Shown here: positions 1 to 64,000 of the stretch, piece by piece
Layout of the letters: every line of letters starts with the position of its first letter
Numbering within the stretch: position 1 is the stretch's first letter
Virus record (IMG/VR): IMGVR_UViG_2974779775_000001
Span: 60,108 to 124,107 of that record
Reading direction: 5' to 3' (one strand)
Source of the DNA: Samistivirus egole
Taxonomy: Duplodnaviria > Heunggongvirae > Uroviricota > Caudoviricetes
Length of the DNA: 64,000 nucleotides
The notes under the pieces: model-generated
What the model was told of the DNA's origin: nothing
Databases searched by the model: none
What the model saw: the letters and a program-made list of their open reading frames with translations, nothing else
Translations under genes and position numbers: made by a program

Positions 1-3000
1 ATGACTCAGACTGTCGAACTACACCTTCATGACCATTACTCCTCCATGGACGGAACCAATACTGCTGCTGAGTATATGGTTCGCGCCAAGGAATTGGGAA
101 TGACGCACCTTGCCCAGACGAATCACGGTACCCTTGGTGGCCACCGCGAGTTTCAGCAAGCTGCGAAGGATGCAGGTATTGTTCCAATTCTCGGTGTAGA
201 GGCTTACATCTCACCGACTGACCGTTTCGACAAGCGCTCAAAGGCGTCTCGTTCAGACGGCACAAACGCATACAACCACCTTATCATTCTGGCTCAGAAT
301 GAGACTGGTCTACAGACTCTCAACCGAATCAACCGTGTCGGATGGACTGAGGGCTTTTACTCAAAGCCTCGTATCGACATGGAAGTTCTGGAAAACGACA
401 ACGAGGGTCTGATTGTTCTTTCTGGGTGTCTTAACGGACTCATCTGTAAGGCAATCGAGCGAGGTGAGCTTGATGAGGCTATGGCTATTGCCGACCGATT
501 CAAGAACATTCTTGGCGACCGATTCTTCATTGAGGTTCAGGGTCACAACCCTGTCGATATGAATGCGGCACTATTTCACATTGCTGACGCTAAGGGCATT
601 AAGCCTGTCGTCACAAGTGACTGCCACTACGCTCGTAAGGAAGACCTGTGGATTCAGGAAGCTATGCTCATCCTGTCCACAAACCCCAAGAAGAACAAGG
701 ACGCTGAGTTCTCCAAGTCTCAGAAGATGGAGATGCTGGAGCGGTTCAATTACCTGTACCCTGACCGCAAGATGACGTTCGAGAAGATTGAGATTTACCT
801 TCACGACGCTGAGGAGCACCGTCAGGCATTTAAGGCGCAGGGATTTGACCGTGAGGACATCATCACCAATACCCATGTCGTTGCTGACATGATTGGTGAC
901 TATCCGTTCCATCAGGGTCTTGACCTTCTGCCTCGTCCAAAGGATGGAAATCCTGACGACCTGCTTGAGGAAATGTCTCGAAAGGGCCTGGAAGACAAGG
1001 GTCTCTCTGGCGATAAGAAGTATGTAGAGCGACTTGAGGAAGAACTTGAAATCATCAAGTCAAAGGACTTCTCTACCTACTTCCTCATTGTTGAGGACAT
1101 GATTTCATGGGCTAAGTCTCAGGGAATTATGGTTGGTCCTGGTCGTGGTTCTGGTGCTGGTTCACTCGTGAACTACGTACTTGGCATCACTGACATTGAC
1201 CCAATCGCTGAGAACCTGCTGTTCTTCCGATTCATTAACCCTGAGCGAAATGACTTCCCTGACATTGACACCGACTTCGAGGATGCTCGTCGTGGTGAGG
1301 TCAAGGAATACCTTCGCAAGAAGTACAAGAACGTAGCGTCCATTGCCACCTTCACCTTCTTTGGTGATAAGGCGGTAGTAAAGGATGCTGCTCGTGTATT
1401 CTGTGTTCCTGTTGGTGAGGTAAACCGAGCACTCAAGTTCGTTGATAAGTGGGAGCAGTTCCTTAACTCTCCAACGACTGAGGAGTTCCGCAAGAAGTAT
1501 CCAGAAGTCATCACCCTGGCAGAACGCCTTCGTGGTCGTATCCGTCAGACTGGTATGCACGCGGCTGGTGTAGTAATTGCAAATCAGCCTCTGGCCAACT
1601 TCGCGCCCATCGAAACCGCAAAGGACCCGAACGACCCTAACGGTCCTCGTATCCCTCTTGTGGCTATGGACATGGACCAGGCAGCAGACCTTGGATTGGT
1701 AAAGCTTGACGCCCTTGGGCTTAAGGCTCTCAGTATCATCAAGGACACCATCAAGATGATTGAGGACCGTCACAACAAGAAGATTGTGTTGAATGACATT
1801 CCTCTGACCGACAGCCGTGTATATGGAATGCTCTCTGAGGGATACACCAAGGGTGTGTTCCAGTGTGAGGCGACCGCATACACCAAGTTGATTATCAAGA
1901 TGGGTGGCGTTCAGAACTTCGATGAGCTTGCTGCGTCTAACGCTCTTGTTCGTCCTGGTGCAATGAACACCATTGGTGCCGAGTACATCGCTCGTAAGAA
2001 CGGAAAGTCTCCTGTAAAGTATCACCACTTTGAGATGAAGCCATTCACCTCTGAGACCTATGGTGAGATTCTGTACCAGGAGCAGGTCATGCAGACCATG
2101 ACAGAATTGGCCGGAATGAAGATGGCCACTGCTGACAAGGTTCGTAAGATTATTGGTAAGAAGAAGGACGCACGTGAGTTCGACCAGTACCGAGAGGAAT
2201 TCCTTGAGGGAGCATCCAAGAAGGTCCACCCTGCTGTTGCTGAAAAGCTCTGGCATGACTTCGAGGCTCACGCTGGATACTCATTCAACAAGTCTCACGC
2301 TGTAGCGTATTCTCGCCTCAGCTATTGGACTGCGTGGCTCAAGAAGCATTACCCACTTGAGTTCATGTGTGCTACCCTTCGCAATGAGGGGGACAAGGAT
2401 GCTCTGACCGAGTACCTGATTGAGACGAAGCGCATGGGCATCAAGATGCTTCTGCCTCACGTCAATGTGTCAGGGGTCAACTTCGAAATTGAGGGTGACG
2501 CCATTCGGTTCGGTCTGACGAACATCAAGTTCATTCGTGAGCCTGGTGCTTTGCAGCTCATTGAGTATCGCCCCTTCACCTCTTACTCTGACCTGTATGC
2601 CAAGGTCAACGAAAAGGGCAATGGACTGAGCGCTAGGACCCTCACAGGTCTTAATGCAATCGGTGCGTCTGCCTTTGAGGACCATCCTCGCACAGGAGAG
2701 GAGCGAGAGAACTACTACGAGTACCTTCGCATTCCTGCCTTCGAATTGAAGTTCATTCCTCCAAAGGTCAGGGCACAAATGACTGACCTGGAAGACTACA
2801 AGGACAAGGGAGCGTTCTGCGTCCTTGCAATGGTTCGAGGAATCAAGCGAGGAGAAGGCTGGGCACGTCTGGACTTGATTGATGAGACTGGCACTGCTGG
2901 TGTCTTCACGAATCCAGAGACGCCTATTGAGTCTGGCCAGATGTATGCTATCCTGGTATCTGACAACAGGGTTGCGAGGTTTGCGACCATGGACGAGCTG

Positions 3001-3285
3001 ATTCACAGGATTCCTAACGGCTTCGTGGACTATCTGTATGCGAGTGAATACGGTGACATTCCGGAAGGCATGTACAAGGTGCTTGCTTTCCAGCGGTACG
3101 TTACGAAGGCGAAGAAGACAATGGCGTATACGACAGTATGCGATTCTGACAAGAATCTGTATCCTGTGATGGCCTTCCCTACCATGTTCCACAAGGCATA
3201 TGGTAAGTGCAAGGATGGTGCGGTAATCGACGCTATTCTCAAGCAGACTCAGGAAGGTAGCTGGTTCTACGACAATATCCTGTGA
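1..3285 (+). CDS. dnaE: DNA polymerase III alpha subunit (DnaE-like replicative polymerase)
   Basis: 1094 aa with an N-terminal PHP domain (HLHDHYSSMDG) and polymerase core motifs. The ORF begins at base 1 of the window. Confidence 0.9.
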   Translation: MTQTVELHLHDHYSSMDGTNTAAEYMVRAKELGMTHLAQTNHGTLGGHREFQQAAKDAGIVPILGVEAYISPTDRFDKRSKASRSDGTNAYNHLIILAQNETGLQTLNRINRVGWTEGFYSKPRIDMEVLENDNEGLIVLSGCLNGLICKAIERGELDEAMAIADRFKNILGDRFFIEVQGHNPVDMNAALFHIADAKGIKPVVTSDCHYARKEDLWIQEAMLILSTNPKKNKDAEFSKSQKMEMLERFNYLYPDRKMTFEKIEIYLHDAEEHRQAFKAQGFDREDIITNTHVVADMIGDYPFHQGLDLLPRPKDGNPDDLLEEMSRKGLEDKGLSGDKKYVERLEEELEIIKSKDFSTYFLIVEDMISWAKSQGIMVGPGRGSGAGSLVNYVLGITDIDPIAENLLFFRFINPERNDFPDIDTDFEDARRGEVKEYLRKKYKNVASIATFTFFGDKAVVKDAARVFCVPVGEVNRALKFVDKWEQFLNSPTTEEFRKKYPEVITLAERLRGRIRQTGMHAAGVVIANQPLANFAPIETAKDPNDPNGPRIPLVAMDMDQAADLGLVKLDALGLKALSIIKDTIKMIEDRHNKKIVLNDIPLTDSRVYGMLSEGYTKGVFQCEATAYTKLIIKMGGVQNFDELAASNALVRPGAMNTIGAEYIARKNGKSPVKYHHFEMKPFTSETYGEILYQEQVMQTMTELAGMKMATADKVRKIIGKKKDAREFDQYREEFLEGASKKVHPAVAEKLWHDFEAHAGYSFNKSHAVAYSRLSYWTAWLKKHYPLEFMCATLRNEGDKDALTEYLIETKRMGIKMLLPHVNVSGVNFEIEGDAIRFGLTNIKFIREPGALQLIEYRPFTSYSDLYAKVNEKGNGLSARTLTGLNAIGASAFEDHPRTGEERENYYEYLRIPAFELKFIPPKVRAQMTDLEDYKDKGAFCVLAMVRGIKRGEGWARLDLIDETGTAGVFTNPETPIESGQMYAILVSDNRVARFATMDELIHRIPNGFVDYLYASEYGDIPEGMYKVLAFQRYVTKAKKTMAYTTVCDSDKNLYPVMAFPTMFHKAYGKCKDGAVIDAILKQTQEGSWFYDNIL

Positions 3286-3293
3286 GGAGGATA

Positions 3294-3473
3294 ATGGACG
3301 AGGCAATCAGGCCAGAAGACATTCTGCGCCTGTTGCTTATCGCTAACGGCCCTGTCACTATCTCTGCTGAGGAGATGGACAGGGCTCTTGGCGATGCAAC
3401 ACACTATCAAGTAGCGGTAAGCTACGAACCATTCAAAGAAGAATTCACAATACACCTGGAGAACGATGATTAG
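3294..3473 (+). CDS. hypothetical protein
   Basis: Small + strand ORF overlapping the dnaE stop, with RBS GAGGAGG upstream. Confidence 0.4.
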   Translation: MDEAIRPEDILRLLLIANGPVTISAEEMDRALGDATHYQVAVSYEPFKEEFTIHLENDD

Positions 3474-3840
3474 CGGATTTGAAAACCTGGGCAACGACCT
3501 GAGCATTAACGACTATCAGCTAACTGCCAACGAGACTGCGATTTACCCTGAGAATGGTGAGGCCAGTACAGCAGCTATCAATTACTGCATTCTTGGCCTG
3601 GTTGGTGAGGCTGGCGAAATCGCAAACAGCTTCAAGAAGACCATTCGAGACGACAATGGCATTGTCACAGGAGAAAAGGCGAAGGCCCTCGCAGCAGAGC
3701 TTGGTGACGTTCTCTGGTATGCCGCTAATCTGGCGAGTGAGCTTGGCTATCCGCTTGAGCTAATTGCGAAGCAGAATCTACAGAAGCTCAAGTCACGTCA
3801 GGCACGAGGAGTGATTCAGGGCAGTGGCGACAACCGCTGA
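3466..3840 (+). CDS. mazG: MazG-like nucleotide pyrophosphohydrolase
   Basis: MazG motif EIANSFKKTIRDD...LGDVLWYAANLA. Its start overlaps the upstream ORF. Confidence 0.75.
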   Translation: MISGFENLGNDLSINDYQLTANETAIYPENGEASTAAINYCILGLVGEAGEIANSFKKTIRDDNGIVTGEKAKALAAELGDVLWYAANLASELGYPLELIAKQNLQKLKSRQARGVIQGSGDNR

Positions 3841-4031
3841 CGCCTGATATACTGAGCCTATGGCAACAGAAGCATATTTCCTCCGGGGAGTCGAAGACGA
3901 ACATCTATTGGTGTTTCGTGGAAACTCTTCGGAGGAAATTTTGTTTATCATTAAGCGGTTGGCCGCCTGCCGCGACAAAGAAATAAAGGCAATGGCAAGA
4001 AAACTTGAAGAGGAATGGAACCAGAGAGAAT

Positions 4032-5036
4032 ATGGAAATAGAAGAGGAGATTCTAGCTAAGCTAAGCCCAAAGGTATTGGCAAGAGCTAAGATGGCCTCA
4101 GAGGTGCAATTGATGAGGCAGCCCACTCCAAGCACAGGGCTGAATTCTGCATTGCGTGGAGGCATCGGCTATGGACGCCAGACCCTAATCTGGGGTAGCA
4201 AGTCAGCAGGAAAATCAACATTCTGTCTAGGGATGCTGGGAATTGCACAGGCGGCCGGTAAGAAGACGGCCTTTATTGACTCTGAGCAGTCCTTTGACCC
4301 CTCTTGGGCAGAGCGTCTAGGAGTAGATACAAGAAAGCTCATCTACACTGACGTAAAGACAATCGAAGATATGGTAAGCGCAGGAGTCGAGTTCATGAAG
4401 GCTGGCATTGATATTGTCACTGTGGACTCCATCTCAGCACTTCTTTCATCAGCCTACTTTGAGAAAGATAAGAAGGGTGATGAACTAAAGGAACTATCTG
4501 GCACAAAGCAGATTGGTTCAGAGGCAAGAGAGTTGGCTAATGGCGTAAAGATGCTTAACTACGCCAACAAGAAGACTGCTCTGGTTCTCATTTCCCAGGT
4601 ACGTAACAAGATTACTACCTATGGAGCTATGCATCAGGCGACCGGTGGTCACGCAGTGGACTTCTTTAGTTCTACAGTCGTAAAGCTATGGAGTTCTGCT
4701 CGTGAGGCAGACCAGATTATGGGTGAGGTCCACAATGGTGACCTTCTGCTAAAGGAGCCAATTGGTCGTGAAGTAAACTGGACCATTGACAAGAACAAGC
4801 TTGGTCCTCCAAACAAGACTGGCAAGTACAATCTCTTCTACGATGGCGACTTCGTAGGAATCGACAATATTGGTGAAGCAGCCGTTTTGGGTGTTGCGCT
4901 TGGCATTGTCGAGAAGAAGGGCGCTTGGCATTACTACGGAGACCTCAAGGTTCAGGGTGGAGACAATTTCGCCATTGAGCTACGAGCTAATCCTGAATTG
5001 GCTGAAAAGCTGGTGAAGGAGGTAGAGGGCGCGTGA
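4032..5036 (+). CDS. RecA-family recombinase
   Basis: Walker A GSKSAGKST and a RecA core (TAFIDSEQSFDP, VTVDSISALL). A TTG start at 4005 is also possible. Confidence 0.8.
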   Translation: MEIEEEILAKLSPKVLARAKMASEVQLMRQPTPSTGLNSALRGGIGYGRQTLIWGSKSAGKSTFCLGMLGIAQAAGKKTAFIDSEQSFDPSWAERLGVDTRKLIYTDVKTIEDMVSAGVEFMKAGIDIVTVDSISALLSSAYFEKDKKGDELKELSGTKQIGSEARELANGVKMLNYANKKTALVLISQVRNKITTYGAMHQATGGHAVDFFSSTVVKLWSSAREADQIMGEVHNGDLLLKEPIGREVNWTIDKNKLGPPNKTGKYNLFYDGDFVGIDNIGEAAVLGVALGIVEKKGAWHYYGDLKVQGGDNFAIELRANPELAEKLVKEVEGA

Positions 5037-5233
5037 TTAATCCATTCGCTGAGCAGCCGAAGAAGCCTGTCGATGAACTTCCTATGGGAATCGTCATCGA
5101 CGGCTCTTTCGTCTGTATGACTTGTGGCCACGTTTGTGACGAAGCAGAGTATTTTCCAGTGGACAAGATTCTTGTATGGATTTGTGTCGAGGAGCACAAG
5201 TCTGCTATTGAGAATTTCAATCTAGGAGTGTAA
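5033..5233 (+). CDS. small zinc-ribbon protein
   Basis: Paired cysteines (CMTCGH...C) in an ORF that overlaps both neighbours. Confidence 0.4.
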   Translation: MINPFAEQPKKPVDELPMGIVIDGSFVCMTCGHVCDEAEYFPVDKILVWICVEEHKSAIENFNLGV

Positions 5234-5553
5234 TGACTGAGCTAAACGAAATCAAGAGAGATGGTGCCAAAGCACAGAAGAATTCTGGGCGTGGTCAATT
5301 CCAAAAGGGTGACGCCACGCTAGGACCCTTCTGCTACGACATCAAAGAGTATGCCAAGTCTTTCAGTGTTTCCCAGGCTGTGTGGGGCAAGATTTGCACA
5401 GACGCCTTCCGGTCTGGTAACATGATTCCTGCGCTCAAGCTCGTCCTAGGCGCAGCAGACAAGAAGACTCGTGTCTGGGTAATTGGGGACGATATGTTCA
5501 AGGAGATGCTAGAAGCATGGGAGGAGAAGTATGGCGAAGCTAATGAGGGTTGA
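5233..5553 (+). CDS. hypothetical protein
   Basis: ORF in the + strand gene array with no recognisable motif. Confidence 0.4.
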   Translation: MTELNEIKRDGAKAQKNSGRGQFQKGDATLGPFCYDIKEYAKSFSVSQAVWGKICTDAFRSGNMIPALKLVLGAADKKTRVWVIGDDMFKEMLEAWEEKYGEANEG

Positions 5554-5740
5554 GTATATTCGTCGTGACAATGGCGGATGGCTGGCGTACAAGAAGTATG
5601 ACGACGGCAGCGAATATGGAGGCCCGGTAAGTAAGCAGGAGGTCGAGAACATGATTCTTGAAATGTTTGATGACCTAGGTGGCGTAATGATGCCAACCGA
5701 CCTTGTGAAGGATGATGATGAGCGACCTGACGCCTCTTGA
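5531..5740 (+). CDS. hypothetical protein
   Basis: Overlapping + strand ORF. Confidence 0.35.
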   Translation: MAKLMRVEYIRRDNGGWLAYKKYDDGSEYGGPVSKQEVENMILEMFDDLGGVMMPTDLVKDDDERPDAS

Positions 5741-6053
5741 GCACATTTCAAAGATTGGTGAGTTTCAGGAGCTTCATGACTTCATGGAGGACCCGGAACT
5801 AGATGAGGCAATGGCTGTCATGGTACAGCTCATGATGAATCCAAACCTCAAGCCAGAAACCAATCAGCGACTCATCGTCCAGCTACAGGCGTATGCTGCA
5901 AAGTTCAGCATGCTTGCCTCTATCTATAGCACAATCAAAAAGGCACCTGCTGGTAGTCCAAACAACTTCAAAAAGAATATCTACTACACGACGGCTGAGT
6001 CAATCGACAAGCTAGTCCAGGCATTGAAGTACACTTTCAAGTTGCCCTACTGA
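5712..6053 (+). CDS. hypothetical protein
   Basis: + strand ORF with no recognisable motif. Confidence 0.4.
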   Translation: MMMSDLTPLEHISKIGEFQELHDFMEDPELDEAMAVMVQLMMNPNLKPETNQRLIVQLQAYAAKFSMLASIYSTIKKAPAGSPNNFKKNIYYTTAESIDKLVQALKYTFKLPY

Positions 6054-6097
6054 TGTGTTACAATAGTAATCACTAAGAGAAACGGAAACTAACAACA

Positions 6098-6871
6098 ATG
6101 TCTAACGGACTACTTAAGATTGCTCGTCTGGGAAAGAAGGCGGACTTCGATATCAAGAAGCTGGTATCAGTTCTCGAAGACGCCTATGTAAATTCCCGGC
6201 CGAAGGAAAGATATTCCAAGAAGGTCTCATTTAGTCCGTCCTCTCTTGGCTATGGTGCCGGTACCTGTCCTAGGTACTGGTATCTGGCTTTTGAGGGCGG
6301 AACTTTTGTCGATACCTTTGATGGACTGAGTGTCGCCAACATGGCAAACGGAACAGCCGCACATACTCGCATCGAAAAACTATTCGGTGATGCTGGTGTG
6401 CTTGATGAAGCAGAGCGAGAGATTACCTATGCAGACCCTCCAATTCGAGGGTTCGTGGACGTAATCGTAGATTTCGAAGGACGAAAGATTGTTGGTGAGT
6501 TTAAGACGACTCGTCAGGAATCATATATCCATCGTGAAACAAATGGAACAGCAATTGACTATCATAAGGTTCAGGTTCTCGTGTACATGCGAGTGCTTGG
6601 CCTAGACGATGGCTTCGTTCTCTACGAAAACAAGAACACGCAGGAACTATTCCTCGTCCCCATTACAATGGATGAGGCGAACAGTGAATATACCGACTAT
6701 CTGTTCGATTGGATGCGTGACACACGAAAGACATGGGAAGACAAGACTCTGCCTACCCGACCATTTACCCAAAAGAGTAAAGCGTGCAAGTCCTGCGCGC
6801 TATTCAATGTGTGTTGGAACGAATCTCCAGAAGGCGACATTACTAAGGCACCACTGGAGGTGAAGAAGTAA
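6098..6871 (+). CDS. Cas4/RecB-like PD-(D/E)xK nuclease
   Basis: D..E.K core (DVIVDFEGRKIVGEFKTT) plus a C-terminal cysteine cluster (CPRYW...CKSCALFNVC) typical of Fe-S Cas4-family exonucleases. Confidence 0.7.
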   Translation: MSNGLLKIARLGKKADFDIKKLVSVLEDAYVNSRPKERYSKKVSFSPSSLGYGAGTCPRYWYLAFEGGTFVDTFDGLSVANMANGTAAHTRIEKLFGDAGVLDEAEREITYADPPIRGFVDVIVDFEGRKIVGEFKTTRQESYIHRETNGTAIDYHKVQVLVYMRVLGLDDGFVLYENKNTQELFLVPITMDEANSEYTDYLFDWMRDTRKTWEDKTLPTRPFTQKSKACKSCALFNVCWNESPEGDITKAPLEVKK

Positions 6872-7153
6872 TTGATTTGCGCCTACGGAGAATGCGGTAA
6901 CATGTTTGAGCCCAAGACTCATAATCAGAAGTTTTGCAGCTCAGCATGTTGCCGTAAGGCGACCAACGCAAGAATCATGGAGAAGTATTACGCTCGGCGT
7001 GCACGTCAAAAGGGAATCCTAAGAACGTGCTCTGAGTGCCCCACTGTGCTCTCCAGATATAACAGCTCAGACAAATGCGAGGGCTGTAAAGCGGAGCAGC
7101 GCCGGAAGGAACGAGTGGAACTATTGGAGTTGATTGGTAGTGCCTCTGTCTGA
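6872..7153 (+). CDS. zinc-ribbon DNA-binding protein
   Basis: Two CxxC pairs in a basic protein. Confidence 0.4.
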   Translation: MICAYGECGNMFEPKTHNQKFCSSACCRKATNARIMEKYYARRARQKGILRTCSECPTVLSRYNSSDKCEGCKAEQRRKERVELLELIGSASV

Positions 7154-7709
7154 TATACACAAGACAAAGGCTCGAAGGGTCATGGGAATTGACTGCTCTA
7201 CCAAATCCATAGCATTCACTATCTTTGACGGGGAAGACTTCTTGAAGTGTGGAGAGGTCTTCTTCAATGGAGCGACAGTATTCGAAAGAGTGCATGATGC
7301 GAACGTAAAGACCCTCGCACTCTTCGAACACTTCTCTCCTGATTTTGTTGCAATTGAAGCAGCCATTATGGTTCGAAGTACATCAGTCGCTATTAAGATG
7401 GCTTATGTGTTTGGTGCCGTGATTGCTGCTCTCTTGAAAAAGGGAGCAACTGTAATTGAAGTCCCACCGATTTCATGGCAATCATTCATTGGCAATAAGA
7501 ATCTGACGAAGGCAGAGAAGGATGCTATAAAGGCAGAATTTCCTGGTAAGTCTGCAAGTTGGTATCAGAATAAGGGCAGACTGATGAGGAAGCAGCGCAC
7601 CATTGACTTTGCTAAACGAGAGTTTGGCGTCGAGCTAGAAAGCGATAACGTAGCTGATTCACTAGGCATTGCCTGGTGGGCAGTGAAGAATAAGACACGA
7701 AGGAGTTAG
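7134..7709 (+). CDS. RuvC-like Holliday junction resolvase
   Basis: RuvC N-terminus VMGIDCSTKSIAFTIFD with downstream acidic residues. The true start may be the internal ATG at 7182. Confidence 0.7.
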   Translation: MVVPLSDIHKTKARRVMGIDCSTKSIAFTIFDGEDFLKCGEVFFNGATVFERVHDANVKTLALFEHFSPDFVAIEAAIMVRSTSVAIKMAYVFGAVIAALLKKGATVIEVPPISWQSFIGNKNLTKAEKDAIKAEFPGKSASWYQNKGRLMRKQRTIDFAKREFGVELESDNVADSLGIAWWAVKNKTRRS

Positions 7710-7710
7710 C

Positions 7711-8169
7711 ATGATTGTTGCGGGAACAGGTCATAGAGATTTGAGGGACCGTGACTGGATTGCTGCCCAAACTGAGAAGGCCCTCATTGATATGGGGGCC
7801 TCTTTGGTTTATGTAGGCATGGCATCTGGTTTCGACCTCCTATTGGCGAAAACGGCATGGGGACTCAAGATTCCCTTCATTGCTGCAAAGCCATGGAGAG
7901 GCCACAAGCCACGTAGAGCAGACGAGTACGACTATCACAGGGCTCTACAACTGGCTGATGAGGTCATCAACGTATTGCCAAATGACGACTACCCTGGAGC
8001 ATGGGCTTACCAAAAGCGCAATGAATACATGGTGGACCACGCAGAAGGCGTCCTTGGAATGCTTGAGGCTGGTAAGACTGGGGGCACGTACAATTGCATT
8101 AAGTACGCCTCTGGCAAGATGCCAATCAAGATTATTGACCCTCTGATGAAGGAGGTGTGGGATGTCTAA
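7711..8169 (+). CDS. SLOG/DprA-like Rossmann-fold protein (DUF1273/DUF2493-like)
   Basis: N-terminal GxGxR (IVAGTGHRD) and a later GG-T motif. Confidence 0.35.
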   Translation: MIVAGTGHRDLRDRDWIAAQTEKALIDMGASLVYVGMASGFDLLLAKTAWGLKIPFIAAKPWRGHKPRRADEYDYHRALQLADEVINVLPNDDYPGAWAYQKRNEYMVDHAEGVLGMLEAGKTGGTYNCIKYASGKMPIKIIDPLMKEVWDV

Positions 8170-8326
8170 GAAGAAAAAGAAAGAGTATTACAAGAGTGAG
8201 AAATGGCTGAGGGCACGTTATCGACAAAAGAACGCTCGCCAGATTGCCGAAGAGTGTGGTGTCTCAGAGATGACAATCACTCGCTATCTTGAGACGTTCA
8301 ACATCACACGTAGACGTAGCCGTTGA
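8162..8326 (+). CDS. small HTH DNA-binding protein
   Basis: 54-aa basic ORF containing an HTH-like segment (IAEECGVSEMTITRYL). Confidence 0.35.
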   Translation: MSKKKKKEYYKSEKWLRARYRQKNARQIAEECGVSEMTITRYLETFNITRRRSR

Positions 8327-8964
8327 CCTGTGCTATGCTGACCTCTATGATGAAGATTGGCATGATGGGCGCACACGGGACAGGGAAGACTTCCATGGCA
8401 GAAGCCATGGTTGAAGGACCATTCAAATTGTTTTCCCTGGTCCCATCAACGGCCCGGCAGATAAAAGCATATGGCTATCCTATTAACAGAGAAGCCACAG
8501 AGCTAAGTCAGATTCTCGTTCCCCTTCTACGAATGATTGATGAAGCAGAGGCTACAGTCAATCCACACAACAGAATGTATAAGCAAGGACTCATCTCAGA
8601 CAGAACGCTGGTTGACTCTCTTGCCTACACGATGTATCAGTGTGCTAACGTATGGGAGAGTGGAGAATTCATTGAGCACGTCACATATCGTCTGACTCAG
8701 ATGTATATGAAGACATACTCACTTCTCCTCTACTTCCCAATTTACTGGGGAAATGTGGACGATGGAGTCCGAGACCCTGATGAGAAGTACCGCAGAGAAA
8801 TCGACAATAACGTAAAGACAGTCCTGGATATGTTGGATGTTCCCTATTTCACGGTTCCTGATGTATCTCCTCAAATGCGTGTGAGCTGGCTTGTTGACAA
8901 GCTGGACGTTCAGCGTGAGGAAGATGCCCGGAAGTGGATGGAAATCTTTCAGGGCATGATATAA
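8323..8964 (+). CDS. P-loop NTPase (possible nucleoside/nucleotide kinase)
   Basis: Walker A GAHGTGKTS. Confidence 0.5.
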   Translation: MTCAMLTSMMKIGMMGAHGTGKTSMAEAMVEGPFKLFSLVPSTARQIKAYGYPINREATELSQILVPLLRMIDEAEATVNPHNRMYKQGLISDRTLVDSLAYTMYQCANVWESGEFIEHVTYRLTQMYMKTYSLLLYFPIYWGNVDDGVRDPDEKYRREIDNNVKTVLDMLDVPYFTVPDVSPQMRVSWLVDKLDVQREEDARKWMEIFQGMI

Positions 8965-8988
8965 TTATCTTGAAAGTGAGGAGATACT

Positions 8989-9309
8989 ATGGGAACACCG
9001 ACTAGAAGGCGCTCAAGGGAAAAGAATCCTGATGCCTGGTGGCAGGGAGCGTACAGCGGAATCCCACACATCATCGCTTCATATGAATTCGAAATTGATG
9101 GAGACACGGTTCTGCCAAAGGCTCTCATCAAGTTCAAAAATACGCGAGGCTCATTCAAGTTCCGATGTGTGGCAACCAATACTCAGACTGGCAAAACCTG
9201 GATTGACTGCATCAATGCAGATACAGGTGAATGGAAGTCTTTCTATGTGGAAAAGCTCAAGGGACTCGTAAAGCCAAGGCGTCCACGTAGAAGGAGAAAG
9301 GTTGCCTAA
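8989..9309 (+). CDS. hypothetical protein
   Basis: + strand ORF with a basic C-terminus. Confidence 0.4.
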   Translation: MGTPTRRRSREKNPDAWWQGAYSGIPHIIASYEFEIDGDTVLPKALIKFKNTRGSFKFRCVATNTQTGKTWIDCINADTGEWKSFYVEKLKGLVKPRRPRRRRKVA

Positions 9310-9829
9310 AGAACTAGACACGCTTGACCGAATTGAGCAGATGAACACGGTCGTAGCGGCTCATCTTAAGGGCGACAATGCCACTGCAATTGCTCGTAGT
9401 ACGGGCATGAAGCGTGCTCAAGTCATTGAGTATATTGACGAGTGGAAGCTCATCGCTCAGAATAATAAGGCAATCCAGGCGCGAGCCACGGAAGCCTTGA
9501 CTGGCATGGATGAGCATTACAACATGATTATCAGAGAACTCTGGGAAGTCCTAGAGGAAGCTGATATGAACAATGACCTCAAGACAAAGACTACTGTCCT
9601 GAAAAACCTGGCAGATGTTGAGGGCAAGCGAGTAGACCTTTTGCAGAAGGCTGGTCTCATTGACAGTCAGCATGCAGGAGATGAAGTAATCGAGATGGAG
9701 CGAAAGCACGAAATTCTCATTAGCATTCTCCGAGAAGTGACATCTGATTGTCCACATTGCAAGGTCGAAGTTGCTCGAAGGCTGAGCAGGGTCACTGACA
9801 AGACAGAGACCATTGTCGTTCCGAATTGA
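9302..9829 (+). CDS. putative terminase small subunit
   Basis: HTH-containing N-terminus lying directly upstream of the large terminase. Confidence 0.4.
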   Translation: MPKELDTLDRIEQMNTVVAAHLKGDNATAIARSTGMKRAQVIEYIDEWKLIAQNNKAIQARATEALTGMDEHYNMIIRELWEVLEEADMNNDLKTKTTVLKNLADVEGKRVDLLQKAGLIDSQHAGDEVIEMERKHEILISILREVTSDCPHCKVEVARRLSRVTDKTETIVVPN

Positions 9830-9831
9830 TT

Positions 9832-9871
9832 AAATCCCTTCATGATATACTTTATATCAATGAAGGGATTT
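9832..9871. terminator. perfect 12-bp inverted repeat hairpin (terminator or packaging-related site)
   Basis: AAATCCCTTCAT-N16-ATGAAGGGATTT followed by a T-rich tract, between terS and terL. Confidence 0.4.
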
Positions 9872-9875
9872 AGTT

Positions 9876-11696
9876 TTGTCTACTGATTTTGCTGAGTTCT
9901 TCAATGCGTTGTCAGACGACGACTTTGAAGAAATTCCAGTCGATATCGAGGTCTTCGTGCAGAGCGAAGACTATCTAGGCATGCCTCATTTGTCCGAATA
10001 TCAGTACCAGCTCATTCGTGCTAGCAGTCAGATTTACAAGCAAAGCACACTGTACAACCTCTATGAGGCAGAAAAGGCAGAACGACGCTGGAAAGAAACG
10101 TGCAACGAGGTAATTGCCTGTTTGGGTAAGGGTAGTGGTAAGGACTTCACGTCAACTATTGCCTGTGCCTACATTGTTTATTTGCTGCTGTGTCTACGTA
10201 ATCCAGCAAAGTATTTTGGAAAGCCTGCTGGCGACTCCATTGACATTCTGAACATTGCTATCAACGCAGCGCAGGCCAACAACGTATTCTTTAAGGGATT
10301 CAAGAGCCGCATTGAGGGCTCTCCCTGGTTTGAAGGAAAGTATACGACCAAGGCTGGGCACATCGCTTTCGAGAAAAACATCAACGTCTACTCAGGGCAC
10401 TCTGAGCGTGAAGCCTGGGAGGGCTATAACCTCATCTATTGCGTTCTTGACGAGATTTCCGGTTTTGCACTCGACTCTACCTCTGGTAATGAGCAGGCAA
10501 AGACGGCTGACGCTGTCTATAAGATGTATCGAGCATCTGTTGACTCTCGATTCCCGGCAGAAGGAAAGGTAGTTCTTCTATCATTCCCTCGCTTCAAGAA
10601 CGACTTTATCTCTCAGAGATATGAGGCGGTAGTTGCAGAAAAGGAAGTAGTCGAGCGTAGCCATGTATTCAAGCTTGACCCTGAACTACCAGACGAGATT
10701 GAGGAAAACAAGTTCAGCATTAAGTGGGAGGAAGACCATATCATTTCCTACCACGTTCCTCGCGTCTATGCCCTGAAGCGTCCTACCTGGGAAGTCAATC
10801 CAACTCGTCAGATTGAAGACTTTACGACCGCATTCTTCACTGACCCAATTGATGCCCTTTCTCGATTTGCGTGTATGCCACCTGACGCCATTGATGCATT
10901 CTTCAAGGACAAGGAGAAGGTGGAAGCCTCTTTCGTTCGTCCTAATGGAGTTGACGAAGACGGCTCATACAGGGCAGACTTTACACCGAAGGAGGGTGTG
11001 CGCTACTATGTACACGTAGACCTTGCGCAGAAGCATGACCACTGTGCTGTAGCTCTTGCTCACGTTGAGAAGTTCGTACAGAAGAAGATTGGTGGTCAGC
11101 TTAACGAAGTGCTTCCTTATGTTGTGGTTGATGCTGTCCGATGGTGGACACCAAAGCCCGGTAAGGATGTTGACTTCGCTGATGTAAGAGACTACATTAC
11201 AGGATTGAAGCGCAGAGGTTTCGACCTCCGCCTAGTGACCTTTGACCGCTGGAACTCTAATGACCAGATGAAGTATCTGCGAGGAGTCGGTATTAATTCC
11301 GAGGTTCTTTCAGTGGCAAAGAAGCACTACGAAGACTTGAGCTGGGTCATCTATGACCAGAGACTTATGGGTCCAGATGTATCATTGCTCAAGAGGGAAT
11401 TGCTAGCACTGCGTATCATGCCAAATGACAAGATTGACCACCCTAGAACGGGGTCAAAGGACTTGGCTGATGCAACGTGTGGAGCAGTTCACAATGCAAT
11501 TACATACACGCCACGAGACGAGTTTGCTACCATTGAGGTACAAACGTACGAGTCAATCAGGCGGGCAGAAGTTGAGGCCAAGCGTGAGGAGCTTGACATG
11601 GCTCGTGAACGTGATAATGTAATTGAAGTGCCTCGTGAGCAAAGAAAGATGCCAGATGAATTGGCTGATTATCTCACGAAGCTAGAAATTATCTGA
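9876..11696 (+). CDS. terminase large subunit
   Basis: 606 aa with an ATPase-like GKGSGKD and Walker B (VLDEISGF) plus a C-terminal acidic nuclease region. Flanked by an HNH gene as in many phages. Confidence 0.6.
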   Translation: MSTDFAEFFNALSDDDFEEIPVDIEVFVQSEDYLGMPHLSEYQYQLIRASSQIYKQSTLYNLYEAEKAERRWKETCNEVIACLGKGSGKDFTSTIACAYIVYLLLCLRNPAKYFGKPAGDSIDILNIAINAAQANNVFFKGFKSRIEGSPWFEGKYTTKAGHIAFEKNINVYSGHSEREAWEGYNLIYCVLDEISGFALDSTSGNEQAKTADAVYKMYRASVDSRFPAEGKVVLLSFPRFKNDFISQRYEAVVAEKEVVERSHVFKLDPELPDEIEENKFSIKWEEDHIISYHVPRVYALKRPTWEVNPTRQIEDFTTAFFTDPIDALSRFACMPPDAIDAFFKDKEKVEASFVRPNGVDEDGSYRADFTPKEGVRYYVHVDLAQKHDHCAVALAHVEKFVQKKIGGQLNEVLPYVVVDAVRWWTPKPGKDVDFADVRDYITGLKRRGFDLRLVTFDRWNSNDQMKYLRGVGINSEVLSVAKKHYEDLSWVIYDQRLMGPDVSLLKRELLALRIMPNDKIDHPRTGSKDLADATCGAVHNAITYTPRDEFATIEVQTYESIRRAEVEAKREELDMARERDNVIEVPREQRKMPDELADYLTKLEII

Positions 11697-11710
11697 CCGA
11701 AAGGTATGCC

Positions 11711-12232
11711 ATGCCGAGCTTAAAGTTCAATCGTAAGGAGATTGTCAAGGCATTGACTCTTCGTGATGGACTCATATGTCGATACCCTGGCTGTGAGACT
11801 CCATTCACAAAGGACAATGGCCCTACTATTGACCACTGGTTTCCATTGAGTGCTGGTGGCACGTGGGACCTTGACAACCTCAAGTTGATGCACAAGAAGT
11901 GCAACTCTGCCAAGGGCGACAAGATACCTCTTGACGACGGTACCTTGCCTGTGGTAGAAAAGAAGCAGCGGGTCAGCCGAGCTGTGAAGCGAAGCGAACG
12001 CCCAGTAGTTTGTGAGCAGTGTCAGTCTGGTAGACTGCTTGGTCCAGACGAAGAGTGTGACCAGTGTGGTAGTGGTCCTATGCCACCTTCTTACCCTCAA
12101 TGGAGTAAGATGCGTGCAAACGAGTGTACCCATGAGGGTATCTGGTGGTGTTGGGCCTGCATCTCTGGCGTAGTTGACAGGGTGCCTGCTTCTAAGATAG
12201 TGTTTGATGGAGGAGAACCGGGGATAGACTAG
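11711..12232 (+). CDS. HNH endonuclease
   Basis: HNH motif DHWFPLSAGGTWDLDNLKLMHKKCN plus C-terminal cysteine pairs. Confidence 0.8.
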   Translation: MPSLKFNRKEIVKALTLRDGLICRYPGCETPFTKDNGPTIDHWFPLSAGGTWDLDNLKLMHKKCNSAKGDKIPLDDGTLPVVEKKQRVSRAVKRSERPVVCEQCQSGRLLGPDEECDQCGSGPMPPSYPQWSKMRANECTHEGIWWCWACISGVVDRVPASKIVFDGGEPGID

Positions 12233-12259
12233 TCCCCGGTACCTCTAAAAAGGAGAGTA

Positions 12260-12865
12260 ATGACTGACGTAGATATTGTTCTTATCGTAGACCGCTCTGG
12301 TAGCATGTCTAGGATTAAGGACGAGGCAGAAGGTGCCCTCAACAGGTTCCTTGATGAGCAGCAGAATGTTGAGGGTGATGTTTTTGTCACCTACGTGCAG
12401 TTTGATGATGTATACGAGACCAAGTTTGAGAAGGTTGGTCTTGCCAATGCGGTTGGTACAGTAAGTATTCAGCCTCGTGGTATGACCGCCCTTCTTGACG
12501 CAATCGGTAAGACCGTAGTAAACTATGTACCACAGACCAAGAAGACAATCTATGTCATCATGACTGATGGCCTGGAGAACGCTTCTCAGGAGTGGACAGT
12601 AGAAACGGTCAACCAGCTCGTTACGGAATCAAAGCAGCACGGTGATGAATTCGTATACCTCGGTGCCAATCAGGACGCCATCGCAGTAGGCTCAAAGCTG
12701 GGAATCCCTGTGGCTTCCAGCCTAACGTTCGCTGCGGACAAGGCAGGACTTGACGCGGTATCAAGGAGTATGACAAGCTATGTAACAGCGACTCGCTCTG
12801 GACTCGCCTACGAGTTCACTGATGAGGACCGTAAGAACGCTACAGGCTTGACAGACAGCGAGTGA
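12260..12865 (+). CDS. vWA-domain protein
   Basis: MIDAS motif DRSGSMS at the N-terminus. Confidence 0.7.
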   Translation: MTDVDIVLIVDRSGSMSRIKDEAEGALNRFLDEQQNVEGDVFVTYVQFDDVYETKFEKVGLANAVGTVSIQPRGMTALLDAIGKTVVNYVPQTKKTIYVIMTDGLENASQEWTVETVNQLVTESKQHGDEFVYLGANQDAIAVGSKLGIPVASSLTFAADKAGLDAVSRSMTSYVTATRSGLAYEFTDEDRKNATGLTDSE

Positions 12866-12972
12866 GCTGTTAAAGTAGTAAATGTGGGTCGAACGAAAGT
12901 TGGTTATCTTTCAATAATGGTGAATACGCTCCGATAGGGGCTCTCCGACTTTCAAACACTTATCCACACAAT

Positions 12973-13043
12973 GCATCGGTAGTTTAATGGTAGAACGTCT
13001 GACTTCCAATCAGACAGCGCGGGTTCGATTCCCGCTCGGTGCT
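12973..13043 (+). tRNA. tRNA-Gly (anticodon TCC)
   Basis: Cloverleaf by eye: acceptor GCATCGG/TCGGTGC, D-loop TTTAATGGTA, anticodon loop CTTCCAA, T-arm GCGGG-TTCGATT-CCCGC. Confidence 0.7.
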
Positions 13044-13076
13044 CTTAGCCCATAAACAGCGCTTGCGCAGGGCACC

Positions 13077-13151
13077 TTCCCCCGTGGTCCGTGTGGCTGG
13101 CCACTGAGACTCTGAATCTCAGGTACGTAGGTTCGACTCCTGCCGGGGGAG
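13077..13151 (+). tRNA. tRNA-Gln (anticodon CTG)
   Basis: Acceptor TCCCCCG/CGGGGGA, anticodon stem CTGAGA/TCTCAG with loop CTCTGAA, T-loop TTCGACT. The D-arm is unclear. Confidence 0.55.
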
Positions 13152-13279
13152 CTGGTCCGACTTCGTGATATCGGTGACAATAACTGATTCGGAACGCATA
13201 ATAACCATGGTAAAAGTGCGGAAAGAGGATGTAACGATAATCGGAAGCGATGGGTAAAACCTCCTCGGACCGACAACAT

Positions 13280-13350
13280 ATGCCCTAAGTGTTACGGTAG
13301 CACGTTGGTCTCCAAAACCAAAAGCGTAGGTTCGACTCCTACAGGGCGTG
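13280..13350 (+). tRNA. tRNA-Trp (anticodon CCA)
   Basis: Anticodon stem TTGGT/ACCAA with loop CTCCAAA, T-arm GTAGG-TTCGACT-CCTAC, acceptor ATGCCCT/AGGGCGT. Confidence 0.65.
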
Positions 13351-13556
13351 CTTTGACGAAACTCGCCTTAGAAGGCATGAACGATGGTGGTCAGCATAAA
13401 CCATTTAGTAAGCCCGAGAGTAGTATCAAAAGGACATCGGCCATGCTGAGGTCGTCTGAGTAGAGAAGTAGGGGATAAGGTCCCGAATGGCGTCAAAACC
13501 ATTTAACAAACGCCCGGTATCGAAAGGTACCGGGCACAATCATATCCGGAGGAAAC

Positions 13557-14009
13557 ATGGGATATTACACCGACTTCACACTAAGCGCTGAGGGTCGTGG
13601 CCCAGTCTATGATAAGATGATGAACCAAAAGGACAAGATTATCTTCTCCAGTGGAGACTACGATTTCGTCCTCGGAGAGTGGCTTGACAGAAACTACTCA
13701 CAGAACCTAAAGTGGTATGACTGGGAGAAGGACATGAAACAGCTCTCACGTGAGTGGCCAAACGTCCTGTTCATCCTTGAGGGTGATGGTGAAGAGGCTG
13801 GTGACCTCTGGAAGGCATGGTTCCGAAATGGAGAAATGCACAAGCTAGAGGCTAAGATTATCTTTGAGACAATCAAGCCAGACCTGGACAAACATCTTCC
13901 ATACGACCACAGCCTTGACAAGCGTCTTGGTGAGCAGTACAAGAAGGAGCTTGAGGCAGAGATTGCCAAGCTACAGGGTCAGCTTGACGAACTGAACCAG
14001 AAGGAGTAA
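13557..14009 (+). CDS. hypothetical protein
   Basis: RBS GGAGG precedes the ORF. The C-terminus is coiled-coil-like. Confidence 0.5.
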   Translation: MGYYTDFTLSAEGRGPVYDKMMNQKDKIIFSSGDYDFVLGEWLDRNYSQNLKWYDWEKDMKQLSREWPNVLFILEGDGEEAGDLWKAWFRNGEMHKLEAKIIFETIKPDLDKHLPYDHSLDKRLGEQYKKELEAEIAKLQGQLDELNQKE

Positions 14010-14168
14010 AGTGGCTCTTACAGGCAGCAATGGACAGTGTTGGTTCCAGCGCTGTTCAAGAAAGGCTACTGTCACGATTAGGTACCACAACAAATCTGTG
14101 GTAGTCTGTGAAGGACACAAGAACCTGGACGGCAAAGGCTGTCCACCGAGTAGGCGAAAGCCGAAGAG

Positions 14169-14197
14169 TTGACACTCGCTAGAGCGTCTGCTAAGAT
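14169..14197 (+). promoter_or_regulatory. sigma-70/SigA-type promoter upstream of a tRNA cluster
   Basis: TTGACA-N17-TAAGAT. Confidence 0.45.
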
Positions 14198-14225
14198 TAA
14201 GTACAACGGCAGGGAAACCTGCTAT

Positions 14226-14297
14226 CAGGCACGGGGAAGATGGTAATCCGTTGGCTTTGGAAGCCTAAGAAACTCGGTTCGATTCCGAGGTGCCTGA
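14226..14297 (+). tRNA. tRNA-like, anticodon loop UGG (Pro-like), weak stems
   Basis: Acceptor CAGGCAC/GTGCCTG and T-arm CTCGG-TTCGATT-CCGAG are good. The D stem has 3 bp and the anticodon stem has a mismatch. It may be a pseudogene. Confidence 0.35.
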
Positions 14298-14302
14298 CTT
14301 CC

Positions 14303-14375
14303 GGGATATAGCTCAGCTTGGTCAGAGCGCTGCATTTGGGATGCAGAAGTCGCTGGTTCGAATCCAGTTATCCCG
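14303..14375 (+). tRNA. tRNA-Pro (anticodon TGG)
   Basis: Acceptor GGGATAT, D-arm GCTC-AGCTTGGTC-AGAGC, anticodon stem CTGCA/TGCAG with loop TTTGGGA, T-arm GCTGG-TTCGAAT-CCAGT. Confidence 0.7.
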
Positions 14376-14378
14376 ACT

Positions 14379-14451
14379 GGTTCCATAGGATAATGACTAA
14401 TCCGCCCTTCCAGGGGAAGGGTAATACCGGTTAAATTCCGGACTAGGAACC
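14379..14451 (+). ncRNA. tRNA-like element / probable pseudo-tRNA
   Basis: Good acceptor (GGTTCCA/GGAACC), a D-arm and an anticodon-like stem. The T-loop is non-canonical (TTAAATT), the anticodon loop lacks U33, and the geometry is off by 2 nt. Confidence 0.3.
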
Positions 14452-14622
14452 ACCAACTTTTGGGTCGATTGAGACACGGTTATCTTACACAATGGATACT
14501 AGGTTCGATTCCTAGGGGTGCTGTAAAAGGTGCTCTGTAAAGTCATCTCAGATGTGTGTGGTAGGATGACATTAGGTACTACACTCTCTCCGTTCTCGCC
14601 ACTTACCTAAAGGATTTACATT

Positions 14623-15144
14623 ATGACGGTACTCCTAAGAACAATTCATGGTTCGCATCTGTACGGTCTCGCTCACGCAGGTTCGGATAAAGACATCTAC
14701 GAAGTGGTTGCTACAAAGCGAACCAAGCGGAAGCGCAATATTAAGCAAACCATCGTGAATGGAATTGACAAGACGGTCGTTGACCTCTCGACATTCATGC
14801 ACATGGTTGACGAATGCGTACCTCAAGCACTTGAAGCGCTATGGACGCCGGTACCAGATGTGGATGAAATCCACCAGTTCCGGACACAATATCGAGTGAA
14901 TCGCGCCAAGATGAAGGAAGTATACATTCGTACCGCTCTGAACTTCGCCAAGCATGAAGACGTAAAACGAAAGCGACATGCTATTCGTCTCCTTCTAAAC
15001 CTTGGTGAGGCCCTGGAATACGGTAAGTTCAATCCACGGCTGTCCACTATGGACAAGTTCATTCTCCGCTCATCACTCGGAGAGTCTGGAGCATATGAGG
15101 ATGTCTTTCTGGGCGTTCTCGATGAAGTGCAAAAGTGGGTCTAA
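14623..15144 (+). CDS. nucleotidyltransferase-fold (Pol beta-like NTase) protein
   Basis: Minimal NTase motif HGSHLYGLAHAGSDKDIYEVV (GS-x-D-x-D). Confidence 0.45.
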   Translation: MTVLLRTIHGSHLYGLAHAGSDKDIYEVVATKRTKRKRNIKQTIVNGIDKTVVDLSTFMHMVDECVPQALEALWTPVPDVDEIHQFRTQYRVNRAKMKEVYIRTALNFAKHEDVKRKRHAIRLLLNLGEALEYGKFNPRLSTMDKFILRSSLGESGAYEDVFLGVLDEVQKWV

Positions 15145-15157
15145 CGGCTCACGCCAA

Positions 15158-15234
15158 TGGGGCGTATACCCTCACTCTGATAAAGTGTAGAAAGGTTAAT
15201 CGGTTACATGTGGGTTCAATTCCCACCGTCCCAA
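15158..15234 (+). ncRNA. atypical tRNA-like element
   Basis: Acceptor TGGGGCG/CGTCCCA and T-arm GTGGG-TTCAATT-CCCAC are present, but the 45-nt interior does not fold into canonical D and anticodon arms by eye. Confidence 0.3.
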
Positions 15235-15276
15235 CTGGTCTTCATTGGAGGACCCTAATAGAAACCCTTTAAAACA

Positions 15277-17091
15277 ATGGTAGATTTCGACAAGAGACAT
15301 TCCAAAGAGCTTGTGAAACGCCCTGACACAGACCTGGTTGATACCAGGTCTTTTCGGTCTTCCGGTCAGGGTGCATTTTCGCATGTCCGAAAGGGAATGA
15401 AAGTAACTACGAAGGCCGTTCTGGATTGGGTCTACCTGAACGACTATAAGGAAGAGATTGCCAAGGCTAAGATGGATGGCAATCTGGAAAAGGCCCGGAA
15501 GTTGAAGATAGAGCAAGAGAAGCGTAGTGAGCCAAGGCGCAAGAGATTCTACTCTGTCCTTGCTGTACTGATTGCGCTTCTTGGTTGGGCCTACGTCACA
15601 TGGGCGATTGTTCCAATTGTTGTGGTGCTTGCTGTGAGCCTTCTTGCCATGTGGTTCGTAGGTAGTGGCGTCAAGCCTAAGCAGCTTGTGTCAGCAATAA
15701 CAGGAAAGGAAGAGGAGCTTGACCCTATGGAGCCTTTCCCAATTGCAGACGCTCGCACGAGAGATGAGGCGCAGGAATGCTTGAGGCGTGCGCTACTTGC
15801 TGAGGGAATCACTCCCAGGGTTATCTTGGAACCAACTCGTTACAATTGGGGCTGGGAAATCCCGGTAGTTCTGAGAAAGGGAACTCCTGATGATGTAATG
15901 TCTAAGGCTAAGAAGATGGAAACGCTACTAAGACTTCCTACTGATGGAATGCTAGTAGCTGCTACTCGATTCCGGGCCGAAGTTGTCATCAGACTTATGC
16001 AGACTGACCCGTTTGCAGATATGACCCCAGAGCACAGAGCAGAACCCCTTTCTCGCTCAATCAAGAAGAAGTACAAGATTGCTCAGCGAATGGATGGTCA
16101 GTTTCTCGAACTCAGCTTGCTTCGAAATCACGCAGTAATCATTGCTGCGCCTGGTGGTGGTAAGTCAATGTTCATGCGTAAGCTGGCAGACATCACCACT
16201 AGCTGTAGAGACTGTGTAACTTGGGACATTGACCCTGGTGGCAATGGACTCGAAGTCTTCGGAAGGGCTATCGCAAGGCGCGGTAGGACGGAAGAGGAAA
16301 TTGAAGAAATGCTAACCGAGGCTCTGGAGTACACCAAGATTCGTGCAAAGAAGCTGACGAAGCTAGGAATGGGTGACAACTGGCAGCCAACCAAGGAACA
16401 CCCTGCTCTCATCATCTTCATTGACGAGTTTATTCAGCTCAATAAGAAGTGCAAGGATTTGGCTGTGCAGATTATCCGCAATGGACGTAAGTCAGCTATT
16501 ACTGTCGTTATGGCAGCACAGCAGGCTACAAAGGACACTCTTGGTGCCGCCATTGCAGATGCAGTAAGCATCAAGGTAATGTTTGCTTCTCGTCACGCTG
16601 ACGTACCTCTCGTGTTCGGAGAGGGCATGTTGTCACAGGGCTGGAGACCTGATAAGCTACATCCAGCATCAGGTGAGGACGTCGAAGACGCTGGTAAGTG
16701 CTACATCTTGGGCGGTGGCTCAAGAGAACCATACCTGTACAAGGTCTTCCCAATCGAACCAGATGAGGCAATTGAAATGGGTGACGAGCGTGAAGCAGAG
16801 GGCATGCCCGAGCTTGACAAGGACACCTACCTAGATGTTACAGTTACAGACACAACCGACAAGCGCATGCTTGAGGACGTGCTTGACATCTTTGAGAACT
16901 TCGACGAGAATGATTGGCTACCAGCCAGCATCTTGGTCAAGGAACTCAAGGGCTACGGCCACACCTTGACAGCTCGTCAGTTGCATGAGATTCTAGGGGA
17001 TACCGGCCGAGAGAGCCGTATTTGGGAAGGGTCCAAGTACAAGGTGGCTGGTTATTTCAGGAAGAACATCGAGAAGCAATTGGAGAAGTGA
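15277..17091 (+). CDS. FtsK/SpoIIIE-family DNA translocase-like ATPase with N-terminal transmembrane segments
   Basis: Transmembrane region (VLAVLIALLGWAYVTWAIVPIVVVLAV), Walker A IIAAPGGGKSMF and Walker B IIFIDEF. Confidence 0.7.
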   Translation: MVDFDKRHSKELVKRPDTDLVDTRSFRSSGQGAFSHVRKGMKVTTKAVLDWVYLNDYKEEIAKAKMDGNLEKARKLKIEQEKRSEPRRKRFYSVLAVLIALLGWAYVTWAIVPIVVVLAVSLLAMWFVGSGVKPKQLVSAITGKEEELDPMEPFPIADARTRDEAQECLRRALLAEGITPRVILEPTRYNWGWEIPVVLRKGTPDDVMSKAKKMETLLRLPTDGMLVAATRFRAEVVIRLMQTDPFADMTPEHRAEPLSRSIKKKYKIAQRMDGQFLELSLLRNHAVIIAAPGGGKSMFMRKLADITTSCRDCVTWDIDPGGNGLEVFGRAIARRGRTEEEIEEMLTEALEYTKIRAKKLTKLGMGDNWQPTKEHPALIIFIDEFIQLNKKCKDLAVQIIRNGRKSAITVVMAAQQATKDTLGAAIADAVSIKVMFASRHADVPLVFGEGMLSQGWRPDKLHPASGEDVEDAGKCYILGGGSREPYLYKVFPIEPDEAIEMGDEREAEGMPELDKDTYLDVTVTDTTDKRMLEDVLDIFENFDENDWLPASILVKELKGYGHTLTARQLHEILGDTGRESRIWEGSKYKVAGYFRKNIEKQLEK

Positions 17092-17315
17092 TGGAAGCCG
17101 TACTCGTCGGCCCTGTCATCCTCTGGGTTCTAATCTCACTCTACCTTGTCAAGAAGAAGGGTAAGCAGTGGCCGGAACTCATGTGGGGCATCGTAGGAGG
17201 TCTCATCCTTGCCACCATCTTTACCGGTCTTCCTAAGACCGTGTATAACATGGCTGACACTGGATGGAACGGTATCGTCAGCGTGGCACAGAGCATCACC
17301 AACTCTCAGGGTTGA
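17091..17315 (+). CDS. small membrane protein
   Basis: ATGA overlap with the upstream stop codon and two predicted transmembrane helices. Confidence 0.5.
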   Translation: MEAVLVGPVILWVLISLYLVKKKGKQWPELMWGIVGGLILATIFTGLPKTVYNMADTGWNGIVSVAQSITNSQG

Positions 17316-17340
17316 CAGGTGCTCGTGCTCGCTGTAAGAT
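17312..17340 (+). promoter_or_regulatory. SigA-type promoter
   Basis: TTGACA-N17-TAAGAT upstream of a tRNA. Confidence 0.45.
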
Positions 17341-17372
17341 ATAACTAAACCTAGTCCTTCCGGGCTAGCGGA

Positions 17373-17446
17373 GCGCCAGTAGCATAACGGTTCAATGCAG
17401 TAGGCTTATATCCTACCGAGAGAAGGTTCAATTCCTTCCTGGCGTA
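17373..17446 (+). tRNA. tRNA-Ile (anticodon TAT)
   Basis: Acceptor GCGCCAG/CTGGCGT, D-arm GCAT-AACGGTTCA-ATGC, anticodon stem GTAGG/CCTAC with loop CTTATAT, T-arm GAAGG-TTCAATT-CCTTC. Confidence 0.65.
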
Positions 17447-17520
17447 CTTGTGGGTCGAAGATGATTGTTTATCTTCAAATCAGCGTGTTGGAGGTTCGAA
17501 TCCTTCCTGGGGACTTCATT
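17447..17520 (+). ncRNA. degenerate tRNA-like segment (T-arm only)
   Basis: T-arm GGAGG-TTCGAAT-CCTTC and a 6-bp hairpin with an 8-nt loop, with no acceptor or D-arm partner. It directly abuts tRNA-Ile. Confidence 0.3.
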
Positions 17521-17623
17521 GTCCTCGGTAACTCAATGGCAGAGTAGCTGACATTGCCCGAATGGGCTAGACGATTGTCACACCTTATCCACATTACAAA
17601 CAACTACTAACTAAGGAATAACC

Positions 17624-17791
17624 GTGGCTGCTCTTTCACATGCAGTGGGTACCAGAGTTAAAGTTACAAATGGGTCTTACAAGAACACGACTGGAACTGT
17701 TCAGGTAAGGGATGGCCACAAGGTCATCGTTTCTGACAAGGACAACGCGGTTCTGTTTGGTGCCCATGACCGTATGGTCGAAGTTCTCTAA
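17624..17791 (+). CDS. small KOW-like protein
   Basis: 55-aa ORF with a GTG start after RBS TAAGGAA, containing VGTRVKVTNGSYKNTTGTV. Confidence 0.4.
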   Translation: MAALSHAVGTRVKVTNGSYKNTTGTVQVRDGHKVIVSDKDNAVLFGAHDRMVEVL

Positions 17792-17800
17792 GGAGGCACA

Positions 17801-17959
17801 ATGGCTTATTTCGAGGGCCAGAAGATTTGGGTTGGAAACGAACCTGGTATTTACTGGGGAGATTCTGAGAACCCAACCTTGGCAAAGGTAGAGGTTCCCG
17901 AGGGTTCTGGGAACGTCGTGCTCTGTGTAAAGAAGCAAATCAACGTTCGGAATGACTGA
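17801..17959 (+). CDS. small hypothetical protein
   Basis: 52-aa ORF directly preceded by RBS AGGAGG. Confidence 0.4.
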   Translation: MAYFEGQKIWVGNEPGIYWGDSENPTLAKVEVPEGSGNVVLCVKKQINVRND

Positions 17960-17966
17960 ACGTTTT

Positions 17967-18051
17967 GGAAGGTAAGCGATTGGCTAGCAGGAGTCTTGGA
18001 AAGGCTCTAAGGGTGTTACAGCCCGGCAGGGTTCAATTCCCTGGCCTTCCG
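17967..18051 (+). tRNA. tRNA-Ser (anticodon GGA), class II
   Basis: 85 nt. Acceptor GGAAGGT/GCCTTCC, anticodon stem GAGTC/GGCTC with loop TTGGAAA, a long variable arm, T-arm CAGGG-TTCAATT-CCCTG. Confidence 0.65.
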
Positions 18052-18064
18052 CAGGAGGTGCAAT

Positions 18065-18283
18065 ATGATAATCTGTGGTGACACAGTTGAAGTAAAGCAC
18101 GACCGTCCTAATGTTGACCCTGATTACTACGGTAAGCGTGGCAGGATTCACAAAAGGACTCGCATTCTCGGTGCTCTTGGTGCTGGGCAATACGAAATCA
18201 TGTTCTTCGAAAGAGGACTCAATCACCCTATCATGGGTGTGATGGGTGGCTTTAACGAAGATGACCTGGAAGTCATTCGCTGA
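18065..18283 (+). CDS. hypothetical protein
   Basis: RBS GGAGGTG precedes the ORF. Confidence 0.5.
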   Translation: MIICGDTVEVKHDRPNVDPDYYGKRGRIHKRTRILGALGAGQYEIMFFERGLNHPIMGVMGGFNEDDLEVIR

Positions 18284-18292
18284 CTTCCCTAT

Positions 18293-18378
18293 GGAGGCAC
18301 GCATTGGAGTGCTTATAGGTCTTGAAAACCTTGAAGGTGTAGTGATATGCCGTGGGGGTTCGACTCCCTCTGTCTCCG
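18293..18378 (+). tRNA. tRNA-Ser (anticodon TGA), class II
   Basis: 86 nt. Acceptor GGAGGCA/TGTCTCC, anticodon stem AGGT/ACCT with loop CTTGAAA, a long variable arm, T-loop TTCGACT. Confidence 0.6.
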
Positions 18379-18383
18379 CTCCC

Positions 18384-18413
18384 GCCCGGTACTAATTGTG
18401 CCGGGCATTTTCT
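18384..18413 (+). terminator. rho-independent terminator
   Basis: GCCCGG-N11-CCGGGC followed by ATTTTCT. Confidence 0.5.
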
Positions 18414-18425
18414 ATAGGAGGAATC

Positions 18426-18638
18426 ATGAAGCCCGAAGAAGAACTTCGCTTCTATGAGAATCTTAAGCGTGACCTTCCTGGCAAGGAGAGGGAGCTTAAG
18501 TCAATGGAGCAAACTATGCGTGGCAAGAAGGGTGCCGAGCTTGATGCAATTAAGCGCAAGGCTGCTACCCTGGCAATGGAAATTGGTGGAATGAAGAACA
18601 CCATCAAGGCCATTAAGCATAAGCGTGGTCTTAAATGA
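18426..18638 (+). CDS. hypothetical protein
   Basis: RBS AGGAGG precedes the ORF. The protein is charged and helical. Confidence 0.5.
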   Translation: MKPEEELRFYENLKRDLPGKERELKSMEQTMRGKKGAELDAIKRKAATLAMEIGGMKNTIKAIKHKRGLK

Positions 18639-19027
18639 CGGCAGCTCTTATCGGAGTTTTGCTCCACTTTGTAGGTGATTACATCATTCAGACAGACTGG
18701 ATGGCACAGCTCAAGACAAAGCGGTGGGCACCAGCAATTGTCCATGGTGTCACATACGGTGTCCCATTCCTGTTTGTCACGATGTCACCAATAGCCTTGG
18801 CTGTCATCATTGTCACTCACATTGTCATCGACCATTATCGCCTGGCAAGACATGTGGTTTGGGCAAAGAATCAACTTGCTCCGAAGGAATGGCGATATTC
18901 CTGGAGCGAAGGTAACCTAACTGGTTACCGAAATGACGGGCCTCCTTGGCTCAATACCTGGCTGATGATTATCGCGGATAACACTATTCACGTAATCATC
19001 AACACTCTAGCCATCCTCTATCTATGA
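18635..19027 (+). CDS. membrane protein
   Basis: Several hydrophobic helices. Confidence 0.5.
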   Translation: MTAALIGVLLHFVGDYIIQTDWMAQLKTKRWAPAIVHGVTYGVPFLFVTMSPIALAVIIVTHIVIDHYRLARHVVWAKNQLAPKEWRYSWSEGNLTGYRNDGPPWLNTWLMIIADNTIHVIINTLAILYL

Positions 19028-19064
19028 GGATGGCTTTTAGTGTTTTTGGTGATAAAATGAATGC

Positions 19065-21020
19065 ATGGCTAATTCAACACCCTTGCTTGGAGCAGGAAAC
19101 GTCACCACAGCAAGCAACGCAAATGCGACATCAGTAACCGTTGCCAAGCCAGCTAATCTGGCAAACGGGCATTACATGTTCGCAGCTATCCTACAAAGGA
19201 ATGCGGCCGGTACGTGGACTGTTCCTTCCGGCTGGACCGAAGTTGGTGTAACTCAGCAGGATTACGTTGACTGCAAGGTGTATTACAAATACGTGGCTAC
19301 AGCCTCAGCAGAGAGTGCGTCTAACTATACATGGACGACCAACAAGACTGCCGAGCGAATTGTAGCTATTCTTTGGCTTCAAACCAATACCGACACCACA
19401 ACTGCAATTGATGCACTAGGCTCTGGTACGGCTACAGCACCCAACAGAACAAGCATGAATTTCGCGTCTGTCAATGCAGTAAGTGACCACGCGACTCTGT
19501 TCACCATTGGCTATTCCACAATTGCAGGAGGAAGCTCAGCACCAGTTGGAAGCACTCCAAGCGGTATGACTGAGATTGCCAACGTCAACATCGCTAACAG
19601 CGTACCTAATGCTCTTGACCTCAAGGTGTCATACCAAGTTCTATCTGTCACTGGAGCTACAGGAACAAGGACGACTACCTATTCACCGGCCGCATCTGGT
19701 TCTGGTGGATTCACATTCACAGTAAAGCCTCTTGGAGCAGCACCACCAACTGTCATCGCATTGAGACAGGGACTTGCGGACAAGGACAAAATCCGTGTCC
19801 TCAGCAGGACAAGCAGTGCGACATCTGTCCGCCTAGCAGTGTCACTGTCAAGTGACATGTCCTCACCTGTATATTCATCAGCAGTGACACCGGACAGCGA
19901 TGGCTACTCTAAACTGACTGTCACTGGTTTGTCCCAGGACACACAGTATTACTTCGCCCTGGAAATGAACGGTGTCCTGGATGTCACAATCGTGGGACAG
20001 ACGAGGACATTCCCTGTCACTGGCTCTTTTAGCTTTCTTGCTGCGTCATGCTCTTTCACTGCGTCAAACCATGCAGTCTTCGATGCCATGCGCACACGAG
20101 TAGGGCCAGACGGACTGCCTGCAAGATTCTTTGCTCATCTGGGAGACGTGCACTATGAGCATGCCAGTTACACGTCTAATCCGATAGCTCCGAATGACCC
20201 TGTGGAGCACCGTACGAATTATGAGAATTCTCTGATGACCGCCAGACAGTCTGCTCTTTGGCGCAATATTCCAGTGAGCCATACGTACTCAGACAACGAC
20301 TTCTGCGGAAGTAACTCTGATAGCACGTATGCCGGTCGGCCAGCAATCATCAGCGTTCGTCATCAGATTATGATTGACCCGCCTCTTTCTGATAGTCAGG
20401 GAAACGGACTCTGGAGAACCTGGGTAATCGGAAGAGTAAGATTCATTCAGACTGACAGCCGTACTTATATGAGTGCAAGAGGGTCTACAGATAATTCATC
20501 AAAGACTATGCTGGGAGCAGAACAGAAAGCTTGGCTTAAGAGTCAACTTCTACAGCCAGAGCTTCTGAAAGTCTGGCTACATGACCAAGCATGGGGAGGA
20601 ATAGCAACAAACCCCGGTACAAATGATACTTGGCAAGCCTTCAATACTGAGAGAGTAGAGATAGGAAACTTCATCTCTTCCAATCAAGTCAAGGTAGTCT
20701 ATGTACATGGCGATAGCCATCGCCTTTCTGCTGATGATGGAATTCTTAACACAAGGGGAGGATTCCCAACAATCTCCTGTGCTCCTATGGACCAATCAGC
20801 TCAAGGAGGGGATTCATCAGGAGAAGCAAATTCAGCAGGAGTCTATCCTGCTTATGGAGTTACACAACAAGGGAATCACTATGGATGGTTTGATGTTGAT
20901 GACGATGGCTATGAACTCTCCTTGATATTCAAGGGGTACGACTCAGGAGGAACACAGAGAGTAACAATGACAGTTACAGTCAGTCCTGATGTAGCCATTG
21001 GATGGGGATATCCTCTCTGA
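19065..21020 (+). CDS. PhoD-like metallophosphatase with a large N-terminal domain
   Basis: FLAASCSF, LGDVHYEHA, HTYSDNDF and VHGDSH motifs resemble PhoD / calcineurin-like phosphoesterases. The N-terminal ~250 aa are Thr/Ser/Ala-rich. Confidence 0.55.
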   Translation: MANSTPLLGAGNVTTASNANATSVTVAKPANLANGHYMFAAILQRNAAGTWTVPSGWTEVGVTQQDYVDCKVYYKYVATASAESASNYTWTTNKTAERIVAILWLQTNTDTTTAIDALGSGTATAPNRTSMNFASVNAVSDHATLFTIGYSTIAGGSSAPVGSTPSGMTEIANVNIANSVPNALDLKVSYQVLSVTGATGTRTTTYSPAASGSGGFTFTVKPLGAAPPTVIALRQGLADKDKIRVLSRTSSATSVRLAVSLSSDMSSPVYSSAVTPDSDGYSKLTVTGLSQDTQYYFALEMNGVLDVTIVGQTRTFPVTGSFSFLAASCSFTASNHAVFDAMRTRVGPDGLPARFFAHLGDVHYEHASYTSNPIAPNDPVEHRTNYENSLMTARQSALWRNIPVSHTYSDNDFCGSNSDSTYAGRPAIISVRHQIMIDPPLSDSQGNGLWRTWVIGRVRFIQTDSRTYMSARGSTDNSSKTMLGAEQKAWLKSQLLQPELLKVWLHDQAWGGIATNPGTNDTWQAFNTERVEIGNFISSNQVKVVYVHGDSHRLSADDGILNTRGGFPTISCAPMDQSAQGGDSSGEANSAGVYPAYGVTQQGNHYGWFDVDDDGYELSLIFKGYDSGGTQRVTMTVTVSPDVAIGWGYPL

Positions 21021-21021
21021 G

Positions 21022-21050
21022 TTGACACCACCTTGAGCCCATGCTAGGGT
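21022..21050 (+). promoter_or_regulatory. SigA-type promoter
   Basis: TTGACA-N17-TAGGGT, followed by a TCTAGA-rich palindromic region. Confidence 0.45.
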
Positions 21051-21122
21051 AGTATTACACTAGAGAAAATAAAGAAAAAGATGTTTAGATATTCTCTAGA
21101 ATCTAGATAGAATATAGGGAAA

Positions 21123-21407
21123 ATGAGACTGTTTGAACTTCATAGAGACGTAGATTCATCTGGCGTCTCTGGAACAGGAGTGGTTGCACAGGGAGTCCAG
21201 TTTGACAATGGTCAGTGTTGTATGACATGGTTGACCTCCTGGAACTCAGTTGCTGTGTATCCAAACATTGAGACTCTTGAGAACATCCATGGACACAACG
21301 GTAACACTCGTGTAGTCTTTGTTGAAGGTCCGGTAGAGAAGACTGTCAGAGTTGCTGGCAAGGATGTTCCAGTCCAGTCAGTTGACAGGTTCTCCGAGAA
21401 CCGGTAG
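21123..21407 (+). CDS. hypothetical protein
   Basis: + strand ORF. Confidence 0.45.
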   Translation: MRLFELHRDVDSSGVSGTGVVAQGVQFDNGQCCMTWLTSWNSVAVYPNIETLENIHGHNGNTRVVFVEGPVEKTVRVAGKDVPVQSVDRFSENR

Positions 21408-21484
21408 AGTAGAACGTAGATGGTCGGCAAGCAGGTAAGAGAGGAACACAGGAGCTTGAGCCACAACCCCTCCGCCATCACCTT

Positions 21485-21560
21485 GCGTCTGTAGTATAGT
21501 CTGGTCTAATGCACCTGATTGTCAATCAGGAAATCGCGGGTTCAAATCCCGTCAGGCGCG
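21485..21560 (+). tRNA. tRNA-Asp (anticodon GTC)
   Basis: Acceptor GCGTCTG/CAGGCGC, anticodon stem CCTGA/TCAGG with loop TTGTCAA, T-arm GCGGG-TTCAAAT-CCCGT. Confidence 0.65.
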
Positions 21561-21561
21561 C

Positions 21562-21726
21562 ATGGCTATCAGATTCTGTCCATCATGTATGCAAAATGTC
21601 GTAACCATCGTGCAAAAGTCGAACTGCAAGCACTGTGGTACAGTTACTAAGTCGGTAGATGAGAAGCTTCCTCTACCAGACGAAGGCGAAGTCAACGACT
21701 TGACAGGTAAGCATCGTAAGGAGTAA
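21562..21726 (+). CDS. small zinc-ribbon protein
   Basis: 54-aa ORF with CPSC...CKHC. Confidence 0.35.
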   Translation: MAIRFCPSCMQNVVTIVQKSNCKHCGTVTKSVDEKLPLPDEGEVNDLTGKHRKE

Positions 21727-21727
21727 T

Positions 21728-21916
21728 ATGCCTAAGTACGAAATCAAGGGGACAATTCCCTTCGGCAATGATACTGAAATTGTCGATGATGTGTACGAAG
21801 CAAAGAACGAACTGGAAGCAAATCGGAAGTTCAATGCACGAGTGCAGGAGATTTCCAGGCAGACTGGTCGTAAGACGACAGGTAAGCCAAATGTAACAAT
21901 CACCCTCAAGCGGTAG
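21728..21916 (+). CDS. hypothetical protein
   Basis: + strand ORF. Confidence 0.4.
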   Translation: MPKYEIKGTIPFGNDTEIVDDVYEAKNELEANRKFNARVQEISRQTGRKTTGKPNVTITLKR

Positions 21917-21924
21917 GGTGTTAT

Positions 21925-21995
21925 CCCGGCGTGGTGTAATGGAAACACACTTCGTTGTCAGCGAAATGTCGAGGGTTCGATTCCTTTCGTCGGGA
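21925..21995 (+). tRNA. tRNA, anticodon GTC by eye (Asp-like), imperfect anticodon stem
   Basis: Acceptor CCCGGCG/CGTCGGG, D-arm GTGT-AATGGAA-ACAC, loop TTGTCAG, T-loop TTCGATT. Confidence 0.45.
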
Positions 21996-22000
21996 CAATA

Positions 22001-22039
22001 GGGTTCAAATTTGACAAAACATTTGAACCCATGTAGTGT
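22001..22039 (+). promoter_or_regulatory. promoter embedded in a perfect 10-bp inverted repeat
   Basis: GGGTTCAAAT-[TTGACAAAAC]-ATTTGAACCC, then TAGTGT 17 nt after TTGACA, directly upstream of the HNH gene. Confidence 0.4.
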
Positions 22040-22045
22040 AGTAGT

Positions 22046-22396
22046 ATGCCATTTTCCAATGAAGAGGAGCGAAAGGCGTACGCTAAGGCTCACTACGAAA
22101 AGAACAAACATGTCTACAAAGAACGTAATAATCGTTCACGGCAAAAGAGAGAAGACTTCGTCTTCGACCTTAAGAAAAACAATCCGTGTGCTGATTGTGG
22201 AGAGTTCTATCATCCATGTCAGATGCAGTATGACCACATAGCTGATGACAAAGAAGCTACTGTGAGTTGGCTAGTTCGCAATGGAACAATCAAGAAGATT
22301 GAAACTGAGATTGCCAAGTGTGAACTTGTTTGTGCCAACTGTCACGCATTGAGAACGTGGACCAGACATGAAAAGAATTGCGGGTCGAAAGAGTAA
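22046..22396 (+). CDS. HNH endonuclease
   Basis: CADCG...YDHI...N...CANCH. Confidence 0.75.
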   Translation: MPFSNEEERKAYAKAHYEKNKHVYKERNNRSRQKREDFVFDLKKNNPCADCGEFYHPCQMQYDHIADDKEATVSWLVRNGTIKKIETEIAKCELVCANCHALRTWTRHEKNCGSKE

Positions 22397-22451
22397 GTCG
22401 GTTATCTTCCTTTGAATAAGAAACAGGTAGGTTCGAATCCTACGTAGCCCA
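22382..22451 (+). ncRNA. tRNA-like element (uncertain)
   Basis: T-arm GTAGG-TTCGAAT-CCTAC and an anticodon-like loop CTTTGAA (TTG). The acceptor and D-arm are poor. Confidence 0.3.
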
Positions 22452-22494
22452 AGGCACGGGCGACTCCGACTCTCACCTATATATCCGCACTAGT

Positions 22495-22824
22495 ATGAAC
22501 ACTGAGCAAAGAATTGAAAAGCTGAAAGAACTCTGGAATGATGGCTGGTACCTTGAGGATGCCATCGATGAAATTGGTGACCTAGTAGAAGACGGTGAAT
22601 TCAAGCCGGTACTAGTGGATACCATTGAGGAGCATGAGTCTCGTTGGATGATTCATACTCTTGACATTGCTGAGCTTGACAAGGGCGTATACGTAGGTGT
22701 ACGTTGGGAGCGAGGCAAGACGGAGATGCAAGAGAATATCTTCGATGACAAGAACGTCTACCTTCTTGAAAGAGTCGAGAAGGTTGTCACTACAGTCGAT
22801 TGGAATGACAAGAAGAAGCTATGA
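22495..22824 (+). CDS. hypothetical protein
   Basis: + strand ORF. Confidence 0.45.
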   Translation: MNTEQRIEKLKELWNDGWYLEDAIDEIGDLVEDGEFKPVLVDTIEEHESRWMIHTLDIAELDKGVYVGVRWERGKTEMQENIFDDKNVYLLERVEKVVTTVDWNDKKKL

Positions 22825-23237
22825 AGAATTGGCTCGGTCATGAAATCGAGGTTGGCGCAGTAGTCTTTCGCGGCGGAAAGCAGGGCACATCGTCCTCTTT
22901 CCGCGTCGGCGTTGTAGACGACATTAACGAAGAAAAGCGAACGGCACGTGTAGAATGGCATTGGGTTCCTAGTAACAGAACTATCTGGGACAAGGATACC
23001 TATCAGTATTCTCACATGGATGACAATCGCTACTACGTTTCTGGTCCTGCAAAAGCCAGCACTCAGAGAACTCGCTATCACATCAACGACCTTGCGCGAC
23101 TTGATGACGGTATGCTAGAGTACCTAGAACGACGATACAGGCTCATTGAAGCCGCAATCCATTACAAGATTCGTGAAGACGACTTTGCTCAGTTTGAGCA
23201 TGACTTCGAGATGGGTCTTGTTCCTGAATACAACTAA
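22821..23237 (+). CDS. hypothetical protein
   Basis: + strand ORF whose start overlaps the upstream stop. Confidence 0.45.
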   Translation: MKNWLGHEIEVGAVVFRGGKQGTSSSFRVGVVDDINEEKRTARVEWHWVPSNRTIWDKDTYQYSHMDDNRYYVSGPAKASTQRTRYHINDLARLDDGMLEYLERRYRLIEAAIHYKIREDDFAQFEHDFEMGLVPEYN

Positions 23238-23262
23238 TTATCCTTAGAAAGGGTCGAAAGAA

Positions 23263-24915
23263 ATGTCAAACGCACTTAACACTGCTGCCAAGGGTCTGAA
23301 CAAGACTCCTCAGTCTCAGAAGGCTAAGGCAGGTCAGGTAAAGAACAACGCTGGTGGATTCGTCTTCCAGGTTTCTGACCAGGCTCGCCTAGAGCGATTC
23401 CTGATTCTGGGTGTAGACGGTGGCACTTATTACGTCAAGGAGAGTGCACACGCTCGTTCCAACGTACAGTTCCTCAACGAGATGATTGAGCGAGACGAAG
23501 CCTCTGTACTGAACACCATTGTGGACGTGTCTGTCAATGGTCGTGCATACAAGCAGTCTCCTGCCCTGTTCGCTCTAGCCTCTGTCATTGCCAATGGTAA
23601 GAACAAGCAGGCGGTCAAGGCGGTATTCAATCGTGTCGTTCGTACAGGCACTCACCTGTATGAGCTTCTGAACTACCTTACTTCAATGAACGTTGGGTGG
23701 GGTCGTTCAAAGCGAGAGATTGTTGCTTCTTGGTTCGACCGAGATGCTGACAAGCTGGCTTATCAGGCGGTCAAGTACCGTTCTCGTAAGTTCGGTGAGC
23801 AGACTTGGACACTCCGAGACGTAATGCGTCTTTCCCACCCACGAGATGTGAACACGTCTGTTGCAGATTTTGTTCTCGGCAAGCCTCACGATGCTACCGA
23901 TGACCTTCGGGTTATCGAGGGCTTCAAGAAGATGCAGAGGGCTCAGTCTGTCGAGGACGTTCACAGCGTTCTCCGTGAGTACGAGATGCTTTCATGGGAG
24001 ACAATCCCAACTCAGTTCCTCAAGGACGTGAGTGTGTGGAAGCGAATCTTCGCTAACGGACAGCTCCGTGGCCAGGCTCTTGTTCGAAACATCACTCGCC
24101 TCGCGCGAATTGGTGCTTTCCAGGACATGCGCTTTGCTGCTGCGTATGCGGGACAGCTCACAAATCAGGAGATGATTGTACAGACTCGTCTGCATCCAAT
24201 CAACTTCCTGAATGCGTCTGTCGTGTACAACGAAGGCCAGATGAAGACCGTAAGGGACCGCTGGGGCTTCGAGCGCGAGGAGCGTGTAAAGGACTGGACA
24301 ACTGAGAGTGTTATTGCGGATGCCCTCAATGAGGGATTCCACAAGGCATTCAAGGCTGTCGAGCCTGCCGGTAAGCGAACGATGCTGGCTCTGGACGTAT
24401 CAGGCTCCATGAGTGCAAAGGCTAACGGTCTCGACCTTAGCTGTGCTCAGGTTTCTGCTGCAATGTCTATGGCCATCGCTCGTACCGAGCCTGCTCACAT
24501 CATCCGTGGATTCACGTCCAATGGATATGGCTGGTCTGGTCGCAACAGTGACCTTACCGACCTTGGTATCAGCGCTAAGACAGACCTTGCTACGGCAATG
24601 CGTAATGTCCAGCGTCACAACTGGGGTGGTACGGACTGTAGCCTTCCAATGCGTTGGGCTCTGGACCGTGGAATTGAAGTAGACACGTTCGTCATTATCA
24701 CCGATAATGACACGTGGGCTGGTGAAATCCACCCATTCCAGGCGCTCAAGGAGTACCGTAAGAAGACTGGCATTCCAGCTCGTCTGGCAGTTCTGGGAGT
24801 TCAGGCAACTGAATTCACCATCGCTGACCCAAGCGACGCAGGAATGATGGACTTCGTAGGGTTTGACAGCAATGCACCTCGTGTGCTCGCTGACTTCTCC
24901 GCAGGTCGCATCTGA
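23263..24915 (+). CDS. rsr: Ro60 (TROVE domain) ortholog with C-terminal vWA domain
   Basis: TROVE-like N-terminus (GGFVFQVSDQARLERFLILGVDGGTYY) and a C-terminal MIDAS motif (LALDVSGSMS). The length of 550 aa matches the bacterial Rsr architecture. Confidence 0.7.
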   Translation: MSNALNTAAKGLNKTPQSQKAKAGQVKNNAGGFVFQVSDQARLERFLILGVDGGTYYVKESAHARSNVQFLNEMIERDEASVLNTIVDVSVNGRAYKQSPALFALASVIANGKNKQAVKAVFNRVVRTGTHLYELLNYLTSMNVGWGRSKREIVASWFDRDADKLAYQAVKYRSRKFGEQTWTLRDVMRLSHPRDVNTSVADFVLGKPHDATDDLRVIEGFKKMQRAQSVEDVHSVLREYEMLSWETIPTQFLKDVSVWKRIFANGQLRGQALVRNITRLARIGAFQDMRFAAAYAGQLTNQEMIVQTRLHPINFLNASVVYNEGQMKTVRDRWGFEREERVKDWTTESVIADALNEGFHKAFKAVEPAGKRTMLALDVSGSMSAKANGLDLSCAQVSAAMSMAIARTEPAHIIRGFTSNGYGWSGRNSDLTDLGISAKTDLATAMRNVQRHNWGGTDCSLPMRWALDRGIEVDTFVIITDNDTWAGEIHPFQALKEYRKKTGIPARLAVLGVQATEFTIADPSDAGMMDFVGFDSNAPRVLADFSAGRI

Positions 24916-24917
24916 GC

Positions 24918-24943
24918 AAATCCCCTCTTCGGAGGGGATTTTT
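24918..24943 (+). terminator. rho-independent terminator
   Basis: AAATCCCCTC-TTCG-GAGGGGATTT followed by TTT. Confidence 0.6.
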
Positions 24944-25114
24944 GCTATACTGAATAGATGATTAGTAAAGAAGAACGTAAACAACTCAAACTCGCAAGGT
25001 CTAAGGCAGAACTAGTAAGAACTGTGACAAGTGTTTTTCAGATGATTATTGCATCTGCTACACTCATCATCCTAGTCTATGTGAACTTCATGCGTTGACA
25101 CAGCTCCTACGAAG

Positions 25115-25312
25115 GTGTACTCTCGATACATGAAGGAAGACGAGCCTGGCGTTTCAATCCTCAGTCTATTGAGGATGTTCAGGCGTGCAAAGAAAGTTCG
25201 GCCGGTAGTGGTAGAGTCCACCTGTGGCCATTGTAAGACTAAGTACGATATCCATAAGGGCCATATGTGTCCCTATATCAGAGACCTCTATGCAAAGATG
25301 GAGAAACCATGA
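25115..25312 (+). CDS. small zinc-binding protein
   Basis: CGHC...HMC. Confidence 0.4.
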   Translation: MYSRYMKEDEPGVSILSLLRMFRRAKKVRPVVVESTCGHCKTKYDIHKGHMCPYIRDLYAKMEKP

Positions 25313-25515
25313 GTTACAAGGCAGAGACCTTCACTCGTACTGGCAATGGCAAGATGGGCAACAGCATTAAGGCTCTGGCCGCCAGTAACCACTTGAAGGT
25401 AAACAGTTTCAGTGCGGTTGGTTGGGTTCTCAAGACCATCACCATTACCGTTTATGGTCACGTTGATGACATCGCTCGTTTCGAGAGTCAGCTCCCGGAA
25501 GGTGTTCAGTCTTGA
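25310..25515 (+). CDS. hypothetical protein
   Basis: ATG preceded by GATGGAGAAACC. Confidence 0.4.
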
Positions 25516-25892
25516 GCAATAGCTTTTATCATGCTCGTAGCTCTGCACGGAAATGGGGAGGTGAGCCAGAGGACTACATTGCCATTCACGAGTGGCTTGA
25601 TGCATCCAAGGCTCACTTCGGAGACGCCCGGCACAGAGCGTTGCGTCATCACACAGAAGGATGCTGGGAGGCCGAACGAGTCTTTGGCCTCACCATCACA
25701 GTAAAGAAGAAAAGGACAGGCGTAGAAGTACGAGTGCCTGTTCGTGAAATTGCTGAGCAGCATGTCTTTGAAGACTTGGGATGGCTTCCAAGTCTGTCAG
25801 ACTGGCTTGGTAACATGGAACTCAAGGCATGGATGGGTGGTAAGATAAAGACCACAGTCTCTCGTGCCGATACATTGAAGGGAAGCAAGTGA
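25512..25892 (+). CDS. hypothetical protein
   Basis: + strand ORF. Confidence 0.45.
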   Translation: MSNSFYHARSSARKWGGEPEDYIAIHEWLDASKAHFGDARHRALRHHTEGCWEAERVFGLTITVKKKRTGVEVRVPVREIAEQHVFEDLGWLPSLSDWLGNMELKAWMGGKIKTTVSRADTLKGSK

Positions 25893-26413
25893 CAAATCTA
25901 TATGGTCGTACTCTGCAAGGCGAGCCGCAGGATGACGACAGTTGGCCTGAGCAGGACGATACGTCTATCCTGATTGCTGGTATTGACAAGCTGCTTGACA
26001 TGGAGCACGTTGCTTCTGTACGCTGGGAGCAGTACACACCGAGCTTTAATGACGGTGAGCCTTGTCGATTCAGCATCCATCGTGTTGCGGTAAGTCTCAA
26101 GGGATTTGCTGTTCCAGCGGATGGATTTGAATCAGCCGAAGACCGGTGGTACGATGAAGACGAAGAGGTCTTCTTCGATGAGTATGAGCTTTACGAGTAT
26201 GCTGTCAACGAAGATGGTAGTAAGAACTGGGACGAGCACGTATATGAGATTCAAGGTATTCCTACCAAGGAAATCAAGGCTGCTCTGAGCGAGTTCGAGA
26301 AGCTTCTTGACAATGGTGCTCACTATGCATGGCTCATGACATCATTTGGAGACCCGGCAGAGGTGACGGCAACATCTGATACCTTTGCTGTAGAACGTTG
26401 TGAGCACGAGTAA
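25889..26413 (+). CDS. acidic hypothetical protein
   Basis: + strand ORF rich in Asp and Glu. Confidence 0.45.
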   Translation: MTNLYGRTLQGEPQDDDSWPEQDDTSILIAGIDKLLDMEHVASVRWEQYTPSFNDGEPCRFSIHRVAVSLKGFAVPADGFESAEDRWYDEDEEVFFDEYELYEYAVNEDGSKNWDEHVYEIQGIPTKEIKAALSEFEKLLDNGAHYAWLMTSFGDPAEVTATSDTFAVERCEHE

Positions 26414-26421
26414 GGAGCTAT

Positions 26422-26607
26422 ATGTCTTTGGAACACATTGACGCCGAACGTATCCTTGACCTCATCTCCGGAACCATTGATGGTGGATGGAATGATGGTA
26501 TCGAGGCATTCGTAGGTGCGTCCAATGATGGAGAGTTTCTGAATGTCGAAGTTGAAGATGACGACGGCACGAAGAAGCGCTTCACCCTGACTATAGAAGA
26601 ACTATAG
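26422..26607 (+). CDS. hypothetical protein
   Basis: + strand ORF. Confidence 0.4.
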   Translation: MSLEHIDAERILDLISGTIDGGWNDGIEAFVGASNDGEFLNVEVEDDDGTKKRFTLTIEEL

Positions 26608-26662
26608 CCAAAGCTTCTCATAATCATTCGTCAGATATAATGATTGTGAGAGGAGGGTAAAG

Positions 26663-26944
26663 ATGGCTTATTACCCAATTAACCAGTTCTTCTACGACTC
26701 AGAGACTAACAACATCATCGTTCAGTTCGCTGTATATACCGAAAAGACTTATGAAACAGCAGAGATGGACGACCCATATGATGTAGTTGAGGCAGAACTC
26801 TTCCTGGATGCAGGTAAGTTCAAGATTGGTGAGTACCGTCCAGCAGCACTTGATGGTAGTGTAACTCAGGAGTTCATCGGTCGTGACCTAGGTCAGGCAC
26901 CTAACATAACTCCACCCAATCCAGTTCCAGAAGAACCAGCTTGA
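26663..26944 (+). CDS. hypothetical protein
   Basis: RBS GAGGAGGG precedes the ORF. Confidence 0.45.
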   Translation: MAYYPINQFFYDSETNNIIVQFAVYTEKTYETAEMDDPYDVVEAELFLDAGKFKIGEYRPAALDGSVTQEFIGRDLGQAPNITPPNPVPEEPA

Positions 26945-26969
26945 CAGACTAGTCTAGTCACGCTAGACT
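26941..26969 (+). promoter_or_regulatory. SigA-type promoter with a 10-bp palindrome in the spacer
   Basis: TTGACA-N17-TAGACT. The spacer contains AGACTAGTCT. Confidence 0.4.
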
Positions 26970-27011
26970 AACTTATACAGCGCAGGACGGGGCGCTCACA
27001 AATCCGTTCAC

Positions 27012-27082
27012 GCCCCTATAGTCTAAGGGTAGGATGCAAGATTCTCAATCTTGTGGTCGGAGTTCAATTCTCCGTAGGGGTA
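27012..27082 (+). tRNA. tRNA-Glu (anticodon CTC)
   Basis: Acceptor GCCCCTA/TAGGGGT, anticodon stem CAAGA/TCTTG with loop TTCTCAA, T-arm CGGAG-TTCAATT-CTCCG. Confidence 0.65.
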
Positions 27083-27083
27083 C

Positions 27084-27335
27084 GTGCCAGCTAAGATACC
27101 AACTCAAATAGAAGCAAGAATAGTAGTAGCCATCCTAACCGGAATCATTGGCTGCATATTTGCCAGCTTCTTGATGGTTGGATGTATAACTGAAAGCAAT
27201 GAAACAAGCAAGATGAAGGCTTGTGTAGCTAAAAGTATGGAATGGGTAAACGCGCCCGGTGGTCCTGAGTGCAGGAAGCCGCTTGACAGACTCCCACAGC
27301 CAAGCTACAGTAGTAGTAACGAAGACAAGCAGTGA
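27084..27335 (+). CDS. putative lipoprotein
   Basis: Signal peptide with a lipobox (LMVGC). Confidence 0.45.
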   Translation: MPAKIPTQIEARIVVAILTGIIGCIFASFLMVGCITESNETSKMKACVAKSMEWVNAPGGPECRKPLDRLPQPSYSSSNEDKQ

Positions 27336-27339
27336 ACAT

Positions 27340-27413
27340 GCCCCGTTGGTCTAGCGGTTAGGATACCGGACTTTCAATCCGTGTGAACGTCGGTTCGAAT
27401 CCGACACGGGGTA
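27340..27413 (+). tRNA. tRNA-Glu (anticodon TTC)
   Basis: Acceptor GCCCCGT/ACGGGGT, D-loop TCTAGCGGTTAGG, loop CTTTCAA, T-arm GTCGG-TTCGAAT-CCGAC. Confidence 0.6.
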
Positions 27414-27446
27414 CTCCAAAAAAAACAAACCGAAAGGTACAAGAAA

Positions 27447-27650
27447 ATGGCTTGTCGCATTGCAGTGGTTCTCAAGGGTCAAGAGCCTGGTACTCCGATT
27501 ACCGGCCTCAAGACGCGAGACGAGTATCGTGAGGCTTTCACCAAGGCAATTCAGGAGAAGGCATCAACCATCACTGTGACTGACCAGGATGGTGACTACT
27601 ACATTCTGGTGGTTGACCAGATTCAAGCGTTTGCTGTAGAATCTATCTAA
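27447..27650 (+). CDS. hypothetical protein
   Basis: + strand ORF. Confidence 0.4.
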   Translation: MACRIAVVLKGQEPGTPITGLKTRDEYREAFTKAIQEKASTITVTDQDGDYYILVVDQIQAFAVESI

Positions 27651-27673
27651 GCAAGCAGGCCGGAAAGGCCCAA

Positions 27674-27744
27674 GCCCGGTTAGCTCAATGGGAGAGCGGC
27701 GCGTTTACACCGCGTATACGGGGGTTCGATTCCCTCACTGGGTA
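27674..27744 (+). tRNA. tRNA-Val (anticodon TAC)
   Basis: Acceptor GCCCGGT/ACTGGGT, D-arm GCTC-AATGGGA-GAGC, anticodon stem GCGCG/CGCGT with loop TTTACAC, T-loop TTCGATT. Confidence 0.65.
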
Positions 27745-27748
27745 CGCT

Positions 27749-27846
27749 GGAGAGTTGAAAGTCTTGAAAAGTTGGTCACTCAGTAGAGATTGTTTTACAT
27801 GCAGGTTTAACCAACCTCCATGCCGGGTTCGAATCCGGACTCTCCG
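27749..27846 (+). ncRNA. 98-nt tRNA-like RNA with non-tRNA interior
   Basis: Perfect 7-bp acceptor GGAGAGT/ACTCTCC and a TTCGAAT T-loop. The interior holds an 8-bp hairpin CATGCAGG/CCTCCATG and a long-range TTGGT/ACCAA pairing. No canonical D or anticodon arm is visible. Confidence 0.4.
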
Positions 27847-27855
27847 TTGACTTAT

Positions 27856-27932
27856 GGGTTTGATTGGTATAAGGTTACTGAAAGCCGACAATGGACCGGT
27901 AACTGTAGAGGGTTCGAATCCCTCCAAATCCA
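27856..27932 (+). ncRNA. atypical 77-nt tRNA-like element
   Basis: Acceptor GGGTTTG/CAAATCC and T-arm GAGGG-TTCGAAT-CCCTC. The 45-nt interior is not foldable into standard arms by eye. Confidence 0.3.
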
Positions 27933-28004
27933 CTTGGTGATAAAGCTCCCCAAGCTGATAGTCCATATCAGCCGGACACTTGGCGGTGACGCCCTTCACC
28001 TTAT

Positions 28005-28079
28005 GCGCCGTTGACGGGAACTGGCATACCTAGTTGACTTAGAATCAACTGCTTGGGAGTTCGACTCTCCCACGGCGTA
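28005..28079 (+). tRNA. tRNA with anticodon TAG (Leu codon CUA) but a short variable arm
   Basis: Acceptor GCGCCGT/ACGGCGT, anticodon stem AGTTGA/TCAACT with loop CTTAGAA, a 4-nt variable loop, T-arm GGGAG-TTCGACT-CTCCC, A73. Confidence 0.5.
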
Positions 28080-28106
28080 CTCCATAACTACAAAGACAAG
28101 GATGCA

Positions 28107-28208
28107 CATGGCAGCCTGCCCAAAGGGTGGTAAGCATGAATGGAAAATGTGGTCTGGAAAGTATCGTTGTCGCAAGTGTGGTGAAACAAGTAAGATACAG
28201 CCTACATA
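28107..28208 (+). CDS. small zinc-ribbon peptide
   Basis: About 33 aa: MHMAACPKGGKHEWKMWSGKYRCRKCGE... Confidence 0.3.
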
Positions 28209-28218
28209 GGTTGTTTAT

Positions 28219-28292
28219 GCGTCGGTAGCCCAATGGCAGGAGGCACCAGTCTTAGGAACTGGACAGTGTGAGTTCGAGTCTCACCCGGCGTA
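28219..28292 (+). tRNA. tRNA with anticodon TAG (Leu-like), short variable arm
   Basis: Acceptor GCGTCGG/CCGGCGT, anticodon stem CCAGT/ACTGG with loop CTTAGGA, T-arm GTGAG-TTCGAGT-CTCAC, A73. Confidence 0.5.
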
Positions 28293-28345
28293 CTTTGATG
28301 GTAAACGCGATGCCATCGAATGCACACAGGGTCGCTCCCAGTGTG

Positions 28346-28470
28346 AGGAACGTAGTTTAATGGTAAAACCGTGAAATGCGCTGTCGAAATATGCGGTGGT
28401 GCCTCATTGGAGGCTCGTCCGTGAGTAGATATCAGAGTAGCAGTTGTCGGTTCGATTCCGACCGTTCCGC
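28346..28470 (+). ncRNA. 125-nt tRNA-like RNA with a ~55-nt non-tRNA insertion
   Basis: Acceptor AGGAACG/CGTTCCG (6 bp), a canonical D-arm GTTT-AATGGTA-AAAC, and T-arm GTCGG-TTCGATT-CCGAC. The interior contains direct repeats CCGTGA and no anticodon arm. Confidence 0.4.
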
Positions 28471-28613
28471 TAGCCTGCGCTAGATGCAGGAATGTAAGTC
28501 GGCAAGGGAGTGTACAATCCCAAACCGCATTTCTCAACGGCCTTGCAAGGGGCGTCAAAGCAACAGGGTGAGAGTGTCTTGGTTGTTCCGACTCATAACT
28601 GGAACCTCCACAA

Positions 28614-28684
28614 TCCGTAGTGGTGAAATGGTATCACATGGCCTTGCCAAGGCTAAAGCGCGAGTTCGATTCTCGTCTACGGGA
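28614..28684 (+). tRNA. tRNA-Gly (anticodon GCC)
   Basis: Acceptor TCCGTAG/CTACGGG, D-arm GTGA-AATGGTA-TCAC, anticodon stem TGGCC/GGCTA with loop TTGCCAA, T-loop TTCGATT. Confidence 0.6.
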
Positions 28685-28699
28685 CTTGGGAGCTGACAT

Positions 28700-28785
28700 G
28701 GAACTGGCTGAGTCATGACCAGCACGCAATGGTGCGATAGCGGCCGATAAACCGTCAATTCTGGGTTCGAATCCCGGCAGTTCCC
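28700..28785 (+). ncRNA. 86-nt tRNA-like RNA with non-tRNA interior
   Basis: Perfect acceptor GGAACTG/CAGTTCC and T-arm CTGGG-TTCGAAT-CCCGG. The interior has a GTCATGAC palindrome and a CGCA-ATGG-TGCG hairpin, with no anticodon arm. Confidence 0.4.
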
Positions 28786-28791
28786 CCTAAT

Positions 28792-28864
28792 GCCCTGGTA
28801 GCGTAGTGGATGACGCGGGTGCCTTCTAAGCATTTATAGGCAGGTTCGATTCCTGTCCAGGGTA
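28792..28864 (+). tRNA. tRNA-Arg (anticodon TCT)
   Basis: Acceptor GCCCTGG/CCAGGGT, D-arm GCGT-AGTGGATG-ACGC, anticodon stem GGTGC/GCATT with loop CTTCTAA, T-arm GCAGG-TTCGATT-CCTGT. Confidence 0.65.
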
Positions 28865-28947
28865 CGTAATGAAAATGCTCGGTAGAAAAGTCTGGAGAGG
28901 CCAGACGTTCGAAGACTCTCCAGTCAAAAATAAAATTTGGAGGCGTC

Positions 28948-29139
28948 GTGAACGAAGAGAATGGCACCGAGAATGGAATAATGACAGAGCTGATTCTGCG
29001 AGGGATTCTTCAACTTGAAGAAGTCGAAGAGAATGGCGACATTCTTCTCTCTCTAGACTGGGATGCTCTGTACGAGTACAATCCAGATATCTACCTGTAT
29101 CTGAGAACTGCCGAACTTAACGGTCAGATGATACAATGA
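28948..29139 (+). CDS. hypothetical protein
   Basis: GTG start after RBS GGAGG. Confidence 0.4.
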   Translation: MNEENGTENGIMTELILRGILQLEEVEENGDILLSLDWDALYEYNPDIYLYLRTAELNGQMIQ

Positions 29140-29143
29140 GTTC

Positions 29144-29299
29144 ATGAAGACATACACCATTGCAGTTAGCCTTCTGTTGGCGGTGGAAGCTCCCGACCAA
29201 TCAGACGCCCTTGAAGCAGTTAAGGATACGTTTGGTGAAGGTGAAATCTGCGGAATAGATATCAAAGACGTTGAGGTTGAAGTAATTGACGAACTTTGA
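29144..29299 (+). CDS. small hypothetical protein
   Basis: 51-aa acidic ORF. Confidence 0.3.
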   Translation: MKTYTIAVSLLLAVEAPDQSDALEAVKDTFGEGEICGIDIKDVEVEVIDEL

Positions 29300-29300
29300 T

Positions 29301-29477
29301 ATGCTGTCTAACATACCTGATGTCGAGTTCTTCCTTAAGTGCACATTTTGCCCGGAAGAAGCTGACGGTGACTTGACAGTAGAGCTTGAACCTGGTATGT
29401 TTGTACCAATGCCAATCTGTGAAGATTGTCTGGTAGAACAAGCCAAGAACTTCAACATGATTGACAGTCCTCAATGA
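29301..29477 (+). CDS. small zinc-finger protein
   Basis: CxxC...CxxC. The stop codon sits inside a 9-bp inverted repeat (CAGTCCTCA/TGAGGACTG). Confidence 0.4.
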   Translation: MLSNIPDVEFFLKCTFCPEEADGDLTVELEPGMFVPMPICEDCLVEQAKNFNMIDSPQ

Positions 29478-29484
29478 GGACTGT

Positions 29485-29556
29485 GGGCGATTAGTGTTAA
29501 TGGTAGCACGTCTGTTTTGCAAGCAGATAGAGGGGGTTCGAGTCCCCCATTGTCCA
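29485..29556 (+). tRNA. tRNA-Ala (anticodon TGC)
   Basis: Acceptor GGGCGAT/ATTGTCC, D-arm GTGT-TAATGGTA-GCAC, anticodon stem TCTGT/GCAGA with loop TTTGCAA, T-arm GGGGG-TTCGAGT-CCCCC. Confidence 0.65.
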
Positions 29557-29583
29557 CAACTCCTGCGCAGGGAGGTGTTAAAT

Positions 29584-29658
29584 ATGAGAGGCGATAGTGT
29601 AATTTGGACTATCGTAGGAATCCTGCTCATCGTAGCGCTTGTGCTTTGGATTCTTTGA
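29584..29658 (+). CDS. 24-aa hydrophobic peptide
   Basis: RBS GGGAGGTG is followed by MRGDSVIWTIVGILLIVALVLWIL. Confidence 0.3.
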   Translation: MRGDSVIWTIVGILLIVALVLWIL

Positions 29659-29723
29659 TAACAAACTGGCTGGCCGATACGAACCCCATCGTATCCTCGC
29701 CCGAGGGTTAGGGACCAGCACTA

Positions 29724-29797
29724 GATTCAGTCGCAGAATTGGTACTGCAAAAGACTCTTAATCTTTGAGGATGTGGGTTCGAGTCCCACCTGAATCA
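29724..29797 (+). tRNA. tRNA-Lys (anticodon CTT)
   Basis: Acceptor GATTCAG/CTGAATC, D-arm GCAG-AATTGGTA-CTGC, anticodon stem AAAGA/TCTTT with loop CTCTTAA, T-arm GTGGG-TTCGAGT-CCCAC. Confidence 0.7.
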
Positions 29798-29854
29798 CGT
29801 TGGGTTAGGGGACGCACACCTGGCGAGGTGCCCGCCCAGCTCCACTTAAAACCC

Positions 29855-29882
29855 ACCCTATCCCTCGTGGATAGGGTTTTTT
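29855..29882 (+). terminator. rho-independent terminator
   Basis: ACCCTATCC-CTCGT-GGATAGGGT followed by TTTTTT. Confidence 0.6.
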
Positions 29883-29900
29883 CATGCTACAATAGTTTGT

Positions 29901-30452
29901 ATGACTACACCAAAGAAGTACACACCAAGGCCAGGCGACATTGGACTCACCAGAATTGGTGGTCTGACAGGCGTTCTAGTAGGTCTGGGACAATTCATCA
30001 TGCGAGATGCGAGTAGATACACTCACGTCTTTGTTGTTTTGGACAACCAGGAAGTCATAGAGGCTATGCCAGGTGGAGCAATCATCAGTCCACTGGACAA
30101 GTATGCTGGAACTACTAAGTACGGCAGTCCACTGGCAGCTTACCTAGACATCAAGTTGACGCAGGAGCAGCGAGACGCTATCGTAGAAGTAGCCCGGCAG
30201 CTAGAGGGAACGCCATACAGCTTCCTTGACTACGTGGCCCTGGCTATAGAAAGATTCGGTATCCATTGGAAGTGGGTAGAGAATAGAGTAACCTCTTCCA
30301 AGCACATGATATGCTCTCAGCTAGCTGATGAAGCCTACAAGAGAGCTGGCGTCCATCTCTTTGAAGATGGTAGACTGTCCCAGAAGGTAACCCCAGGAGA
30401 TTTGACTTATGTCGGGTTCGACCAGCGGTACGATGAAGTGTCTGGGCTGTAA
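29901..30452 (+). CDS. possible permuted papain-fold (NlpC/P60-like) hydrolase
   Basis: His (THVFVVLD) precedes Cys (HMICSQLADEAY), suggesting a permuted Cys/His hydrolase. The call is weak. Confidence 0.35.
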   Translation: MTTPKKYTPRPGDIGLTRIGGLTGVLVGLGQFIMRDASRYTHVFVVLDNQEVIEAMPGGAIISPLDKYAGTTKYGSPLAAYLDIKLTQEQRDAIVEVARQLEGTPYSFLDYVALAIERFGIHWKWVENRVTSSKHMICSQLADEAYKRAGVHLFEDGRLSQKVTPGDLTYVGFDQRYDEVSGL

Positions 30453-30633
30453 CAAAGACAAGCCCAGGAGTGATTTCGGAACGACCGGTAATGCGAGGGC
30501 CTTGTGTTCACGCTGTAGGTCTGGTAGAGTAGTACACACAAGCAAGGGCAGTGGTCGAAAGTCCAGCGATGGTAGCTGGATTGGTGACATCTTCGAAGGC
30601 ATCTTTGATGCAATCGGAGACATGCTAAAATAA
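30433..30633 (+). CDS. zinc-finger protein, paralogous to the Endo VII N-terminus
   Basis: CLGCNKDKPRSDF resembles CTGCHKDKPLSEF of the Endo VII-like gene at 53465, but it lacks the HNH catalytic part. Confidence 0.35.
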   Translation: MKCLGCNKDKPRSDFGTTGNARALCSRCRSGRVVHTSKGSGRKSSDGSWIGDIFEGIFDAIGDMLK

Positions 30634-30655
30634 GTACAACGCCCGAAAGGGCTAT

Positions 30656-30731
30656 TCCGGTGGGGCTACTATTGGCAGTAGCGACGAGCTGTTAACTCGT
30701 TTCCCTGTAGGTTCGATTCCTGCCTCCGGAG
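30656..30731 (+). tRNA. tRNA-Asn (anticodon GTT)
   Basis: D-arm GCTAC-TATTGGCA-GTAGC, anticodon stem ACGAG/CTCGT with loop CTGTTAA, T-arm GTAGG-TTCGATT-CCTGC. The acceptor has one mismatch. Confidence 0.5.
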
Positions 30732-30853
30732 CTGGAACGCCAAAGCTCGTATACAGGGCACGGATAAAGTCAAAGGGTAGCGTACGTATTCTAGATACTA
30801 TGTGCGTGAGAGTATGATACTAATCCCGGATTAACCGGCAACGTTCCACCAAC

Positions 30854-30881
30854 TTGACACTCCGACTACATCTGCTAGGAT
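30854..30881 (+). promoter_or_regulatory. SigA-type promoter
   Basis: TTGACA-N16-TAGGAT, 7 nt upstream of the ATG at 30888. Confidence 0.45.
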
Positions 30882-30887
30882 GAACAC

Positions 30888-31022
30888 ATGAACGAAGAGA
30901 GCGGCTGGCTGGTAGCTAGCGAGCCTTATTTCAGGCTTATTCACGGCAAGTTCAAGACTGAGGTCGTGATGAGCGACAATCGTCTGTGGGTCTGGTGGAA
31001 AAGTGATTCAGAATCTGAATGG
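30888..31022 (+). CDS. small hypothetical protein
   Basis: 44-aa ORF directly downstream of the promoter. Confidence 0.3.
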
Positions 31023-31067
31023 ACTCTTCGAGAGCCCAGCGAGATTGTAGTTGACGAGGAGCAGTGA

Positions 31068-31286
31068 ATGCCCTACGATGAAGACCTCGGATGCGTCCGA
31101 GAGACAAAGAAATTTCAGGTGACGCTCAAGGAAGCTGCTTGGGACAATGAGGAACACACTGGCCCTCAACCCGGTATTAAGGGTGAATGTTTCGAGCAGA
31201 GGTTCATTGATGGAGACTGGTTTTACTACATCAAGTTTCCTGGATGGCCTGGCTTCCATATTGCATACAAGCACCAAGTGAAGTAA
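31068..31286 (+). CDS. hypothetical protein
   Basis: + strand ORF. Confidence 0.4.
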   Translation: MPYDEDLGCVRETKKFQVTLKEAAWDNEEHTGPQPGIKGECFEQRFIDGDWFYYIKFPGWPGFHIAYKHQVK

Positions 31287-31492
31287 GCTTTACTCACAGC
31301 ATGTAGATTCATTCGCTTGATGGGGTTTTACGTCTTTCCCAGCCCCGGCGGCGGTGATGAAGAAGGGTTTAGCGGCCCTACTTGTACAAGAGGAAGACGT
31401 TGAGTACAATCATGCTAGAGTAAATAAGCGGATGTTGGGACCGCTTCAAGCAAGAGACACCGCTCAAAGGTGGAGTGCTGCATCCCTTCCTA

Positions 31493-31564
31493 TGGCCTAT
31501 AGCTTAACGGCAGAGCGATTGACTGTTAATCAATTAGGTGCTGGTTCGAATCCAGCTAGGTCAG
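31493..31564 (+). tRNA. tRNA-Asn (anticodon GTT), second copy
   Basis: Acceptor TGGCCTA/TAGGTCA, anticodon stem ATTGA/TCAAT with loop CTGTTAA, T-arm GCTGG-TTCGAAT-CCAGC. Confidence 0.6.
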
Positions 31565-31597
31565 CTCCAAAGCACAACCCAACAACAAAGGAAAACA

Positions 31598-32467
31598 ATG
31601 ACATATCTTGTTATTGCAGGTCTCCTCCTGCTCGTTCTGCTCGTCGCAGTCGCTTTCAGCGCCGTTACTAAGCAGAAGGGTGGATACCTCGTTGCTGTTG
31701 GTGTCGGTCTGCTGCTTGCTGTGTTTACTCTCTTCAACTCAGTAACCTCTGTTGGAGCGCGTAACGTCGGCATTCAGACGGCCTTCGGTCGATACCAGGG
31801 AAACCTTGACAATGGCCTCCAGGTCATTGCTCCTTGGTCAGAGCATGAGGACTTCTCTACTCAGGTTCAGTATCTTGACCTTGATGGTGAGAAGTGGGAT
31901 GAAGGTGCAACGGTTACCTTTGATGGTGGCGGTCGTGGTGTGGTTTACGCTACTCCTCGCTGGCGCATCAATGAGGGTATGGCTGGTGAACTGTGGAAGA
32001 AGTACAAGAACTTCGACAACGTTCGTGACCAGCTCGTTAAGTCTTCTGCCAAGGACTCATTCCGTGCAGTTCTGACGGAGTACACTCCTAACGATGCTCG
32101 TACTAAGGTTCGTGAGGTTGCTGCTAAGGTTCAGAGTGACCTGGCTTCTAGTCTCAAGGATGATGGAATCATCATTGATTCCATCAGCATCAAGGACATT
32201 AAGCTGGACGACCGTACCCAGTCTTCACTTGACAAGATTGTTCAGGCCAACAACGACATTGAGCGTTCAAAGTCTGAGCAGGAGCGAGCGAAGATTGACG
32301 CTGAGACTGCCAAGATTCGTGAGAAGACTGGTGCTCTCAAGCCCGAGGCTCTACAGCGTTACTGCCTTGAGGTTGTCAACAACTGGGACGTGAAGAAGAA
32401 CGGCAACCTGCCTGCTGGCTTCAACTGCAATGGGTCTAACGTTCCCTTCACGGTCACCAACAAGTAA
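31598..32467 (+). CDS. SPFH/Band-7 (stomatin/prohibitin-like) membrane protein
   Basis: Two N-terminal transmembrane helices, an SPFH core (VGIQTAFGRYQ...LQVIAPW) and a C-terminal coiled coil. Confidence 0.65.
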   Translation: MTYLVIAGLLLLVLLVAVAFSAVTKQKGGYLVAVGVGLLLAVFTLFNSVTSVGARNVGIQTAFGRYQGNLDNGLQVIAPWSEHEDFSTQVQYLDLDGEKWDEGATVTFDGGGRGVVYATPRWRINEGMAGELWKKYKNFDNVRDQLVKSSAKDSFRAVLTEYTPNDARTKVREVAAKVQSDLASSLKDDGIIIDSISIKDIKLDDRTQSSLDKIVQANNDIERSKSEQERAKIDAETAKIREKTGALKPEALQRYCLEVVNNWDVKKNGNLPAGFNCNGSNVPFTVTNK

Positions 32468-32509
32468 TAACGCAATCGCAGTGAGATGACTTCAATCTGC
32501 TCTCGCCTG

Positions 32510-32533
32510 CCCCTGACTTCGGTCGGGGGTTTT
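32510..32533 (+). terminator. rho-independent terminator
   Basis: CCCCTGAC-TTCG-GTCGGGGG followed by TTTT. Confidence 0.6.
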
Positions 32534-32561
32534 CGGCGTTGTAAGGCCCGGTAGCGAGGGG

Positions 32562-32590
32562 TTGACACTACTCCTTGCTTCCAGTAGAGT
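32562..32590 (+). promoter_or_regulatory. SigA-type promoter
   Basis: GGGGTTGACAC-N16-TAGAGT. Confidence 0.5.
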
Positions 32591-32649
32591 AGTAATAAGC
32601 GAACAGCACAAAAGTATGCTATCCTATTGAAACAAATAGGAGGCAAACA

Positions 32650-32814
32650 GTGAGGTTCGCTTTTGGACTTAGGCCAGGACATGTTACCAAGCATGGTACA
32701 GTAGTCGCAGCACAGAAGACCTTTGATGGTAAGCATGTGCAGTTGACACTGACTGGTAGGTCAAATAATGTAGTCATAAGCAAGTACACACTTCTACGAA
32801 CACGGAGAAAATAA
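32650..32814 (+). CDS. small basic protein
   Basis: GTG start 7 nt after RBS AGGAGG. 54 aa. Confidence 0.35.
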   Translation: MRFAFGLRPGHVTKHGTVVAAQKTFDGKHVQLTLTGRSNNVVISKYTLLRTRRK

Positions 32815-33210
32815 GTGTCTGTAAACATTGGCGATGGCGAAGAGACTGCGGCTGAGACTGAGGTAACTCAGGATGACCGTCCGATTAAGGAAATCATCAA
32901 GGACTCTGCCAAGGCTTACGCTCGTACCAAGGGTCGTCAGGCTTTCTTCTGGGCCGTCAAGAACATGAAGGCTCAGGCGAAGGATAAGGGGAAGGACCCT
33001 AAGTCTGTCAAGGTTCCTACGAAGAAGGCTTCTGCCCTTCGTGTTGGTGACCTTACTGCAAAGGGTGAGCTGAGGAACAGTCAGGTATCTCCCATCGACA
33101 AGAAGAAGATGGAACTGACATTCATCGGTGACTCTGGGGTCGTCTACGAGACGGTTGACAAGAACACCTCCTACAAGGTAGTATCTCGTAGGGACGTCAA
33201 GGAACGCTGA
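32815..33210 (+). CDS. hypothetical protein
   Basis: GTG start. The protein is lysine-rich. Confidence 0.45.
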   Translation: MSVNIGDGEETAAETEVTQDDRPIKEIIKDSAKAYARTKGRQAFFWAVKNMKAQAKDKGKDPKSVKVPTKKASALRVGDLTAKGELRNSQVSPIDKKKMELTFIGDSGVVYETVDKNTSYKVVSRRDVKER

Positions 33211-33229
33211 GCAAGGGCCTTCGGGCCAA

Positions 33230-33301
33230 GTCCCTATAGTTCAAGGGAAAGAACAAGACTCTCCTAAAGTCTAGATGCAGGTTCGAATCCTGCTGGGGAT
33301 A
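33230..33301 (+). tRNA. tRNA-Arg (anticodon CCT)
   Basis: Acceptor GTCCCTA/TGGGGAT, D-arm GTTC-AAGGGAAA-GAAC, anticodon stem AGACT/AGTCT with loop CTCCTAA, T-arm GCAGG-TTCGAAT-CCTGC. Confidence 0.65.
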
Positions 33302-33304
33302 CGG

Positions 33305-33333
33305 TTGACGCCCGGCACCGAAGGGTGTAGAGT
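33305..33333 (+). promoter_or_regulatory. SigA-type promoter between tRNAs
   Basis: TTGACG-N17-TAGAGT. Confidence 0.4.
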
Positions 33334-33348
33334 AGTCAACAGAAGCAA

Positions 33349-33423
33349 GGGAGCGTAGCTCAGTCTGGTCGGAGCAATGCACTGATAATGCATCGGTCGC
33401 TGGTTCAAATCCAGCCGTTCCTA
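33349..33423 (+). tRNA. tRNA-Ile (anticodon GAT)
   Basis: Acceptor GGGAGCG/CGTTCCT, D-arm GCTC-AGTCTGGTCG-GAGC, anticodon stem ATGCA/TGCAT with loop CTGATAA, T-arm GCTGG-TTCAAAT-CCAGC. Confidence 0.7.
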
Positions 33424-33427
33424 CTTC

Positions 33428-33499
33428 GGGGTTGTAGCATAACGGTAATGCACTTGCATGGCATGCAAGCGATTGTGGGTTCAAATCCCATCGACTCCA
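33428..33499 (+). tRNA. tRNA-Ala (anticodon GGC)
   Basis: Acceptor GGGGTTG/CGACTCC, D-arm GCAT-AACGGTA-ATGC, anticodon stem CTTGC/GCAAG with loop ATGGCAT, T-loop TTCAAAT. Confidence 0.55.
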
Positions 33500-33672
33500 C
33501 TCTTTTAATGTTTCTGCCCAGAGGGGCAAGTAAACATGCGGGTCAGTCCTAGCAGGCTGATTACGGTAGCAAGGTGATAGCCCGTATGCACCCCTTGCAA
33601 GCCACAGACTACATGTGCTAGCATGGTGGTTATTATAGCGGATGAAGGACTAGTCATCTGGAATCCGCGTTT

Positions 33673-33745
33673 GCTCCGGTAGCTCAGTTGGTAGAGCAGG
33701 TGACTCTTAATCATCAGGTCCACAGTTCAAGTCTGTGTCGGAGTA
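33673..33745 (+). tRNA. tRNA-Lys (anticodon CTT), second copy
   Basis: Acceptor GCTCCGG/TCGGAGT, D-arm GCTC-AGTTGGTA-GAGC, anticodon stem GGTGA/TCATC with loop CTCTTAA, T-arm CACAG-TTCAAGT-CTGTG. Confidence 0.65.
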
Positions 33746-33864
33746 CAAAGCATCATTGCAAGGGTGCTCAATCACATTGGGGTTCGATTCCCTCTGGTGA
33801 AACAATGTGGTGTAATCGAGAAGTACAACGATGGGTTTCCCATGCGGTTTAACTTCTCCCTTAT

Positions 33865-33939
33865 GGTCCAGTCGCACAGTCTGGTAGTGCAATTGACTTT
33901 TAATCTTTGTGGACGTGGGTTCGAATCCCACCTGGACCA
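33865..33939 (+). tRNA. tRNA, probable Lys (anticodon TTT), weak anticodon stem
   Basis: Perfect acceptor GGTCCAG/CTGGACC, D-arm GCAC-AGTCTGGTA-GTGC, loop CTTTTAA flanked by ATTGA/TCTTT (two U-U mismatches), T-arm GTGGG-TTCGAAT-CCCAC. Confidence 0.4.
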
Positions 33940-33943
33940 CTTT

Positions 33944-34016
33944 GCCCTTTTAGCTCATTGGATAGAGCGTTGGTCTTCGAAGCCAAGCGTAGGGAGTTCG
34001 ATTCTCTCAAGGGGCA
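33944..34016 (+). tRNA. tRNA-Arg (anticodon TCG)
   Basis: Acceptor GCCCTTT/AAGGGGC, D-arm GCTC-ATTGGATA-GAGC, anticodon stem TTGGT/GCCAA with loop CTTCGAA, T-arm GGGAG-TTCGATT-CTCTC. Confidence 0.65.
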
Positions 34017-34120
34017 CTTGACATAGCCAAGATGGCATGTCACACTGTTAACAGGACACAGCGGACAAGGCTTAGGCGGATGAAACAAGCCGGTGGGATG
34101 CGAGTGGCTGACCAGTCCTG

Positions 34121-34187
34121 TTGACACAAGCGGGGAACGTTGAGTATGCTAACCTCATAGAGGAACGACGACTAACAAGTTCCCCGC
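34121..34187 (+). promoter_or_regulatory. promoter plus 5'-UTR long-range inverted repeat upstream of the vWA gene
   Basis: TTGACA-N18-TATGCT, with a 9-bp inverted repeat GCGGGGAAC...GTTCCCCGC (34130-34138 and 34179-34187) bracketing the -10 and the leader. Confidence 0.35.
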
Positions 34188-34224
34188 TTTCTAATAAACA
34201 ACTATAGTAACTAGGAGTTACACA

Positions 34225-35013
34225 ATGGGTTTTCTGCGTAAGATGAAGAACTTCACGCCTGCTGCTAACCTGTCTGCGAAGAAGACGGTTACGCTGACCC
34301 GAATCAATTCTGGCCAGCCTGCTGCAAACGTGAGCCTCATCAAGCAGAACGGCGTTTCCTTCGAGAAGAAGGTTCAGAGCGCTGTTAAGCTCCAGAAGAA
34401 CCTGGGTGTCGATAACCGATTCGACGTTATTGCTCTGATTGACGAGTCTTACTCCATGGATGGCCTCTTCGCTGATGGCACCGTTCAGGCAATTGCTGAA
34501 CGAGCCCTTGCGTGGACTGCTGGTGTGGATGCGGATGGCATGGCCCCTGTCGGTGGCTTTGCGAACGGATTCAAGTGGCATGGTGAGATTGACCTCACCA
34601 ACGTCATGGGATGCGCGTCAAGTTGGGGAACCTGGGGTGGAACTGACCTGGCTGCTGGTCTTAAGGCTGCATTTGAGGTTGCGAAGGGTGCTGACAATCC
34701 TGTCTATCTCTTCGTTGTTACCGATGGTGCTCCTAACGACCGACAGGCGGTAGTAAAGCTGGTCAAGGAGATGTCTCAGTATCCTATCTTCATCAAGTTC
34801 CTGCTCGTTGGCAATGACCGCAGCGGTAAGCAGTTCCTTGAGTATCTGGATGACCTTGAGACTCACGAGGGTGCCTCTCGTCTCTTCGACAACGTGGACA
34901 CGCAGCACATCCAGAACGTCTCTCGTGTAAGCGACGACGATTTCAACAAGGCCATGACTGAGGAAGTTCCTTCCGCCATTCAGGCAATGCGTGGAGTCGG
35001 TCTGGTTCGCTGA
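34225..35013 (+). CDS. vWA-domain protein (TerY-like)
   Basis: MIDAS motif ALIDESYSMDG and a vWA core. Confidence 0.6.
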   Translation: MGFLRKMKNFTPAANLSAKKTVTLTRINSGQPAANVSLIKQNGVSFEKKVQSAVKLQKNLGVDNRFDVIALIDESYSMDGLFADGTVQAIAERALAWTAGVDADGMAPVGGFANGFKWHGEIDLTNVMGCASSWGTWGGTDLAAGLKAAFEVAKGADNPVYLFVVTDGAPNDRQAVVKLVKEMSQYPIFIKFLLVGNDRSGKQFLEYLDDLETHEGASRLFDNVDTQHIQNVSRVSDDDFNKAMTEEVPSAIQAMRGVGLVR

Positions 35014-35014
35014 G

Positions 35015-35043
35015 TTGACACACCAGCTCAGATGATGTAGAGT
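35015..35043 (+). promoter_or_regulatory. SigA-type promoter
   Basis: GAGTTGACAC-N16-TAGAGT. Confidence 0.45.
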
Positions 35044-35257
35044 AGTTCTTATCAGGGATGCAAAAACCCTCTCAAGCTTCCAGGTAACAGCGGCGGCGGC
35101 GTTCAGGGAAGAGGGGTAGTGTGGTAGAGTGAACGTACCCACACAACAGCAAAGACAAAAATCTCCGTCTGAGGCTGATAATGTGGAGTAGTGCTAAAGG
35201 TAAAGAGGTGGAGGCGAAAGCCAGAGAAGCTTAAGACTTACCCCAAAGCACTATAAT

Positions 35258-35329
35258 GGCAGTGTGGTGAAACGGCTATCACGTTCCCCTCATAAGGGAA
35301 AATCGAAGGTTCGATTCCTTCCATTGCTA
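35258..35329 (+). tRNA. tRNA-Met (anticodon CAT), initiator-like
   Basis: Acceptor GGCAGTG/CATTGCT, D-arm GTGA-AACGGCTA-TCAC, and an anticodon stem with three G:C pairs next to the loop (TTCCC/GGGAA, loop CTCATAA), which is the hallmark of initiator tRNA. Confidence 0.6.
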
Positions 35330-35331
35330 CT

Positions 35332-35401
35332 TGCAGATTAGTGAAACGGTATCACGCTGGGCTCATAATCCAGAATTCCTGTTCGAATCAGGGTCTGCCC
35401 C
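35332..35401 (+). tRNA. second CAT-anticodon tRNA (elongator Met or Ile2), defective acceptor stem
   Basis: D-arm GTGA-AACGGTA-TCAC, anticodon stem CTGGG/TCCAG with loop CTCATAA, T-loop TTCGAAT. Only 5 of 7 acceptor pairs form. Confidence 0.4.
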
Positions 35402-35446
35402 CACGTAACAACAAAACAATCAATGCAAGACAACAAGGAGAATAAA

Positions 35447-35578
35447 ATGCCTGGTCCTCTTTCTACCCCTGGTGCCGTCAAGCGTCCGACTGTCGCTGAG
35501 CAGATGAAGCGTGTTGCGGACCTGATGAAGGGTAAGGCTCCTCGTACTGGCAAGACCGCAAAGAAGCACGGTCGCTGA
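35447..35578 (+). CDS. small basic protein
   Basis: 43-aa ORF after RBS AAGGAG. Confidence 0.35.
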   Translation: MPGPLSTPGAVKRPTVAEQMKRVADLMKGKAPRTGKTAKKHGR

Positions 35579-35593
35579 CCTCTCGGAGGTTAA

Positions 35594-35767
35594 ATGGCAA
35601 AGCGAGAGCAGGTTGGAACAGCCTTCTCTGTGGCTGAGAAAGACAGGGTAAAGAAGAGTCTAGAAGACCTTCTAAAAGCCCGGAAGGCGAAGGGAAGGCT
35701 AGAAGTAAAGCACTTCACCAAAGGAAAGAATCAGCACCGCTGGGAATTCTGGTACGTGGAGGATTAA
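35594..35767 (+). CDS. small basic protein
   Basis: 57-aa ORF after RBS GGAGG. Confidence 0.35.
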   Translation: MAKREQVGTAFSVAEKDRVKKSLEDLLKARKAKGRLEVKHFTKGKNQHRWEFWYVED

Positions 35768-36009
35768 TGGATTACACAATGGAAGATGTCCTGGCTGCTG
35801 TTGAAACTCTCGATGGCGTTCAGCCAAGCTACTACCGAGACATCCTGGAACTTGGTCCTGATGGGACTGAGGCATACAAAATCTACGGTGACGACCTTGG
35901 AAGCATGATTCATGCGATTCATGTTCTCAAGACTCACTTCGGAATCGTGGGCAATGCTCCACGGTCAACGGGTCCGGTTGCTTCTCCCAATCGAACTGTG
36001 GTAGAGTAG
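35767..36009 (+). CDS. hypothetical protein
   Basis: ATGA overlap with the upstream ORF. Confidence 0.4.
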   Translation: MDYTMEDVLAAVETLDGVQPSYYRDILELGPDGTEAYKIYGDDLGSMIHAIHVLKTHFGIVGNAPRSTGPVASPNRTVVE

Positions 36010-36030
36010 GAGAAAGCCCTTCGGGGCAAT

Positions 36031-36112
36031 GCATGAGCGGCGAAGTTGGAGAGACGCGGTGGTCTGTAAAACCATTCCTTCGGGTGAGTCAGTTCGAATC
36101 TGACCTCATGCA
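36031..36112 (+). tRNA. tRNA-Tyr (anticodon GTA), class II
   Basis: 82 nt. Perfect acceptor GCATGAG/CTCATGC, anticodon stem GTGGT/ACCAT with loop CTGTAAA, a long variable arm, T-arm GTCAG-TTCGAAT-CTGAC. Confidence 0.65.
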
Positions 36113-36168
36113 CGTACAGTATAATAGAAAGAAGAGGTTGTAGCAGCTCCTCTGGAAAAGCTGCCTAT

Positions 36169-36240
36169 GCATGTAAGCCAGGGATAAGCTAGGCGGGCCT
36201 GTAAAGCCCTACCTCGATGGTTCGAATCCGTCTACATGCA
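36169..36240 (+). tRNA. tRNA with anticodon GTA (Tyr codons) but a short variable arm
   Basis: Perfect acceptor GCATGTA/TACATGC, anticodon stem GGGC/GCCC with loop CTGTAAA, T-arm GATGG-TTCGAAT-CCGTC. Only 72 nt. Confidence 0.45.
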
Positions 36241-36242
36241 CG

Positions 36243-36314
36243 GTGACGTTGTTGTAATGGTGGCATAGAAGATTGTGACTCTTCCAGAGGCGGGTTCGAT
36301 TCCCCCACGTCACA
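36243..36314 (+). tRNA. tRNA-His (anticodon GTG)
   Basis: Perfect acceptor GTGACGT/ACGTCAC with a G at -1, anticodon stem GAAGA/TCTTC with loop TTGTGAC, T-loop TTCGATT. Confidence 0.6.
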
Positions 36315-36382
36315 CTGGGTGGCTGTACGGCAAAAGGTCCGTACGGTGTTATCTCTCCAAACTCCCATAAGGTTTGGCGCAA

Positions 36383-36454
36383 GGGCATGTAGCTCAGTTG
36401 GTAGAGCGTCGGTGTGAAGTACCGAGTGCGAGGGTTCGATTCCCTACTTGCCCA
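36383..36454 (+). tRNA. tRNA-Phe (anticodon GAA)
   Basis: D-arm GCTC-AGTTGGTA-GAGC, anticodon stem TCGGT/ACCGA with loop GTGAAGT, T-loop TTCGATT. The acceptor has one U-U mismatch. Confidence 0.6.
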
Positions 36455-36455
36455 C

Positions 36456-36785
36456 ATGAAAAGAATGAGGGTAGCAGCCAGTCTAGCTACTCTTCTCATT
36501 CTTGTTGGATGTGGTTCTAATCAAGACGAAGACAAGCTGACAACAAAGGATAAGGCTTATGTGAAAGTCGTAAGAGAAGAGATTACTGGCGTCAAAGACA
36601 TGAGTGACGAGAAGCTAGTAGCTTTGGCAATCACTGCTTGCGAAGTTTCCAGCAGTGGAGAGAATTTCTTCGAGACTGTCAGGAAGATTAGCAACTACAA
36701 TCTAACCGAAAGTGATGCTTCTTATCTGACAGGAGCAGCGTTCGCAGCATATTGTCCAGAGAATGTTCAGAAAATAGGCCAGTGA
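36456..36785 (+). CDS. putative lipoprotein
   Basis: Signal peptide and lipobox (LLILVGCGS) with a conserved Cys pair. Confidence 0.5.
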   Translation: MKRMRVAASLATLLILVGCGSNQDEDKLTTKDKAYVKVVREEITGVKDMSDEKLVALAITACEVSSSGENFFETVRKISNYNLTESDASYLTGAAFAAYCPENVQKIGQ

Positions 36786-36786
36786 A

Positions 36787-37026
36787 ATGATGCAGATTGA
36801 GATACATTACTCCTTTGGAGAAGGTCCCTACGTAGTAGGTGGAGAGATTGATGAAATCCCCTTCGAATTGAAGTATTACGAAGGAGAAGCGTATCTCGTA
36901 GTTCTGACAAAGGACTTCGTTCTGCGTACAGGTTGCGCTTACAGCCCATTTCTTGGTAAGCTTGACCACCTAATGACAGGCCAACTGATATTCAATCTGG
37001 CCAGGCAGATGAACGACAATCTGTGA
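36787..37026 (+). CDS. hypothetical protein
   Basis: + strand ORF. Confidence 0.4.
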   Translation: MMQIEIHYSFGEGPYVVGGEIDEIPFELKYYEGEAYLVVLTKDFVLRTGCAYSPFLGKLDHLMTGQLIFNLARQMNDNL

Positions 37027-37038
37027 TATAATGTACTT

Positions 37039-37112
37039 GAGGTAGAAGCAGCGGGTGCTGCCGACAGTCTGCAAAACTGTTTGTATTTGGAGTTCAACTC
37101 TCCTCTATCTCT
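37039..37112 (+). tRNA. tRNA-Cys (anticodon GCA), atypical
   Basis: Acceptor GAGGTAG/CTATCTC, D-arm GCAG-CGGGTG-CTGC, anticodon stem ACAGT/ACTGT with loop CTGCAAA, a 7-nt variable loop and a 4-5 bp T-stem with loop TTCAACT. Confidence 0.4.
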
Positions 37113-37162
37113 CTCCGAAAGGTAGGAGCCCTTTACCGAGGCCAATGACAATATCGGTTCTT

Positions 37163-37237
37163 GCCACCTTAGCTCATTTGGTGTAGAGCGACGCTCTTGT
37201 AAAGCGTAGGCGGTCGGTTCGAAACCGACAGGTGGCT
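37163..37237 (+). tRNA. tRNA-Thr (anticodon TGT)
   Basis: Perfect acceptor GCCACCT/AGGTGGC, D-arm GCTC-ATTTGGTGTA-GAGC, anticodon stem ACGCT/AGCGT with loop CTTGTAA, T-arm GTCGG-TTCGAAA-CCGAC. Confidence 0.7.
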
Positions 37238-37329
37238 CAATGGGAAGATGTGCTGGGGAGAATGCAACCGAACCAGCCTCCATCAACTCAGGACGGTCTA
37301 GTACCTAGTTGCAGGGGAACGGCCTTTAT

Positions 37330-37402
37330 GCCTCGTTAGTGCTAATGGTTAACACATATCCTTGGTACGGATATAAAGAGAGTTCGATTCTCTCACGAGG
37401 CT
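37330..37402 (+). tRNA. tRNA-Thr (anticodon GGT)
   Basis: Perfect acceptor GCCTCGT/ACGAGGC, anticodon stem TATCC/GGATA with loop TTGGTAC, T-arm GAGAG-TTCGATT-CTCTC. Confidence 0.65.
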
Positions 37403-37405
37403 CGC

Positions 37406-37507
37406 TATGAATACACTAACTCTAAGGCTCAAGGCCCTGTTCCTTAAGGCTAAGCCATACATTCCACTAGCCCTTGCTTGGTGGAAGTCACGCAAGAACA
37501 AGAAGTA
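37406..37507 (+). CDS. 33-aa membrane peptide
   Basis: MNTLTLRLKALFLKAKPYIPLALAWWKSRKNKK, followed by a 7-bp-stem hairpin. Confidence 0.25.
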
Positions 37508-37571
37508 AGGGGATTTCGACGGAGGCGACGAAATCTTAAACGACCGTCCACCTCGGTGCCCAAACTTCTAT

Positions 37572-37644
37572 CTCTCCATAGGCTAACTGGATAAACCAGA
37601 GTGCTACGAACGCTCAATTGTGGGTTCGAATCCCGCTGGAGAGA
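37572..37644 (+). tRNA. tRNA-Arg (anticodon ACG)
   Basis: Perfect acceptor CTCTCCA/TGGAGAG, anticodon stem GAGTG/CGCTC with loop CTACGAA, T-arm GTGGG-TTCGAAT-CCCGC. Confidence 0.6.
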
Positions 37645-37646
37645 CT

Positions 37647-37677
37647 GGCCCAAGTCAATAAGACTTGGGCCTTAATT
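37647..37677 (+). terminator. rho-independent terminator
   Basis: A 10-bp stem GGCCCAAGTC/GACTTGGGCC with loop AATAA, followed by TTAATT. Confidence 0.55.
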
Positions 37678-37697
37678 CATGTTGAAGGTGATTTAAC

Positions 37698-37931
37698 ATG
37701 CACGAAATTGACCGGTGGGAAGGAGAGGGTGGTCACTTGCATTACGACCTAACTCATAGAGAAAGATTGATGAAGATTCTCAAAGAGGCCGGTATTCGTT
37801 TCGAAGAAGATACATTTGGAGAGGAAGGAACAGACCAAGATATAACTGTCTATCCGAACAACGATGAGAGAGTCTATTTCTCCTTTCATCCAGACGGATT
37901 CCTCAGCGATATCAACGTCTTTTATTCATGA
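37698..37931 (+). CDS. hypothetical protein
   Basis: + strand ORF. Confidence 0.45.
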   Translation: MHEIDRWEGEGGHLHYDLTHRERLMKILKEAGIRFEEDTFGEEGTDQDITVYPNNDERVYFSFHPDGFLSDINVFYS

Positions 37932-38485
37932 AAACATTCTATGACACAGAATTTTTGGAGACTGGGCCAGATGAGCCTACTAGGTTCATCAGTCTAGGGG
38001 CTGTACGTGAGGACGGTGAGGAGCTGTATCTCATCACTAACAACCTCTACGTGCTCAACAGAGCAAATGAGAATGAGTGGATGAGGGAGAACGTCATCTC
38101 TCAGTTGCCAGTAAAGCAGGCGGCCTCTGGTGGCCTTGCTTGGGACACTCAGCATCCTGACTACGCAAGGGTACTTCCCAACGAAGCGATTGCTGGACTA
38201 TGGAGAGATTTTGTTCTCGACTACGAGCCTCGCTACGAGTTTGACACGCCAGAGCTATGGGCCTACTATGGAGCCTATGACCACTACGTGGCCAGCCAGC
38301 TCTTTGGTTGCATGAGGTTCTTGCCAGATGGCATGCCGATGTATACTATGGACATCAAGCAGCGCTGGCACAATGAAGGTAAGCCTAGTCTGCCTCCACA
38401 AGAGGGCACGGAGCACAACGCTCTTGACGACGCCCGGTGGAATAAGGTAGCATATGAGTACCTTGATGAGTACGCCAATCGGTGA
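37928..38485 (+). CDS. DEDDh 3'-5' exonuclease (DnaQ / RNase T-like)
   Basis: Exo I motif FYDTEFLETG and Exo III motif EHNALDDARWN. Confidence 0.7.
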   Translation: MKTFYDTEFLETGPDEPTRFISLGAVREDGEELYLITNNLYVLNRANENEWMRENVISQLPVKQAASGGLAWDTQHPDYARVLPNEAIAGLWRDFVLDYEPRYEFDTPELWAYYGAYDHYVASQLFGCMRFLPDGMPMYTMDIKQRWHNEGKPSLPPQEGTEHNALDDARWNKVAYEYLDEYANR

Positions 38486-38495
38486 CTCATCACCT

Positions 38496-38761
38496 GGGGA
38501 TGCCTTGGTTTCGACTGGGGTGGATGACTTTAGTTTGCAGCCTGACATTGAGGAGATGTCATTAAAAAGCCTCAACACTATAAATGCCAACTCTAAGTTC
38601 GCATTCGCTCTTGCTGCCTGACGGTAGCTGAGCGGGGCTAGTGGGCGGCCTGGCAACAGAATAGCCCACCACAAACTTTCTTGTAACACCCCTTGACACA
38701 TGGCTGTGTATAGACTACTGTTTGAAGCATCAGGACGCGGGTTCGACTCCCGCCATCTCCA
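38496..38761 (+). ncRNA. ssrA: tmRNA (SsrA), tag peptide ANSKFAFALAA
   Basis: 5' end GGGGATGccttGGTTTCGAC matches the conserved tmRNA 5' region. The resume codon GCC falls at positions 91-93 of the RNA, followed by the in-frame tag ANSKFAFALAA and TGA at 38586..38621. The 3' end carries T-arm GCGGG-TTCGACT-CCCGC and an acceptor strand CATCTCC-A that pairs with the 5' GGGGATG. Confidence 0.7.
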
Positions 38762-38833
38762 CGTGGATTACGAAACACTAATGAACAAGTGGATGAAAGT
38801 AATCAGAGATAAGAAAGGTTCTGTTACAGAATC

Positions 38834-38862
38834 TTGACACAGAACACTCGATACAGTACAGT
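38834..38862 (+). promoter_or_regulatory. SigA-type promoter
   Basis: TTGACA-N17-TACAGT upstream of the NlpC/P60 gene. RBS-sequestering hairpins follow. Confidence 0.4.
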
Positions 38863-39002
38863 TGAATGCACGTGAGCCTACCGACCTATTAGGAGGAATC
38901 TATTCCTCCAACAGAAAGAAAGCTCAAGCACAACTCAATAGGACAAAATTAGGATTCCCGATGAATACCTAGTTGCGTAGGCTCCACTAACATTGGAGTT
39001 AT

Positions 39003-39461
39003 ATGTATAAGTCAGCGATAGCTGCGATACTGGTCGCCTCTGCTATTGTGGTGGCAACGCCCGGTCAGTCAGAGGCAGCAACATTGAAGTCAAAGGCCCT
39101 TGCTGTTGCTAAGGCGCAGAAGGGAGATAGATATCAATACGGTGCTGAGGGACCAAATGCTTTCGATTGTTCCGGACTCTCTTGGTATTCATACAAGAAG
39201 GCTGGCAAGACAGTCAAGCGCGTAGCTAATGACCAGTACAACGCTTCTAAGCACATCAGTGCAAGCGCTGCACAGCCAGGAGACCTTGTATTTTTCAAGT
39301 ACAAGTCTGGTGGTAAGGTCTTTCACATGGGCATCGTGTCCAAGAAGGGGTACATGGTCCATGCAAATGCTGGTGGATACTATGGCAAAAAGGTAATTGA
39401 GGAGAAGATTGCTCCATATTGGGGTAAGAACTATAGAGTCTACTACGGCTCTGTCAAGTAG
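39003..39461 (+). CDS. secreted NlpC/P60 (C40) peptidase
   Basis: Signal peptide, catalytic Cys motif FDCSGL, PGDLVFF and HMGIV. Confidence 0.8.
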   Translation: MYKSAIAAILVASAIVVATPGQSEAATLKSKALAVAKAQKGDRYQYGAEGPNAFDCSGLSWYSYKKAGKTVKRVANDQYNASKHISASAAQPGDLVFFKYKSGGKVFHMGIVSKKGYMVHANAGGYYGKKVIEEKIAPYWGKNYRVYYGSVK

Positions 39462-39469
39462 GAGTGAAA

Positions 39470-39781
39470 ATGGCTCGTGAGTACAAGATTTGGGTTGACG
39501 ATGAGCGACCCAAGCCAGACGACAGTTGGACACCAATGAAGAACAGCACAGTTGCGATTCTTTTGTTGAAAGCCCTCAAGCGTCGTGGTCTTGTACCACG
39601 GGCCATTTCTCTTGACCATGACTTGGGTGGTGACGACACGGCTCGTGCTGTGGTACTGTGGATGTGTGAGAACGAGTTCTGGCCTATAGAGGTCTACGTT
39701 CATAGCATGAACCCAATCGGCCGAGAGTGGTTGATTGGTATGGTGGAGCGATATGCCCCCGAAGGAACATATAGACGTTAG
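39470..39781 (+). CDS. hypothetical protein
   Basis: RBS GGAGTGAAA precedes the ATG. Confidence 0.45.
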   Translation: MAREYKIWVDDERPKPDDSWTPMKNSTVAILLLKALKRRGLVPRAISLDHDLGGDDTARAVVLWMCENEFWPIEVYVHSMNPIGREWLIGMVERYAPEGTYRR

Positions 39782-39871
39782 GGGGTGATTAGAATTCAGC
39801 CTATTTTTGGATTGGGTGATGAAGGAGTTGACCCAAGAAGGGTAGAGAGCCTGGACGCGGCCCTTAGAGCC

Positions 39872-39901
39872 ATTTACCAAGCATTGTATTGCTTGGTAAA
39901 T
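39872..39901. terminator. bidirectional terminator hairpin between convergent genes
   Basis: A perfect 12-bp stem ATTTACCAAGCA/TGCTTGGTAAAT with loop TTGTAT. A second hairpin GTGCATCT/AGATGCAC lies at 39922-39942. Confidence 0.55.
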
Positions 39902-39950
39902 GAAGATAAGAGTAGTGCAAAGGTGCATCTGAGAGATGCACACGATGCAC

Positions 39951-40436
39951 TCAACGAATAGCTTCTCTACGCTTACCAGCATAGGTATCTGTTTGGGTAT
40001 GACAATTAGGACAAAGAAATCTTAGATTCTCAATTCTATGGTCGTTGTTCTTTCCATTGATGTGGTCTAGTTGTAGAACAAGTGGTTCGCCATTCCATTC
40101 TGCTCCTAGGCCACATTTTTGGCATTCGTACTCAAGCCACCCGTTGGCAAGGATGCGAGTCTTGAGATTCACTCTGTTGTTGACATAAGGGGAGTCCTTG
40201 ACGAAGACCTCCTCATCTGGTATCTTGTTAGGTGGAACGAGAGGGGCGAAGCTGAGTTCAATTCCAAACGATTCACATGCAGCCCTGAACCTCTTGTAGG
40301 TTGCTCCTCCGTGTGCTAGCTTGAGATAAGCAACACACTCACGAACTGACTTGCAGTTCTGTACAGCTTCACGTAGTCTGGCTTCATCAGTCCAGACAGT
40401 AATCTTCTTTCTAGTCATATTGACAGTATAAGCCAC
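39951..40436 (-). CDS. HNH homing endonuclease
   Basis: This is the only convincing minus-strand gene. HNH motif QLDHINGKNNDHRIENLRFLCPNCH and an upstream CQKCG. Confidence 0.8.
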   Translation of the reverse strand: MAYTVNMTRKKITVWTDEARLREAVQNCKSVRECVAYLKLAHGGATYKRFRAACESFGIELSFAPLVPPNKIPDEEVFVKDSPYVNNRVNLKTRILANGWLEYECQKCGLGAEWNGEPLVLQLDHINGKNNDHRIENLRFLCPNCHTQTDTYAGKRREAIR

Positions 40437-40481
40437 ACTGCTTTATGACGCAAAGCGACGTGGCTAAGAGGGAGTGTCCCG

Positions 40482-40667
40482 ATGAATGAAGCAGTTGCGT
40501 ACATGGTGTACTATCGTGATGCCAACTCCTGGAACTCAAGCAACCAGCTTCCCAAGGCTGTGTTCCTTGACGAGAAGAAGGCTGAGGAGTATGCTTCTAA
40601 GCAGCCAGGATACGGACTGAACGTTGACTGGTTTGTCAAGGAAGTCGCTCTCAATCCGGAGGTATGA
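40482..40667 (+). CDS. hypothetical protein
   Basis: + strand ORF. Confidence 0.4.
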   Translation: MNEAVAYMVYYRDANSWNSSNQLPKAVFLDEKKAEEYASKQPGYGLNVDWFVKEVALNPEV

Positions 40668-40840
40668 TGAGAACGTATGAGCCCGACGAGTGGACTCTTG
40701 AAATGGCGCTTGGCAGGGCCATGGACAACGATGGCTTGACCTACGGTGAAGTTGTTGCTATCATGTTCCTTACACAGGGATGGCCGGTAGACAACAACAA
40801 TCCGGGCGTCTTCAAGAGTCTGATGCCAATCAAGGAGTAG
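40664..40840 (+). CDS. small hypothetical protein
   Basis: 58-aa ORF with ATGA overlap. Confidence 0.3.
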   Translation: MMRTYEPDEWTLEMALGRAMDNDGLTYGEVVAIMFLTQGWPVDNNNPGVFKSLMPIKE

Positions 40841-40841
40841 G

Positions 40842-41249
40842 ATGCGTACCAAAACAGCTATTAAGCTGGTGCGTAATCTCACCCCGGAAGAATATCGCAA
40901 ATGCCGTAGCCTGAACCTACGCTGGGGAGGCTACATGCAGGAGGAGCTGATGTTCGCCCGGCGTGGTGAGAGAGGTGATGCAAAGGCCGTGTTGATTACA
41001 GAGTCTGGAACTGATAGACTCATCGCATGGTCACTGCTTCTCCCCAAAGATGAGCAGATGATTGCTCATTACTACACTCGAAGGTCTTGCAGACGGCAAG
41101 GCTTCGGTGATAGACTGATGAAGTCAGTACAGAAAGTTGCGCCAAAGCCCATCGTGGTTCCTGGCGAAGACATCATGAGTCAGCGTTTCTTTGGCAAGCA
41201 CAAGGAAAACCTGACCATCACAAACGTTTACTCACTCTACGAAAGTTGA
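40842..41249 (+). CDS. GNAT family acetyltransferase
   Basis: Motif A YYTRRSCRRQGFGDRLM. Confidence 0.6.
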   Translation: MRTKTAIKLVRNLTPEEYRKCRSLNLRWGGYMQEELMFARRGERGDAKAVLITESGTDRLIAWSLLLPKDEQMIAHYYTRRSCRRQGFGDRLMKSVQKVAPKPIVVPGEDIMSQRFFGKHKENLTITNVYSLYES

Positions 41250-41473
41250 TAATCATGGCTGCTAAGACCAAGGCGTTCGAGCTTCGCAAGACCGACAAGG
41301 ACAACACCTTCAACCTGTTCGTTCAGGGTCGATGGGTTGGTCTGGTCGAGACCAGCAAGGCTGCGAACCGTAAGACCAACTTCCGCCTGCACGGTGGTCG
41401 TGGTAACTGGGAGGACGTTGTTGGCACTAAGAAGGACTTCGAGACCTTCGCCAAGGACAAGTTCACCAAGTGA
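41246..41473 (+). CDS. hypothetical protein
   Basis: + strand ORF. Confidence 0.4.
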   Translation: MIIMAAKTKAFELRKTDKDNTFNLFVQGRWVGLVETSKAANRKTNFRLHGGRGNWEDVVGTKKDFETFAKDKFTK

Positions 41474-41494
41474 GGCCCGGCCCGAAAGGGTCAT

Positions 41495-41569
41495 TGTCAC
41501 GTAATTCAATCAGGCAGAATCAATGCCCTTGGCCAGGGTAGGTTAGAGGTTCAAATCCTCTCGTGACAG
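41495..41569 (+). tRNA. tRNA, anticodon GGC by eye (atypical, C37)
   Basis: Acceptor TGTCACG/CGTGACA, D-arm ATTC-AATCAGGCA-GAAT, anticodon stem TGCCC/GGGTA with loop TTGGCCA, T-arm AGAGG-TTCAAAT-CCTCT. Confidence 0.4.
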
Positions 41570-41647
41570 CAAGTTAATTAGACTTCATAATCTCCTTCCT
41601 GCTATACTGATAGCGCCTAATCCATCAGAGGCAGGAGGATTGATTAA

Positions 41648-42079
41648 ATGGATTTTGTAGAACATCTGGGCTACCAATACCTTACTGACCTTCTGACGGA
41701 AATCCGCGTAGGCCAGCAGGGATTGGAGGAACAAATGGCAGACCTAACAACTGAGGTTGCAAACCTCCGTGAGGCAGTAAGCGGTGTCAGCGCACGTGTT
41801 GATGCACTTGTTGGACCACTTACGGATGCCGTTAGAGAGGCACAGGATGCCCTTGCAGCAGAGCGTGAAGCAGCAGCAAATCTAGCAGCAGCAGAAGATG
41901 CTGAGGACGTTGAGCAGAACCGTCAGCTAGACGAAGCAAAGGCAGCTACAGACGCAGCTCTAGCAAACGCTCAGAGCGCAGCAGATGAAATCAGCAATGA
42001 GACTGCACGTCTAAACTCTATTGCGAAGCCAGCCGAGGAGCCAACTCCAGAGCCAACAGAGCCACCAGTCGAAGGCTAA
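41648..42079 (+). CDS. coiled-coil protein
   Basis: Ala, Glu and Gln-rich heptads. Confidence 0.5.
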   Translation: MDFVEHLGYQYLTDLLTEIRVGQQGLEEQMADLTTEVANLREAVSGVSARVDALVGPLTDAVREAQDALAAEREAAANLAAAEDAEDVEQNRQLDEAKAATDAALANAQSAADEISNETARLNSIAKPAEEPTPEPTEPPVEG

Positions 42080-42089
42080 TATTTGACTA

Positions 42090-42126
42090 TTGACAACCAG
42101 CTTAGCTTCATGTTAGGCTGGTTGTC
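42090..42126 (+). promoter_or_regulatory. promoter -35 element inside a 10-bp inverted repeat
   Basis: TTGACA within GACAACCAGC...GCTGGTTGTC. Confidence 0.35.
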
Positions 42127-42193
42127 GCATGCCGGGGAAGTTCTTTGGTAAGAACAGTCTCTCTATAGTGTTCATTTGACCGTGCACAGTCTC

Positions 42194-42222
42194 TTGACAC
42201 CTCCTAGTAGCGCTGCTAGGAT
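42194..42222 (+). promoter_or_regulatory. SigA-type promoter driving a noncoding region
   Basis: TTGACA-N17-TAGGAT. Confidence 0.45.
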
Positions 42223-42237
42223 GACAGAGTAGAAAGG

Positions 42238-42264
42238 TTGGAGGTTCGATTCCTCCCTCTGGCA
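42238..42264 (+). ncRNA. isolated T-arm-like hairpin
   Basis: GGAGG-TTCGATT-CCTCC plus an acceptor-like CTCTGGC, with no full tRNA. Confidence 0.3.
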
Positions 42265-42274
42265 CTTAAGACTT

Positions 42275-42403
42275 GGCCCCAAGAGGCAGCCGATGGTCAC
42301 CGGGATGCATACCGCCCATTGGACCTTATCTAGGTACCACGTCTATGCAACCGACGGGTTGAGCCCATAGACAATGGGGTAGGTTCAAATCCTACTGGGG
42401 TCC
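42275..42403 (+). ncRNA. 129-nt tRNA-like RNA with a ~100-nt non-tRNA interior
   Basis: Acceptor GGCCCCA/TGGGGTC pairs completely, and T-arm GTAGG-TTCAAAT-CCTAC sits next to the 3' acceptor strand. It lies downstream of the promoter at 42194. Confidence 0.4.
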
Positions 42404-42500
42404 ACTATGTTGGAAACTATTCATTCGAAGAGTGGAAGGAGCGTAATGATTTACGACCCTGGTTAGTGTAACTACACTAACTTTGAAGGAGTGAATTATT

Positions 42501-42788
42501 ATGGCAACTGGCAAAGAGCGTGGCTACAAGGACTGGAAGCTTTCCAAGAACTTCAAGCGCAGCGCTCGCAATTACACTGAGTCCGACACCATTAGCCGTG
42601 GTCGCAAGAAGAAGAACACGCGCAAGTGGTGCAAGGGCGTTGAGGGACGTAAGCACACCCTTGCGCTTTACAACAAGTATTCCTGGAGTCACAGCCACAA
42701 GTGTGTCAAGTGTGGCAAGGAAATCTGGGGACCTGTGAATCGTGAGGAGTTTGACTTCGTTCCCATGCGTTGGGAAGACTTTCACTGA
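42501..42788 (+). CDS. basic zinc-finger protein
   Basis: RBS GAAGGAG, with CKG...HKCVKCG. Confidence 0.45.
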   Translation: MATGKERGYKDWKLSKNFKRSARNYTESDTISRGRKKKNTRKWCKGVEGRKHTLALYNKYSWSHSHKCVKCGKEIWGPVNREEFDFVPMRWEDFH

Positions 42789-42973
42789 TGCAACTCAAGA
42801 TGTACGCTATTGCCTGTGACCAAGCAGAAGCTATCAAAAACTGCTACACAGGCAAGTACACAAATCAACCATTCTGGCCAGAGCATAAGACTCTGGTACC
42901 ATATCTAGAAAAGGCCAAGGAAGAGAATCCTGGCCTTCCACTAAAAATCTTTGTGATTAAGGTGAGTGGATAA
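42788..42973 (+). CDS. hypothetical protein
   Basis: TGATG overlap with the upstream ORF. Confidence 0.4.
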   Translation: MQLKMYAIACDQAEAIKNCYTGKYTNQPFWPEHKTLVPYLEKAKEENPGLPLKIFVIKVSG

Positions 42974-43250
42974 ATTGGCCGGAAACAAGAACAGCCGTAA
43001 GAAGTGGCTCTGTCTTGACTGTGGTGTTGACACTGGCAGGATTGGCGAACACTTCTTTCTCGACATGAGCGTCTGGTCCTTGACAGGACTTGGACACGAA
43101 GGTATGCTCTGTGTAGAGCACGTTGAGGAGTGAATCGGCAGGCGTCTTGTTCCGGCCGATTTTACGTCCGCCTACATCAACCGCTTGAACAACGGGTTCA
43201 AGTCTGCTAGGCTGGTCTCACGAATCAAGGGCAACTAACAAGGAGGACCG

Positions 43251-44351
43251 ATGAAGTTCACCAAGATTTTCTCTCAGGACTTGCTTGACCAGATGGTCAA
43301 CGAGGGCTTTGTTCGGGTGCAGACTCATCCGGTTCTCCCTCTGCGAATCCTGAACTACTCTGAGAAGGCGCAGTTCGCTGGCAAGTGGAACGCATGTACG
43401 CTTGCTTGTCGTGGCCTTGTCGTTGACGAGTTTGACAATGTCATTGCTCGTCCGTTCGAGAAGTTCTTCAACATGGGGGACTCTCACGCTGCTGACATCG
43501 ACTGGAACGCTCCGGTTGAGGTAACGGACAAGAAGGACGGCTCTATGGGCATCCTTTACTCCGTAATGCCTTACAACGACGCGATTCCGCCTTACGGATT
43601 CCAGTACGGAATTGCTACGCGAGGCTCTTTCCAGTCTGACCAGGCAATTCACGCTACAAAGCTATGGCTGGAGCGCTACAAGAACACCGCTGTCCCTCAC
43701 GACTGGACGTTCATTTTCGAGATTGTCTACCCTGACAACCGAATCGTCCTGGACTACGGAGACATGGATGACCTTATCCTTCTGGGTGCGGTCAACAAGG
43801 AGCACGGCTACGTGTATGGTCCTCGTGAGGCTGCGGCTTTGCTGGATTGGCAGGGGCCGGTAACCGAGGTGTTCGATTACAAGAACATTCACGAGGCTGT
43901 TGGTGCAGACTACCGTCCTAACGCTGAGGGTCTTGTAATTCGCTCTGGTTCTAAGATGGTCAAGCTCAAGCAGGCTGATTACGTTGAGCTTCACCGACTG
44001 ATTTCAATGCTTTCCGAGCGCTCTGTATGGAGTCAGCTCACTGAGGGCAAGACGATTCTGGAGATTTGTGAGGCTCTGCCTGACGAGTTCCACCAGTTCG
44101 TCAAGGATGTCGGTGGCAAGCTGCTCAACGACTACGAGGAGATTGAGATTAAGGTGCGTGGAATCTTCCACAACCTTCTTTCTTCAATGGACGAGGGCTT
44201 CACACGACGTGACTTCGCAATGAAGGCCAACGGTGTGGACCTATACCGTAGCCACATGTTCAACCTGCTTGACGGCAAGAGCATCGATGAGCTAATCTGG
44301 AAGCAGCTCAAGCCCGCTGCAAAGACGGAGGATGGCTACCCTGTCGGGTAG
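43251..44351 (+). CDS. ATP-dependent RNA ligase (Rnl1-like)
   Basis: Nucleotidyltransferase motif I TDKKDGSMGILY (KxDG) in a 366-aa protein, similar in size to T4 Rnl1. RBS AAGGAGG. Confidence 0.6.
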   Translation: MKFTKIFSQDLLDQMVNEGFVRVQTHPVLPLRILNYSEKAQFAGKWNACTLACRGLVVDEFDNVIARPFEKFFNMGDSHAADIDWNAPVEVTDKKDGSMGILYSVMPYNDAIPPYGFQYGIATRGSFQSDQAIHATKLWLERYKNTAVPHDWTFIFEIVYPDNRIVLDYGDMDDLILLGAVNKEHGYVYGPREAAALLDWQGPVTEVFDYKNIHEAVGADYRPNAEGLVIRSGSKMVKLKQADYVELHRLISMLSERSVWSQLTEGKTILEICEALPDEFHQFVKDVGGKLLNDYEEIEIKVRGIFHNLLSSMDEGFTRRDFAMKANGVDLYRSHMFNLLDGKSIDELIWKQLKPAAKTEDGYPVG

Positions 44352-44374
44352 CCTCCCATAACAAGGAGAATAAA

Positions 44375-44512
44375 TTGTCTGACGCCACTCGCACTGCCGA
44401 TGAGGCTGTTTCAAACGCTAAGCTCATTGGCATGGCTGTTTGGTCATGGCTGAGTTCCCATCCTGCGGTTCTCGCCATTCTGTTTTTCGTACTTGGCTTC
44501 ATGATTGGCTAA
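44375..44512 (+). CDS. small membrane protein
   Basis: 45-aa ORF with a TTG start after RBS AAGGAGA and one transmembrane helix. Confidence 0.35.
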   Translation: MSDATRTADEAVSNAKLIGMAVWSWLSSHPAVLAILFFVLGFMIG

Positions 44513-44515
44513 GCA

Positions 44516-44694
44516 TGAGGAACGTATTTAGGGCGGCAGCTCAAAAGGCTGTACGCGAAGGTATATGTACCCCAGTAATAGGTTGTGGACAACCTATTCG
44601 AGATGAGGATTTTAATGACGAAGAGTCTTTGCGAGAATCCCGTATCTCAGGTCTCTGTCAGTCCTGTCAAGATAGGATTTACGGAGACCTCTGA
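44516..44694 (+). CDS. small zinc-finger protein
   Basis: CTPVIGCG...CQSCQ. Confidence 0.4.
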
Positions 44695-44701
44695 GGTCAG
44701 G

Positions 44702-44794
44702 ATGGGCGAAGAGGCATTTCGATGCTCTATTTGCAAGTATCAATTTCCATACCATTCTGACGAATGTCCGTATAACATGAACAACCAGAAGTAG
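44702..44794 (+). CDS. 30-aa zinc-ribbon peptide
   Basis: CSICK...ECPY. Confidence 0.3.
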   Translation: MGEEAFRCSICKYQFPYHSDECPYNMNNQK

Positions 44795-44797
44795 CAG

Positions 44798-44820
44798 AAG
44801 GGCCCTTCGGGGCCCTTTTT
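44798..44820 (+). terminator. rho-independent terminator
   Basis: AAGGGCCC-TTCG-GGGCCCTT followed by TTT. Confidence 0.65.
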
Positions 44821-44829
44821 GCGTAGGGG

Positions 44830-44858
44830 TTGACACTGTCTCAGTGATGTACTAGGCT
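44830..44858 (+). promoter_or_regulatory. SigA-type promoter
   Basis: GGGGTTGACAC-N16-TAGGCT. Confidence 0.5.
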
Positions 44859-44885
44859 AGAGCTAACAACAACGAAGGGAAAAAC

Positions 44886-45791
44886 ATGGCAACGCTTCTC
44901 ATTCTCCGGGGTGTCCCTGGATGTGGTAAGAGCACCTTCGCTCACCAGTGGCTCAAGGAGGGCGAGCGACGTGCCCGTGTAAACCGTGATGACATCCGCA
45001 TGCAGTTCTTCGGTAAGGAGACTGGTGTAGATGAGAACATGGTTACACAGATTGAGCACATGCAGGTTGACAGTCTGCTTAAGGCTGGATACTCTGTGGT
45101 GGTCGATGACACGAACATCCGTCACGCTTACATCAAGGCTTTCGTCAAGATTGCTGGTAAGCACGGTGTGCCTGTTGCAGTAAAGCAGTTTGATGTAGAC
45201 CTCAAGGTCGCCATTGGGCGCAATGCTGGTCGGGCGGCACAGGGTGGTCGTGACGTTCCTACTCCTGTCATTGAGAAGATGCACAAGTCTCTCAAGTCCA
45301 GTGGACAGTTCACGCGCAAGCTGATTGAGGAAAGCTACTGTAGCTCTCCTGTTGGCAAGCCTTACGTTCGGCCAGTGGGTAAGCGGAAGATTTACCTCTT
45401 TGACATTGATGGCACTCTTGCCAGCATGTCTGACAGGTCTCCGTTTGACTGGTCTCGCGTGGGAGAGGATGACCCTCGTAGGCAGGTCGTACTGACTGCT
45501 CAGGCACTTGCTGAGGCAGGTTACGACATTGTAGTTATGAGTGGTCGTGACTCTAGCTGCCGTGAAGAAACAATTGCTTGGCTGGAGTTCTACGATGTTC
45601 CTTTCTGTGACCTCTTCATGAGGGCAGAGGGCGACATGCGTAAGGACAACATCGTTAAGCAGGAATTGTTTGACCAGCACATCCGTGACTTCTACGATGT
45701 TGTGGCCGTCTTTGACGACCGGCAGCAGGTGGTTGACATGTGGCGTGACATGGGCGTAGACTGCTTCCAGGTTGCGCCTGGAGATTTCTGA
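44886..45791 (+). CDS. pnk: polynucleotide kinase-phosphatase (Pnkp-like)
   Basis: N-terminal P-loop kinase GVPGCGKST and C-terminal HAD phosphatase DIDGTLA, the T4 Pnkp architecture, in a 301-aa protein. Confidence 0.8.
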   Translation: MATLLILRGVPGCGKSTFAHQWLKEGERRARVNRDDIRMQFFGKETGVDENMVTQIEHMQVDSLLKAGYSVVVDDTNIRHAYIKAFVKIAGKHGVPVAVKQFDVDLKVAIGRNAGRAAQGGRDVPTPVIEKMHKSLKSSGQFTRKLIEESYCSSPVGKPYVRPVGKRKIYLFDIDGTLASMSDRSPFDWSRVGEDDPRRQVVLTAQALAEAGYDIVVMSGRDSSCREETIAWLEFYDVPFCDLFMRAEGDMRKDNIVKQELFDQHIRDFYDVVAVFDDRQQVVDMWRDMGVDCFQVAPGDF

Positions 45792-45795
45792 GATT

Positions 45796-45819
45796 GCGGG
45801 CCTCCGGGCCCGCTTTCTT
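45796..45819 (+). terminator. rho-independent terminator
   Basis: GCGGGCC-TCC-GGGCCCGC followed by TTTCTT. Confidence 0.6.
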
Positions 45820-45831
45820 GGGTAGAAGGGG

Positions 45832-45860
45832 TTGACACCCCATTACAGGCGCGATAGAGT
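45832..45860 (+). promoter_or_regulatory. SigA-type promoter
   Basis: GGGGTTGACAC-N16-TAGAGT. Confidence 0.5.
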
Positions 45861-45890
45861 AGTACCAACAACAACGACGAAGGGTCGAAA

Positions 45891-46367
45891 ATGAACAAGC
45901 GAGTTGCCACCACTGCCGTATCCGCTGCCGTTGCTGCTGGGATGGTCTTCGGACTCTCTGCCTGTGGCTCTGAGCCCAGCGATGAGTTCAAGAAGAACTG
46001 TAAGGCGGCTGGTGGTCACATCGAGCGAGAGAACGACTTCGAGTCTCTGGGAATGGCTCCCATGGCATTCAATGCTCCGAAGCCTCCTGCTCCTAAGCCT
46101 GCTGCCCCTGCGGCCAAGGCCCCTTCTGCTCCGAAGGCTCCTAAGCCTGCGGCTCCGAAGGTGGAGATTCCCAAGACGCCGAAGATTCCGAAGAACGATG
46201 CTCCGAAGTCAAACAAGACTCGGACTCCTTCTGTCACGGCTACGCCTAACAGCAATGGTCTGGCCTTCGGAACCTCCAAGAGCAAGAAGCGCAAGTCGAA
46301 GAAGCACGACGACAATGACTTCCTTTGCGTGAAGGACGGCAACGTTCTTTTCGAAGAGGATGAGTGA
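45891..46367 (+). CDS. secreted lipoprotein with Pro/Ala/Lys repeats
   Basis: Signal peptide and lipobox (FGLSACGS) followed by a PKPAAP/APKAPK repeat region. Confidence 0.6.
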   Translation: MNKRVATTAVSAAVAAGMVFGLSACGSEPSDEFKKNCKAAGGHIERENDFESLGMAPMAFNAPKPPAPKPAAPAAKAPSAPKAPKPAAPKVEIPKTPKIPKNDAPKSNKTRTPSVTATPNSNGLAFGTSKSKKRKSKKHDDNDFLCVKDGNVLFEEDE

Positions 46368-46407
46368 TTGACACAAAGAGTGCCTTGGTGATACACTAAG
46401 TGCACGA

Positions 46408-46489
46408 GCGCCTATGGTGGAATGGTAGACACACTAGACTGAGACTCTAGGCTCGAATGAGCGTCCGGGTTCGACTCCCGGTGGGTGTA
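46408..46489 (+). tRNA. tRNA-Leu (anticodon GAG), class II
   Basis: 82 nt. Acceptor GCGCCTA/TGGGTGT, anticodon stem CTAGA/TCTAG with loop CTGAGAC, variable-arm hairpin GCTC-GAAT-GAGC, T-arm CCGGG-TTCGACT-CCCGG. Confidence 0.6.
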
Positions 46490-46490
46490 C

Positions 46491-46688
46491 ATGAGAATGG
46501 GAAGCAGAGTTGAGGTCAAGTATTTCGTTGACACGAAGACGATGACTGACTATTCTGGTAAAAAAGGCCAAGCTCTTACAAAAGAGCGCGGTGGTAAGTG
46601 GGGTGTAAGAATTGACGGTCGTGAAGGCCCCAATCTCATCATCCCAGAAAAGCAGCTAAAGGAAATTCCCTGGAACGAAGGAGAATAA
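46491..46688 (+). CDS. small KOW-like protein
   Basis: + strand ORF starting inside the tRNA 3' flank. Confidence 0.4.
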   Translation: MRMGSRVEVKYFVDTKTMTDYSGKKGQALTKERGGKWGVRIDGREGPNLIIPEKQLKEIPWNEGE

Positions 46689-46919
46689 ATGCCTGACATG
46701 CCTTACATGGAACGAGTTGGACGACAATTCGCCTCTGACATGAATGAGGTTCTGACTGGCATCGACCGAATCAATGCACTTCGGGCGGTGGCTAAGCCAG
46801 CGAATCGTGAAAAGGCTGACAAGTATCTCAAGCTGTACACTGAGCAAAACCTTCCGCCAAAGACCATGGCAGAGTGGCGAGTGCTCCGAGATGGAATGAT
46901 TAAAAGGCTTCGAGGCTGA
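46689..46919 (+). CDS. hypothetical protein
   Basis: + strand ORF. Confidence 0.45.
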   Translation: MPDMPYMERVGRQFASDMNEVLTGIDRINALRAVAKPANREKADKYLKLYTEQNLPPKTMAEWRVLRDGMIKRLRG

Positions 46920-46926
46920 GGCCCCA

Positions 46927-46997
46927 ACCCGCTTAGCTCAATGGTAGAGCGCCTGCTCGACACGCAGGAGACATGAGTTCAATTCTCTTAGTGGGTA
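46927..46997 (+). tRNA. tRNA-Val (anticodon GAC), C33
   Basis: Acceptor ACCCGCT/AGTGGGT, D-arm GCTC-AATGGTA-GAGC, perfect anticodon stem CCTGC/GCAGG with loop TCGACAC, imperfect T-stem. Confidence 0.5.
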
Positions 46998-47017
46998 CTC
47001 CCGAACAAAGGAACACG

Positions 47018-47212
47018 ATGGAAAGCGCAGTAAATCTGGTAATGGCAAGCTACCAGCTTGTCTATCCTGATGCTCCATACGAGTGGCTTGAGAGGGCTGC
47101 TAACGAGACTCTTCATTGGAGTGCTCGTACTGAAAATCCTACTCTTGAGCAGATGGAGGCTCATCAGGCTCGAATTGACACGATGTGTCGGACGGGACAG
47201 TGGAATGTTTGA
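47018..47212 (+). CDS. hypothetical protein
   Basis: ATG after RBS AAGGAA. Confidence 0.4.
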   Translation: MESAVNLVMASYQLVYPDAPYEWLERAANETLHWSARTENPTLEQMEAHQARIDTMCRTGQWNV

Positions 47213-47408
47213 CAGTTCAGATGTGAAGATTGGCTTCATGGTTCTTCTGGGATTCATAAGTCTCCTACTTGCAGTTGCAGGTGGAGTCAATATGAATACC
47301 TATCTGGAGAACCAGAAGGTGAAACAGTGCATCTCAGCAGACAGGATTTGGGCTGAGGGTGCATGTGTGAATGACATCAACGACCTTCGGTATGTTGATA
47401 ACGACTGA
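47205..47408 (+). CDS. membrane-anchored small protein
   Basis: N-terminal transmembrane helix. Confidence 0.4.
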   Translation: MFDSSDVKIGFMVLLGFISLLLAVAGGVNMNTYLENQKVKQCISADRIWAEGACVNDINDLRYVDND

Positions 47409-47422
47409 TTCGTCAGTCTCAT

Positions 47423-47498
47423 GCCCGCGTAGCAGAATTAGGTATATGCTCTGGTCTCAAACACCAGGTAATTGAGGGTTCGAGTCCCTTCGTGGGTA
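47423..47498 (+). tRNA. tRNA with anticodon CAA (Leu codon UUG) but a short variable arm
   Basis: Acceptor GCCCGCG/CGTGGGT, anticodon stem CTGGT/ACCAG with loop CTCAAAC, T-arm GAGGG-TTCGAGT-CCCTT, A73. 76 nt. Confidence 0.5.
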
Positions 47499-47499
47499 C

Positions 47500-47718
47500 G
47501 TGACATATACAGGATTTCCAAAGCTCCCCAACAACTTCCGTCTGGAAAGGGATGCCAATAAGCCTCAAGTTGTCTTGAAGAAAAAGGGTCTGCTAGGATG
47601 GAGAGAAGTTTCCAGAGAGACTGTTTTTGGAATCGTCTCGTATCCCATCAAAGACGAACTGTACTTTCTTACAGGACACGTGATGTGGGATGTATACAGG
47701 AGAATTAATGACATATGA
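47500..47718 (+). CDS. hypothetical protein
   Basis: + strand ORF. Confidence 0.35.
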   Translation: MTYTGFPKLPNNFRLERDANKPQVVLKKKGLLGWREVSRETVFGIVSYPIKDELYFLTGHVMWDVYRRINDI

Positions 47719-47926
47719 GTTGAACGAAGCTCCCGAAGGATACGCCTGGGAGCTGGGGACTGTAGACGGTCCTTTCATGGGCACAGAAGGAACGACGTAC
47801 GAGCTACAGCTTTTCAAGAATGGCAAGGTTGTGGATACCAGAGGCGTGTTTGTTCCAAAGGTACGCGAAGCTGACACAGTTTCATTCATCAGAGCAATGG
47901 AACAGAGCATTAGAATGAGCATCTGA
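47710..47926 (+). CDS. hypothetical protein
   Basis: ATG after RBS GGAGAA. Confidence 0.4.
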
Positions 47927-47937
47927 AAGATGCTTTT

Positions 47938-48020
47938 GGAAGGTGAGCGAGAGGTCTCGCAGGTAGTTTGCTAAACTGCTGGGTTGTAAAAGGCTCGGGG
48001 TTCGAATCCTCCTCCTTCCG
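47938..48020 (+). tRNA. tRNA-Ser (anticodon GCT), class II
   Basis: Acceptor GGAAGGT/TCCTTCC, anticodon stem GTAGT/ACTGC with loop TTGCTAA, a long variable arm, T-loop TTCGAAT. Confidence 0.55.
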
Positions 48021-48054
48021 CATAATATAATGAATCCCAGAGGGTGGAGAAGAA

Positions 48055-48258
48055 ATGACTCTAATTAATTGCTCTCAGTGTGGGTTTCGATTGGCAGAGG
48101 ACGACTACATGGAAGATGGTGTATGCGGCCTCTGCCTTCTTGTTGCCCTGACTGAGGAACTGGGACTTTACGATACAAATATGGGAGGTGTAAATGAAGA
48201 AGAAGTGGATTTCGCCCGGCACGAGAGTGATGGACCGAGCGTACATGAGGGACCGTAG
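48055..48258 (+). CDS. zinc-finger protein
   Basis: CSQCG...CGLC. Confidence 0.4.
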   Translation: MTLINCSQCGFRLAEDDYMEDGVCGLCLLVALTEELGLYDTNMGGVNEEEVDFARHESDGPSVHEGP

Positions 48259-48436
48259 TGGTAATGTACATACGGGAGAAGCCCTCCTGCTAGCTCTGCT
48301 ATTGCATGCAAAGGGTAAGACCAAGCGAGGTCAGGAAGAAATGACTGAGGTTGGTAAGATTATGAAGGACCGCAATCTACCAAAGGAAAAGAAGAATGGC
48401 GACAGGCGAAGGACCCAAAGAGGTAACAAGGCTTGA
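48194..48436 (+). CDS. basic hypothetical protein
   Basis: Overlapping + strand ORF. Confidence 0.3.
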   Translation: MKKKWISPGTRVMDRAYMRDRSGNVHTGEALLLALLLHAKGKTKRGQEEMTEVGKIMKDRNLPKEKKNGDRRRTQRGNKA

Positions 48437-48755
48437 GTGGCATTATCTTGACATCCAGGAGTTCGTGAAGAACAATTGGGGAGTCGAATGGGAAGGCGGA
48501 GCTGCAATGGGCTTTCCTGCTCAGGACACCTACCATGATGTTGAGGTAAACTATGGCGTCGAAGAGGGTGATGAACTCAATCTTTGGATTGATGACTACA
48601 CCTTTGAAGAGGCCAAGGCTGCCATTGAGAAGTTCAAGGCTGAGGGAATGCCTCGTGAAGAGTATGCTGAGCCTGGTGAGGGATTGCTTCTTAACTGGCT
48701 GGCATACGAGGGCCTGATTCCAAAGGGCAATTACCGTATTTTGGTGTGGTGGTAA
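48396..48755 (+). CDS. hypothetical protein
   Basis: + strand ORF. Confidence 0.45.
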   Translation: MATGEGPKEVTRLEWHYLDIQEFVKNNWGVEWEGGAAMGFPAQDTYHDVEVNYGVEEGDELNLWIDDYTFEEAKAAIEKFKAEGMPREEYAEPGEGLLLNWLAYEGLIPKGNYRILVWW

Positions 48756-49015
48756 TGGGCTGGGGTTCAGGTACTAGGTACTTTGACTTCCCTCTAGACC
48801 TCATGCTAGAGTACGTACCAGAAGACAAGCGCAAGGAAGTCATCGAAGCTCTGTACAGAGAGATTCGGGATGGCGACTGGGATACAGTCGATGAGTCTGC
48901 TTACTTCAACCTACTTGTCAAGTATGACATTGATGGGTATGGTGAGTTGAAGAACGACCCCGACTATCTTGAGGAGCTTGATGAGGACGAGGCAGCGGAA
49001 CTTCAAGAGATGTAA
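48746..49015 (+). CDS. acidic hypothetical protein
   Basis: + strand ORF. Confidence 0.45.
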   Translation: MVVMGWGSGTRYFDFPLDLMLEYVPEDKRKEVIEALYREIRDGDWDTVDESAYFNLLVKYDIDGYGELKNDPDYLEELDEDEAAELQEM

Positions 49016-49056
49016 GTGTGGTCGGCCAATCTTGACCGGCCACCTTCGTCAATACA

Positions 49057-49311
49057 ATGGTGATGACACCAAAGTTTGCCCAGCATGCAATGCTGAGCGT
49101 CAGATTGAGGAGATTAGGAATCGTGTCCGGCCAGAAGGTCTTGACAGCACTGATTCTGACGGGTACGATACTTAACATAGTGTTCCTCACCATCGCTGCA
49201 AGCGAAATCAATAGAGCGATAGAGGAAATCAGCATTGACATACAGCGAAATGCGTGTAGACATGCGAATTCGGAACTTGAAGACTGGTCTCAAAGCAACT
49301 ATTGCGACTAA
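49057..49311 (+). CDS. membrane protein
   Basis: Hydrophobic helix. Confidence 0.35.
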   Translation: MVMTPKFAQHAMLSVRLRRLGIVSGQKVLTALILTGTILNIVFLTIAASEINRAIEEISIDIQRNACRHANSELEDWSQSNYCD

Positions 49312-49401
49312 GGAGAACGGTCGGTTTCGGATTATGGATGAGAACGGTCATGTAGAAGATTTCGACCGGCATGATGCCGGAGAATGGGAACCGATTAAGT
49401 A

Positions 49402-49791
49402 ATGGGATTTTGGTCAGCAGTCAAGGATATCAAGACAATCATTGCTCTTGAAGAGGCTGCCAAAAAGAACAGCAATGCCGCTCGCTACCTGGTGAATGTT
49501 CAGGAGTGGGACTGTTTCGAGGACCTTGTTCAGGAGTGGAAGCGTTACTTCGAACAGTACGCTCGTAAGAACAAGGTTAAGCCGTCTGACCTCCAGTTCG
49601 GTGGAAGTGTCTTCGATTCAGCAATGAATCTGGATGGTTCTACTCCGCCTGCAAAGCGAAGCGGTGGTAATGCAACCTCTCGTGCCAAGTATCTTTGTGA
49701 TAAGTATGGTCGTGGGGATGGCCCTTCATTCGGTGCTGCAATGGCTGAGGGCCTTCACCTTGCCAAGGGTGGCCGCTCAAACTACAGGTGA
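49402..49791 (+). CDS. hypothetical protein
   Basis: + strand ORF. Confidence 0.45.
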   Translation: MGFWSAVKDIKTIIALEEAAKKNSNAARYLVNVQEWDCFEDLVQEWKRYFEQYARKNKVKPSDLQFGGSVFDSAMNLDGSTPPAKRSGGNATSRAKYLCDKYGRGDGPSFGAAMAEGLHLAKGGRSNYR

Positions 49792-49797
49792 GTTGAC

Positions 49798-50037
49798 ATG
49801 GCTGAGCAGAAGCAGTACGATGTAATGGTCCAAGTGCAATTCACCTGGGAGAACGAGTATGGTGATGAGCGTAAGACTTGGGCCACTAACATCGGCACCT
49901 ACGGCTCAAATGACCCTGATTCGCTTCCTGAATGGATAGCTGCAAATCACGTCACCTGTGAGCCACCAGGACCAGAAAAGGTCAAGAGGGTTCTGTTTTC
50001 AGAAATCTCTTGCTACACTATCACTGAGGTGAAGTAA
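49798..50037 (+). CDS. hypothetical protein
   Basis: + strand ORF. Confidence 0.45.
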   Translation: MAEQKQYDVMVQVQFTWENEYGDERKTWATNIGTYGSNDPDSLPEWIAANHVTCEPPGPEKVKRVLFSEISCYTITEVK

Positions 50038-50097
50038 TGTTCAAAGGAGAAGGTAACCGGTCTTTCTAATCGAGACCGGTCTTTTCTGTCTCTAGCA

Positions 50098-50412
50098 ATG
50101 GAACTCAGTTTGAAGAGTAACATGAAGCAGAGGCATGGCGCAGTCATTGTCAAGGGTGGTAGAGTTCTCTCACGAGGCTGGAACCTATTGAAGAATGACC
50201 CCAACAACGTAAGTGACGAGCACATTGAGCGCTTTTGCTCTGTGCATGCTGAGGCAATGGCAATCGCCCGGTGCAAGAAGGCCACAGGTGCAACAATTTA
50301 TATTGCACGAAACAAGTCAGGCAATGCACGACACTCTAAGCCTTGTGACGCATGTCATGCTGCTATCGATGCGGCTGGCATCGCAAGGGTTGTGTACACG
50401 ACTGACCTCTGA
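50098..50412 (+). CDS. dCMP/cytidine deaminase-like zinc-dependent deaminase
   Basis: HAE (CSVHAEAMAI) and PCxxC (KPCDACH) motifs. Confidence 0.7.
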   Translation: MELSLKSNMKQRHGAVIVKGGRVLSRGWNLLKNDPNNVSDEHIERFCSVHAEAMAIARCKKATGATIYIARNKSGNARHSKPCDACHAAIDAAGIARVVYTTDL

Positions 50413-50457
50413 TAGACTCAACTACGTAACCGGCTCACAACTACCAAGGAGAGAATC

Positions 50458-59860: not shown

Positions 59861-60102
59861 TGGATGAAAGAGAATCATTTGTATTGACGACTGACTCTGC
59901 AATCATAGATTCTGTAGAGGAAGCAGTGAGGAATCTGAACATCTCAGTCTCACTCCTATCAGCGATTCTTCAAGAGGCTTTGGCTAAGGCAAAGGTTCCT
60001 ATTGATGATGACACGGTAGATGCTTTTGGAATCGTTGAACAGAGCACTGCGTCAATTAATATGTTCCTTGAAAGGCTGGGTCTGTGGAATTCAAAGGACT
60101 AG
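59860..60102 (+). CDS. hypothetical protein
   Basis: + strand ORF. Confidence 0.4.
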   Translation: MDERESFVLTTDSAIIDSVEEAVRNLNISVSLLSAILQEALAKAKVPIDDDTVDAFGIVEQSTASINMFLERLGLWNSKD

Positions 60103-60359
60103 CCAAAGAGTTCAAGGGAGTCTTTGATGAAAAAGGGTATCAATGGATGATTGGTGGCGTCTTGACAGTGCCATCAGAACGAGATATCCTTGATACGTTG
60201 GAGCAGGTGGTTGAGAGAATCGCCAAGGAGCCTAGCGGCACCTGGGTAGAGCTTGGCCGCCTTATCTTCATCAAGACTGGTAGTCTCATTGATGTGTACC
60301 TGCATCATGGGACAATAGAGAGGCAAGATGAACAACCCCCTACGGAGCCTGTACTTTAG
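60084..60359 (+). CDS. hypothetical protein
   Basis: + strand ORF. Confidence 0.4.
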   Translation: MEFKGLAKEFKGVFDEKGYQWMIGGVLTVPSERDILDTLEQVVERIAKEPSGTWVELGRLIFIKTGSLIDVYLHHGTIERQDEQPPTEPVL

Positions 60360-60386
60360 GCTCCGTAAAGCAATTTACAACTATCT

Positions 60387-60815
60387 GTGAGGAAAATCGT
60401 GGACTTCATTTACACCAATGCAATTGGCACCAACAGCAGCGCTCTCCAGGGTGTCTACTGGAACAAGAACTCAGAGGAACTGGTCGTTCAGTTCTGGGGT
60501 GGCAGTGTCATTAAGTACACTGGCTTCAACGAGGATGACTACCGTGCATTTGCCAGTGCTCTGAGCAAGGGTCGCTTCTACTCTCAGTACGTGAAGGGCA
60601 ACTTCCGTGGTGAGAAGATGGACAATGAGACCAACTTCGTTCACGAGCAGGACGTAGTTACTCCTTTCTCTGAGGTCAAGGAGCTTGAGGCTGAGGTCGG
60701 TCCTTCAATTCAGGTAACCGTCAACATCTACGTCAACGGAGACCCTGACTCAATTGCTAAGGCGGTTGAGCGTCTTGCCCCCAGCATTCGTGCAGTACAG
60801 AATTGGAGGGGATGA
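60387..60815 (+). CDS. hypothetical protein
   Basis: + strand ORF. Confidence 0.45.
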   Translation: MRKIVDFIYTNAIGTNSSALQGVYWNKNSEELVVQFWGGSVIKYTGFNEDDYRAFASALSKGRFYSQYVKGNFRGEKMDNETNFVHEQDVVTPFSEVKELEAEVGPSIQVTVNIYVNGDPDSIAKAVERLAPSIRAVQNWRG

Positions 60816-61120
60816 GAATCCTAGTAAAGGTAGATGACCTCAAGGATTTTGAGTCATACACCAGCCGCAAGGCAATCGTTGTTTTCTCTGCGCCTGATTG
60901 GTGCGTGCCTTGTCAGAGGCTACAGCCACACATCGAGAAGCTGGCTGAGAAACTAGACTATCCTGTCGTGTATGTAGACATCGACAAGGCAGAGGAAATC
61001 AAGAATACGCAGCAGGTCATGTCAGTGCCACAGGTTTACGAATTTGTGGAGGGCAAGCCTGGGCGTGCCCTTAAGGGACGTACTGTCCTTGCAATGGAAC
61101 GGGAACTAGCCGCTGAGTAA
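60803..61120 (+). CDS. thioredoxin
   Basis: Active site WCVPC in a protein of about 105 aa. Confidence 0.75.
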   Translation: MEGMRILVKVDDLKDFESYTSRKAIVVFSAPDWCVPCQRLQPHIEKLAEKLDYPVVYVDIDKAEEIKNTQQVMSVPQVYEFVEGKPGRALKGRTVLAMERELAAE

Positions 61121-61132
61121 TCAGCGGCTTTT
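61108..61132 (+). terminator. rho-independent terminator
   Basis: AGCCGCTGA-GTAA-TCAGCGGCT followed by TTT, overlapping the trx stop. Confidence 0.6.
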
Positions 61133-61450
61133 GCCGTATCACTTGACTTTGACAAGTGATGAGCGTAACATAGCTCTATGGAAACGGTGCTGATGTACGC
61201 TATAGGCTTGCTGCTAGGTCTAATAGGTATTGGACTGGCAGAGTTGTCTTATGTTTTCATCAAGCGCTACGACATTCCAGGCTTTTATTGGCCAGACGTG
61301 GAAGAAGATGAGGATAGTGTCGTGTGAACAATGTGGTTCCACGTGCGATGACAGCGTAAGCTTTGATACTCTGATGAGACGAGTATTCTTTTGCTGCCTA
61401 TCACACAGGGCAGCCTGGTTCTTTGGATGGCTGTGAAATGTTTTTTGTGA

Positions 61451-62005
61451 TTGGGGGACTCGTATGGGTCCTCCTCATTCTTTTTATTTGTCGATGGTTC
61501 TATGTCATCAGCGAAAGGCGAGAAGGTGACTCCAGTACAACCAATCGTGAAGTTTGATGGTCAGTATGATTGGCTATCTAACTTCTATGTCAGGCCAGTC
61601 AAAGTAGGTAATCTGACATTTAGCAACAACGAAGCGGCCTTCCAGGGAGCCAAGTACAAAGCGGCTCTCTGCGACCAGGCTGAGCAATACCGTTATCTTG
61701 AGAAGATGGTTCAGGCCGACCCACAAACTGCAAAGAACATGGGTAGGCGCATCCCTCTAGACCTTGACAAGTGGGAGTCCATCAAGGTAACGTGTATGAG
61801 AGAGGTAGTCAAGGCGAAGTTCGACCAGCATGCTGACCTACACACAAAGCTTATTGAAACTGGTGCTGCTCTGCTAGTAGAGGGCAATCATTGGGGAGAT
61901 AAGTTCTGGGGCCGGTGCGATGGTAAGGGCTTGAATGTCCTTGGCTCTATCTTGATGGAACTAAGAGGCTACTACTTCTGGAAGGAATACCAGAGTATAT
62001 GGTAA
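61451..62005 (+). CDS. NADAR-domain protein (YbiA/DUF1768-like)
   Basis: LSNFY, TFSNNEAAFQGAKY, LVEGNHWGDKFWG and LGSILMELR motifs. Confidence 0.65.
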   Translation: MGDSYGSSSFFLFVDGSMSSAKGEKVTPVQPIVKFDGQYDWLSNFYVRPVKVGNLTFSNNEAAFQGAKYKAALCDQAEQYRYLEKMVQADPQTAKNMGRRIPLDLDKWESIKVTCMREVVKAKFDQHADLHTKLIETGAALLVEGNHWGDKFWGRCDGKGLNVLGSILMELRGYYFWKEYQSIW

Positions 62006-62499
62006 ACGTACTCAATGACATCAGGAAAATGCGTGACCTACCTGATGCAGAGGTGTCATCCAAGTTCAAGGGACTTGTTGATGGCTATGTAAGAGACTTG
62101 ACCAAGAACAAGTCAAAGGGCAATCCAGGCTCAGGCTCTATCCCTTCTGTGCGCGTCGGTAGAATTCGCAGAAGGAAGGGGCAGCTCATCCCCTCAGAGA
62201 TTCTTTTCGCAATGCGTAAGAGCCTGTGGGAGATGGGTTGGACACAGGGCGTACTAAAGAACGCAGAAGGACACATGTGTCTGCGTGGTGCCATGGTGTA
62301 TATCAATCTTAAGGGTCATGCTCACAACGATGACTTGCAGATTGCGGCCCAATACCTGCATGATGAGGTGAGGCGAAAGAATGGCGATGCTCGCCAGTAC
62401 AATTTCATTTACTGGAATAACGATGAGCGTCGAACCCTTGCTGAAATCCTCAAGATTCTAGAGGATTGTGGTAATCGTGCCAGACTCGCAGGGGAATGA
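61999..62499 (+). CDS. hypothetical protein
   Basis: + strand ORF. Confidence 0.45.
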   Translation: MVNVLNDIRKMRDLPDAEVSSKFKGLVDGYVRDLTKNKSKGNPGSGSIPSVRVGRIRRRKGQLIPSEILFAMRKSLWEMGWTQGVLKNAEGHMCLRGAMVYINLKGHAHNDDLQIAAQYLHDEVRRKNGDARQYNFIYWNNDERRTLAEILKILEDCGNRARLAGE

Positions 62500-62944
62500 G
62501 TGGCAGCGTCTTGGATTCACTTCTGAGCCTGAGTTTATTAGGAGTAATGAGGAGTGGGACGAGATTGTTGAGCACTTTCAAAGGGCAGTGGATTCGTACA
62601 GACGAATCGGGCCGGTAGTCATTGAGGCGAGTGAATCTCTAAGTAGGTTCTCTCGCTACATTGAAGAGGCTGATGCTGCTCAAGAAGAAAGAATCAGGGA
62701 GACACAAGCAATGGCAGTAGACATCAGGCATGGTGAGTATCCAGGCCGAGACAGTTATGGGACGTATTGGTATGACCCTTCTGGATTTCATTCTGATGAC
62801 CCTCACGTATGCTTCATCTGTGGCAGACCAACTGGCCGCATCGATATCGATTTTCATGGAGCATTCTGCAATTCGGAAGAGTGCAACGAAGTGATTCGTA
62901 TCGACCTTGAACGTGCGAATGGTGGTCCAGAGAATGAAGTATAG
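62468..62944 (+). CDS. hypothetical protein with a C-terminal zinc finger
   Basis: CFICGRP...CNSEEC. Confidence 0.45.
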   Translation: MVIVPDSQGNEWQRLGFTSEPEFIRSNEEWDEIVEHFQRAVDSYRRIGPVVIEASESLSRFSRYIEEADAAQEERIRETQAMAVDIRHGEYPGRDSYGTYWYDPSGFHSDDPHVCFICGRPTGRIDIDFHGAFCNSEECNEVIRIDLERANGGPENEV

Positions 62945-63152
62945 GATTCATCTGGGTCTCATGTCAGGCAAGCTGGTCTATTCAGACCCTATGGATGTAG
63001 GCAAGATGGACCACGAAGAGGTCACAGACACTCTTGAGAAAATGTTGGAAATCGTAGGCGATGGTGGGCACATCAGTCTTTTGGTCAATGGCCAGAAGAA
63101 GACGTACCTTAATCACGCTATCGAATCAATCTGGTGGACTGACGGCAGTTGA
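62937..63152 (+). CDS. hypothetical protein
   Basis: + strand ORF. Confidence 0.35.
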   Translation, partial: KYRIHLGLMSGKLVYSDPMDVGKMDHEEVTDTLEKMLEIVGDGGHISLLVNGQKKTYLNHAIESIWWTDGS

Positions 63153-63187
63153 CAATCTCGTAACTCATGCTTTAGCATGAGAGCATT

Positions 63188-63424
63188 ATGAGATATACAA
63201 TTGTGAAAGAGCCTCTTAAACGAGGCCGGACTGTGGAGGGCTACAACTGGGCAATTACTGATACCAAAGTAGACAAGGTTGTAGTCCGCTATGGAAATGA
63301 ATTCAAGGCTGAGTTCGTCAAGGACTCCTTCAATGAAGCAAACGTAAGCAGCAGATTCGAGTTTGAAATCCCTGGCGACGAGACCATTGAAGACCTCGAT
63401 GAGTCAGCATTCAAAGGGGAATGA
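63188..63424 (+). CDS. hypothetical protein
   Basis: + strand ORF. Confidence 0.45.
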   Translation: MRYTIVKEPLKRGRTVEGYNWAITDTKVDKVVVRYGNEFKAEFVKDSFNEANVSSRFEFEIPGDETIEDLDESAFKGE

Positions 63425-63703
63425 GTGCTAGAGAAATGGGCATGGTGGTATTTGGGCCGGTGCATGGAGAAGCATCGTAAGGCTAATAGACACCACTGTG
63501 CAGACCACATACGAGCAGCGCTAGCCACAAGACCACAGAAACAATGTACCTTGTGCTGCATACTTGAGAACACAGATTGGCTAGCATGGGCAACGAGGTT
63601 TGACCCAACGTCCGACATGGACAAGGACAGTGAGCTATATGCAAGTATTGTTGAAGATGAATCCCGGTTTGGAGATGTGGTTCGGAGAACAGGTCTGGAT
63701 TGA
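63425..63703 (+). CDS. Cys/His-rich hypothetical protein
   Basis: ATGAGTG-coupled GTG start. Confidence 0.4.
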   Translation: MLEKWAWWYLGRCMEKHRKANRHHCADHIRAALATRPQKQCTLCCILENTDWLAWATRFDPTSDMDKDSELYASIVEDESRFGDVVRRTGLD

Positions 63704-63789
63704 CGAAGACTGGGAAGATTGGGACGACGACGAGGACTGGCCAGATGATGGCTGGTCCTTTTCGTTTTTATAGGGGTGGCATCGGAGGT

Positions 63790-63900
63790 CGGATTTCTTA
63801 GTCGCAATTCGAATCCATGATTTTTTAGTCATGGATTTTTAGTCGCGTAGCGACTGCGCCTGCGGCTCAAAGAAGGCCCGGTAGTGAAGGGCCTCAGTAC
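63790..63900. repeat. cluster of direct and inverted repeats (TTTTTAGTC units, AGTCGC/GCGACT, CCATGA/TCATGG) ending in an AGGCCC...GGGCCT hairpin
   Basis: Seen directly in the sequence. Non-coding. Confidence 0.4.
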
Positions 63901-64000
63901 CCCTATATACATTACTCCTTATCTCCTATAAGAGAACACCCAACCACTATATATCCAAAGACGTATGAGGCATACAGAGCATGTCGATGAGCATGCAGTG

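Follow-up and report, generated by a model that had tools for sequence, protein, structure and literature searches.

The tmRNA locus of phage EGole

The DNA analysed here is a window of 64,000 nucleotides that matches Streptomyces phage EGole (MK494112.1; Samistivirus, Stanwilliamsviridae) at 100% identity, with window position 1 corresponding to position 60108 of that record. Within this window, a tmRNA gene is present on the plus strand at 38496–38762; it measures 266 nt when counted to the discriminator A (38761), one further base, C74 (38762), is encoded, and ARAGORN, Rfam, and GenBank all place it there. ARAGORN reads the tag ANSKFAFALAA* from a coding part at RNA positions 91–126 (RNA numbering plus 38495 gives the window coordinate). 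The Rfam match to RF00023 scores 94.9 bits (E = 1.1e-35) and extends over model positions 1–374 of 374, with the gathering score for this family being 47. The two independent programs are in agreement, and the gene call is far beyond chance. Gene order is colinear with RF00023, consistent with a one-piece tmRNA, and the permuted and two-piece tmRNA models (RF04321 and its relatives) gave no match in the window at the gathering threshold. A first-pass annotation, made from the sequence letters, had proposed a compact, reduced, one-piece phage-encoded tmRNA at this site and had suggested ARAGORN and Rfam for verification; the ARAGORN call and an RF00023 match at twice the threshold both bear this out.

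The tmRNA gene starts 10 nt after the stop codon (38483–38485) of gene 182 (37928–38485, +). The product of gene 182 matches PF16473 at 27.5 bits (cut-off 27) and PDB 4OKE with an E-value of 1e-22 and, judged by these matches, is a homologue of the Mycobacterium tuberculosis 3′–5′ exoribonuclease Rv2179c (PDB 4OKE); it is annotated as a 'DnaQ-like DNA polymerase III subunit', and as 'Rnase H' in RefSeq. The tmRNA gene had earlier been described as directly following a DEDDh exonuclease gene. The adjacency stands, with the 10-nt spacer between the two, and the neighbour is more accurately a DEDD-type, Rv2179c-like exoribonuclease homologue. Many Samistivirus genomes share this arrangement of gene 182 and tmRNA; it is not seen in Jay2Jay, Mildred21, Wofford, Tomas, or Muntaha.

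No terminator-like site was found downstream of the tmRNA gene; this, together with the 10-nt spacing after gene 182, implies that the tmRNA is probably cut from a longer transcript. Two promoter-like sequences lie close to the gene. One of these (TTGACG-18-TAGCAT, 38424–38453) is situated inside gene 182, approximately 43 nt upstream of the tmRNA 5′ end; the other (TTGACA-17-TACAGT, 38834–38862, +; 10/12 matches) is found 72 nt downstream of the tmRNA and precedes an NlpC/P60 hydrolase gene at 39003–39461. Further along, an HNH endonuclease gene (39951–40436, −) is among the names annotated under the match in EGole, Cursive, and a few others, but not in most relatives. Most relatives cover only 80%–85% of the 6-kb region. 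The HNH gene is probably a mobile insertion. RNA-repair-type genes are scattered among the tRNA genes at 14623–15144, 23263–24915, 43251–44351, and 44886–45791 (+). One of these genes encodes an RlaP-family nucleotidyltransferase (PF10127); the others are annotated in the EGole record as a Ro-like RNA-binding protein, an RNA ligase, and a polynucleotide kinase.

The tRNA-like domain and the 3′ end

The 5′ end of the gene, GGGGATGccttGGTTTCGAC, starts at 38496 and was correctly recognised in the first-pass annotation as the conserved acceptor and D-analogue region, in which GGGGATG is followed by GGTTTCGAC. In the acceptor stem (P1), the 5′ strand GGGGAUG (38496–38502, +; RNA 1–7) pairs with CAUCUCC (38754–38760; RNA 259–265), ahead of the A at 38761. 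This is the pairing that had been predicted for the two ends, and it includes a G3:U wobble. A G3:U wobble in the acceptor stem is an alanine identity element, and it is present in 15/15 aligned sequences. Among homologues, the acceptor stem remains paired in four compensated versions (GGGGAUG/CAUCUCC, GGGAGUG/CACUUCC, GGGGCUG/CAGCUCC, and GGGGUAG/CUACUCC), all of which possess G3:U70, and acceptor strands pair better with their own partners than with partners taken from the other versions. The D-loop analogue GGUUUCGAC (38507–38515, +) is invariant in all 15 aligned homologues. The T arm (P12) was likewise found as first read, at 38737–38753 (+), with GCGGG and CCCGC (RNA 242–246 with 254–258) enclosing the loop UUCGACU; all of its cells (100%) are paired in the 15-sequence alignment, and two of its pairs have changed on both sides.

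The 3′ end reads ..CUCC-A-C and continues as GUGG, such that the first C alone of the CCA end is encoded. When the register of position 74 is fixed by acceptor-stem pairing, a C occupies this position (the first base after the discriminator) in 42 of the 43 EGole tRNA genes, located from 12973 to 58252, as well as in the tmRNA gene, with its 3′ end at 38762. No C is encoded at position 75 in any of the tRNA genes or in the tmRNA gene, and none encodes the full CCA. Relatives exhibit the same C74 pattern (13/13, 12/13, 6/6, and 4/4), whereas in an unrelated viral tRNA array only 2/8 genes do so. This rule suggests a shared 3′-end maturation signal. C75 and A76 are not encoded and would have to be supplied post-transcriptionally, which also applies to the 43 EGole tRNAs.

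Three annotated tRNA genes are unlisted by ARAGORN, namely Gly (14379–14455), Leu-UUA (15158–15234), and Tyr (36169–36240), of which Rfam supports Leu-UUA alone, and marginally so (30.8 bits versus 29). A related metagenomic phage (L018; IMG/VR contig 3300015242_000042) carries at 2606–2679 a tRNA with the anticodon CUA, labelled 'Pyl' by ARAGORN, which could be an amber suppressor tRNA.

The tag reading frame

The tag frame occupies 38586–38621 (+; RNA 91–126) and is preceded immediately by a conserved AUAAAU at 38580–38585. It opens with the GCC resume codon at 38586–38588, which is the codon at RNA 91–93 that had been picked out from the sequence, and the 11-codon frame ANSKFAFALAA then ends at the UGA at 38619–38621, again as first described. 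Across the homologues, the frame is intact in 19/19 sequences, with length changes confined to multiples of three, and the stop codon and a tag end of the form (F/Y)ALAA are kept in all 19. Variation falls in the middle of the tag, as in ANSNVAFALAA, DNSNVAFALAA, AESNSAFALAA, ANSRNAFALAA, ANSNVASAYALAA, ANSKNASAYALAA, and ANTNFALAA; one further phage, Larnav, is annotated with the tag ANSKFAFVLAA and thus ends in FVLAA. That frame, stop codon, and (F/Y)ALAA end are all retained, while insertions and deletions involve whole codons only, indicates that the encoded tag peptide is under selection.

Helices and pseudoknots

The helix map was derived from 19 homologues of 267–283 nt, representing four genera and four metagenomic viral contigs. 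Pairs were counted on 15 sequences aligned with MAFFT without structural adjustment; P1 and P7 were in addition re-extracted via conserved anchor motifs because MAFFT misregisters both in some rows. Standard pairs occupy 89.6% of helix cells, compared with 38%–49% when the 3′ partners are slid by 1–3 columns. Pairs that have changed on both sides number 18, against 8.2 in shuffles, and 0/500 shuffles reach the observed value.

The 5′ strand of the long helix P2 (P2a–d; RNA 20–47), which connects the tRNA-like domain with the ring of pseudoknots, lies at 38515–38542 (+) and pairs with 38702–38733 (RNA 207–238). Its four segments pair RNA 20–25 with 233–238 (P2a), 31–33 with 225–227 (P2b), 36–41 with 217–222 (P2c), and 42–47 with 207–212 (P2d). 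Within P2 (helices 2–5), 89%–100% of cells are paired and eight pairs have changed on both sides; in P2a, such changes affect 5/6 pairs, and the EGole version of this segment contains one G-A mismatch. The first pseudoknot, PK1 (38543–38574, +), follows directly and is composed of P3 (RNA 48–53 with 61–66) and P4 (54–58 with 75–79). The first P3 pair is seen as UA, AU, and CG, and in Loccivirinae-like homologues, both PK1 stems are wholly rewritten yet still paired, as CUUCUU/AAGAAG and UGGUC/GGCCA.

The stop codon of the tag frame is held in the loop of hairpin P5 (38607–38633, +), in which RNA 112–115 pairs with 135–138 and 118–123 with 128–133. This hairpin is also compensated, with GCUGCC/GGUAGC becoming GCAGCC/GGCUGC, and ACGCC/GGCGU in the Karimac group. 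Downstream lies PK2 (38635–38669, +), a compact H-type pseudoknot comprising P6 (RNA 140–144 with 152–156) and P7, in which GUGGGC (146–151) pairs with GCCCAC (169–174); between the stems is an A-rich conserved loop, GGCAACAGAAUA. Three core pairs of P6 are invariant in the 15-sequence alignment. P7 is far more variable in sequence, its 10 listed versions representing about eight different complementary stem sequences, and its mean duplex energy is −10.5 kcal/mol with its own partner versus −4.9 kcal/mol with mismatched partners.

PK2 is followed by a linker of 32 nt (RNA 175–206; 38670–38701, +), which stands in place of PK3 and PK4 and is the least conserved part of the molecule. Conserved structure was sought in the linker across the homologues and none was found. 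Relatives of 279–283 nt possess an additional small hairpin here (CCY-GGYR-RGG), located after PK2, which is lacking from the 267-nt EGole group, to which NootNoot, Mildred21, and Anedea belong. A third pseudoknot was considered for these longer relatives and rejected, as inspection by eye revealed the small hairpin alone and no conserved loop partner. The first-pass annotation had referred to a pseudoknot region of about 140 nt after the tag; this length is right when measured to the 3′ end, but the pseudoknot proper spans approximately 35 nt (PK2), with the 32-nt linker thereafter. Sequence analysis and comparison with homologues together establish the gene along with its helices and host-like ends.

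The nested minimum-energy fold has an energy of −96.8 kcal/mol (z −3.2). Its preferred pairing of GGGGUG (22–27) with CACCCC (192–197) was rejected, being not kept in Anedea, Genie2, Wofford, or Daubenski, and it is further disfavoured by changes at position 24 that track position 234 of P2a. A hairpin GGGCUA/UAGCCC, which the Rfam alignment places in the PK2 region, was also discarded; it occurs in the nearest relatives of EGole alone and is missing from Anedea, where P7 persists as GUGGAGC/GCUCCAC. An internal promoter (TTGACA-N17-TACTGT, around 38694–38722) was likewise set aside, with its second hexamer matching at 3/6 positions and the promoter scan not reporting it. Conservation of the TTGACA stretch is explained by structure, because it is aligned with the P2 3′ strand in the Rfam model.

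Compactness and comparison with other tmRNAs

Standard bacterial tmRNAs measured 366–414 nt in a batch of 60 loci, a range that covers all 58 read by ARAGORN, and Streptomyces ssrA genes retrieved with a tag-based pattern measured 383–400 nt. At 267 nt, the EGole gene is approximately 120 nt shorter than the ssrA of its host S. griseus (387 nt). The difference arises from the number of pseudoknots: of the usual four, the phage RNA retains PK1 and a single downstream one, and PK3 and PK4 are absent. Loss of these two pseudoknots also explains why the Rfam score is around half that of the host ssrA (94.9 versus 182.4 bits). PK2–PK4 are typical of tmRNAs, not universal, and this region varies among bacterial and organellar members of the family; thus, the absence of PK3 and PK4 is treated as variation and not as exclusion from tmRNA. 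A literature search found no paper describing the structure of Stanwilliamsviridae phage tmRNAs. The two-pseudoknot description of these tmRNAs may be unpublished, but it is a modest variation in a region known to vary.

Outside the shortened region, the phage RNA closely resembles that of the host. The S. griseus ssrA has the same acceptor stem (GGGGAUG/CAUCUCC with G3:U70) and an identical GGUUUCGAC, and the two T arms differ by one loop base. The host tag, ANSKRDSSAFALAA, and the phage tag, ANSKFAFALAA, share an ANSK start and an AFALAA end; the phage tag is shortened in the middle, being three residues shorter and lacking the internal RDSS segment of the host. The host gene encodes CCA and a full pseudoknot set (182 bits), whereas the phage gene encodes C74 only and one pseudoknot after the tag frame (95 bits).

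Short tmRNAs are not confined to this family, as others were encountered on viral contigs in IMG/VR. A broad scan with TTCGAC...GGGTTCGANTCCC was unspecific, returning at least 120 loci that were mostly tRNA arrays, but ARAGORN recovered three compact tmRNAs from these, all scoring above the Rfam threshold: L181 (8142–8387; 244 nt, tag AKQNQFALAA), L233 (4168–4413; 243 nt, tag ANDNVALSLAA), and L261 (5683–5940; 255 nt, tag ANEYQMAA), with lengths as given by ARAGORN. These are short one-piece molecules like that of EGole, although they are shorter still and encode other tags. L261 sits inside a tRNA array and L233 adjoins one tRNA gene. The contigs of all three were not returned by a scan for Stanwilliamsviridae-specific motifs.

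Distribution and prior annotation

A blastn search with the EGole gene identified homologues in 88 Streptomyces phage records from four genera, most of which are annotated as tmRNA, many with the text 'Tag peptide: ANSKFAFALAA*'. The same gene is found in BE1/BE2 Streptomyces phages (Samistivirus, Karimacvirus, Tomasvirus, and Wakandavirus), and PK1, PK2, and a conserved GGAACAGAA loop are common to all of these homologues. In Peebs and Samisti12, the gene is 99.6% identical to that of EGole and annotated as tmRNA, while the annotations of other close relatives, such as Cursive and Leo04, also give the tag ANSKFAFALAA.

Phages of other groups also encode tmRNAs. The catalogue of Hudson et al. 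(2014, PMC4131195) lists phage tmRNAs in Bxz1-type mycobacteriophages and Bacillus phage G; the large phages concerned (Bxz1, Cali, Catera, Wildcat, and others, in addition to phage G) belong to different phage families and infect different hosts from EGole. None of these was matched by blastn with the EGole tmRNA, for which 88/88 matches were Streptomyces phages. The first-pass annotation had suggested an alignment to mycobacteriophage and other actinophage tmRNAs; the phages infect Streptomyces and are thus actinophages, but the nearest relatives are other Stanwilliamsviridae and not mycobacteriophages.

The EGole gene is itself in GenBank, where a tmRNA-type feature at 98603–98869 corresponds to window positions 38496–38762, and every BE1 phage has been described as containing one tmRNA gene and 43–48 tRNA genes (Hughes et al. 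2018, PMC5764925). The gene and its earlier interpretation are thus right and already known. The GenBank feature carries the product text 'Hypothetical Protein', which is an annotation slip.

Proposed function and alternative explanations

The favoured reading, with a probability of roughly 80%, is that the locus is an ssrA-type gene for a one-piece tmRNA that would reach about 269 nt on completion of CCA and would add ribosome rescue via host factors. No SmpB is annotated in EGole, and a local tblastn of S. griseus SmpB (the gene for which adjoins the host ssrA) against the EGole genome gave a best E-value of 0.68. A collection-wide tblastn with the host SmpB (68 records) returned no Streptomyces phage among the organism groups named or the 20 matches listed. 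With no phage SmpB and no encoded CCA, host factors must be used.

On the basis of established tmRNA biology, the RNA would be transcribed along with the rightward early/middle genes and cut from a longer transcript. RNase P would generate the 5′ end, and following trimming of the 3′ end, the CCA-adding enzyme would add C75 and A76; the predicted mature RNA of approximately 269 nt would start at G38496 and end in ...CUCCACCA. By analogy with known systems, the host alanyl-tRNA synthetase would then charge the molecule with alanine via G3:U70, and host SmpB and EF-Tu would bind it, allowing the complex to enter ribosomes that have run to the end of a broken or stop-less mRNA and stalled there. 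Translation would be expected to switch to the GCC resume codon, with the nascent chain gaining A-ANSKFAFALAA. The ribosome would subsequently terminate at UGA and be recycled, and the tagged protein would presumably pass to host proteases via its host-like AFALAA end. EGole has a G+C content of about 49% and infects S. griseus, with Streptomyces hosts reported to be typically above 70% G+C (PMC12509530). For a lytic phage of this composition with more than 40 tRNAs of its own in a high-G+C host, extra rescue capacity may serve to keep ribosomes available.

A broader proposal, which is speculative and on balance unlikely, is that tmRNA has been cut down repeatedly in phages to a core (tRNA-like domain, P2, PK1, tag, and one pseudoknot), of 267 nt in EGole and 243–255 nt in the other viral contigs, and that in Stanwilliamsviridae this core and the more than 40 tRNAs are matured by a dedicated 3′-end pathway. 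The signs of such a pathway would be the near-universal C74 without C75 and the adjacent Rv2179c-like exoribonuclease, which might trim transcripts to C74 before CCA completion.

An improbable alternative is that the phage RNA acts as a modulator or decoy, competing with host tmRNA for SmpB, EF-Tu, or stalled ribosomes. Host trans-translation would then be damped, or rescued proteins would receive the shorter, RDSS-less tag and be handled differently. A phage devoid of SmpB must indeed draw on the host pool, and its tag, three residues shorter than that of the host, differs only in the middle. A precedent is offered by mycobacteriophage DS6A, the tmRNA of which consists of a tRNA-like domain only; a molecule of this kind is reported to be a strong inhibitor of tmRNA, possibly through titration of SmpB (Hudson et al. 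2014, PMC4131195). A decoy, however, needs no resume context, reading frame, stop codon in P5, or ALAA end, all of which are conserved with whole-codon insertions and deletions only. Maintenance of PK1 and P2 by compensatory change also argues against this alternative, as does the C-terminal AFALAA, which matches the degradation signal of the host exactly.

Attachment sites in phages often contain 3′ pieces of tmRNA genes. This, the loss of about 120 nt relative to the host ssrA, and a linker that evolves by insertions and deletions would fit a locus with no present function, either a host ssrA that was captured and is now decaying or a piece of ssrA retained because it mimics an integration site, but such an origin is highly improbable for a gene that is complete at both ends, conserved in 88 records and four genera with compensatory changes in every helix tested and an intact tag frame in 19/19 homologues, and carried by a phage that has no annotated integrase and whose BE1 relatives are described as lytic (PMC12509530).

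Ribosome rescue with host factors, the favoured reading, prompts one to ask why large lytic phages should devote resources to this process; in Streptomyces, the SmpB–tmRNA system is reported to be important for both growth and development (PMC2635970). That the gene exists is not new, given its presence in GenBank and in the BE1 genome paper, and the added value is slight, consisting of the clean minimal architecture, the C74 rule, and the exoribonuclease neighbour. As a one-piece tmRNA that is minimal by nature and suited to Streptomyces factors, the molecule could be used to test which pseudoknots trans-translation needs.

Simple database corrections also follow from the mislabelled product texts and from one unannotated copy. 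Features overlapping the tmRNA are labelled 'Hypothetical Protein' in EGole, Evy, Tribute, Bmoc, TomSawyer, Bordeaux, and Muntaha, with the EGole and Muntaha entries confirmed as tmRNA-type features, and SaltySpitoon (ON260819.1) contains the homologous sequence at 97147–97425 without any annotation.

Follow-up and report, generated by a model that had tools for sequence, protein, structure and literature searches.

Organization of the locus

The window analyzed here, a contiguous stretch of 64,000 nucleotides, comes from the Streptomyces phage EGole (NC_055791; Stanwilliamsviridae, Samistivirus), with 100% identity over the 3 kb compared; a window position equals the NC_055791 position minus 60107. 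The tRNA island of EGole falls within the window. ARAGORN called 42 tRNAs and a tmRNA, every one on the + strand, and the tmRNA (38496–38762) was found by both ARAGORN and Rfam. Small ORFs are interspersed with the tRNAs along the entire island. In Pfam searches, gp128 was identified as Ro60 (TROVE, 2.7e-31; vWA_Ro60, 7.1e-59), and the island also encodes a T4-type Rnl1, PNKP, and an RlaP nucleotidyltransferase.

The subject of this study, designated U2, is located on the + strand in a gap between gp193, which ends at 42079, and gp194, which starts at 42501. The gap measures 421 bp, in agreement with the noncoding gap of about 400 bp reported in the first-pass annotation of this DNA, and has no annotation in the deposited EGole record. 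The Rnl1 and PNKP genes lie ~850 nt downstream of U2, and U2 itself is 17.4 kb downstream of the Ro60 gene (gp128, ending at 24915) on the same strand. A second unit, U1, and two promoter-like sites share the gap with U2:

42090–42119, +, promoter-like TTGACA-N18-TAGGCT, read from the sequence, ending 11 nt before U1
42131–42264, +, U1, likewise an oversized tRNA-like unit, 134 nt long, supported by an Rfam tRNA match of 32.8 bits and by covariation
42194–42222, +, promoter-like TTGACA-N17-TAGGAT of the sigma-70/HrdB type, inside U1 and 52 nt upstream of U2
42275–42403, +, U2, a complete 129-nt tRNA-like RNA gene, supported by its sequence, orthologs, covariation, and a covariance model score of 152 bits

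Predicted structure of U2

U2 consists of a 7-bp acceptor stem and a canonical T-arm around a 97-nt interior. The acceptor GGCCCCA/TGGGGTC, with six Watson–Crick pairs and one G·U pair, and the T-arm GTAGG-TTCAAAT-CCTAC are both present where the first-pass annotation had placed them, and the ends have the dimensions of a canonical tRNA (7-bp acceptor, 5-bp T-stem, and 7-nt T-loop of the UUCRANY type). The parts of U2 are as follows, with local numbering in parentheses:

42275–42281, +, acceptor 5′ strand GGCCCCA (1–7), pairing with 42396–42402 (122–128); all 7 pairs formed and unchanged among the 11 sequences
42283–42327, +, long arm 1 (P2, P3, and P3b), supported by covariation
42283–42286 with 42324–42327, +, P2 (9–12/50–53); 2 pairs changed on both sides
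42290–42296 with 42316–42322, +, P3 (16–22/42–48); 100% paired, 3 pairs changed on both sides
42301–42303 with 42312–42314, +, P3b (27–29/38–40), in long arm 1
42304–42311, +, loop of 8 nt, GAUGCAUA, the central 6 nt of which form a palindrome that is kept despite the change of four of its six bases
42328–42336, +, single-stranded, D-loop-like linker AUCUAGGUA with an invariant GG, from the ortholog alignment
42337–42377, +, long arm 2 (63–103), consisting of P4a, P4b (7 bp), and P4c (5 bp, with a GACG loop), with an AGCC bulge
42379–42395, +, T-arm GUAGG-UUCAAAU-CCUAC (105–121); covariation in 2 of the 5 pairs (UA/AU/CG and AU/GC)
42396–42403, +, acceptor 3′ strand UGGGGUC and discriminator C (42403); CCA is not encoded

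Orthologs of U2 were gathered via the downstream gene and from GenBank phages, and 11 distinct sequences were used in the structure test. The fold on these sequences comprises eight helices. In its 40 pairs, 98.9% of the cells of the alignment are base-paired, and 10 pairs are changed on both sides; when the 3′ partners were shifted by 1–3 columns as a control, pairing was 25–51%. RNAalifold applied to the orthologs independently gave the identical fold. The T-stem occurs in three versions (GUAGG/CCUAC, GCAGG/CCUGC, and GAGGG/CCCUC). In long arm 2, two pairs of P4b and one of P4c are changed on both sides, and the hairpin core UGCAA-CGACGG-UUGA is close to invariant. The linker AUCUAGGUA may form a pseudoknot of four pairs with 42310–42313 (U2 positions 36–39/59–62), in which the pair 37–61 is A-U in seven sequences, G-C in two, and G·U in two. 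The aligned sequences are close relatives with a mean column identity of 88%, and several of the compensatory changes are therefore probably single inherited events. The fold is more stable than those of shuffled sequences by z = −2.1 on the + strand, compared with −0.7 on the − strand. A scan of the 64 kb for T-arms (5-bp T-stem and TTCRANY-type loop) gave 49 sites, all on the + strand and none on the other; of these, 38 are inside called tRNAs, the tmRNA, or Rfam matches. The features of U2 are not due to chance.

Conserved elements of this kind could in principle act as DNA, either as palindromic promoter or operator sequences or as sites of recombination. The U1 hairpin CTAGTAGCGCTGCTAG falls exactly within a promoter spacer, the loops contain 6-nt DNA palindromes, and the Persimmon chimera described below arose by recombination between T-loops. 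However, G·U pairs are tolerated on the + strand only (for example, the invariant G2·U71 and the pairs 17–47, 18–46, and 19–45), the T-arm units show the complete strand bias described above, no promoter motif was found inside U2, and the three palindromes concerned (GTGCAC, AGCGCT, and ATGCAT) are as frequent in the genome as expected, or nearly so. We regard an action at the DNA level as scarcely credible, and U2 is treated below as an RNA.

Comparison with tRNA, tmRNA, and coding sequences

U2 was not called by ARAGORN, either with default settings or with introns of 0–200 nt allowed, and was unmatched in an Rfam scan of the whole window at the gathering score. When the gap was scanned permissively (E ≤ 10), the only matches were a subthreshold one to tRNA-Sec on U2, which was the best for this unit (18.6 bits versus a cutoff of 47), and one to tRNA on U1. 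U2 resembles canonical tRNA (RF00005) in its 7-bp acceptor, discriminator base, 5-bp T-stem, and UUCRAAU loop, and the true tRNAs of EGole, like U2, are without an encoded CCA. In contrast to canonical tRNA, U2 is 129 nt long, has neither a D-arm nor an anticodon arm, and is missed by tRNA finders. No D-arm (3–4-bp stem with a GG loop) follows positions 8–9, and positions 9–53 form a 45-nt covarying arm. Likewise, no anticodon arm (5-bp stem, 7-nt loop, and U33) is present in U2, the second arm of which closes in a GACG tetraloop. Without a D-arm and a 7-nt anticodon loop, U2 is unable to read codons.

The perfect tRNA-like ends raise the question of whether U2 is a tRNA split by an intron or by an insertion, or else a tRNA pseudogene in decay. 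Such a reading would also agree with the tRNA-OTHER label in the record of phage Mildred21 and with the RNA ligase and kinase genes nearby, the products of which could in principle seal a spliced tRNA. We deleted each contiguous segment of 30–69 nt from U2 and applied ARAGORN to every one of the resulting 1479 variants. Only six were called, all as weak tRNA-Cys; the tRNA-Cys(GCA) call arises on removal of roughly positions 12–58, and the "intron" would thus fall in the D-arm region. Moreover, the six calls need an anticodon stem of 66–69/79–82, which is contradicted by the orthologs because a change at position 68 is compensated at 97 and one at 69 is compensated at 96 (for U68→C, the compensating position is 97, not 80). 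No deletion gives a cloverleaf consistent with the covariation of U2, and no match to a group I intron or other ribozyme was found on U2 in the permissive Rfam scan. Decay is opposed by the compensatory changes in 10 pairs and by the fact that U2 is conserved in 58 phage records. A tRNA that is interrupted or in decay is very improbable. The first-pass annotation had likewise argued for function rather than tRNA decay. Its conclusion of a functional RNA is borne out by covariation and conservation, not by the argument that it used, the dispersal of a family along the genome.

We also considered two other readings and rejected them. A tmRNA has tRNA-like acceptor and T-arm ends around a large non-tRNA insert, as U2 does, and the same phage encodes one; however, U2 has G2·U71 and C3-G70, not the alanine identity pair G3·U70, is without a tag reading frame and a series of pseudoknots, is at most half the size of a tmRNA, and gave no Rfam tmRNA match. 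A protein-coding function was discarded because the longest overlapping ORF does not exceed 31 aa. The lack of a D-arm and of an anticodon loop, together with the failure of any single deletion to restore a tRNA, argues that U2 is a structured, nondecoding tRNA-like RNA.

The neighboring unit U1

In the permissive scan, the match of U1 to the Rfam tRNA model (32.8 bits) contained a 72-nt insert in the anticodon arm. U1 has an acceptor (GCCGGGG/CTCTGGC), a T-arm, and a canonical D-arm. Its anticodon stem is extended and is capped by two hairpins with 8-nt loops holding GUGCAC and AGCGCU. The unit is conserved, and RNAalifold found 13 pairs with compensatory change. As read by eye, the extended stem consists of 3 bp, one irregular position, and 4 bp, an arrangement kept in five sequence versions. 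Because the tRNA-model match spans 42131–42264, the hairpin at 42238–42264, which the first-pass annotation had taken as a lone T-arm, is the 3′ end of U1, namely its T-arm and the 3′ strand of its acceptor.

Promoter motifs and predicted transcription

We searched the window for TTGAC-N18-TAGRRT with one mismatch allowed. We found 29 matches where 3.8 would be expected. The + strand holds 28 of the 29, and tRNA genes follow directly after many of the sites. The site at 42194–42222 is an exact member. We regard TTGAC-N18-TAGRRT as a genuine, strand-biased class of predicted promoters in EGole. In the site at 42090–42119, the −35 hexamer is in an inverted repeat with a segment past the −10 hexamer, and an inverted repeat arranged in the same way is found ahead of U2 in Karimac, Angela, and CeilingFan. 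These three phages have no U1 and carry TTGACA-N18-TAGACT 15 nt upstream of U2.

The U1-internal promoter is kept without U2 downstream in L006, L015, Anedea, and LilMartin, whereas in the Jay2Jay type (L002 and L009) its −35 hexamer is degenerate (TTGCGG). Conservation of this promoter where U2 is absent indicates that it is a property of U1. The first-pass annotation had assigned U2 a promoter of its own. The motif TTGACA-N17-TAGGAT is indeed present on the + strand at 42194–42222 and belongs to an enriched class, but in EGole it lies within U1. The broader statement that U2 is promoter-driven fares better as a prediction from motifs, given the enrichment of the class and the dedicated promoter in the relatives that lack U1. 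The predicted U1-internal promoter can drive U2 and gp194 as well.

No terminator was predicted between U2 and gp194, and no promoter motif was found between them in EGole. The absence of a promoter motif suggests that gp194 is probably read through U2, and the absence of a predicted terminator that U2 is probably excised from longer transcripts. This arrangement would also be compatible with U2 being a mere processing signal (a "t-element"), at which the polycistronic transcript is cut by RNase P and RNase Z to set the 5′ terminus of the gp194–Rnl1 mRNA and from which the excised RNA is functionless. In addition to the missing terminator and promoter, the alternation of tRNAs with small ORFs through the island and the fixed position of U2 between the gp193 and gp194 homologs are in line with this possibility. 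A minihelix would suffice for both RNases, yet conservation extends through the 97-nt interior of U2, where four separate helices show compensatory changes and the loops are near-invariant. Furthermore, Karimac and CeilingFan have a separate TTGACA-N17-TAGGAT between U2 and the downstream gene, and the promoters on both uncouple the two. We consider it unlikely that U2 serves only as a processing signal.

Comparison with the tRNA-like units at 27.7–28.8 kb

U2 had been described as the fourth member of a family, with the same architecture as three loci at 27.7–28.8 kb. We located four units in this region, not three. A covariance model was built from the U2 ortholog alignment and run on the window. 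U2 itself scored 152 bits, and the next best match was an ordinary tRNA-Thr with 20.9 bits. The units at 27.7–28.8 kb score no higher than this tRNA-Thr: 20.1 bits for 27856–27933, 18.3 bits for 28689–28786, and 7.5 bits for the unit at 28446, where only the T-arm matched. The unit at 27748–27847 had no match to the U2 model at E ≤ 10, and U1 scored 10.5 bits. The folds of these units differ in size and shape. The acceptor and T-arm ends, placed around a non-tRNA core, are thus shared as described, but the core is not a common one, indicating a class of architecture rather than a homologous family.

Comparison with Y RNAs and T4 rnaC

Y RNAs, the partners of Ro60, are tRNA mimics of 80–130 nt with tRNA-like domains; often two or more are present per genome, and some were missed by bioinformatic searches (PMC4201824, PMC12135203). 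Compared with tRNA, YrlA is circularly permuted, in the order of T-arm, closed acceptor stem-loop, and D-arm, and the YrlA of M. smegmatis, which has a 7-bp acceptor-like stem, undergoes cleavage by RNase P followed by addition of CCA (PMC4201824). YrlA and Yrn1 also provide the precedent for an RNA that gates or tethers Ro60. U2 might by analogy be a noncanonical Y RNA that is bound by gp128 and gates Ro60 or tethers it to a nuclease or repair enzymes. A bona fide Ro60 is encoded by the phage, U2 lies on the Ro60 strand just upstream of the Rnl1 and PNKP genes, and the published properties listed above (length, tRNA-like character, multiple copies per genome, and incomplete detection) would suit it. 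The Y RNAs compared (YrlA, Yrn1, and Yrl1 and Yrl2 of phiLo) share with U2 a tRNA-like module with a T-arm and, as in EGole with its Ro60, occur in genomes with Ro60 and RNA-repair genes.

The differences are substantial. YrlA ends in a Ro-binding stem with the motif GNCGAAN0-1G, whereas the ends of U2 form an open acceptor stem, which is the opposite topology. EGole U2 contains neither this motif nor CGAA, and in its relatives CGAA occurs solely inside the T-loop. The permuted tRNA-like module is also not present in U2, the acceptor of which is formed by both RNA ends. In the published survey, nearly all of the best matches were no more than 4 kb away from Ro60, and the criterion taken from it is a location on the same strand at a distance of up to ~4 kb (PMC4201824); the strand of U2 agrees, but its distance of 17.4 kb is far beyond this proximity. 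The Y-RNA families of Rfam were unmatched in a scan of 21.9–27.1 kb. A segment at 22379–22489, located ~770 nt upstream of the Ro60 gene, carries a terminal stem of 7 bp and, in an internal loop, GGGUCGAAAG. This internal loop holds CGAA, a T-arm and a closed acceptor-like stem-loop are present, and the segment is conserved in 50 phage records. Judged by these features, it is a far better Y-RNA candidate than U2, and the assignment of U2 itself as a Y RNA is quite doubtful.

As modeled here, the closest architectural match to U2 is T4 rnaC (species 1 RNA, 139 nt). The two T4 RNAs rnaC and rnaD are encoded at the end of a phage tRNA cluster on the tRNA strand and have lengths of 120–140 nt. When we folded rnaC, it showed a terminal stem, then a long arm connected by a linker to another long hairpin, and a canonical T-arm at the 3′ strand; the T-arm is CCGGG-UUCGAAU-CCCGG, and there is no anticodon loop. 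The terminal stem of rnaC is irregular, whereas the acceptor of U2 is a clean 7 bp. T4 also differs in its host phylum and phage family, and some phages provide U2 with a promoter of its own. The U2 model gave 13.1 bits on rnaC, which is within the range of T4 tRNAs (9–17 bits) and thus gives no indication of homology. T4 encodes Rnl1 and Pnkp; in the T4 region fetched, the annotation "RNA ligase" is on gene 57B only. The T4 record labels rnaC and rnaD just as small, stable RNAs, and to our knowledge, no function has been assigned to either.

It has long been known that large phages rich in tRNAs encode a few stable, nondecoding RNAs with tRNA-like ends, for which RNAs C and D of T4 are the textbook case. 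U2 belongs with these nondecoding tRNA-like stable RNAs, which are an already known kind. Its perfect acceptor and T-arm, covarying arms, and own promoter in some phages make it a cleaner case for study.

Proposed biogenesis and role of U2

Here, we propose a pathway for U2 based on the covariation and motif analyses. With moderate confidence, we identify U2 as a stand-alone gene for a nondecoding tRNA-like RNA with processed ends. For its transcription, processing, role, and dimerization via the palindromic loop, we infer the following. Transcription on the + strand would start from host-type TTGACA/TAGRRT promoters, namely the U1-internal one at 42194–42222 and possibly also that at 42090–42119; in phages that lack U1, the dedicated promoter 15 nt upstream would drive U2. 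The stack of acceptor and T-arm is the minimal substrate of the tRNA-maturation enzymes. We therefore expect cleavage by RNase P at 42274/42275, trimming of the 3′ trailer after C42403, and addition of CCA, which would leave a stable RNA whose ends resemble those of a tRNA.

Because mature U2 is unable to decode, its conserved arms are probably the functional part. The working surfaces would be the two long covarying arms, with the palindromic 8-nt loop, the near-invariant CAACC-GACG-GGUUG hairpin with its AGCC bulge, and the GG linker. In its role, U2 may be a tRNA mimic that binds, titrates, or scaffolds a protein of tRNA or RNA metabolism. By analogy, the most likely function is that of a tRNA-mimic decoy or scaffold in a phage program of tRNA maintenance and RNA repair, to which the 42 called tRNAs, the tmRNA, Ro60, Rnl1, PNKP, and RlaP would belong, although this is far less certain than the identity of the RNA. 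In such a role, U2 would be analogous to Y RNAs and T4 rnaC.

Palindromic loops

The 8-nt loop of U2 is G-AUGCAU-A in the EGole type and U-AGCGCU-G in the Karimac and StarPlatinum types. Only these two versions were found, and they differ in four of the six central bases but retain self-complementarity. IchabodCrane was checked as a possible third variant and proved to be of the Karimac type with one G-C to G·U change. The loop of the Karimac and StarPlatinum types, UAGCGCUG, is also found in U1, beside that with GUGCAC, and three palindromic-loop hairpins thus occur within 125 nt. Genome-wide, the module of a short stem with a palindromic 8-nt loop is not enriched (16 versus 14.4 ± 4.0 expected), and just the local group of three stands out. 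The pattern fits loop–loop dimerization or binding of a dimeric protein, and we take it as a lead.

A more speculative extension is that U2 and U1 self-associate through their hexamer loops (AUGCAU or AGCGCU in U2; GUGCAC and AGCGCU in U1) into kissing dimers or chains that bear several tRNA-like ends and act as decoys or platforms for factors that recognize the acceptor ends of tRNAs. The factors could be tRNA-targeting defense toxins of the host or the Ro60 and repair enzymes of the phage. We rate this extension as a long shot. If true, self-associating U1 and U2 would be a new class of phage counter-defense RNA and could explain RNAs of the T4 rnaC type.

Distribution and natural variants

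U2 was found in 58 phage records, all of Streptomyces phages, as a single copy per genome, and U1 in 44 phage records. U2 is constantly located between the gp193 and gp194 homologs. In relatives, the locus holds a unit of 128–129 nt and does not align to a conventional tRNA, an objection that the first-pass annotation had anticipated. U2 has no annotation in every record listed, the sole exception found being Mildred21, the record of which lists the identical span of 129 nt as tRNA-OTHER; U1 is similarly unannotated in all records inspected but this one. Full-text literature searches gave no description of U1 or U2. Both units are missed by tRNA finders. Pattern scans were performed on IMG/VR, 185,579 species genomes, and JGI metagenomes. 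True copies of U2 occurred just in BE-type phage sequences, including one 118-kb metagenome contig, and none was found in the bacterial genomes among the 185,579 species genomes; these scans demand an exact match to the conserved hairpin, and diverged relatives would be missed.

The locus exists in four states among the phages: U1 with U2, U2 alone, U1 alone, and neither. U1 without U2 is found in Jay2Jay, Bmoc, Anedea, and LilMartin. Since U2 is missing from these U1-only phages and from Persimmon, it is accessory and not essential. Presence/absence variants and a deletion are thus naturally available among dozens of sequenced, culturable Streptomyces phages. Together with the features of U2 and a genome that encodes Ro60, Rnl1, PNKP, RlaP, and a tmRNA, these variants make the role of nondecoding tRNA mimics testable.

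Persimmon is the lone fetched locus that differs. It carries a tRNA-Ala::U2 deletion chimera, in which the 5′ part of tRNA-Ala is joined, at the T-loop, to the 3′ end of U2.

Elements neighboring U2

U2, the 129-nt non-decoding tRNA-like RNA gene of EGole (42275-42403, + strand), has a second tRNA-like unit, U1, just upstream, and a conserved leader precedes gp194.

42131-42264, + strand: U1, oversized tRNA-like unit of 134 nt, no annotation
42434-42491, + strand: conserved leader upstream of gp194, with Shine-Dalgarno sequence, mini-ORF, and hairpin

U1, which was found in 44 phage records, combines a canonical D-arm with a covarying "anticodon" stem of extended length and with two hairpins whose loops are palindromic (GUGCAC and AGCGCU). 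Its insert harbors a consensus promoter, TTGACA-N17-TAGGAT. The gp194 leader carries a strong Shine-Dalgarno sequence (GGAAGGAG), a mini-ORF of six codons (42446-42466; MIYDPG plus stop), and a hairpin, GTTAGTGT-AACT-ACACTAAC (42462-42481), that overlaps the mini-ORF stop codon and lies 5' of the gp194 ribosome-binding site. It is near-identical in Persimmon, Anedea, LilMartin, and Angela, and may exert translational control of the gp194-Rnl1 block.

In Streptomyces phage Persimmon, a natural deletion has removed gp193, U1, and most of U2.

Persimmon locus (L051), about 650-720: natural deletion chimera

To this chimera tRNA-Ala(GGC) supplied its 5' part and U2 its 3' end, with the junction at the T-loop. 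It shows that T-loops serve as recombination sites between tRNA-like genes.

Other non-canonical tRNA-like units

Units departing from the normal tRNA form also occur elsewhere in the window.

14379-14455, + strand: annotated tRNA-Gly (EGole record), cloverleaf fold
27856-27932, + strand: 77-nt unit with acceptor stem GGGUUUG/CAAAUCC
27748-27847, 28345-28471, 28689-28786, 56403-56461, + strand: further units, unannotated
14499, 17490, + strand: T-arms of further units, unannotated

The 77-nt unit is devoid of a normal anticodon arm, and its G3.U70 pair and discriminator A constitute the alanine identity set. Its score against the Rfam tmRNA model was 36.5 bits, below the cutoff of 47; the unit may be a mini tmRNA-like RNA or an alanine-accepting mimic. 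The annotated tRNA-Gly was not called by ARAGORN. Its "anticodon" arm consists of an 8-bp stem and a 3-nt loop, and CCA directly follows the 3' acceptor strand, in which it differs from the other tRNAs here. The further units and T-arms present an acceptor, a T-arm, or both, with differing cores; when introns were allowed, ARAGORN's call for 28345-28471 was a tRNA-Ser(GCU) interrupted by a 35-nt intron.

Y RNA candidate and RNA repair genes

A candidate canonical YrlA-type Y RNA, the bacterial Ro60 partner with a tRNA-like module, is located ~770 nt upstream of the phage Ro60 gene (gp128, 23263-24915).

22379-22489, + strand: candidate canonical YrlA-type Y RNA

Its 7-bp terminal stem is accompanied by an internal loop holding GGGUCGAAAG (the GNCGAANG motif), a T-arm (22427-22443), and a closed acceptor-like stem-loop. 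Conservation of the candidate extends to 50 phage records, and part of it coincides with the 3' end of the HNH gene gp125. It carries no annotation, and Rfam gave no match to it.

The tRNA island encodes a complete set of proteins for RNA repair and quality control: an RlaP-family nucleotidyltransferase, Ro60 (TROVE plus vWA), RNA ligase 1 of the T4 type, and PNKP, a kinase/phosphatase. A tmRNA occurs there as well.

14623-15144, 23263-24915, 43251-44351, 44886-45791: RNA repair/quality-control genes
29901-32467: band-7-like membrane protein and peptidase (record annotation)

Promoter class and palindrome avoidance

The TTGAC(A)-N17-TAGRRT promoter class is represented by 29 sites in the whole window (3.8 expected), 28 of them on the + strand.

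12848, 14169, 17312, 21382, 26941, 33305, 42194: examples of TTGAC(A)-N17-TAGRRT sites

tRNA genes often lie directly downstream of such sites. Several copies contain an inverted repeat that includes the -35 hexamer and closes just past the -10 hexamer.

Six-nucleotide palindromes are strongly avoided: 18 of the 64, including all four that contain GATC, are wholly missing from the 64-kb window, where base composition predicts about 14-17 occurrences of each. Such avoidance would fit selective pressure against restriction sites.

Follow-up and report, generated by a model that had tools for sequence, protein, structure and literature searches.

Here, we report that Streptomyces phage EGole encodes an RNA ligase of the T4 Rnl1 family (gp197) and a T4-type polynucleotide kinase-phosphatase (Pnkp; gp200), which retain their catalytic residues, follow the T4 gene order, are encoded next to each other on one strand and are jointly conserved in BE and BK Streptomyces phages. 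We consider it rather probable that the two proteins form a T4-type healing and sealing pair that mends tRNAs cut in the anticodon loop and sustains translation against host tRNA cleavage. The T4 pair is a textbook case of counter-defense, and it is by comparison with T4 that we predict the enzymatic activity, the tRNA substrate and the counter-defense role of the EGole pair. The ligase and kinase genes are already annotated in GenBank, and finding them is in itself ordinary; the main yield of the analysis is that the GenBank annotation of both enzymes is sound and that two small-gene calls are corrected in one phage record.

The window, i.e., the whole 64,000-nt stretch of DNA that was analyzed, is 100% identical to EGole (MK494112). 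An earlier note on this DNA had described two long ORFs, and the ORF list returned both with the same coordinates on the + strand: the ligase gene at 43251-44351 (366 aa; GenBank product "RNA ligase") and the Pnkp gene at 44886-45791 (301 aa; GenBank product "polynucleotide kinase"). The motifs cited in the note were likewise recovered, with TDKKDGSMG at residues 92-100 of the ligase and GVPGCGKST and FDIDGT at residues 9-17 and 172-177 of Pnkp. To judge from their sequences, both genes are genuine and not chance ORFs, and both look intact.

By profile, sequence and fold searches, gp197 belongs to the T4 Rnl1 family. It matches Pfam RNA_lig_T4_1 (PF09511) over residues 53-242 (54 bits, cut-off 28.3; E 2.7e-14), PHROG 562 over residues 2-360 (E 3e-84), the T4 Rnl1 structure 2c5u (E 1.5e-9) and, in BLASTP, RB10 RnlA (32% identity; E 3e-13). 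The best Foldseek match to its AF2 model (pLDDT 90.8) was T4 Rnl1 (E 5e-17; 391 alignment columns; whole-protein TM 0.54), and the second-best was a domain of the fungal tRNA ligase Trl1 (PDB 6n0t; E 1e-10). The Pfam, PHROG and fold matches all agree with the Rnl1-like ligase proposed in the earlier note, and, as its best solved-structure match is T4 Rnl1, followed by the fungal tRNA ligase, gp197 is identified as an RNA ligase of the Rnl1 type rather than as a DNA ligase or capping enzyme. The Pfam family that the note had named, PF09414, was incorrect; gp197 has no match to PF09414, and PF09511 matches instead.

The proposed nucleophile, based on alignment with T4 Rnl1, is K94 in motif I (K94-x-D96-G97-S98; KxDGS), which aligns with T4 K99. 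Outside this motif, E157, E226-G227 and K238/K240 align with T4 E159, E227-G228 and K240/K242, and the N-terminal residues characteristic of Rnl1 are shared as well, with R54, K71 and F73 matching T4 R54, K75 and F77; EGole and T4 thus share both the nucleotidyl-transferase motifs and the Rnl1-specific residues. Mutagenesis has defined a set of 12 essential residues in T4 Rnl1. Eleven of these are identical in gp197, while the twelfth, T4 K119, corresponds to R124, a conservative Lys-to-Arg change that is invariant within the clade. Among 32 homologues, the catalytic residues are invariant down to 46% identity. The C-terminal domain of T4 Rnl1 confers tRNA preference. In the AF2 model of gp197, the C-terminal domain (~residues 242-352) is all-helical, with seven helices at a pLDDT of about 84-97, and the modeled domain matches that of T4 Rnl1 at fold level only. 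This fold-level match, at the whole-protein TM given above, and the identity of only 32% to T4-type Rnl1 in the catalytic domain are two observations that speak against the counter-defense reading.

T4 gp63 has a second activity in tail fiber attachment. The sole support for such a function of gp197 is the RefSeq name "RNA ligase and tail fiber protein attachment catalyst," which is inherited from PHROG 562/T4 gp63. EGole, however, is a siphovirus (BE1 phages; PMC5764925), its ligase gene lies in the tRNA/small-gene region far from the tail genes (record positions 33-52 kb) and all ligase catalytic residues are strictly conserved; accordingly, we see next to no chance that gp197 attaches tail fibers.

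Profile and residue comparisons identify gp200 as a predicted bifunctional polynucleotide 5'-kinase/3'-phosphatase of the T4 type. gp200 matches Pfam HAD_PNKP over profile positions 2-143 of 143 (E 1e-53), AAA_33 (E 7.6e-25) and PHROG 505 (E 2e-104); it is collinear with T4 Pnkp (1ltq; residues 4-301 on 4-301; E 6e-43), which is also 301 aa long, and shares 35% identity with RB10 PseT (BLASTP; E 8e-56). The best solved-structure match, over the full length, is Pnkp1 of Capnocytophaga gingivalis (4xrp; E 1.3e-44), which has the same kinase plus HAD-phosphatase architecture but is bacterial, whereas gp200 is viral. The kinase residues K15, S16, D35, R38 and R116 align with T4 K15, S16, D35, R38 and R126, and the phosphatase set is complete, with D173, D175, R184, R221, D250, K253, D277 and D278 corresponding to T4 D165, D167, R176, R213, D254, K258, D277 and D278. 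The earlier note had recognized a 301-aa Pnkp with a P-loop kinase and a DxDGT phosphatase; both domains are present with their residues, and every phosphatase residue is kept.

In vitro, Pnkp enzymes of the T4 type are active on DNA ends, which raises the question of whether gp200 heals DNA breaks with 3'-phosphate and 5'-OH ends while the ligase is incidental, along the lines of a proposal for the ligase-free Pnkp of mycobacteriophages. Indeed, in many Mycobacterium phages the match to a Pnkp homologue has no RNA ligase annotated under it, and in Xanthomonas and Stenotrophomonas phages a Pnkp homologue lies beside a DNA ligase. We nevertheless give DNA-end repair only a very slim chance, as Pnkp is paired with an Rnl1-type ligase throughout the phage family and the fold matches of gp197 to DNA ligases are far weaker than that to T4 Rnl1 (E at least 3.5e-3 versus 5e-17).

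Homology strongly suggests that gp197 and gp200 would heal and seal cut tRNA. In the mechanism that we propose, cleavage of an RNA by an endoribonuclease would leave a 5'-OH on one side of the break and a 2',3'-cyclic phosphate or 3'-phosphate on the other; the C-terminal DxDGT acyl-phosphatase domain of gp200 would strip the 3' phosphate, and its N-terminal P-loop kinase would phosphorylate the 5'-OH; gp197, adenylylated on K94, would then pass AMP to the 5'-phosphate and join the ends. The likeliest substrates would be host or phage-encoded tRNAs whose anticodon loop is cleaved in the course of infection, and translation would be kept running when a host tRNA-cleaving defense or toxin fires. 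EGole shares both enzyme families with T4, in which Rnl1 (gp63, rnlA) and Pnkp (pseT) carry out repair versus the PrrC anticodon nuclease, at 32% identity in the ligase catalytic domain and 35% in Pnkp. Unlike T4, EGole is a siphovirus with a high-GC actinobacterial host and about 45 tRNAs, compared with 8.

From the T4 paradigm, we infer a role of the pair in counter-defense against anticodon nucleases, "layered" with the tRNA array, as in the earlier note. Others have already proposed this role, both for the tRNA arrays of BE1 phages (PMC5764925) and, in actinophages, for ligase/kinase pairs (PMC7302621). Pairs of this kind occur in Microbacterium cluster ED phages (PMC7302621) as well as in the BE and BK Streptomyces phages, and the EGole locus is one such record with no material difference. 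The reference in the note to "PrrC/RloC-type" defense overstates the range of the ligase/Pnkp pair because RloC excises the wobble nucleotide, which defeats ligase-based repair (PMC3710099). Our search of the literature found no characterized anticodon nuclease from Streptomyces; the finding would gain weight if the Streptomyces defense that it answers were identified.

The counter-defense reading is favored by a genome that is heavy in translation and RNA upkeep functions, with 42-45 tRNAs, a tmRNA, Ro60 and RlaP. Specifically, ARAGORN identified 42 tRNAs across the window, along with a single tmRNA, in line with the approximately 40 tRNAs and tmRNA counted in the earlier note, while GenBank lists 45 tRNAs in the same span, the 45th of which, tRNA-Gln (58172-58252), we assume to be annotated. 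A Ro60 orthologue (gp128; 23263-24915; TROVE E 2.7e-31, vWA_Ro60 E 7e-59) and an RlaP-family nucleotidyltransferase (PF10127; 26.1 bits, cut-off 23) are also encoded in the window. An Rfam search for a Y RNA near Ro60 found nothing, and a manual Y RNA candidate at 22384-22473 was discarded because its motif is expected about once per kb by chance. With about 45 tRNAs, a tmRNA, Ro60, RlaP and the ligase/Pnkp pair, BE phages are a good system in which to study how tRNA replacement and tRNA repair are divided.

The presence of Ro60, RlaP and tmRNA in the same window also supports a reading as general RNA upkeep, in which the pair would belong to a dispersed phage RNA quality-control toolkit (Ro60, RlaP, tmRNA, tRNAs) and would mend tRNAs or other stable RNAs damaged by stress, host housekeeping RNases, toxins or phage host-shutoff nucleases, so that a dedicated immune system would play no part. 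We consider this reading unlikely, though with a real chance of being correct. In bacteria, genes for Ro60 and Y RNA share RNA-repair operons with RtcB (PMC4201824, PMC7790460), and EGole resembles the Rsr(Ro60)-Y RNA-RtcB/RtcA operon in that Ro60, an RNA ligase, predicted end healing and tRNA-like noncoding RNAs occur in one genome; in addition, some relatives encode a HIT-family hydrolase three genes 5' of the ligase. However, EGole has Rnl1 and not RtcB, its genes are spread over 30 kb and, at a distance of 18-29 kb, the toolkit genes are not in one operon with the ligase. Moreover, counter-defense in T4 is the only role of Rnl1/Pnkp that is understood experimentally. The upkeep and counter-defense readings overlap, and computation cannot separate them.

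Both the ligase and Pnkp occur in 128 records of Streptomyces phages, at DNA identities that fall to about 68% in the BK phage Annadreamy. Both enzymes are kept while the genes between them turn over, indicating selection on both enzymes. The intervening set varies among BE1, BE2 and BK phages: a 96-aa ORF is gained, Tomas is without ZnA (described below) and the ORFs of Annadreamy are unrelated. A Pfam search of the three small ORFs of EGole gave no match; based on this result and on the differences between relatives, we see nothing that connects the small ORFs with RNA repair and rejected such a link.

The three small ORFs, all on the + strand, are genuine, and on this point the earlier note was more accurate than the GenBank record. 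The first, gp198 (44375-44512), has a TTG start and encodes 45 aa with a hydrophobic C-terminal half; it matches PHROG 12781 (function unknown; E 1e-33), is 59-100% identical in BE1 relatives and is probably a membrane peptide, and some records label its counterpart as a membrane protein. The second, here called ZnA (44515-44694), is a 59-aa CX5C...CX2C protein that matches PHROG 19722 (E 1.5e-40), is present in BE1 and BE2 phages based on tblastn and is annotated in phage Evy; the EGole record omits it. The third, ZnB (44702-44794), is a 30-aa CX2C...C mini-protein that matches PHROG 19259 (E 3.6e-38) and whose ATG is preceded by GAGG. In GenBank, gp199 starts earlier, at 44615, and its first 29 codons are ZnA read out of frame. 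Within the 80-nt overlap of ZnA and annotated gp199, substitutions at codon positions 1/2/3 of the ZnA frame number 8/8/19, while a third-position excess in the ZnB frame is found only from 44702 onward (17/18/29). In Tomas, Evy and BE2 phages, conservation of gp199 is confined to its C-terminal 30 aa. Altogether, the EGole record probably mis-starts gp199.

The order of ligase, small ORFs and Pnkp is the same as in the T4-type locus (rnlA-alc-pseT.3-pseT.2-pseT.1-(hypothetical ORF)-pseT), and in both T4 and EGole the small ORFs include membrane peptides; however, the intervening ORFs of EGole are unrelated to alc and pseT.1-3. Just past ZnB, on the + strand, we read from the sequence a terminator-like hairpin at 44798-44820 (AAGGGCCC-TTCG-GGGCCCTT, followed by a T run), which the consensus terminator scan does not list, as part of the T run is paired within the stem. 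It is followed by an exact promoter-like site, TTGACA-N17-TAGGCT (44830-44858, + strand), 28 nt 5' of the Pnkp start; five promoter-like sites with at most one mismatch occur in the window, compared with 0.22 expected. The consensus scan also placed an intrinsic-terminator-like site (GCGGGCC-TCCG-GGCCCGC with a T-rich tail; 45796-45823, + strand) 5 nt past the Pnkp stop. With the hairpin and the exact promoter-like site intervening, we rejected a single operon, and the ligase and Pnkp genes look like separate transcription units. This separation is a further observation that speaks against the counter-defense reading. The "cassette" of the earlier note is therefore accurate in its layout of ligase, small ORFs and Pnkp but overstated in its unity, considering the hairpin, the promoter-like site and the ORFs that differ in relatives. 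A promoter-like site at 43080-43108 is doubtful as a ligase promoter, since it falls within an 87-aa ORF that is intact in relatives; in EGole, this ORF is broken by a CGA-to-TGA nonsense change.

About 850-1100 nt upstream of the ligase and on the same strand lie two unannotated, covariation-supported tRNA-like elements (element 1, 42131-42264; element 2, 42275-42404), and the consensus scan found no terminator-like site between them and the ligase. Their termini pair as an acceptor stem and their arms are in canonical tRNA order, while large insertions with conserved and covarying helices replace the anticodon arm. Each is single-copy in the window based on nhmmer, and pattern scans of IMG/VR found the elements in BE-type phage genomes only. 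An Rfam scan gave a weak tRNA match and no ribozyme or other family, and we rejected those identities. TTGACA-N17-TAGGAT in element 1 was rejected as a promoter; the Evy-type variant loses the -35 hexamer and keeps the base pairing.

The position of these RNAs is compatible with phage RNA maturation, in which the pair would join exon-like halves of the tRNA-like transcripts after an endonuclease cut, in a splicing-like manner as in fungal Trl1. The second-best fold match of gp197 fits this reading, and the adenylyltransferase domain of fungal and plant Trl1 is Rnl1-like, as is gp197; the healing and sealing chemistry of Trl1 acts on tRNA halves (PMC6379707). In Trl1, however, a single polypeptide contains the ligase, the kinase and the cyclic phosphodiesterase, and a 2'-phosphate is left behind, whereas EGole has two proteins and a HAD-type phosphatase. 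We see hardly any chance for RNA maturation. Only when the threshold is relaxed does ARAGORN return element 1 as a tRNA with an intron, and in that model the anticodon, AUG, is implausible and the insertion falls at position 34/35, which is non-canonical, while element 2 is without an anticodon-like loop; thus, we rejected both as intron-bearing tRNAs. In addition, the inserted helices are conserved and covary, unlike a discarded intron, and many phages keep the ligase and Pnkp without the elements.

An identity as YrlA Y RNAs was also rejected, since position, motif and topology all disagree. The genes of YrlA-type Y RNAs share a strand with Ro60 and lie no more than about 4 kb from it (PMC4201824), whereas the elements lie 17 kb downstream of the Ro60 gene, on the same strand; the YrlA motif GNCGAAN0-1G is absent in 42080-42500; and neither element has the permuted order of T-arm, closed acceptor-like stem and D-arm. 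In motif and topology, they also differ from the Y RNAs of the Rsr operon. We see a small chance that the ligase is co-transcribed with both tRNA-like RNAs and that these work together with the repair enzymes or the phage Ro60 in an RNA-guided tRNA-surveillance module, in which they might serve as decoys or sensors for tRNA-targeting nucleases or as scaffolds for the repair enzymes. If so, the locus would be more than a bare T4-type enzyme pair. The unannotated RNAs are the part of the locus most likely to repay experiments.

We know of no function assigned to the closest analogue of the elements, T4 species 1 RNA (rnaC, 139 nt), which the T4 record annotates only as a "small, stable RNA." Its likeness to the elements is architectural only, with no detectable sequence similarity: they are similar in size (130-139 nt), end in a terminal stem with a canonical T-arm close to the 3' end, carry long extra hairpins in place of the normal D/anticodon arms and are encoded amid phage tRNA genes.

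The 3-kb region around the ligase gene gp197 and the kinase-phosphatase gene gp200 matches Streptomyces phage EGole (MK494112.1; RefSeq NC_055791) at 100% identity. EGole is a siphovirus of cluster BE1 with a genome of 135.7 kb, and its isolation host was S. griseus; 87 other Streptomyces phage records align with this region at 60-98% identity. A window coordinate equals the record coordinate minus 60107. An ORF listing gave exactly the positions and lengths that the earlier note had claimed for the two genes (43251-44351, 366 aa; 44886-45791, 301 aa), the motifs that it had quoted were found in both proteins, and GenBank already names them "RNA ligase" (gp197) and "polynucleotide kinase" (gp200).

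The ligase belongs to the Rnl1 family, as the earlier note had proposed. The only Pfam family matched was the RNA-ligase family RNA_lig_T4_1 (PF09511; 54 bits, cut-off 28.3), PHROG 562 covered residues 2-360 (E 3e-84), and T4 Rnl1 was the sole match in a sequence search of solved structures (E 1.5e-9). Using an AlphaFold model (32 homologues as input; pLDDT 90.8), we found that T4 Rnl1 was also the top fold match (E 5e-17), followed by the adenylyltransferase domain of fungal tRNA ligase; the C-terminal third of the model is all-helical, like that of T4 Rnl1. DNA ligases and capping enzymes matched the model only weakly, at E values of at least 3.5e-3, which argues that repair of DNA ends by the pair is unlikely; we also regard it as unlikely that the ligase serves in tail-fibre attachment. 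Based on alignments to T4 and RB10 Rnl1, K94 (KxDGS), E157, E226-G227, and K238/K240 correspond to T4 K99, E159, E227-G228, and K240/K242, the Rnl1-specific residues R54, K71, and F73 are the same in both proteins, and R124 lies at the position of T4 K119. The positions were computed; the T4 residues are those that we take, from the mutagenesis literature, to be essential. All of the aligned motif residues, including R124, are invariant across the 32-sequence alignment (identity down to 46%).

gp200 is a kinase-phosphatase of the T4 type. Residues 4-301 align to residues 4-301 of T4 Pnkp (E 6e-43), Capnocytophaga Pnkp1 is a slightly better match (E 1.3e-44), and identity to RB10 PseT is 35% over the full length. 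The P-loop kinase and DxDGT phosphatase assignments both held: the kinase set is complete (K15, S16, D35, R38, and R116), and no phosphatase residue is missing (D173, D175, R184, R221, D250, K253, D277, and D278), so the outcome that the earlier note had named as a refutation was not seen. The gene arrangement is shared with the T4-type phage RB10, in which rnlA, alc, pseT.3, pseT.2, pseT.1, a hypothetical ORF, and pseT follow one another on a single strand. Homologues of Rnl1 occur in 1422 phage records and more than 2500 database clusters, the BE and BK clusters of Streptomyces phages keep ligase and Pnkp together, and a jumbo-phage survey described Rnl1/PNK-HAD combinations as the general rule (PMC7824862). 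Altogether, the pair had been identified correctly and is a known, already annotated, textbook-type system.

The two proteins are very likely active healing and sealing enzymes. By analogy, we lean toward the view that the pair was selected to restore tRNAs that host nucleases cut during infection. The BE1 genome announcement proposed that the tRNA array possibly counters tRNA-degrading defences (PMC5764925), and a survey of Microbacterium phages suggested that actinophage RNA ligase and polynucleotide kinase genes possibly act against RNA-cleavage defences (PMC7302621). RloC, which the earlier note had listed among the nucleases countered, should be removed from that list because it excises the wobble nucleotide and thereby pre-empts repair by the ligase (PMC3710099). 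The main rival to tRNA rescue is general RNA upkeep as part of a broader phage toolkit. In its favor, the window encodes a Ro60 orthologue (gp128; 23263-24915, +; TROVE, E 2.7e-31; Ro60 vWA domain, E 7e-59), and Ro60, the ligase, Pnkp, the tmRNA, and the tRNAs together point to a broad RNA quality-control toolkit. Similarly, gp107 (14623-15144, +), annotated as a nucleotidyltransferase and located among tRNA genes, matches RlaP (PF10127; 26.1 bits, cut-off 23), the RNA-ligase-associated Pol-beta family. Finally, in some relatives the third gene upstream of the ligase, at the locus where EGole has tRNA-like RNAs, encodes a HIT hydrolase (PF01230, E 1.2e-15; 208-669 in the Evy stretch L002; same locus in Tomas and Anedea). 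Because aprataxin-type HIT enzymes take 5'-AMP off failed ligations, this hydrolase may be a further accessory to repair. The N-terminus annotated for the Evy HIT gene overlaps a variant of one of these RNAs (element 1) and is probably too long.

The three small ORFs reported between ligase and Pnkp are all real: a 45-aa hydrophobic peptide (44375-44512, +), a 59-aa CX5C...CX2C protein (ZnA; 44515-44694, +), and a short CX2C...C protein (ZnB; +) ending at 44794. ZnA is annotated in Evy and absent from the EGole annotation, in which gp199 begins at 44615 within ZnA, creating an 80-nt overlap in a different frame. In a six-phage alignment, substitutions at codon positions 1/2/3 number 8/8/19 in the overlap (ZnA frame) and 17/18/29 beyond 44702 (ZnB frame), and gp199 is conserved in more distant phages only in its last 30 residues. 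Because of this third-position excess and the conserved 30 residues, ZnB most likely begins at ATG 44702 (30 aa). Judged by these counts, the EGole record is in error in lacking ZnA and misplacing the gp199 start; related records inconsistently annotate one or the other. Each small ORF has a PHROG match, in every case to a family of unknown function. BE2 phages and Tomas have an extra 96-aa ORF inserted between ligase and Pnkp, ZnA was not found in Tomas by tblastn, and in the BK phage Annadreamy two unrelated ORFs occupy this interval. We found no sign that the small ORFs play a part in RNA repair: the set is unstable between phages, and none of the three matched Pfam.

A predicted GC hairpin followed by a T run directly 3' of ZnB (44798-44820, +) and an exact promoter-like TTGACA-N17-TAGGCT 5' of Pnkp (44830-44858, +) suggest that ligase and Pnkp are probably separate transcription units; a terminator-like site follows Pnkp (45796-45813, +). 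Upstream of the ligase, gp196 of EGole has a nonsense change (CGA to TGA at 43131-43133, relative to Watermoore) that shortens a conserved CxxC protein from 87 to 52 aa and leaves an apparent 117-nt gap. Because relatives have an intact ORF across the promoter-like site at 43080-43108, the ligase is more likely transcribed by read-through from farther upstream.

Three small genes 5' of the ligase, an unannotated gap of 420 nt (42080-42500) contains two tRNA-like RNAs, each present once in the window. Element 1 (42131-42264, +) has a 7-bp acceptor stem (GCCGGGG/CTCTGGC), a D-arm, and a canonical T-arm; after the D-arm, a 7-bp stem leads to two conserved hairpins in the anticodon-loop position, one carrying invariant CUAGUAGCGCUGCUAG. 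Element 2 (42275-42404, +) has a 7-bp acceptor stem (GGCCCCA/TGGGGTC), a canonical T-arm, and two long composite helices; it lacks an anticodon-like loop. The consensus structure of element 1 is kept in 96% of cells, with 17 pairs showing compensatory double changes (9 BE phages), and that of element 2 in 39/39 pairs (100%), with 10 compensatory pairs (10 BE phages); slid controls gave 0-5. ARAGORN defaults missed element 1, and its marginal tRNA match (32.8 bits) was the only Rfam hit of either element. TTGACA-N18-TAGGCT lies just 5' of element 1 (42090-42119), and in Mildred21-type phages, which have element 2 alone, TTGACA...TAGACT lies directly 5' of that element. Among the records examined, the sole annotation of either is a 129-nt 'tRNA-OTHER' for element 2 in the Mildred21 RefSeq. 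The closest analogue is T4 species 1 RNA (rnaC, 139 nt), which is a stable RNA from the tRNA cluster and has the same predicted-fold plan; identity as YrlA Y RNA was rejected on published criteria (PMC4201824). A consensus scan found no terminator-like site between the elements and the ligase, which leaves room for co-transcription. Each element comes and goes independently of the other among BE phages, and because ligase and Pnkp are kept in phages without either element, a functional link to the repair enzymes is speculative.

About 800 nt 5' of Ro60, on the same strand, 22384-22473 (+) is a weak candidate for a YrlA-like Y RNA. It contains a GUCGAAAG motif and lacks a D-arm; the terminal stem is GAG..GUCGG/CCGACUCUC, the T-arm is GTAGG-TTCGAAT-CCTAC (ATAGG/CCTAT in Jay2Jay), and there is a closed stem-loop. 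By chance alone the motif is expected roughly once per kb, folding gave a z-score of 0.07, and Rfam gave no match. Using ARAGORN on the whole window, we found 42 tRNAs and one tmRNA, in agreement with the earlier count of about 40 plus a tmRNA; GenBank has 45 tRNAs in this span, including the tRNA-Gln at 58172-58252, which we assume to be annotated. None of the 42 tRNA genes nor the tmRNA encodes 3' CCA, so the phage tRNAs would depend on a CCA-adding enzyme; in all window tRNA genes and the tmRNA, C directly follows the discriminator base and the sequence diverges beyond it. Outside the called tRNAs, orphan T-arm motifs with a perfect 5-bp stem and a TTCGAWT loop lie at 14499, 17490, 27908, 28446, 28761, and 56436 (+). 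Those within 27856-27931 and 28700-28784 also show 7/7 acceptor-type terminal pairing with non-canonical interiors, and the orphan motifs may represent further tRNA-like RNAs or tRNA genes in decay.

Follow-up and report, generated by a model that had tools for sequence, protein, structure and literature searches.

An orphan NADAR-domain gene of Streptomyces phage EGole is predicted to encode a Glu-type ADP-ribosyl-nucleobase glycohydrolase with a candidate role in counter-defence

Across all four families, every NADAR protein tested to date hydrolyses guanine-linked ADP-ribose (G-ADPr), and members of the Glu-type families also hydrolyse cytosine-linked ADP-ribose (C-ADPr) (PMC11125620, PMC12945103), while all tested members fail on thymidine-ADPr. 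Three orphan phage NADARs, AdfN-T4, AdfN-Bas32 and AdfN-Bas60, experimentally neutralise DarTG1 (PMC11825919). AdfN-Bas32 was found to neutralise DarT1 and to let phage grow again on hosts with DarTG1 (Johannesman et al. 2025, PMC11825919). E. coli YbiA is a riboflavin-intermediate N-glycosidase that also acts as a G/C-ADPr hydrolase in vitro and did not rescue DarT1 toxicity in vivo; the YbiA subfamily (de Souza & Aravind) is defined by a Glu in the last beta-strand (PMC11125620, PMC11543638). In Streptomyces coelicolor, the NADAR protein SCO5665 reverses G- and C-ADP-ribosylation by ScARP (SCO5461) (Mikolcevic et al. 2026, PMC12945103). Arguing from context, Iyer/Aravind proposed soluble ADPr derivatives as the main substrates of phage NADARs (PMC9503650).

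The window analysed here, 64,000 nucleotides of DNA, is from Streptomyces phage EGole (NC_055791). Its NADAR-domain gene, gene 249 (product gp249), lies close to the 3' end of the window together with the following features:

61393..61424, + strand: first of two tandem terminator-like hairpins (GCUGCC...GGCAGC with a T-rich tail), from terminator scan and RNA folding
61453..61490, + strand: terminator-like hairpin (9 bp stem, GUAU loop) followed by a T-run, from terminator scan and RNA folding
61510..61525, + strand: Shine-Dalgarno-like GAAAGGCGAGAAG directly 5' of the GTG start, from the upstream alignment
61526..62005, + strand: NADAR-domain gene (EGole gene 249, YP_010101623.1), 159 aa, GTG start and TAA stop, from Pfam, deposited annotation, homologue lengths, dN/dS and the AF2 model
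61631..61654, + strand: codons E36 (61631-61633) to K43 (61652-61654), the invariant Glu/Lys pair, aligned to 8bau and 2b3w
61880..61909, + strand: codons E119-G-N-H-W-G-D125-K-F-W128, with the catalytic Glu of the last beta-strand and the clade signature GNxWGDxxWG
61999..62499, + strand: DUF6197 gene (gene 250), downstream of the NADAR gene, Pfam DUF6197 60.5 bits

An open reading frame does span 61451..62005 on the + strand, and its translation contains LSNFY, TFSNNEAAFQGAKY and GNHWGDKFWG...LGSILMELR, as a sequence-only reading of this DNA had described. That reading placed the gene at 61451-62005, of which the 3' end is correct (TAA at 62003-62005) and the 5' end is not: 61451 is merely the first TTG of the mechanical ORF. 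Judged by comparison with relatives, the true start is the GTG at 61526, because the deposited gene 249 begins there, most homologues are 159 aa long, the start position and the Shine-Dalgarno-like GAAAGGCGAGAAG are conserved with in-frame stops upstream in relatives, and the extension holds a conserved terminator-like hairpin (61453-61474 plus T-run). The Shine-Dalgarno-like element is shared by EGole, Peebs, Jay2Jay, Braelyn, Elmer and Birchlyn in the upstream alignment. The N-terminal extension of the earlier reading thus amounts to 75 extra nucleotides with the hairpin inside. Starts at TTG 61451 or ATG 61502 were rejected: the ATG is unconserved, being ACG in Peebs, in-frame stops lie between its position and the GTG in Braelyn, Elmer and Birchlyn, and the hairpin falls within the extension. 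A 99-aa RefSeq 'glycosylase' had hinted at a pseudogene in Peebs; the ORF in Peebs runs uninterrupted for 159 aa with 99.4% identity, and the short annotation is therefore a start-call artefact. Recent acquisition of gene 249 from the host is unsupported, as its GC content (0.486) equals that of the flanks (0.47-0.51) and the host has about 70%.

The stem of the hairpin at 61453..61490 is kept in relatives by changes on both arms, as judged by inspection of the alignment; examples in Jay2Jay are G.U to A-U and A-U to G-C. The hairpin at 61393..61424 lies downstream of gene 248 and is conserved in sequence in Peebs, Jay2Jay and Braelyn. At the other end, the start of gene 250 (ATG) and the stop of the NADAR gene share 7 nt (ATGGTAA), an arrangement from which genes 249 and 250 are probably co-transcribed and translationally coupled. 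A functional pair of NADAR and DUF6197 is unsupported, since overlap and synteny occur only in Boydwoodruffvirinae: 83 Streptomyces phage records have the DUF6197 gene and 125 have NADAR, and in Wakanda the NADAR gene sits in another neighbourhood without DUF6197 beside it.

gp249 matched the Pfam NADAR family PF08719 (DUF1768) at 81.3 bits (E 1.2e-22; gathering cutoff 35.1), far beyond chance. The AlphaFold (AF2) model (pLDDT 94.9, pTM 0.88) has a predicted YbiA-like alpha-helical core: Foldseek matched it to E. coli YbiA (2b3w; E 4.7e-9, TM 0.77) and to the Phytophthora PnNADAR:ADP-ribose complex (8bau; E 4.1e-7, TM 0.78), with nothing beyond these two below E 0.9. The family profile searched against the PDB gave 1.7e-29 and 1e-22, aligned to 8bau and 2b3w, and viral NADAR-fold matches to gp249 numbered 58. 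In an alignment of 39-40 homologues (33-93% identity), S18, E36, K43, W83, N121 and D125 were invariant and E119, W123 and W128 were kept in at least 90%; R74 of EGole was Arg or Lys across the alignment by inspection. At the level of the alignment, all ADP-ribose-contacting and catalytic residues, as defined in PMC11543638 and PMC12945103, are conserved (E36, K43, R74, W83, E119, D125 and W128); the positions of D125 and W128 contact ADP-ribose. The E36/K43 pair corresponds to E43/K50 of PnNADAR, E36/K43 of T4 AdfN and E87/K94 of SCO5665, with roles described in PMC11543638, PMC11825919 and PMC12945103. E119, in LLVEGN of the last beta-strand, aligned with PnNADAR E125 and SCO5665 E167 and is neither Asp nor His, making gp249 a Glu type. 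The NADAR identity proposed from sequence alone was borne out by the Pfam search suggested as its check and by the fold, and both the profile match and the catalytic residues, whose absence would have spoken against it, are present. From profile, model and alignment, gene 249 is predicted to encode a stand-alone, catalytically competent Glu-type NADAR N-glycosidase.

Among solved structures, E. coli YbiA (PDB 2B3W) was the top match in both structure and sequence (41.9% identity, E 3e-24), and it shares with gp249 the Glu in the last beta-strand. gp249 could on this resemblance be a metabolite damage-control N-glycosidase of YbiA type that acts on RibA/RibD products as an auxiliary metabolic gene, a role we consider very improbable. 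The Glu-type active site is the defining mark of the YbiA subfamily, the top NCBIfam match of gp249 was the YbiA equivalog TIGR02464 ('riboflavin biosynthesis intermediates N-glycosidase'), and its closest Streptomyces chromosomal relatives (41-43% identity, among the best 80 listed) are NADAR-GTP cyclohydrolase II fusions. However, the TIGR02464 score of 67.5 bits falls below the curated cutoff of 73.7, whereas YbiA itself reaches 169.5, and the validated counter-defence enzyme AdfN-Bas32 also scores 66.8, so that such a score is no sign of a riboflavin role. A phmmer search with a single-sequence seed found no RibA-like ORF in EGole, no riboflavin gene is annotated there and none lies among the immediate neighbours, and why a lytic phage family would keep riboflavin overflow control throughout its history is hard to see. 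Moreover, YbiA-type enzymes also hydrolyse G- and C-ADPr, and one is the antitoxin to the ART YarT (PMC11125620, PMC12945103). The riboflavin-intermediate hydrolase offered as an alternative in the sequence-only reading is thus weak, given the score below cutoff and the lack of a detected RibA partner. YbiA further differs in its loop (EHTENDAYWG versus EGNHWGDKFWG in gp249, with a one-residue insertion and the W-G pair) and in its location, which is chromosomal, beside rhlE, dinG and ybiB, in a reported LexA-controlled operon.

AdfN-Bas32 (bas33_0070 / QXV80081.1, of the T5-like phages Bas32 and Bas33) aligned with gp249 at 37.7% identity over 146 aa (E 2e-27). Both are stand-alone phage NADARs of about 150-160 aa without an N-terminal extension, with the same E/K pair, a Glu-type active site and the GNxWGDxxWG loop, and their TIGR02464 scores are nearly equal. 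The two proteins are linked by reciprocal tblastn/blastp, and tblastn with AdfN-Bas32 recovered the same 125 Streptomyces phages. They differ in host phylum, phage family and neighbourhood, the Bas33 copy lying among nucleotide-metabolism genes, and in a neighbour-joining (NJ) tree the Streptomyces-phage clade formed its own branch, not beside Bas32. In sequence terms, gp249 is equally related to AdfN-Bas32 and to YbiA (the 37.7% and 41.9% identities given above). This equal closeness speaks against counter-defence, YbiA having failed to rescue DarT1 toxicity in vivo; so does the riboflavin context of the closest Streptomyces chromosomal relatives.

The gene is conserved as well as widespread. 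It was found in 125 Streptomyces phage records, from both subfamilies of Stanwilliamsviridae and in differing neighbourhoods, and seems to belong to the core, not the accessory, genes of this family; gene 249 is under purifying selection, with dN/dS of 0.10-0.14 versus six phages. Retention throughout a phage family, rather than in a patchy pattern, is unusual for a narrow counter-defence gene and counts against that role. In many phage records such genes are mislabelled ('GTP cyclohydrolase II', 'swarming motility protein', 'glycosylase', 'hypothetical protein'), and NADAR family ADP-ribosyl-nucleobase glycohydrolase can replace these names. In EGole, the gene sits among small genes of unknown function (neighbours KTSC, thioredoxin, a 49-aa ORF and DUF6197) and, by Pfam and annotation, is not encoded beside a DarT1. 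No ART, Macro, NAD or riboflavin partner is annotated in the EGole genome, and no Macro, NadD, NadE, RibA or Alt-like ART was detected there by phmmer with single-sequence seeds, a search of limited sensitivity.

DarG1, the DarT1-associated antitoxin of the BC4488 family, and T4 gp30.3 (AdfN-T4) share with gp249 the superfamily, the fold core, the Glu/Lys pair and a proposed reaction in which ADP-ribose is taken off guanine N2. The position of E119 is occupied by Asp in DarG1 (D171 of E. coli C7 NADAR) and by His in T4-type NADARs. DarG1 has an N-terminal beta-sheet/helix extension with a basic ssDNA groove, unlike gp249, in which about 9 residues precede F10, the first invariant core position; the family profile matched no DarG1-type PDB structure at E<=1. 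T4 gp30.3 aligned with gp249 by blastp over only 29 residues (E 0.008) and was a far outgroup in the NJ tree, and gp249 had no match to Pfam Phage_30_3 (PF08010). In its sequence features, gp249 is neither DarG1-like nor T4-like. It was also far from the DS-32 NADAR anti-phage protein (NCBIfam NF053876; 46 bits versus a cutoff of 240), and PADLOC gave it only a weak PDC-M42C match (43.8 bits). As PADLOC returned no DarG-type match for gp249 or for the validated AdfNs, its negative carries no information here. By sequence gp249 falls within the AdfN class: it is phage-encoded, has no detected cognate toxin, keeps the E/K pair intact and is homologous to a validated member.

Neutralisation of DarTG1 is common to all three AdfNs, and DarTG, of unspecified subtype, is one of the systems for which enrichment in Actinobacteria is reported (PMC10482375). 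Still, a specifically anti-DarTG1 function, with the DarT1 of a Streptomyces DarT1-NADAR toxin-antitoxin as the sole relevant host enzyme, seems unlikely to us. The DarTG reported in Streptomyces is the thymidine-specific DarTG2, which offers no NADAR substrate (PMC12945103), our literature search found no report linking DarTG1 with Actinobacteria, including Streptomyces, and gp249 lacks the hallmarks of DarG1, the catalytic Asp and the N-terminal extension. A plasmid search with T4 gp30.3 yielded a single Euzebya match, which had no DarT neighbour. The anti-DarT counter-defence suggested by the sequence-only reading therefore stands in part: counter-defence is supported by analogy with the AdfNs, and the DarT target is not, as our search found no report of DarTG1 from Streptomyces. 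DarT2, the test partner suggested with it, is the wrong enzyme, and DarT1 or ScARP the right one, because NADARs fail on thymidine-ADPr.

Besides DarTG2, the literature reports for Streptomyces the pierisin-type G/C transferases ScARP and Scabin (PMC12945103), pierisin-family enzymes that ADP-ribosylate both G and C. SCO5665 comes from the host genus of the phage, is of Glu type with the corresponding E167, and has the same Ser/Glu/Lys spacing when aligned by published residue numbers (S69/E87/K94 versus S18/E36/K43). Compared by description, it differs in belonging to the 'NADAR' family proper and in its additional flanking loops and helices, and it was absent from the best 80 genomic relatives of gp249. 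gp249 might be a phage copy of the SCO5665 role that shields phage DNA from ScARP and Scabin, a proposal we hold as doubtful; it could then possibly also protect the 47 tRNAs and the mRNAs of the phage. From the Glu-type active site, dual G/C-ADPr hydrolysis is predicted, an activity absent in DarG1-type and T4-type NADARs. Because our search found no report of DarTG1 in Streptomyces and ScARP is a secreted toxin, neither is an established host enzyme with access to phage nucleic acid, a further point against counter-defence.

A different substrate class is suggested by the nearest cellular relatives, which are fused to an NadD-like cytidylyltransferase-like domain, NAD synthase and Macro domains. 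gp249 might degrade or sequester soluble ADP-ribose-derived molecules, such as immune signals, products of NADases or by-products from RNA repair, or, in a variant, bind ADPr non-catalytically on a host effector, as reported for a phage NADAR-like Retron-Eco1 inhibitor. EGole encodes an RNA ligase, a polynucleotide kinase (PNK), a Ro-like protein and the 47 tRNAs, about 1.8 kb separates the NADAR and PNK genes in Wakanda, and Johannesman et al. refer to a phage NADAR whose action does not depend on enzymatic activity (ref. 37, Carabias 2024; PMC11825919). Against such functions, the conserved catalytic residues favour catalysis over binding alone, every NADAR assayed experimentally acts on ADPr attached to a base of DNA or RNA, no NADAR is known to hydrolyse an immune signalling nucleotide, and the EGole annotation holds no KptA/Tpt1-type partner to make ADPr>p. 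We regard an action on soluble ADP-ribose derivatives as improbable.

Taken together, our analysis points, with moderate confidence, to gp249 being most likely an orphan 'antitoxin-like' ADP-ribosyl-nucleobase glycohydrolase that serves counter-defence of the AdfN kind. During infection it would release ADP-ribose from guanine by cutting its N-glycosidic bond to the exocyclic amino group, and would probably do the same on cytosine because it is of Glu type, with phage DNA and/or RNA as the presumed targets. As in the AdfN mechanism, modification by a host nucleic-acid ADP-ribosyltransferase would be undone, so that replication and expression could go on. We infer G/C-ADPr on nucleic acid as the substrate together with the counter-defence role; the host transferase may be of DarT1 type, of ScARP/Scabin type or another. 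Counter-defence against ADP-ribosylation is already published for homologues (PMC11825919), and gene 249 adds no new mechanism; the idea of the sequence-only reading is in this respect already known.

Provided this function is borne out, the strategy known from the AdfNs of E. coli phages would also be at work in an entire family of large lytic actinophages, and nucleobase ADP-ribosylation would be a lasting pressure on Streptomyces phages. ScARP/Scabin or undiscovered G-/C-directed transferases would then be possible immune effectors in this industrially important genus. Should protection from ScARP and Scabin prove true, ScARP-like 'secreted toxins' would be real anti-phage effectors, and gp249 would be the first counter-defence against cytidine ADP-ribosylation.

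Streptomyces phage EGole (NC_055791.1 / MK494112; 135,653 bp; Samistivirus, Stanwilliamsviridae) matched the window at 100% identity over positions 60000-63500, with window positions equal to record positions minus 60,107. The sequence-only reading had placed a NADAR protein at 61451..62005 (+). This frame and all three motifs quoted for it are present, and the frame is that of EGole gene 249 (YP_010101623.1), whose deposited name is 'hypothetical protein', annotated with the note 'glycosylase'. Only its 5' boundary had been misplaced: 61451 marks the frame's first TTG, and the start is GTG 61526, the one in the deposited annotation. The resulting 159 aa are the length of most homologues and, in an alignment of the upstream region from seven phages, a GTG or ATG at the start position, preceded by a Shine-Dalgarno-like GAAAGGCGAGAAG, is conserved. 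An intermediate ATG at 61502 was rejected as start because it is ACG in Peebs in the same alignment, where stop codons also interrupt the frame between this position and the start in Braelyn, Elmer, and Birchlyn. Likewise, the 75-nt N-terminal 'extension' was rejected as coding because it contains a hairpin followed by a T-run. Deposited start, homologue length, upstream alignment, and the hairpin together set the gene boundaries listed here with the surrounding features:

61393-61424, + strand: terminator-like hairpin 1 (61393-61414), then a T-run, in the gap that follows gene 248
61453-61490, + strand: terminator-like hairpin 2 (9-bp stem), then a T-run, in the same gap and inside the rejected N-terminal extension
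61526..62005, + strand: NADAR gene (gene 249), 159 aa, 18.4 kDa, pI 8.4
61999-62499, + strand: DUF6197 protein (gene 250), PHROG 13109, its ATG overlapping the NADAR stop by 7 nt
62468/62478-62944, + strand: gene 251, PHROG 13110, no Pfam match, overlapping gene 250

Both tandem hairpins sit within the 198 nt that separate gene 248 from the NADAR gene and are kept in related phages; by inspection of the upstream alignment, pairing of the 61453 stem is preserved in relatives via changes on both arms. The NADAR gene begins ~35 nt 3' of the second hairpin, with read-through or an unrecognised promoter as options for its transcription. In Peebs (NC_042011.1; locus L002, 2207-2506), RefSeq gives only a 99-aa 'glycosylase'; the full NADAR ORF is intact (159 aa, 99.4% identity to EGole), and the short protein is a start-call artefact of the record.

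The Pfam search proposed in the sequence-only reading returned NADAR (PF08719) at 81.3 bits (E 1.2e-22, cutoff 35.1), and PHROG 1017, a family listed as of unknown function, matched at E 1.7e-46; given these matches, the NADAR observation is real and far above chance. An AlphaFold2 model of the gene product, gp249, with 39 homologues as input (pLDDT 94.9, pTM 0.88) had only two significant PDB neighbours, E. coli YbiA (2B3W; E 4.7e-9, TM 0.77) and the ADP-ribose complex of Phytophthora nicotianae NADAR (PnNADAR, 8BAU; E 4.1e-7, TM 0.78). The family profile searched against the PDB retrieved 2B3W (E 1.7e-29) and 8BAU (1e-22), and no DarG1-type chain. In alignments of 39-40 homologues with identities down to 33%, F10, L17, S18, N19, E36, K43, W83, M91, K98, N121, and D125 were invariant, and E119, W123, W128, K70, and G73 were kept in at least 90%. 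Using alignments to 8BAU and published residue roles (PMC11543638, PMC12945103), EGole E36, K43, R74, W83, K87, E119, D125, and W128 were mapped to PnNADAR E43, K50, R79, W89, R93, E125, D130, and W133, respectively; the catalytic residues, whose absence had been named as evidence against the domain call, are therefore present. Pairwise dN/dS values of 0.10-0.14 against Peebs, Jay2Jay, Braelyn, Elmer, Birchlyn, and Coruscant indicate strong purifying selection on the gene. ADP-ribosyltransferase (ART), Macro, NadD, NadE, and RibA were neither annotated in EGole nor detected there with single-sequence seeds, making its NADAR an orphan.

The catalytic position is Glu in YbiA-type proteins and 'NADAR' proper, Asp in DarG1 (BC4488), which also has an N-terminal extension, and His in T4-type phage NADARs (PMC11543638, PMC11825919, PMC12945103, PMC11125620). 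With Glu at position 119 and no extension, gp249 is Glu-type and unlike DarG1. It is also unlike T4 gp30.3, which blastp aligned over just 29 aa (E 0.008). The analysis thus shows gp249 to be a Glu-type NADAR that is intact, under selection, and an orphan. Its identity was 41.9% to E. coli YbiA (E 3e-24) and 37.7% to AdfN-Bas32, a validated counter-defence enzyme of T5-like phages (E 2e-27). Gp249, AdfN-Bas32, and the other clade members have in common the loop signature E-G-N-x-W-G-D-x-x-W-G, which a one-residue insertion distinguishes from the YbiA loop, EHTENDAYWG. In a quick neighbour-joining tree of 109 sequences, which is without bootstrap support and supports coarse statements only, T4 gp30.3 was a distant outgroup and YbiA was sister to all others, while the Streptomyces-phage NADARs formed one clade within a star-like bush, together with AdfN-Bas32, proteins from archaea, and bacterial proteins of both stand-alone and fused type.

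When one genome per species was scanned, 279 relatives at 38-47% identity emerged, and many cellular relatives stand alone. Five are Streptomyces chromosomal NADARs fused to GTP cyclohydrolase II (RibA; loci L053, L065, L066, L069, L070), ~400 aa long at about 3800-6500 of their loci, with NADAR domains 41-43% identical to gp249; in L053 and L066 the fusion gene is followed directly by an ORF for a GT2 (family-2) glycosyltransferase. The nearest non-Streptomyces cellular relatives carry a NadD-like (cytidylyltransferase-like) N-terminus (L021, L037, L044, L054), a NAD synthase C-terminus (L018), or a Macro C-terminus (L063), and these fusions fit the family name, 'NAD and ADP-ribose'. The RibA, NadD-like, NAD synthase, and Macro fusions tie the clade in cells to riboflavin and NAD/ADP-ribose metabolism; context alone does not settle the substrate of the stand-alone phage copy. 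We regard it as doubtful that gp249 hydrolyses or sequesters soluble ADP-ribose derivatives. Riboflavin-intermediate damage control, for which the RibA fusions offer a parallel, is very unlikely; gp249 scored 67.5 against the riboflavin-intermediate N-glycosidase model TIGR02464, below the cutoff of 73.7, compared with 169.5 for E. coli YbiA, 77.7 for Wakanda, 76.6 for a Streptomyces NADAR-RibA fusion, 73.5 for Coruscant, and 66.8 for AdfN-Bas32.

NADARs reverse guanine-N2 ADP-ribosylation by DarT1 and Streptomyces ScARP (PMC11543638), and all four E. coli-associated subtypes were active in vitro on G-ADPr and none on T-ADPr (PMC11125620). Since this activity was seen with every NADAR so far tested, gp249 likely releases ADP-ribose from guanine in DNA or RNA in vitro by hydrolysing their N-glycosidic bond. 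Cytidine is a further target of ScARP and Scabin, and C-ADPr is removed only by the Glu-type families (YbiA-type and NADAR proper, to which S. coelicolor SCO5665 belongs), not by DarG1-type or T4-type NADARs (PMC12945103); as Glu-type families act on cytosine, cytosine-ADPr is probably a further substrate. During infection, the orphan phage NADARs AdfN-T4, AdfN-Bas32, and AdfN-Bas60 neutralised DarTG1 and none countered DarTG2 (PMC11825919), and DarT1 toxicity in uninfected cells was rescued by neither YbiA nor T4 gp30.3 (PMC11125620). We slightly favour an AdfN-like counter-defence role, in which gp249 would erase host-inflicted ADP-ribosylation from phage nucleic acids; the transferase countered is possibly DarT1, ScARP/Scabin, or an undiscovered enzyme. 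Action against DarTG1 only, a subset of this explanation, seems improbable, and we found no literature report of DarTG1 in Streptomyces or Actinobacteria. Co-expression with DarT2, as proposed earlier, would be expected to give a negative result whatever the true role of the gene. The sequence-only reading was correct in its domain call, and its counter-defence idea is reasonable yet already published for homologues; a close GenBank relative also carries the NADAR label.

The gp249 family is very common. Out of 50,697 phage records, tblastn picked up relatives in 729 (by host, among others: Staphylococcus 227, Streptomyces 125, Vibrio 88, Salmonella 51, Escherichia 41), and among the matches listed those of E. 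coli and Salmonella are T5-like phages, including HildyBeyeler (Bas33). A reciprocal search from AdfN-Bas32 returned the identical set of 125 Streptomyces phages. BFVD holds 58 viral structures with the NADAR fold, and a full HMMER scan of 1.84 billion cluster representatives gave 5,225 relatives at E<=1e-10, rising to 13,091 at E<=1e-3. Some phage homologues are labelled 'GTP cyclohydrolase II', 'swarming motility protein', 'riboflavin biosynthesis protein', or 'glycosylase' (e.g. ON185581, NC_106721, MT311645, OQ689083), misleading labels that appear to derive from fusion proteins or old YbiA phenotypes.

Streptomyces-phage NADAR occurs in both Stanwilliamsviridae subfamilies. The order KTSC-thioredoxin-NADAR-DUF6197 is conserved in Boydwoodruffvirinae, including Coruscant (50% NADAR identity), whose copy is already annotated 'NADAR family protein'; in EGole, the KTSC-domain protein and small thioredoxin lie directly upstream of NADAR at 60387-61120 (+). 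DUF6197 was found in 83 records, all Streptomyces phages, versus 125 for NADAR, so that the two are neighbours by local synteny rather than parts of an obligate module. Wakanda (Loccivirinae) has NADAR in another neighbourhood, ~1.8 kb from polynucleotide kinase, and closeness to a polynucleotide kinase/phosphatase gene in distant phages such as Wakanda (L091, 322-3513) and Vibrio phage Vp_R1 (H95) hints at an RNA-repair neighbourhood there. As the GC content of the gene (0.486) equals that of its flanks and host GC is ~70%, recent capture from the host is without support.

EGole genes 255-262 are second copies of genes 1-8, offset by 124,312 bp (record 1-11,300 and 124,313-135,653), which implies a direct terminal repeat of ~11.3 kb; the window ends at record 124,107, with the repeats outside or at its edge, and the right repeat lies ~2.2 kb downstream of the NADAR gene. 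The left arm of the genome holds three glycosyltransferases, a nucleotidyltransferase, and a ThyX-like gene, which might point to DNA or cell-wall sugar modification. The deposited annotation places a tmRNA and the majority of the 47 phage tRNA genes at window ~12,900-58,300 (record 73,080-118,359), together with genes for RNA ligase, polynucleotide kinase, a Ro-like RNA-binding protein, and dCMP deaminase, and with rIIA/rIIB-like genes. The phage thus invests heavily in its own RNA and translation functions, which could matter should its NADAR act on ADP-ribosylated RNA as well. What remains of interest is that a whole family of large actinophages has NADAR as a core gene and that the documented G/C-directed transferases of the host genus are pierisin-type toxins, not DarT1, which together make for a testable, moderately novel hypothesis.
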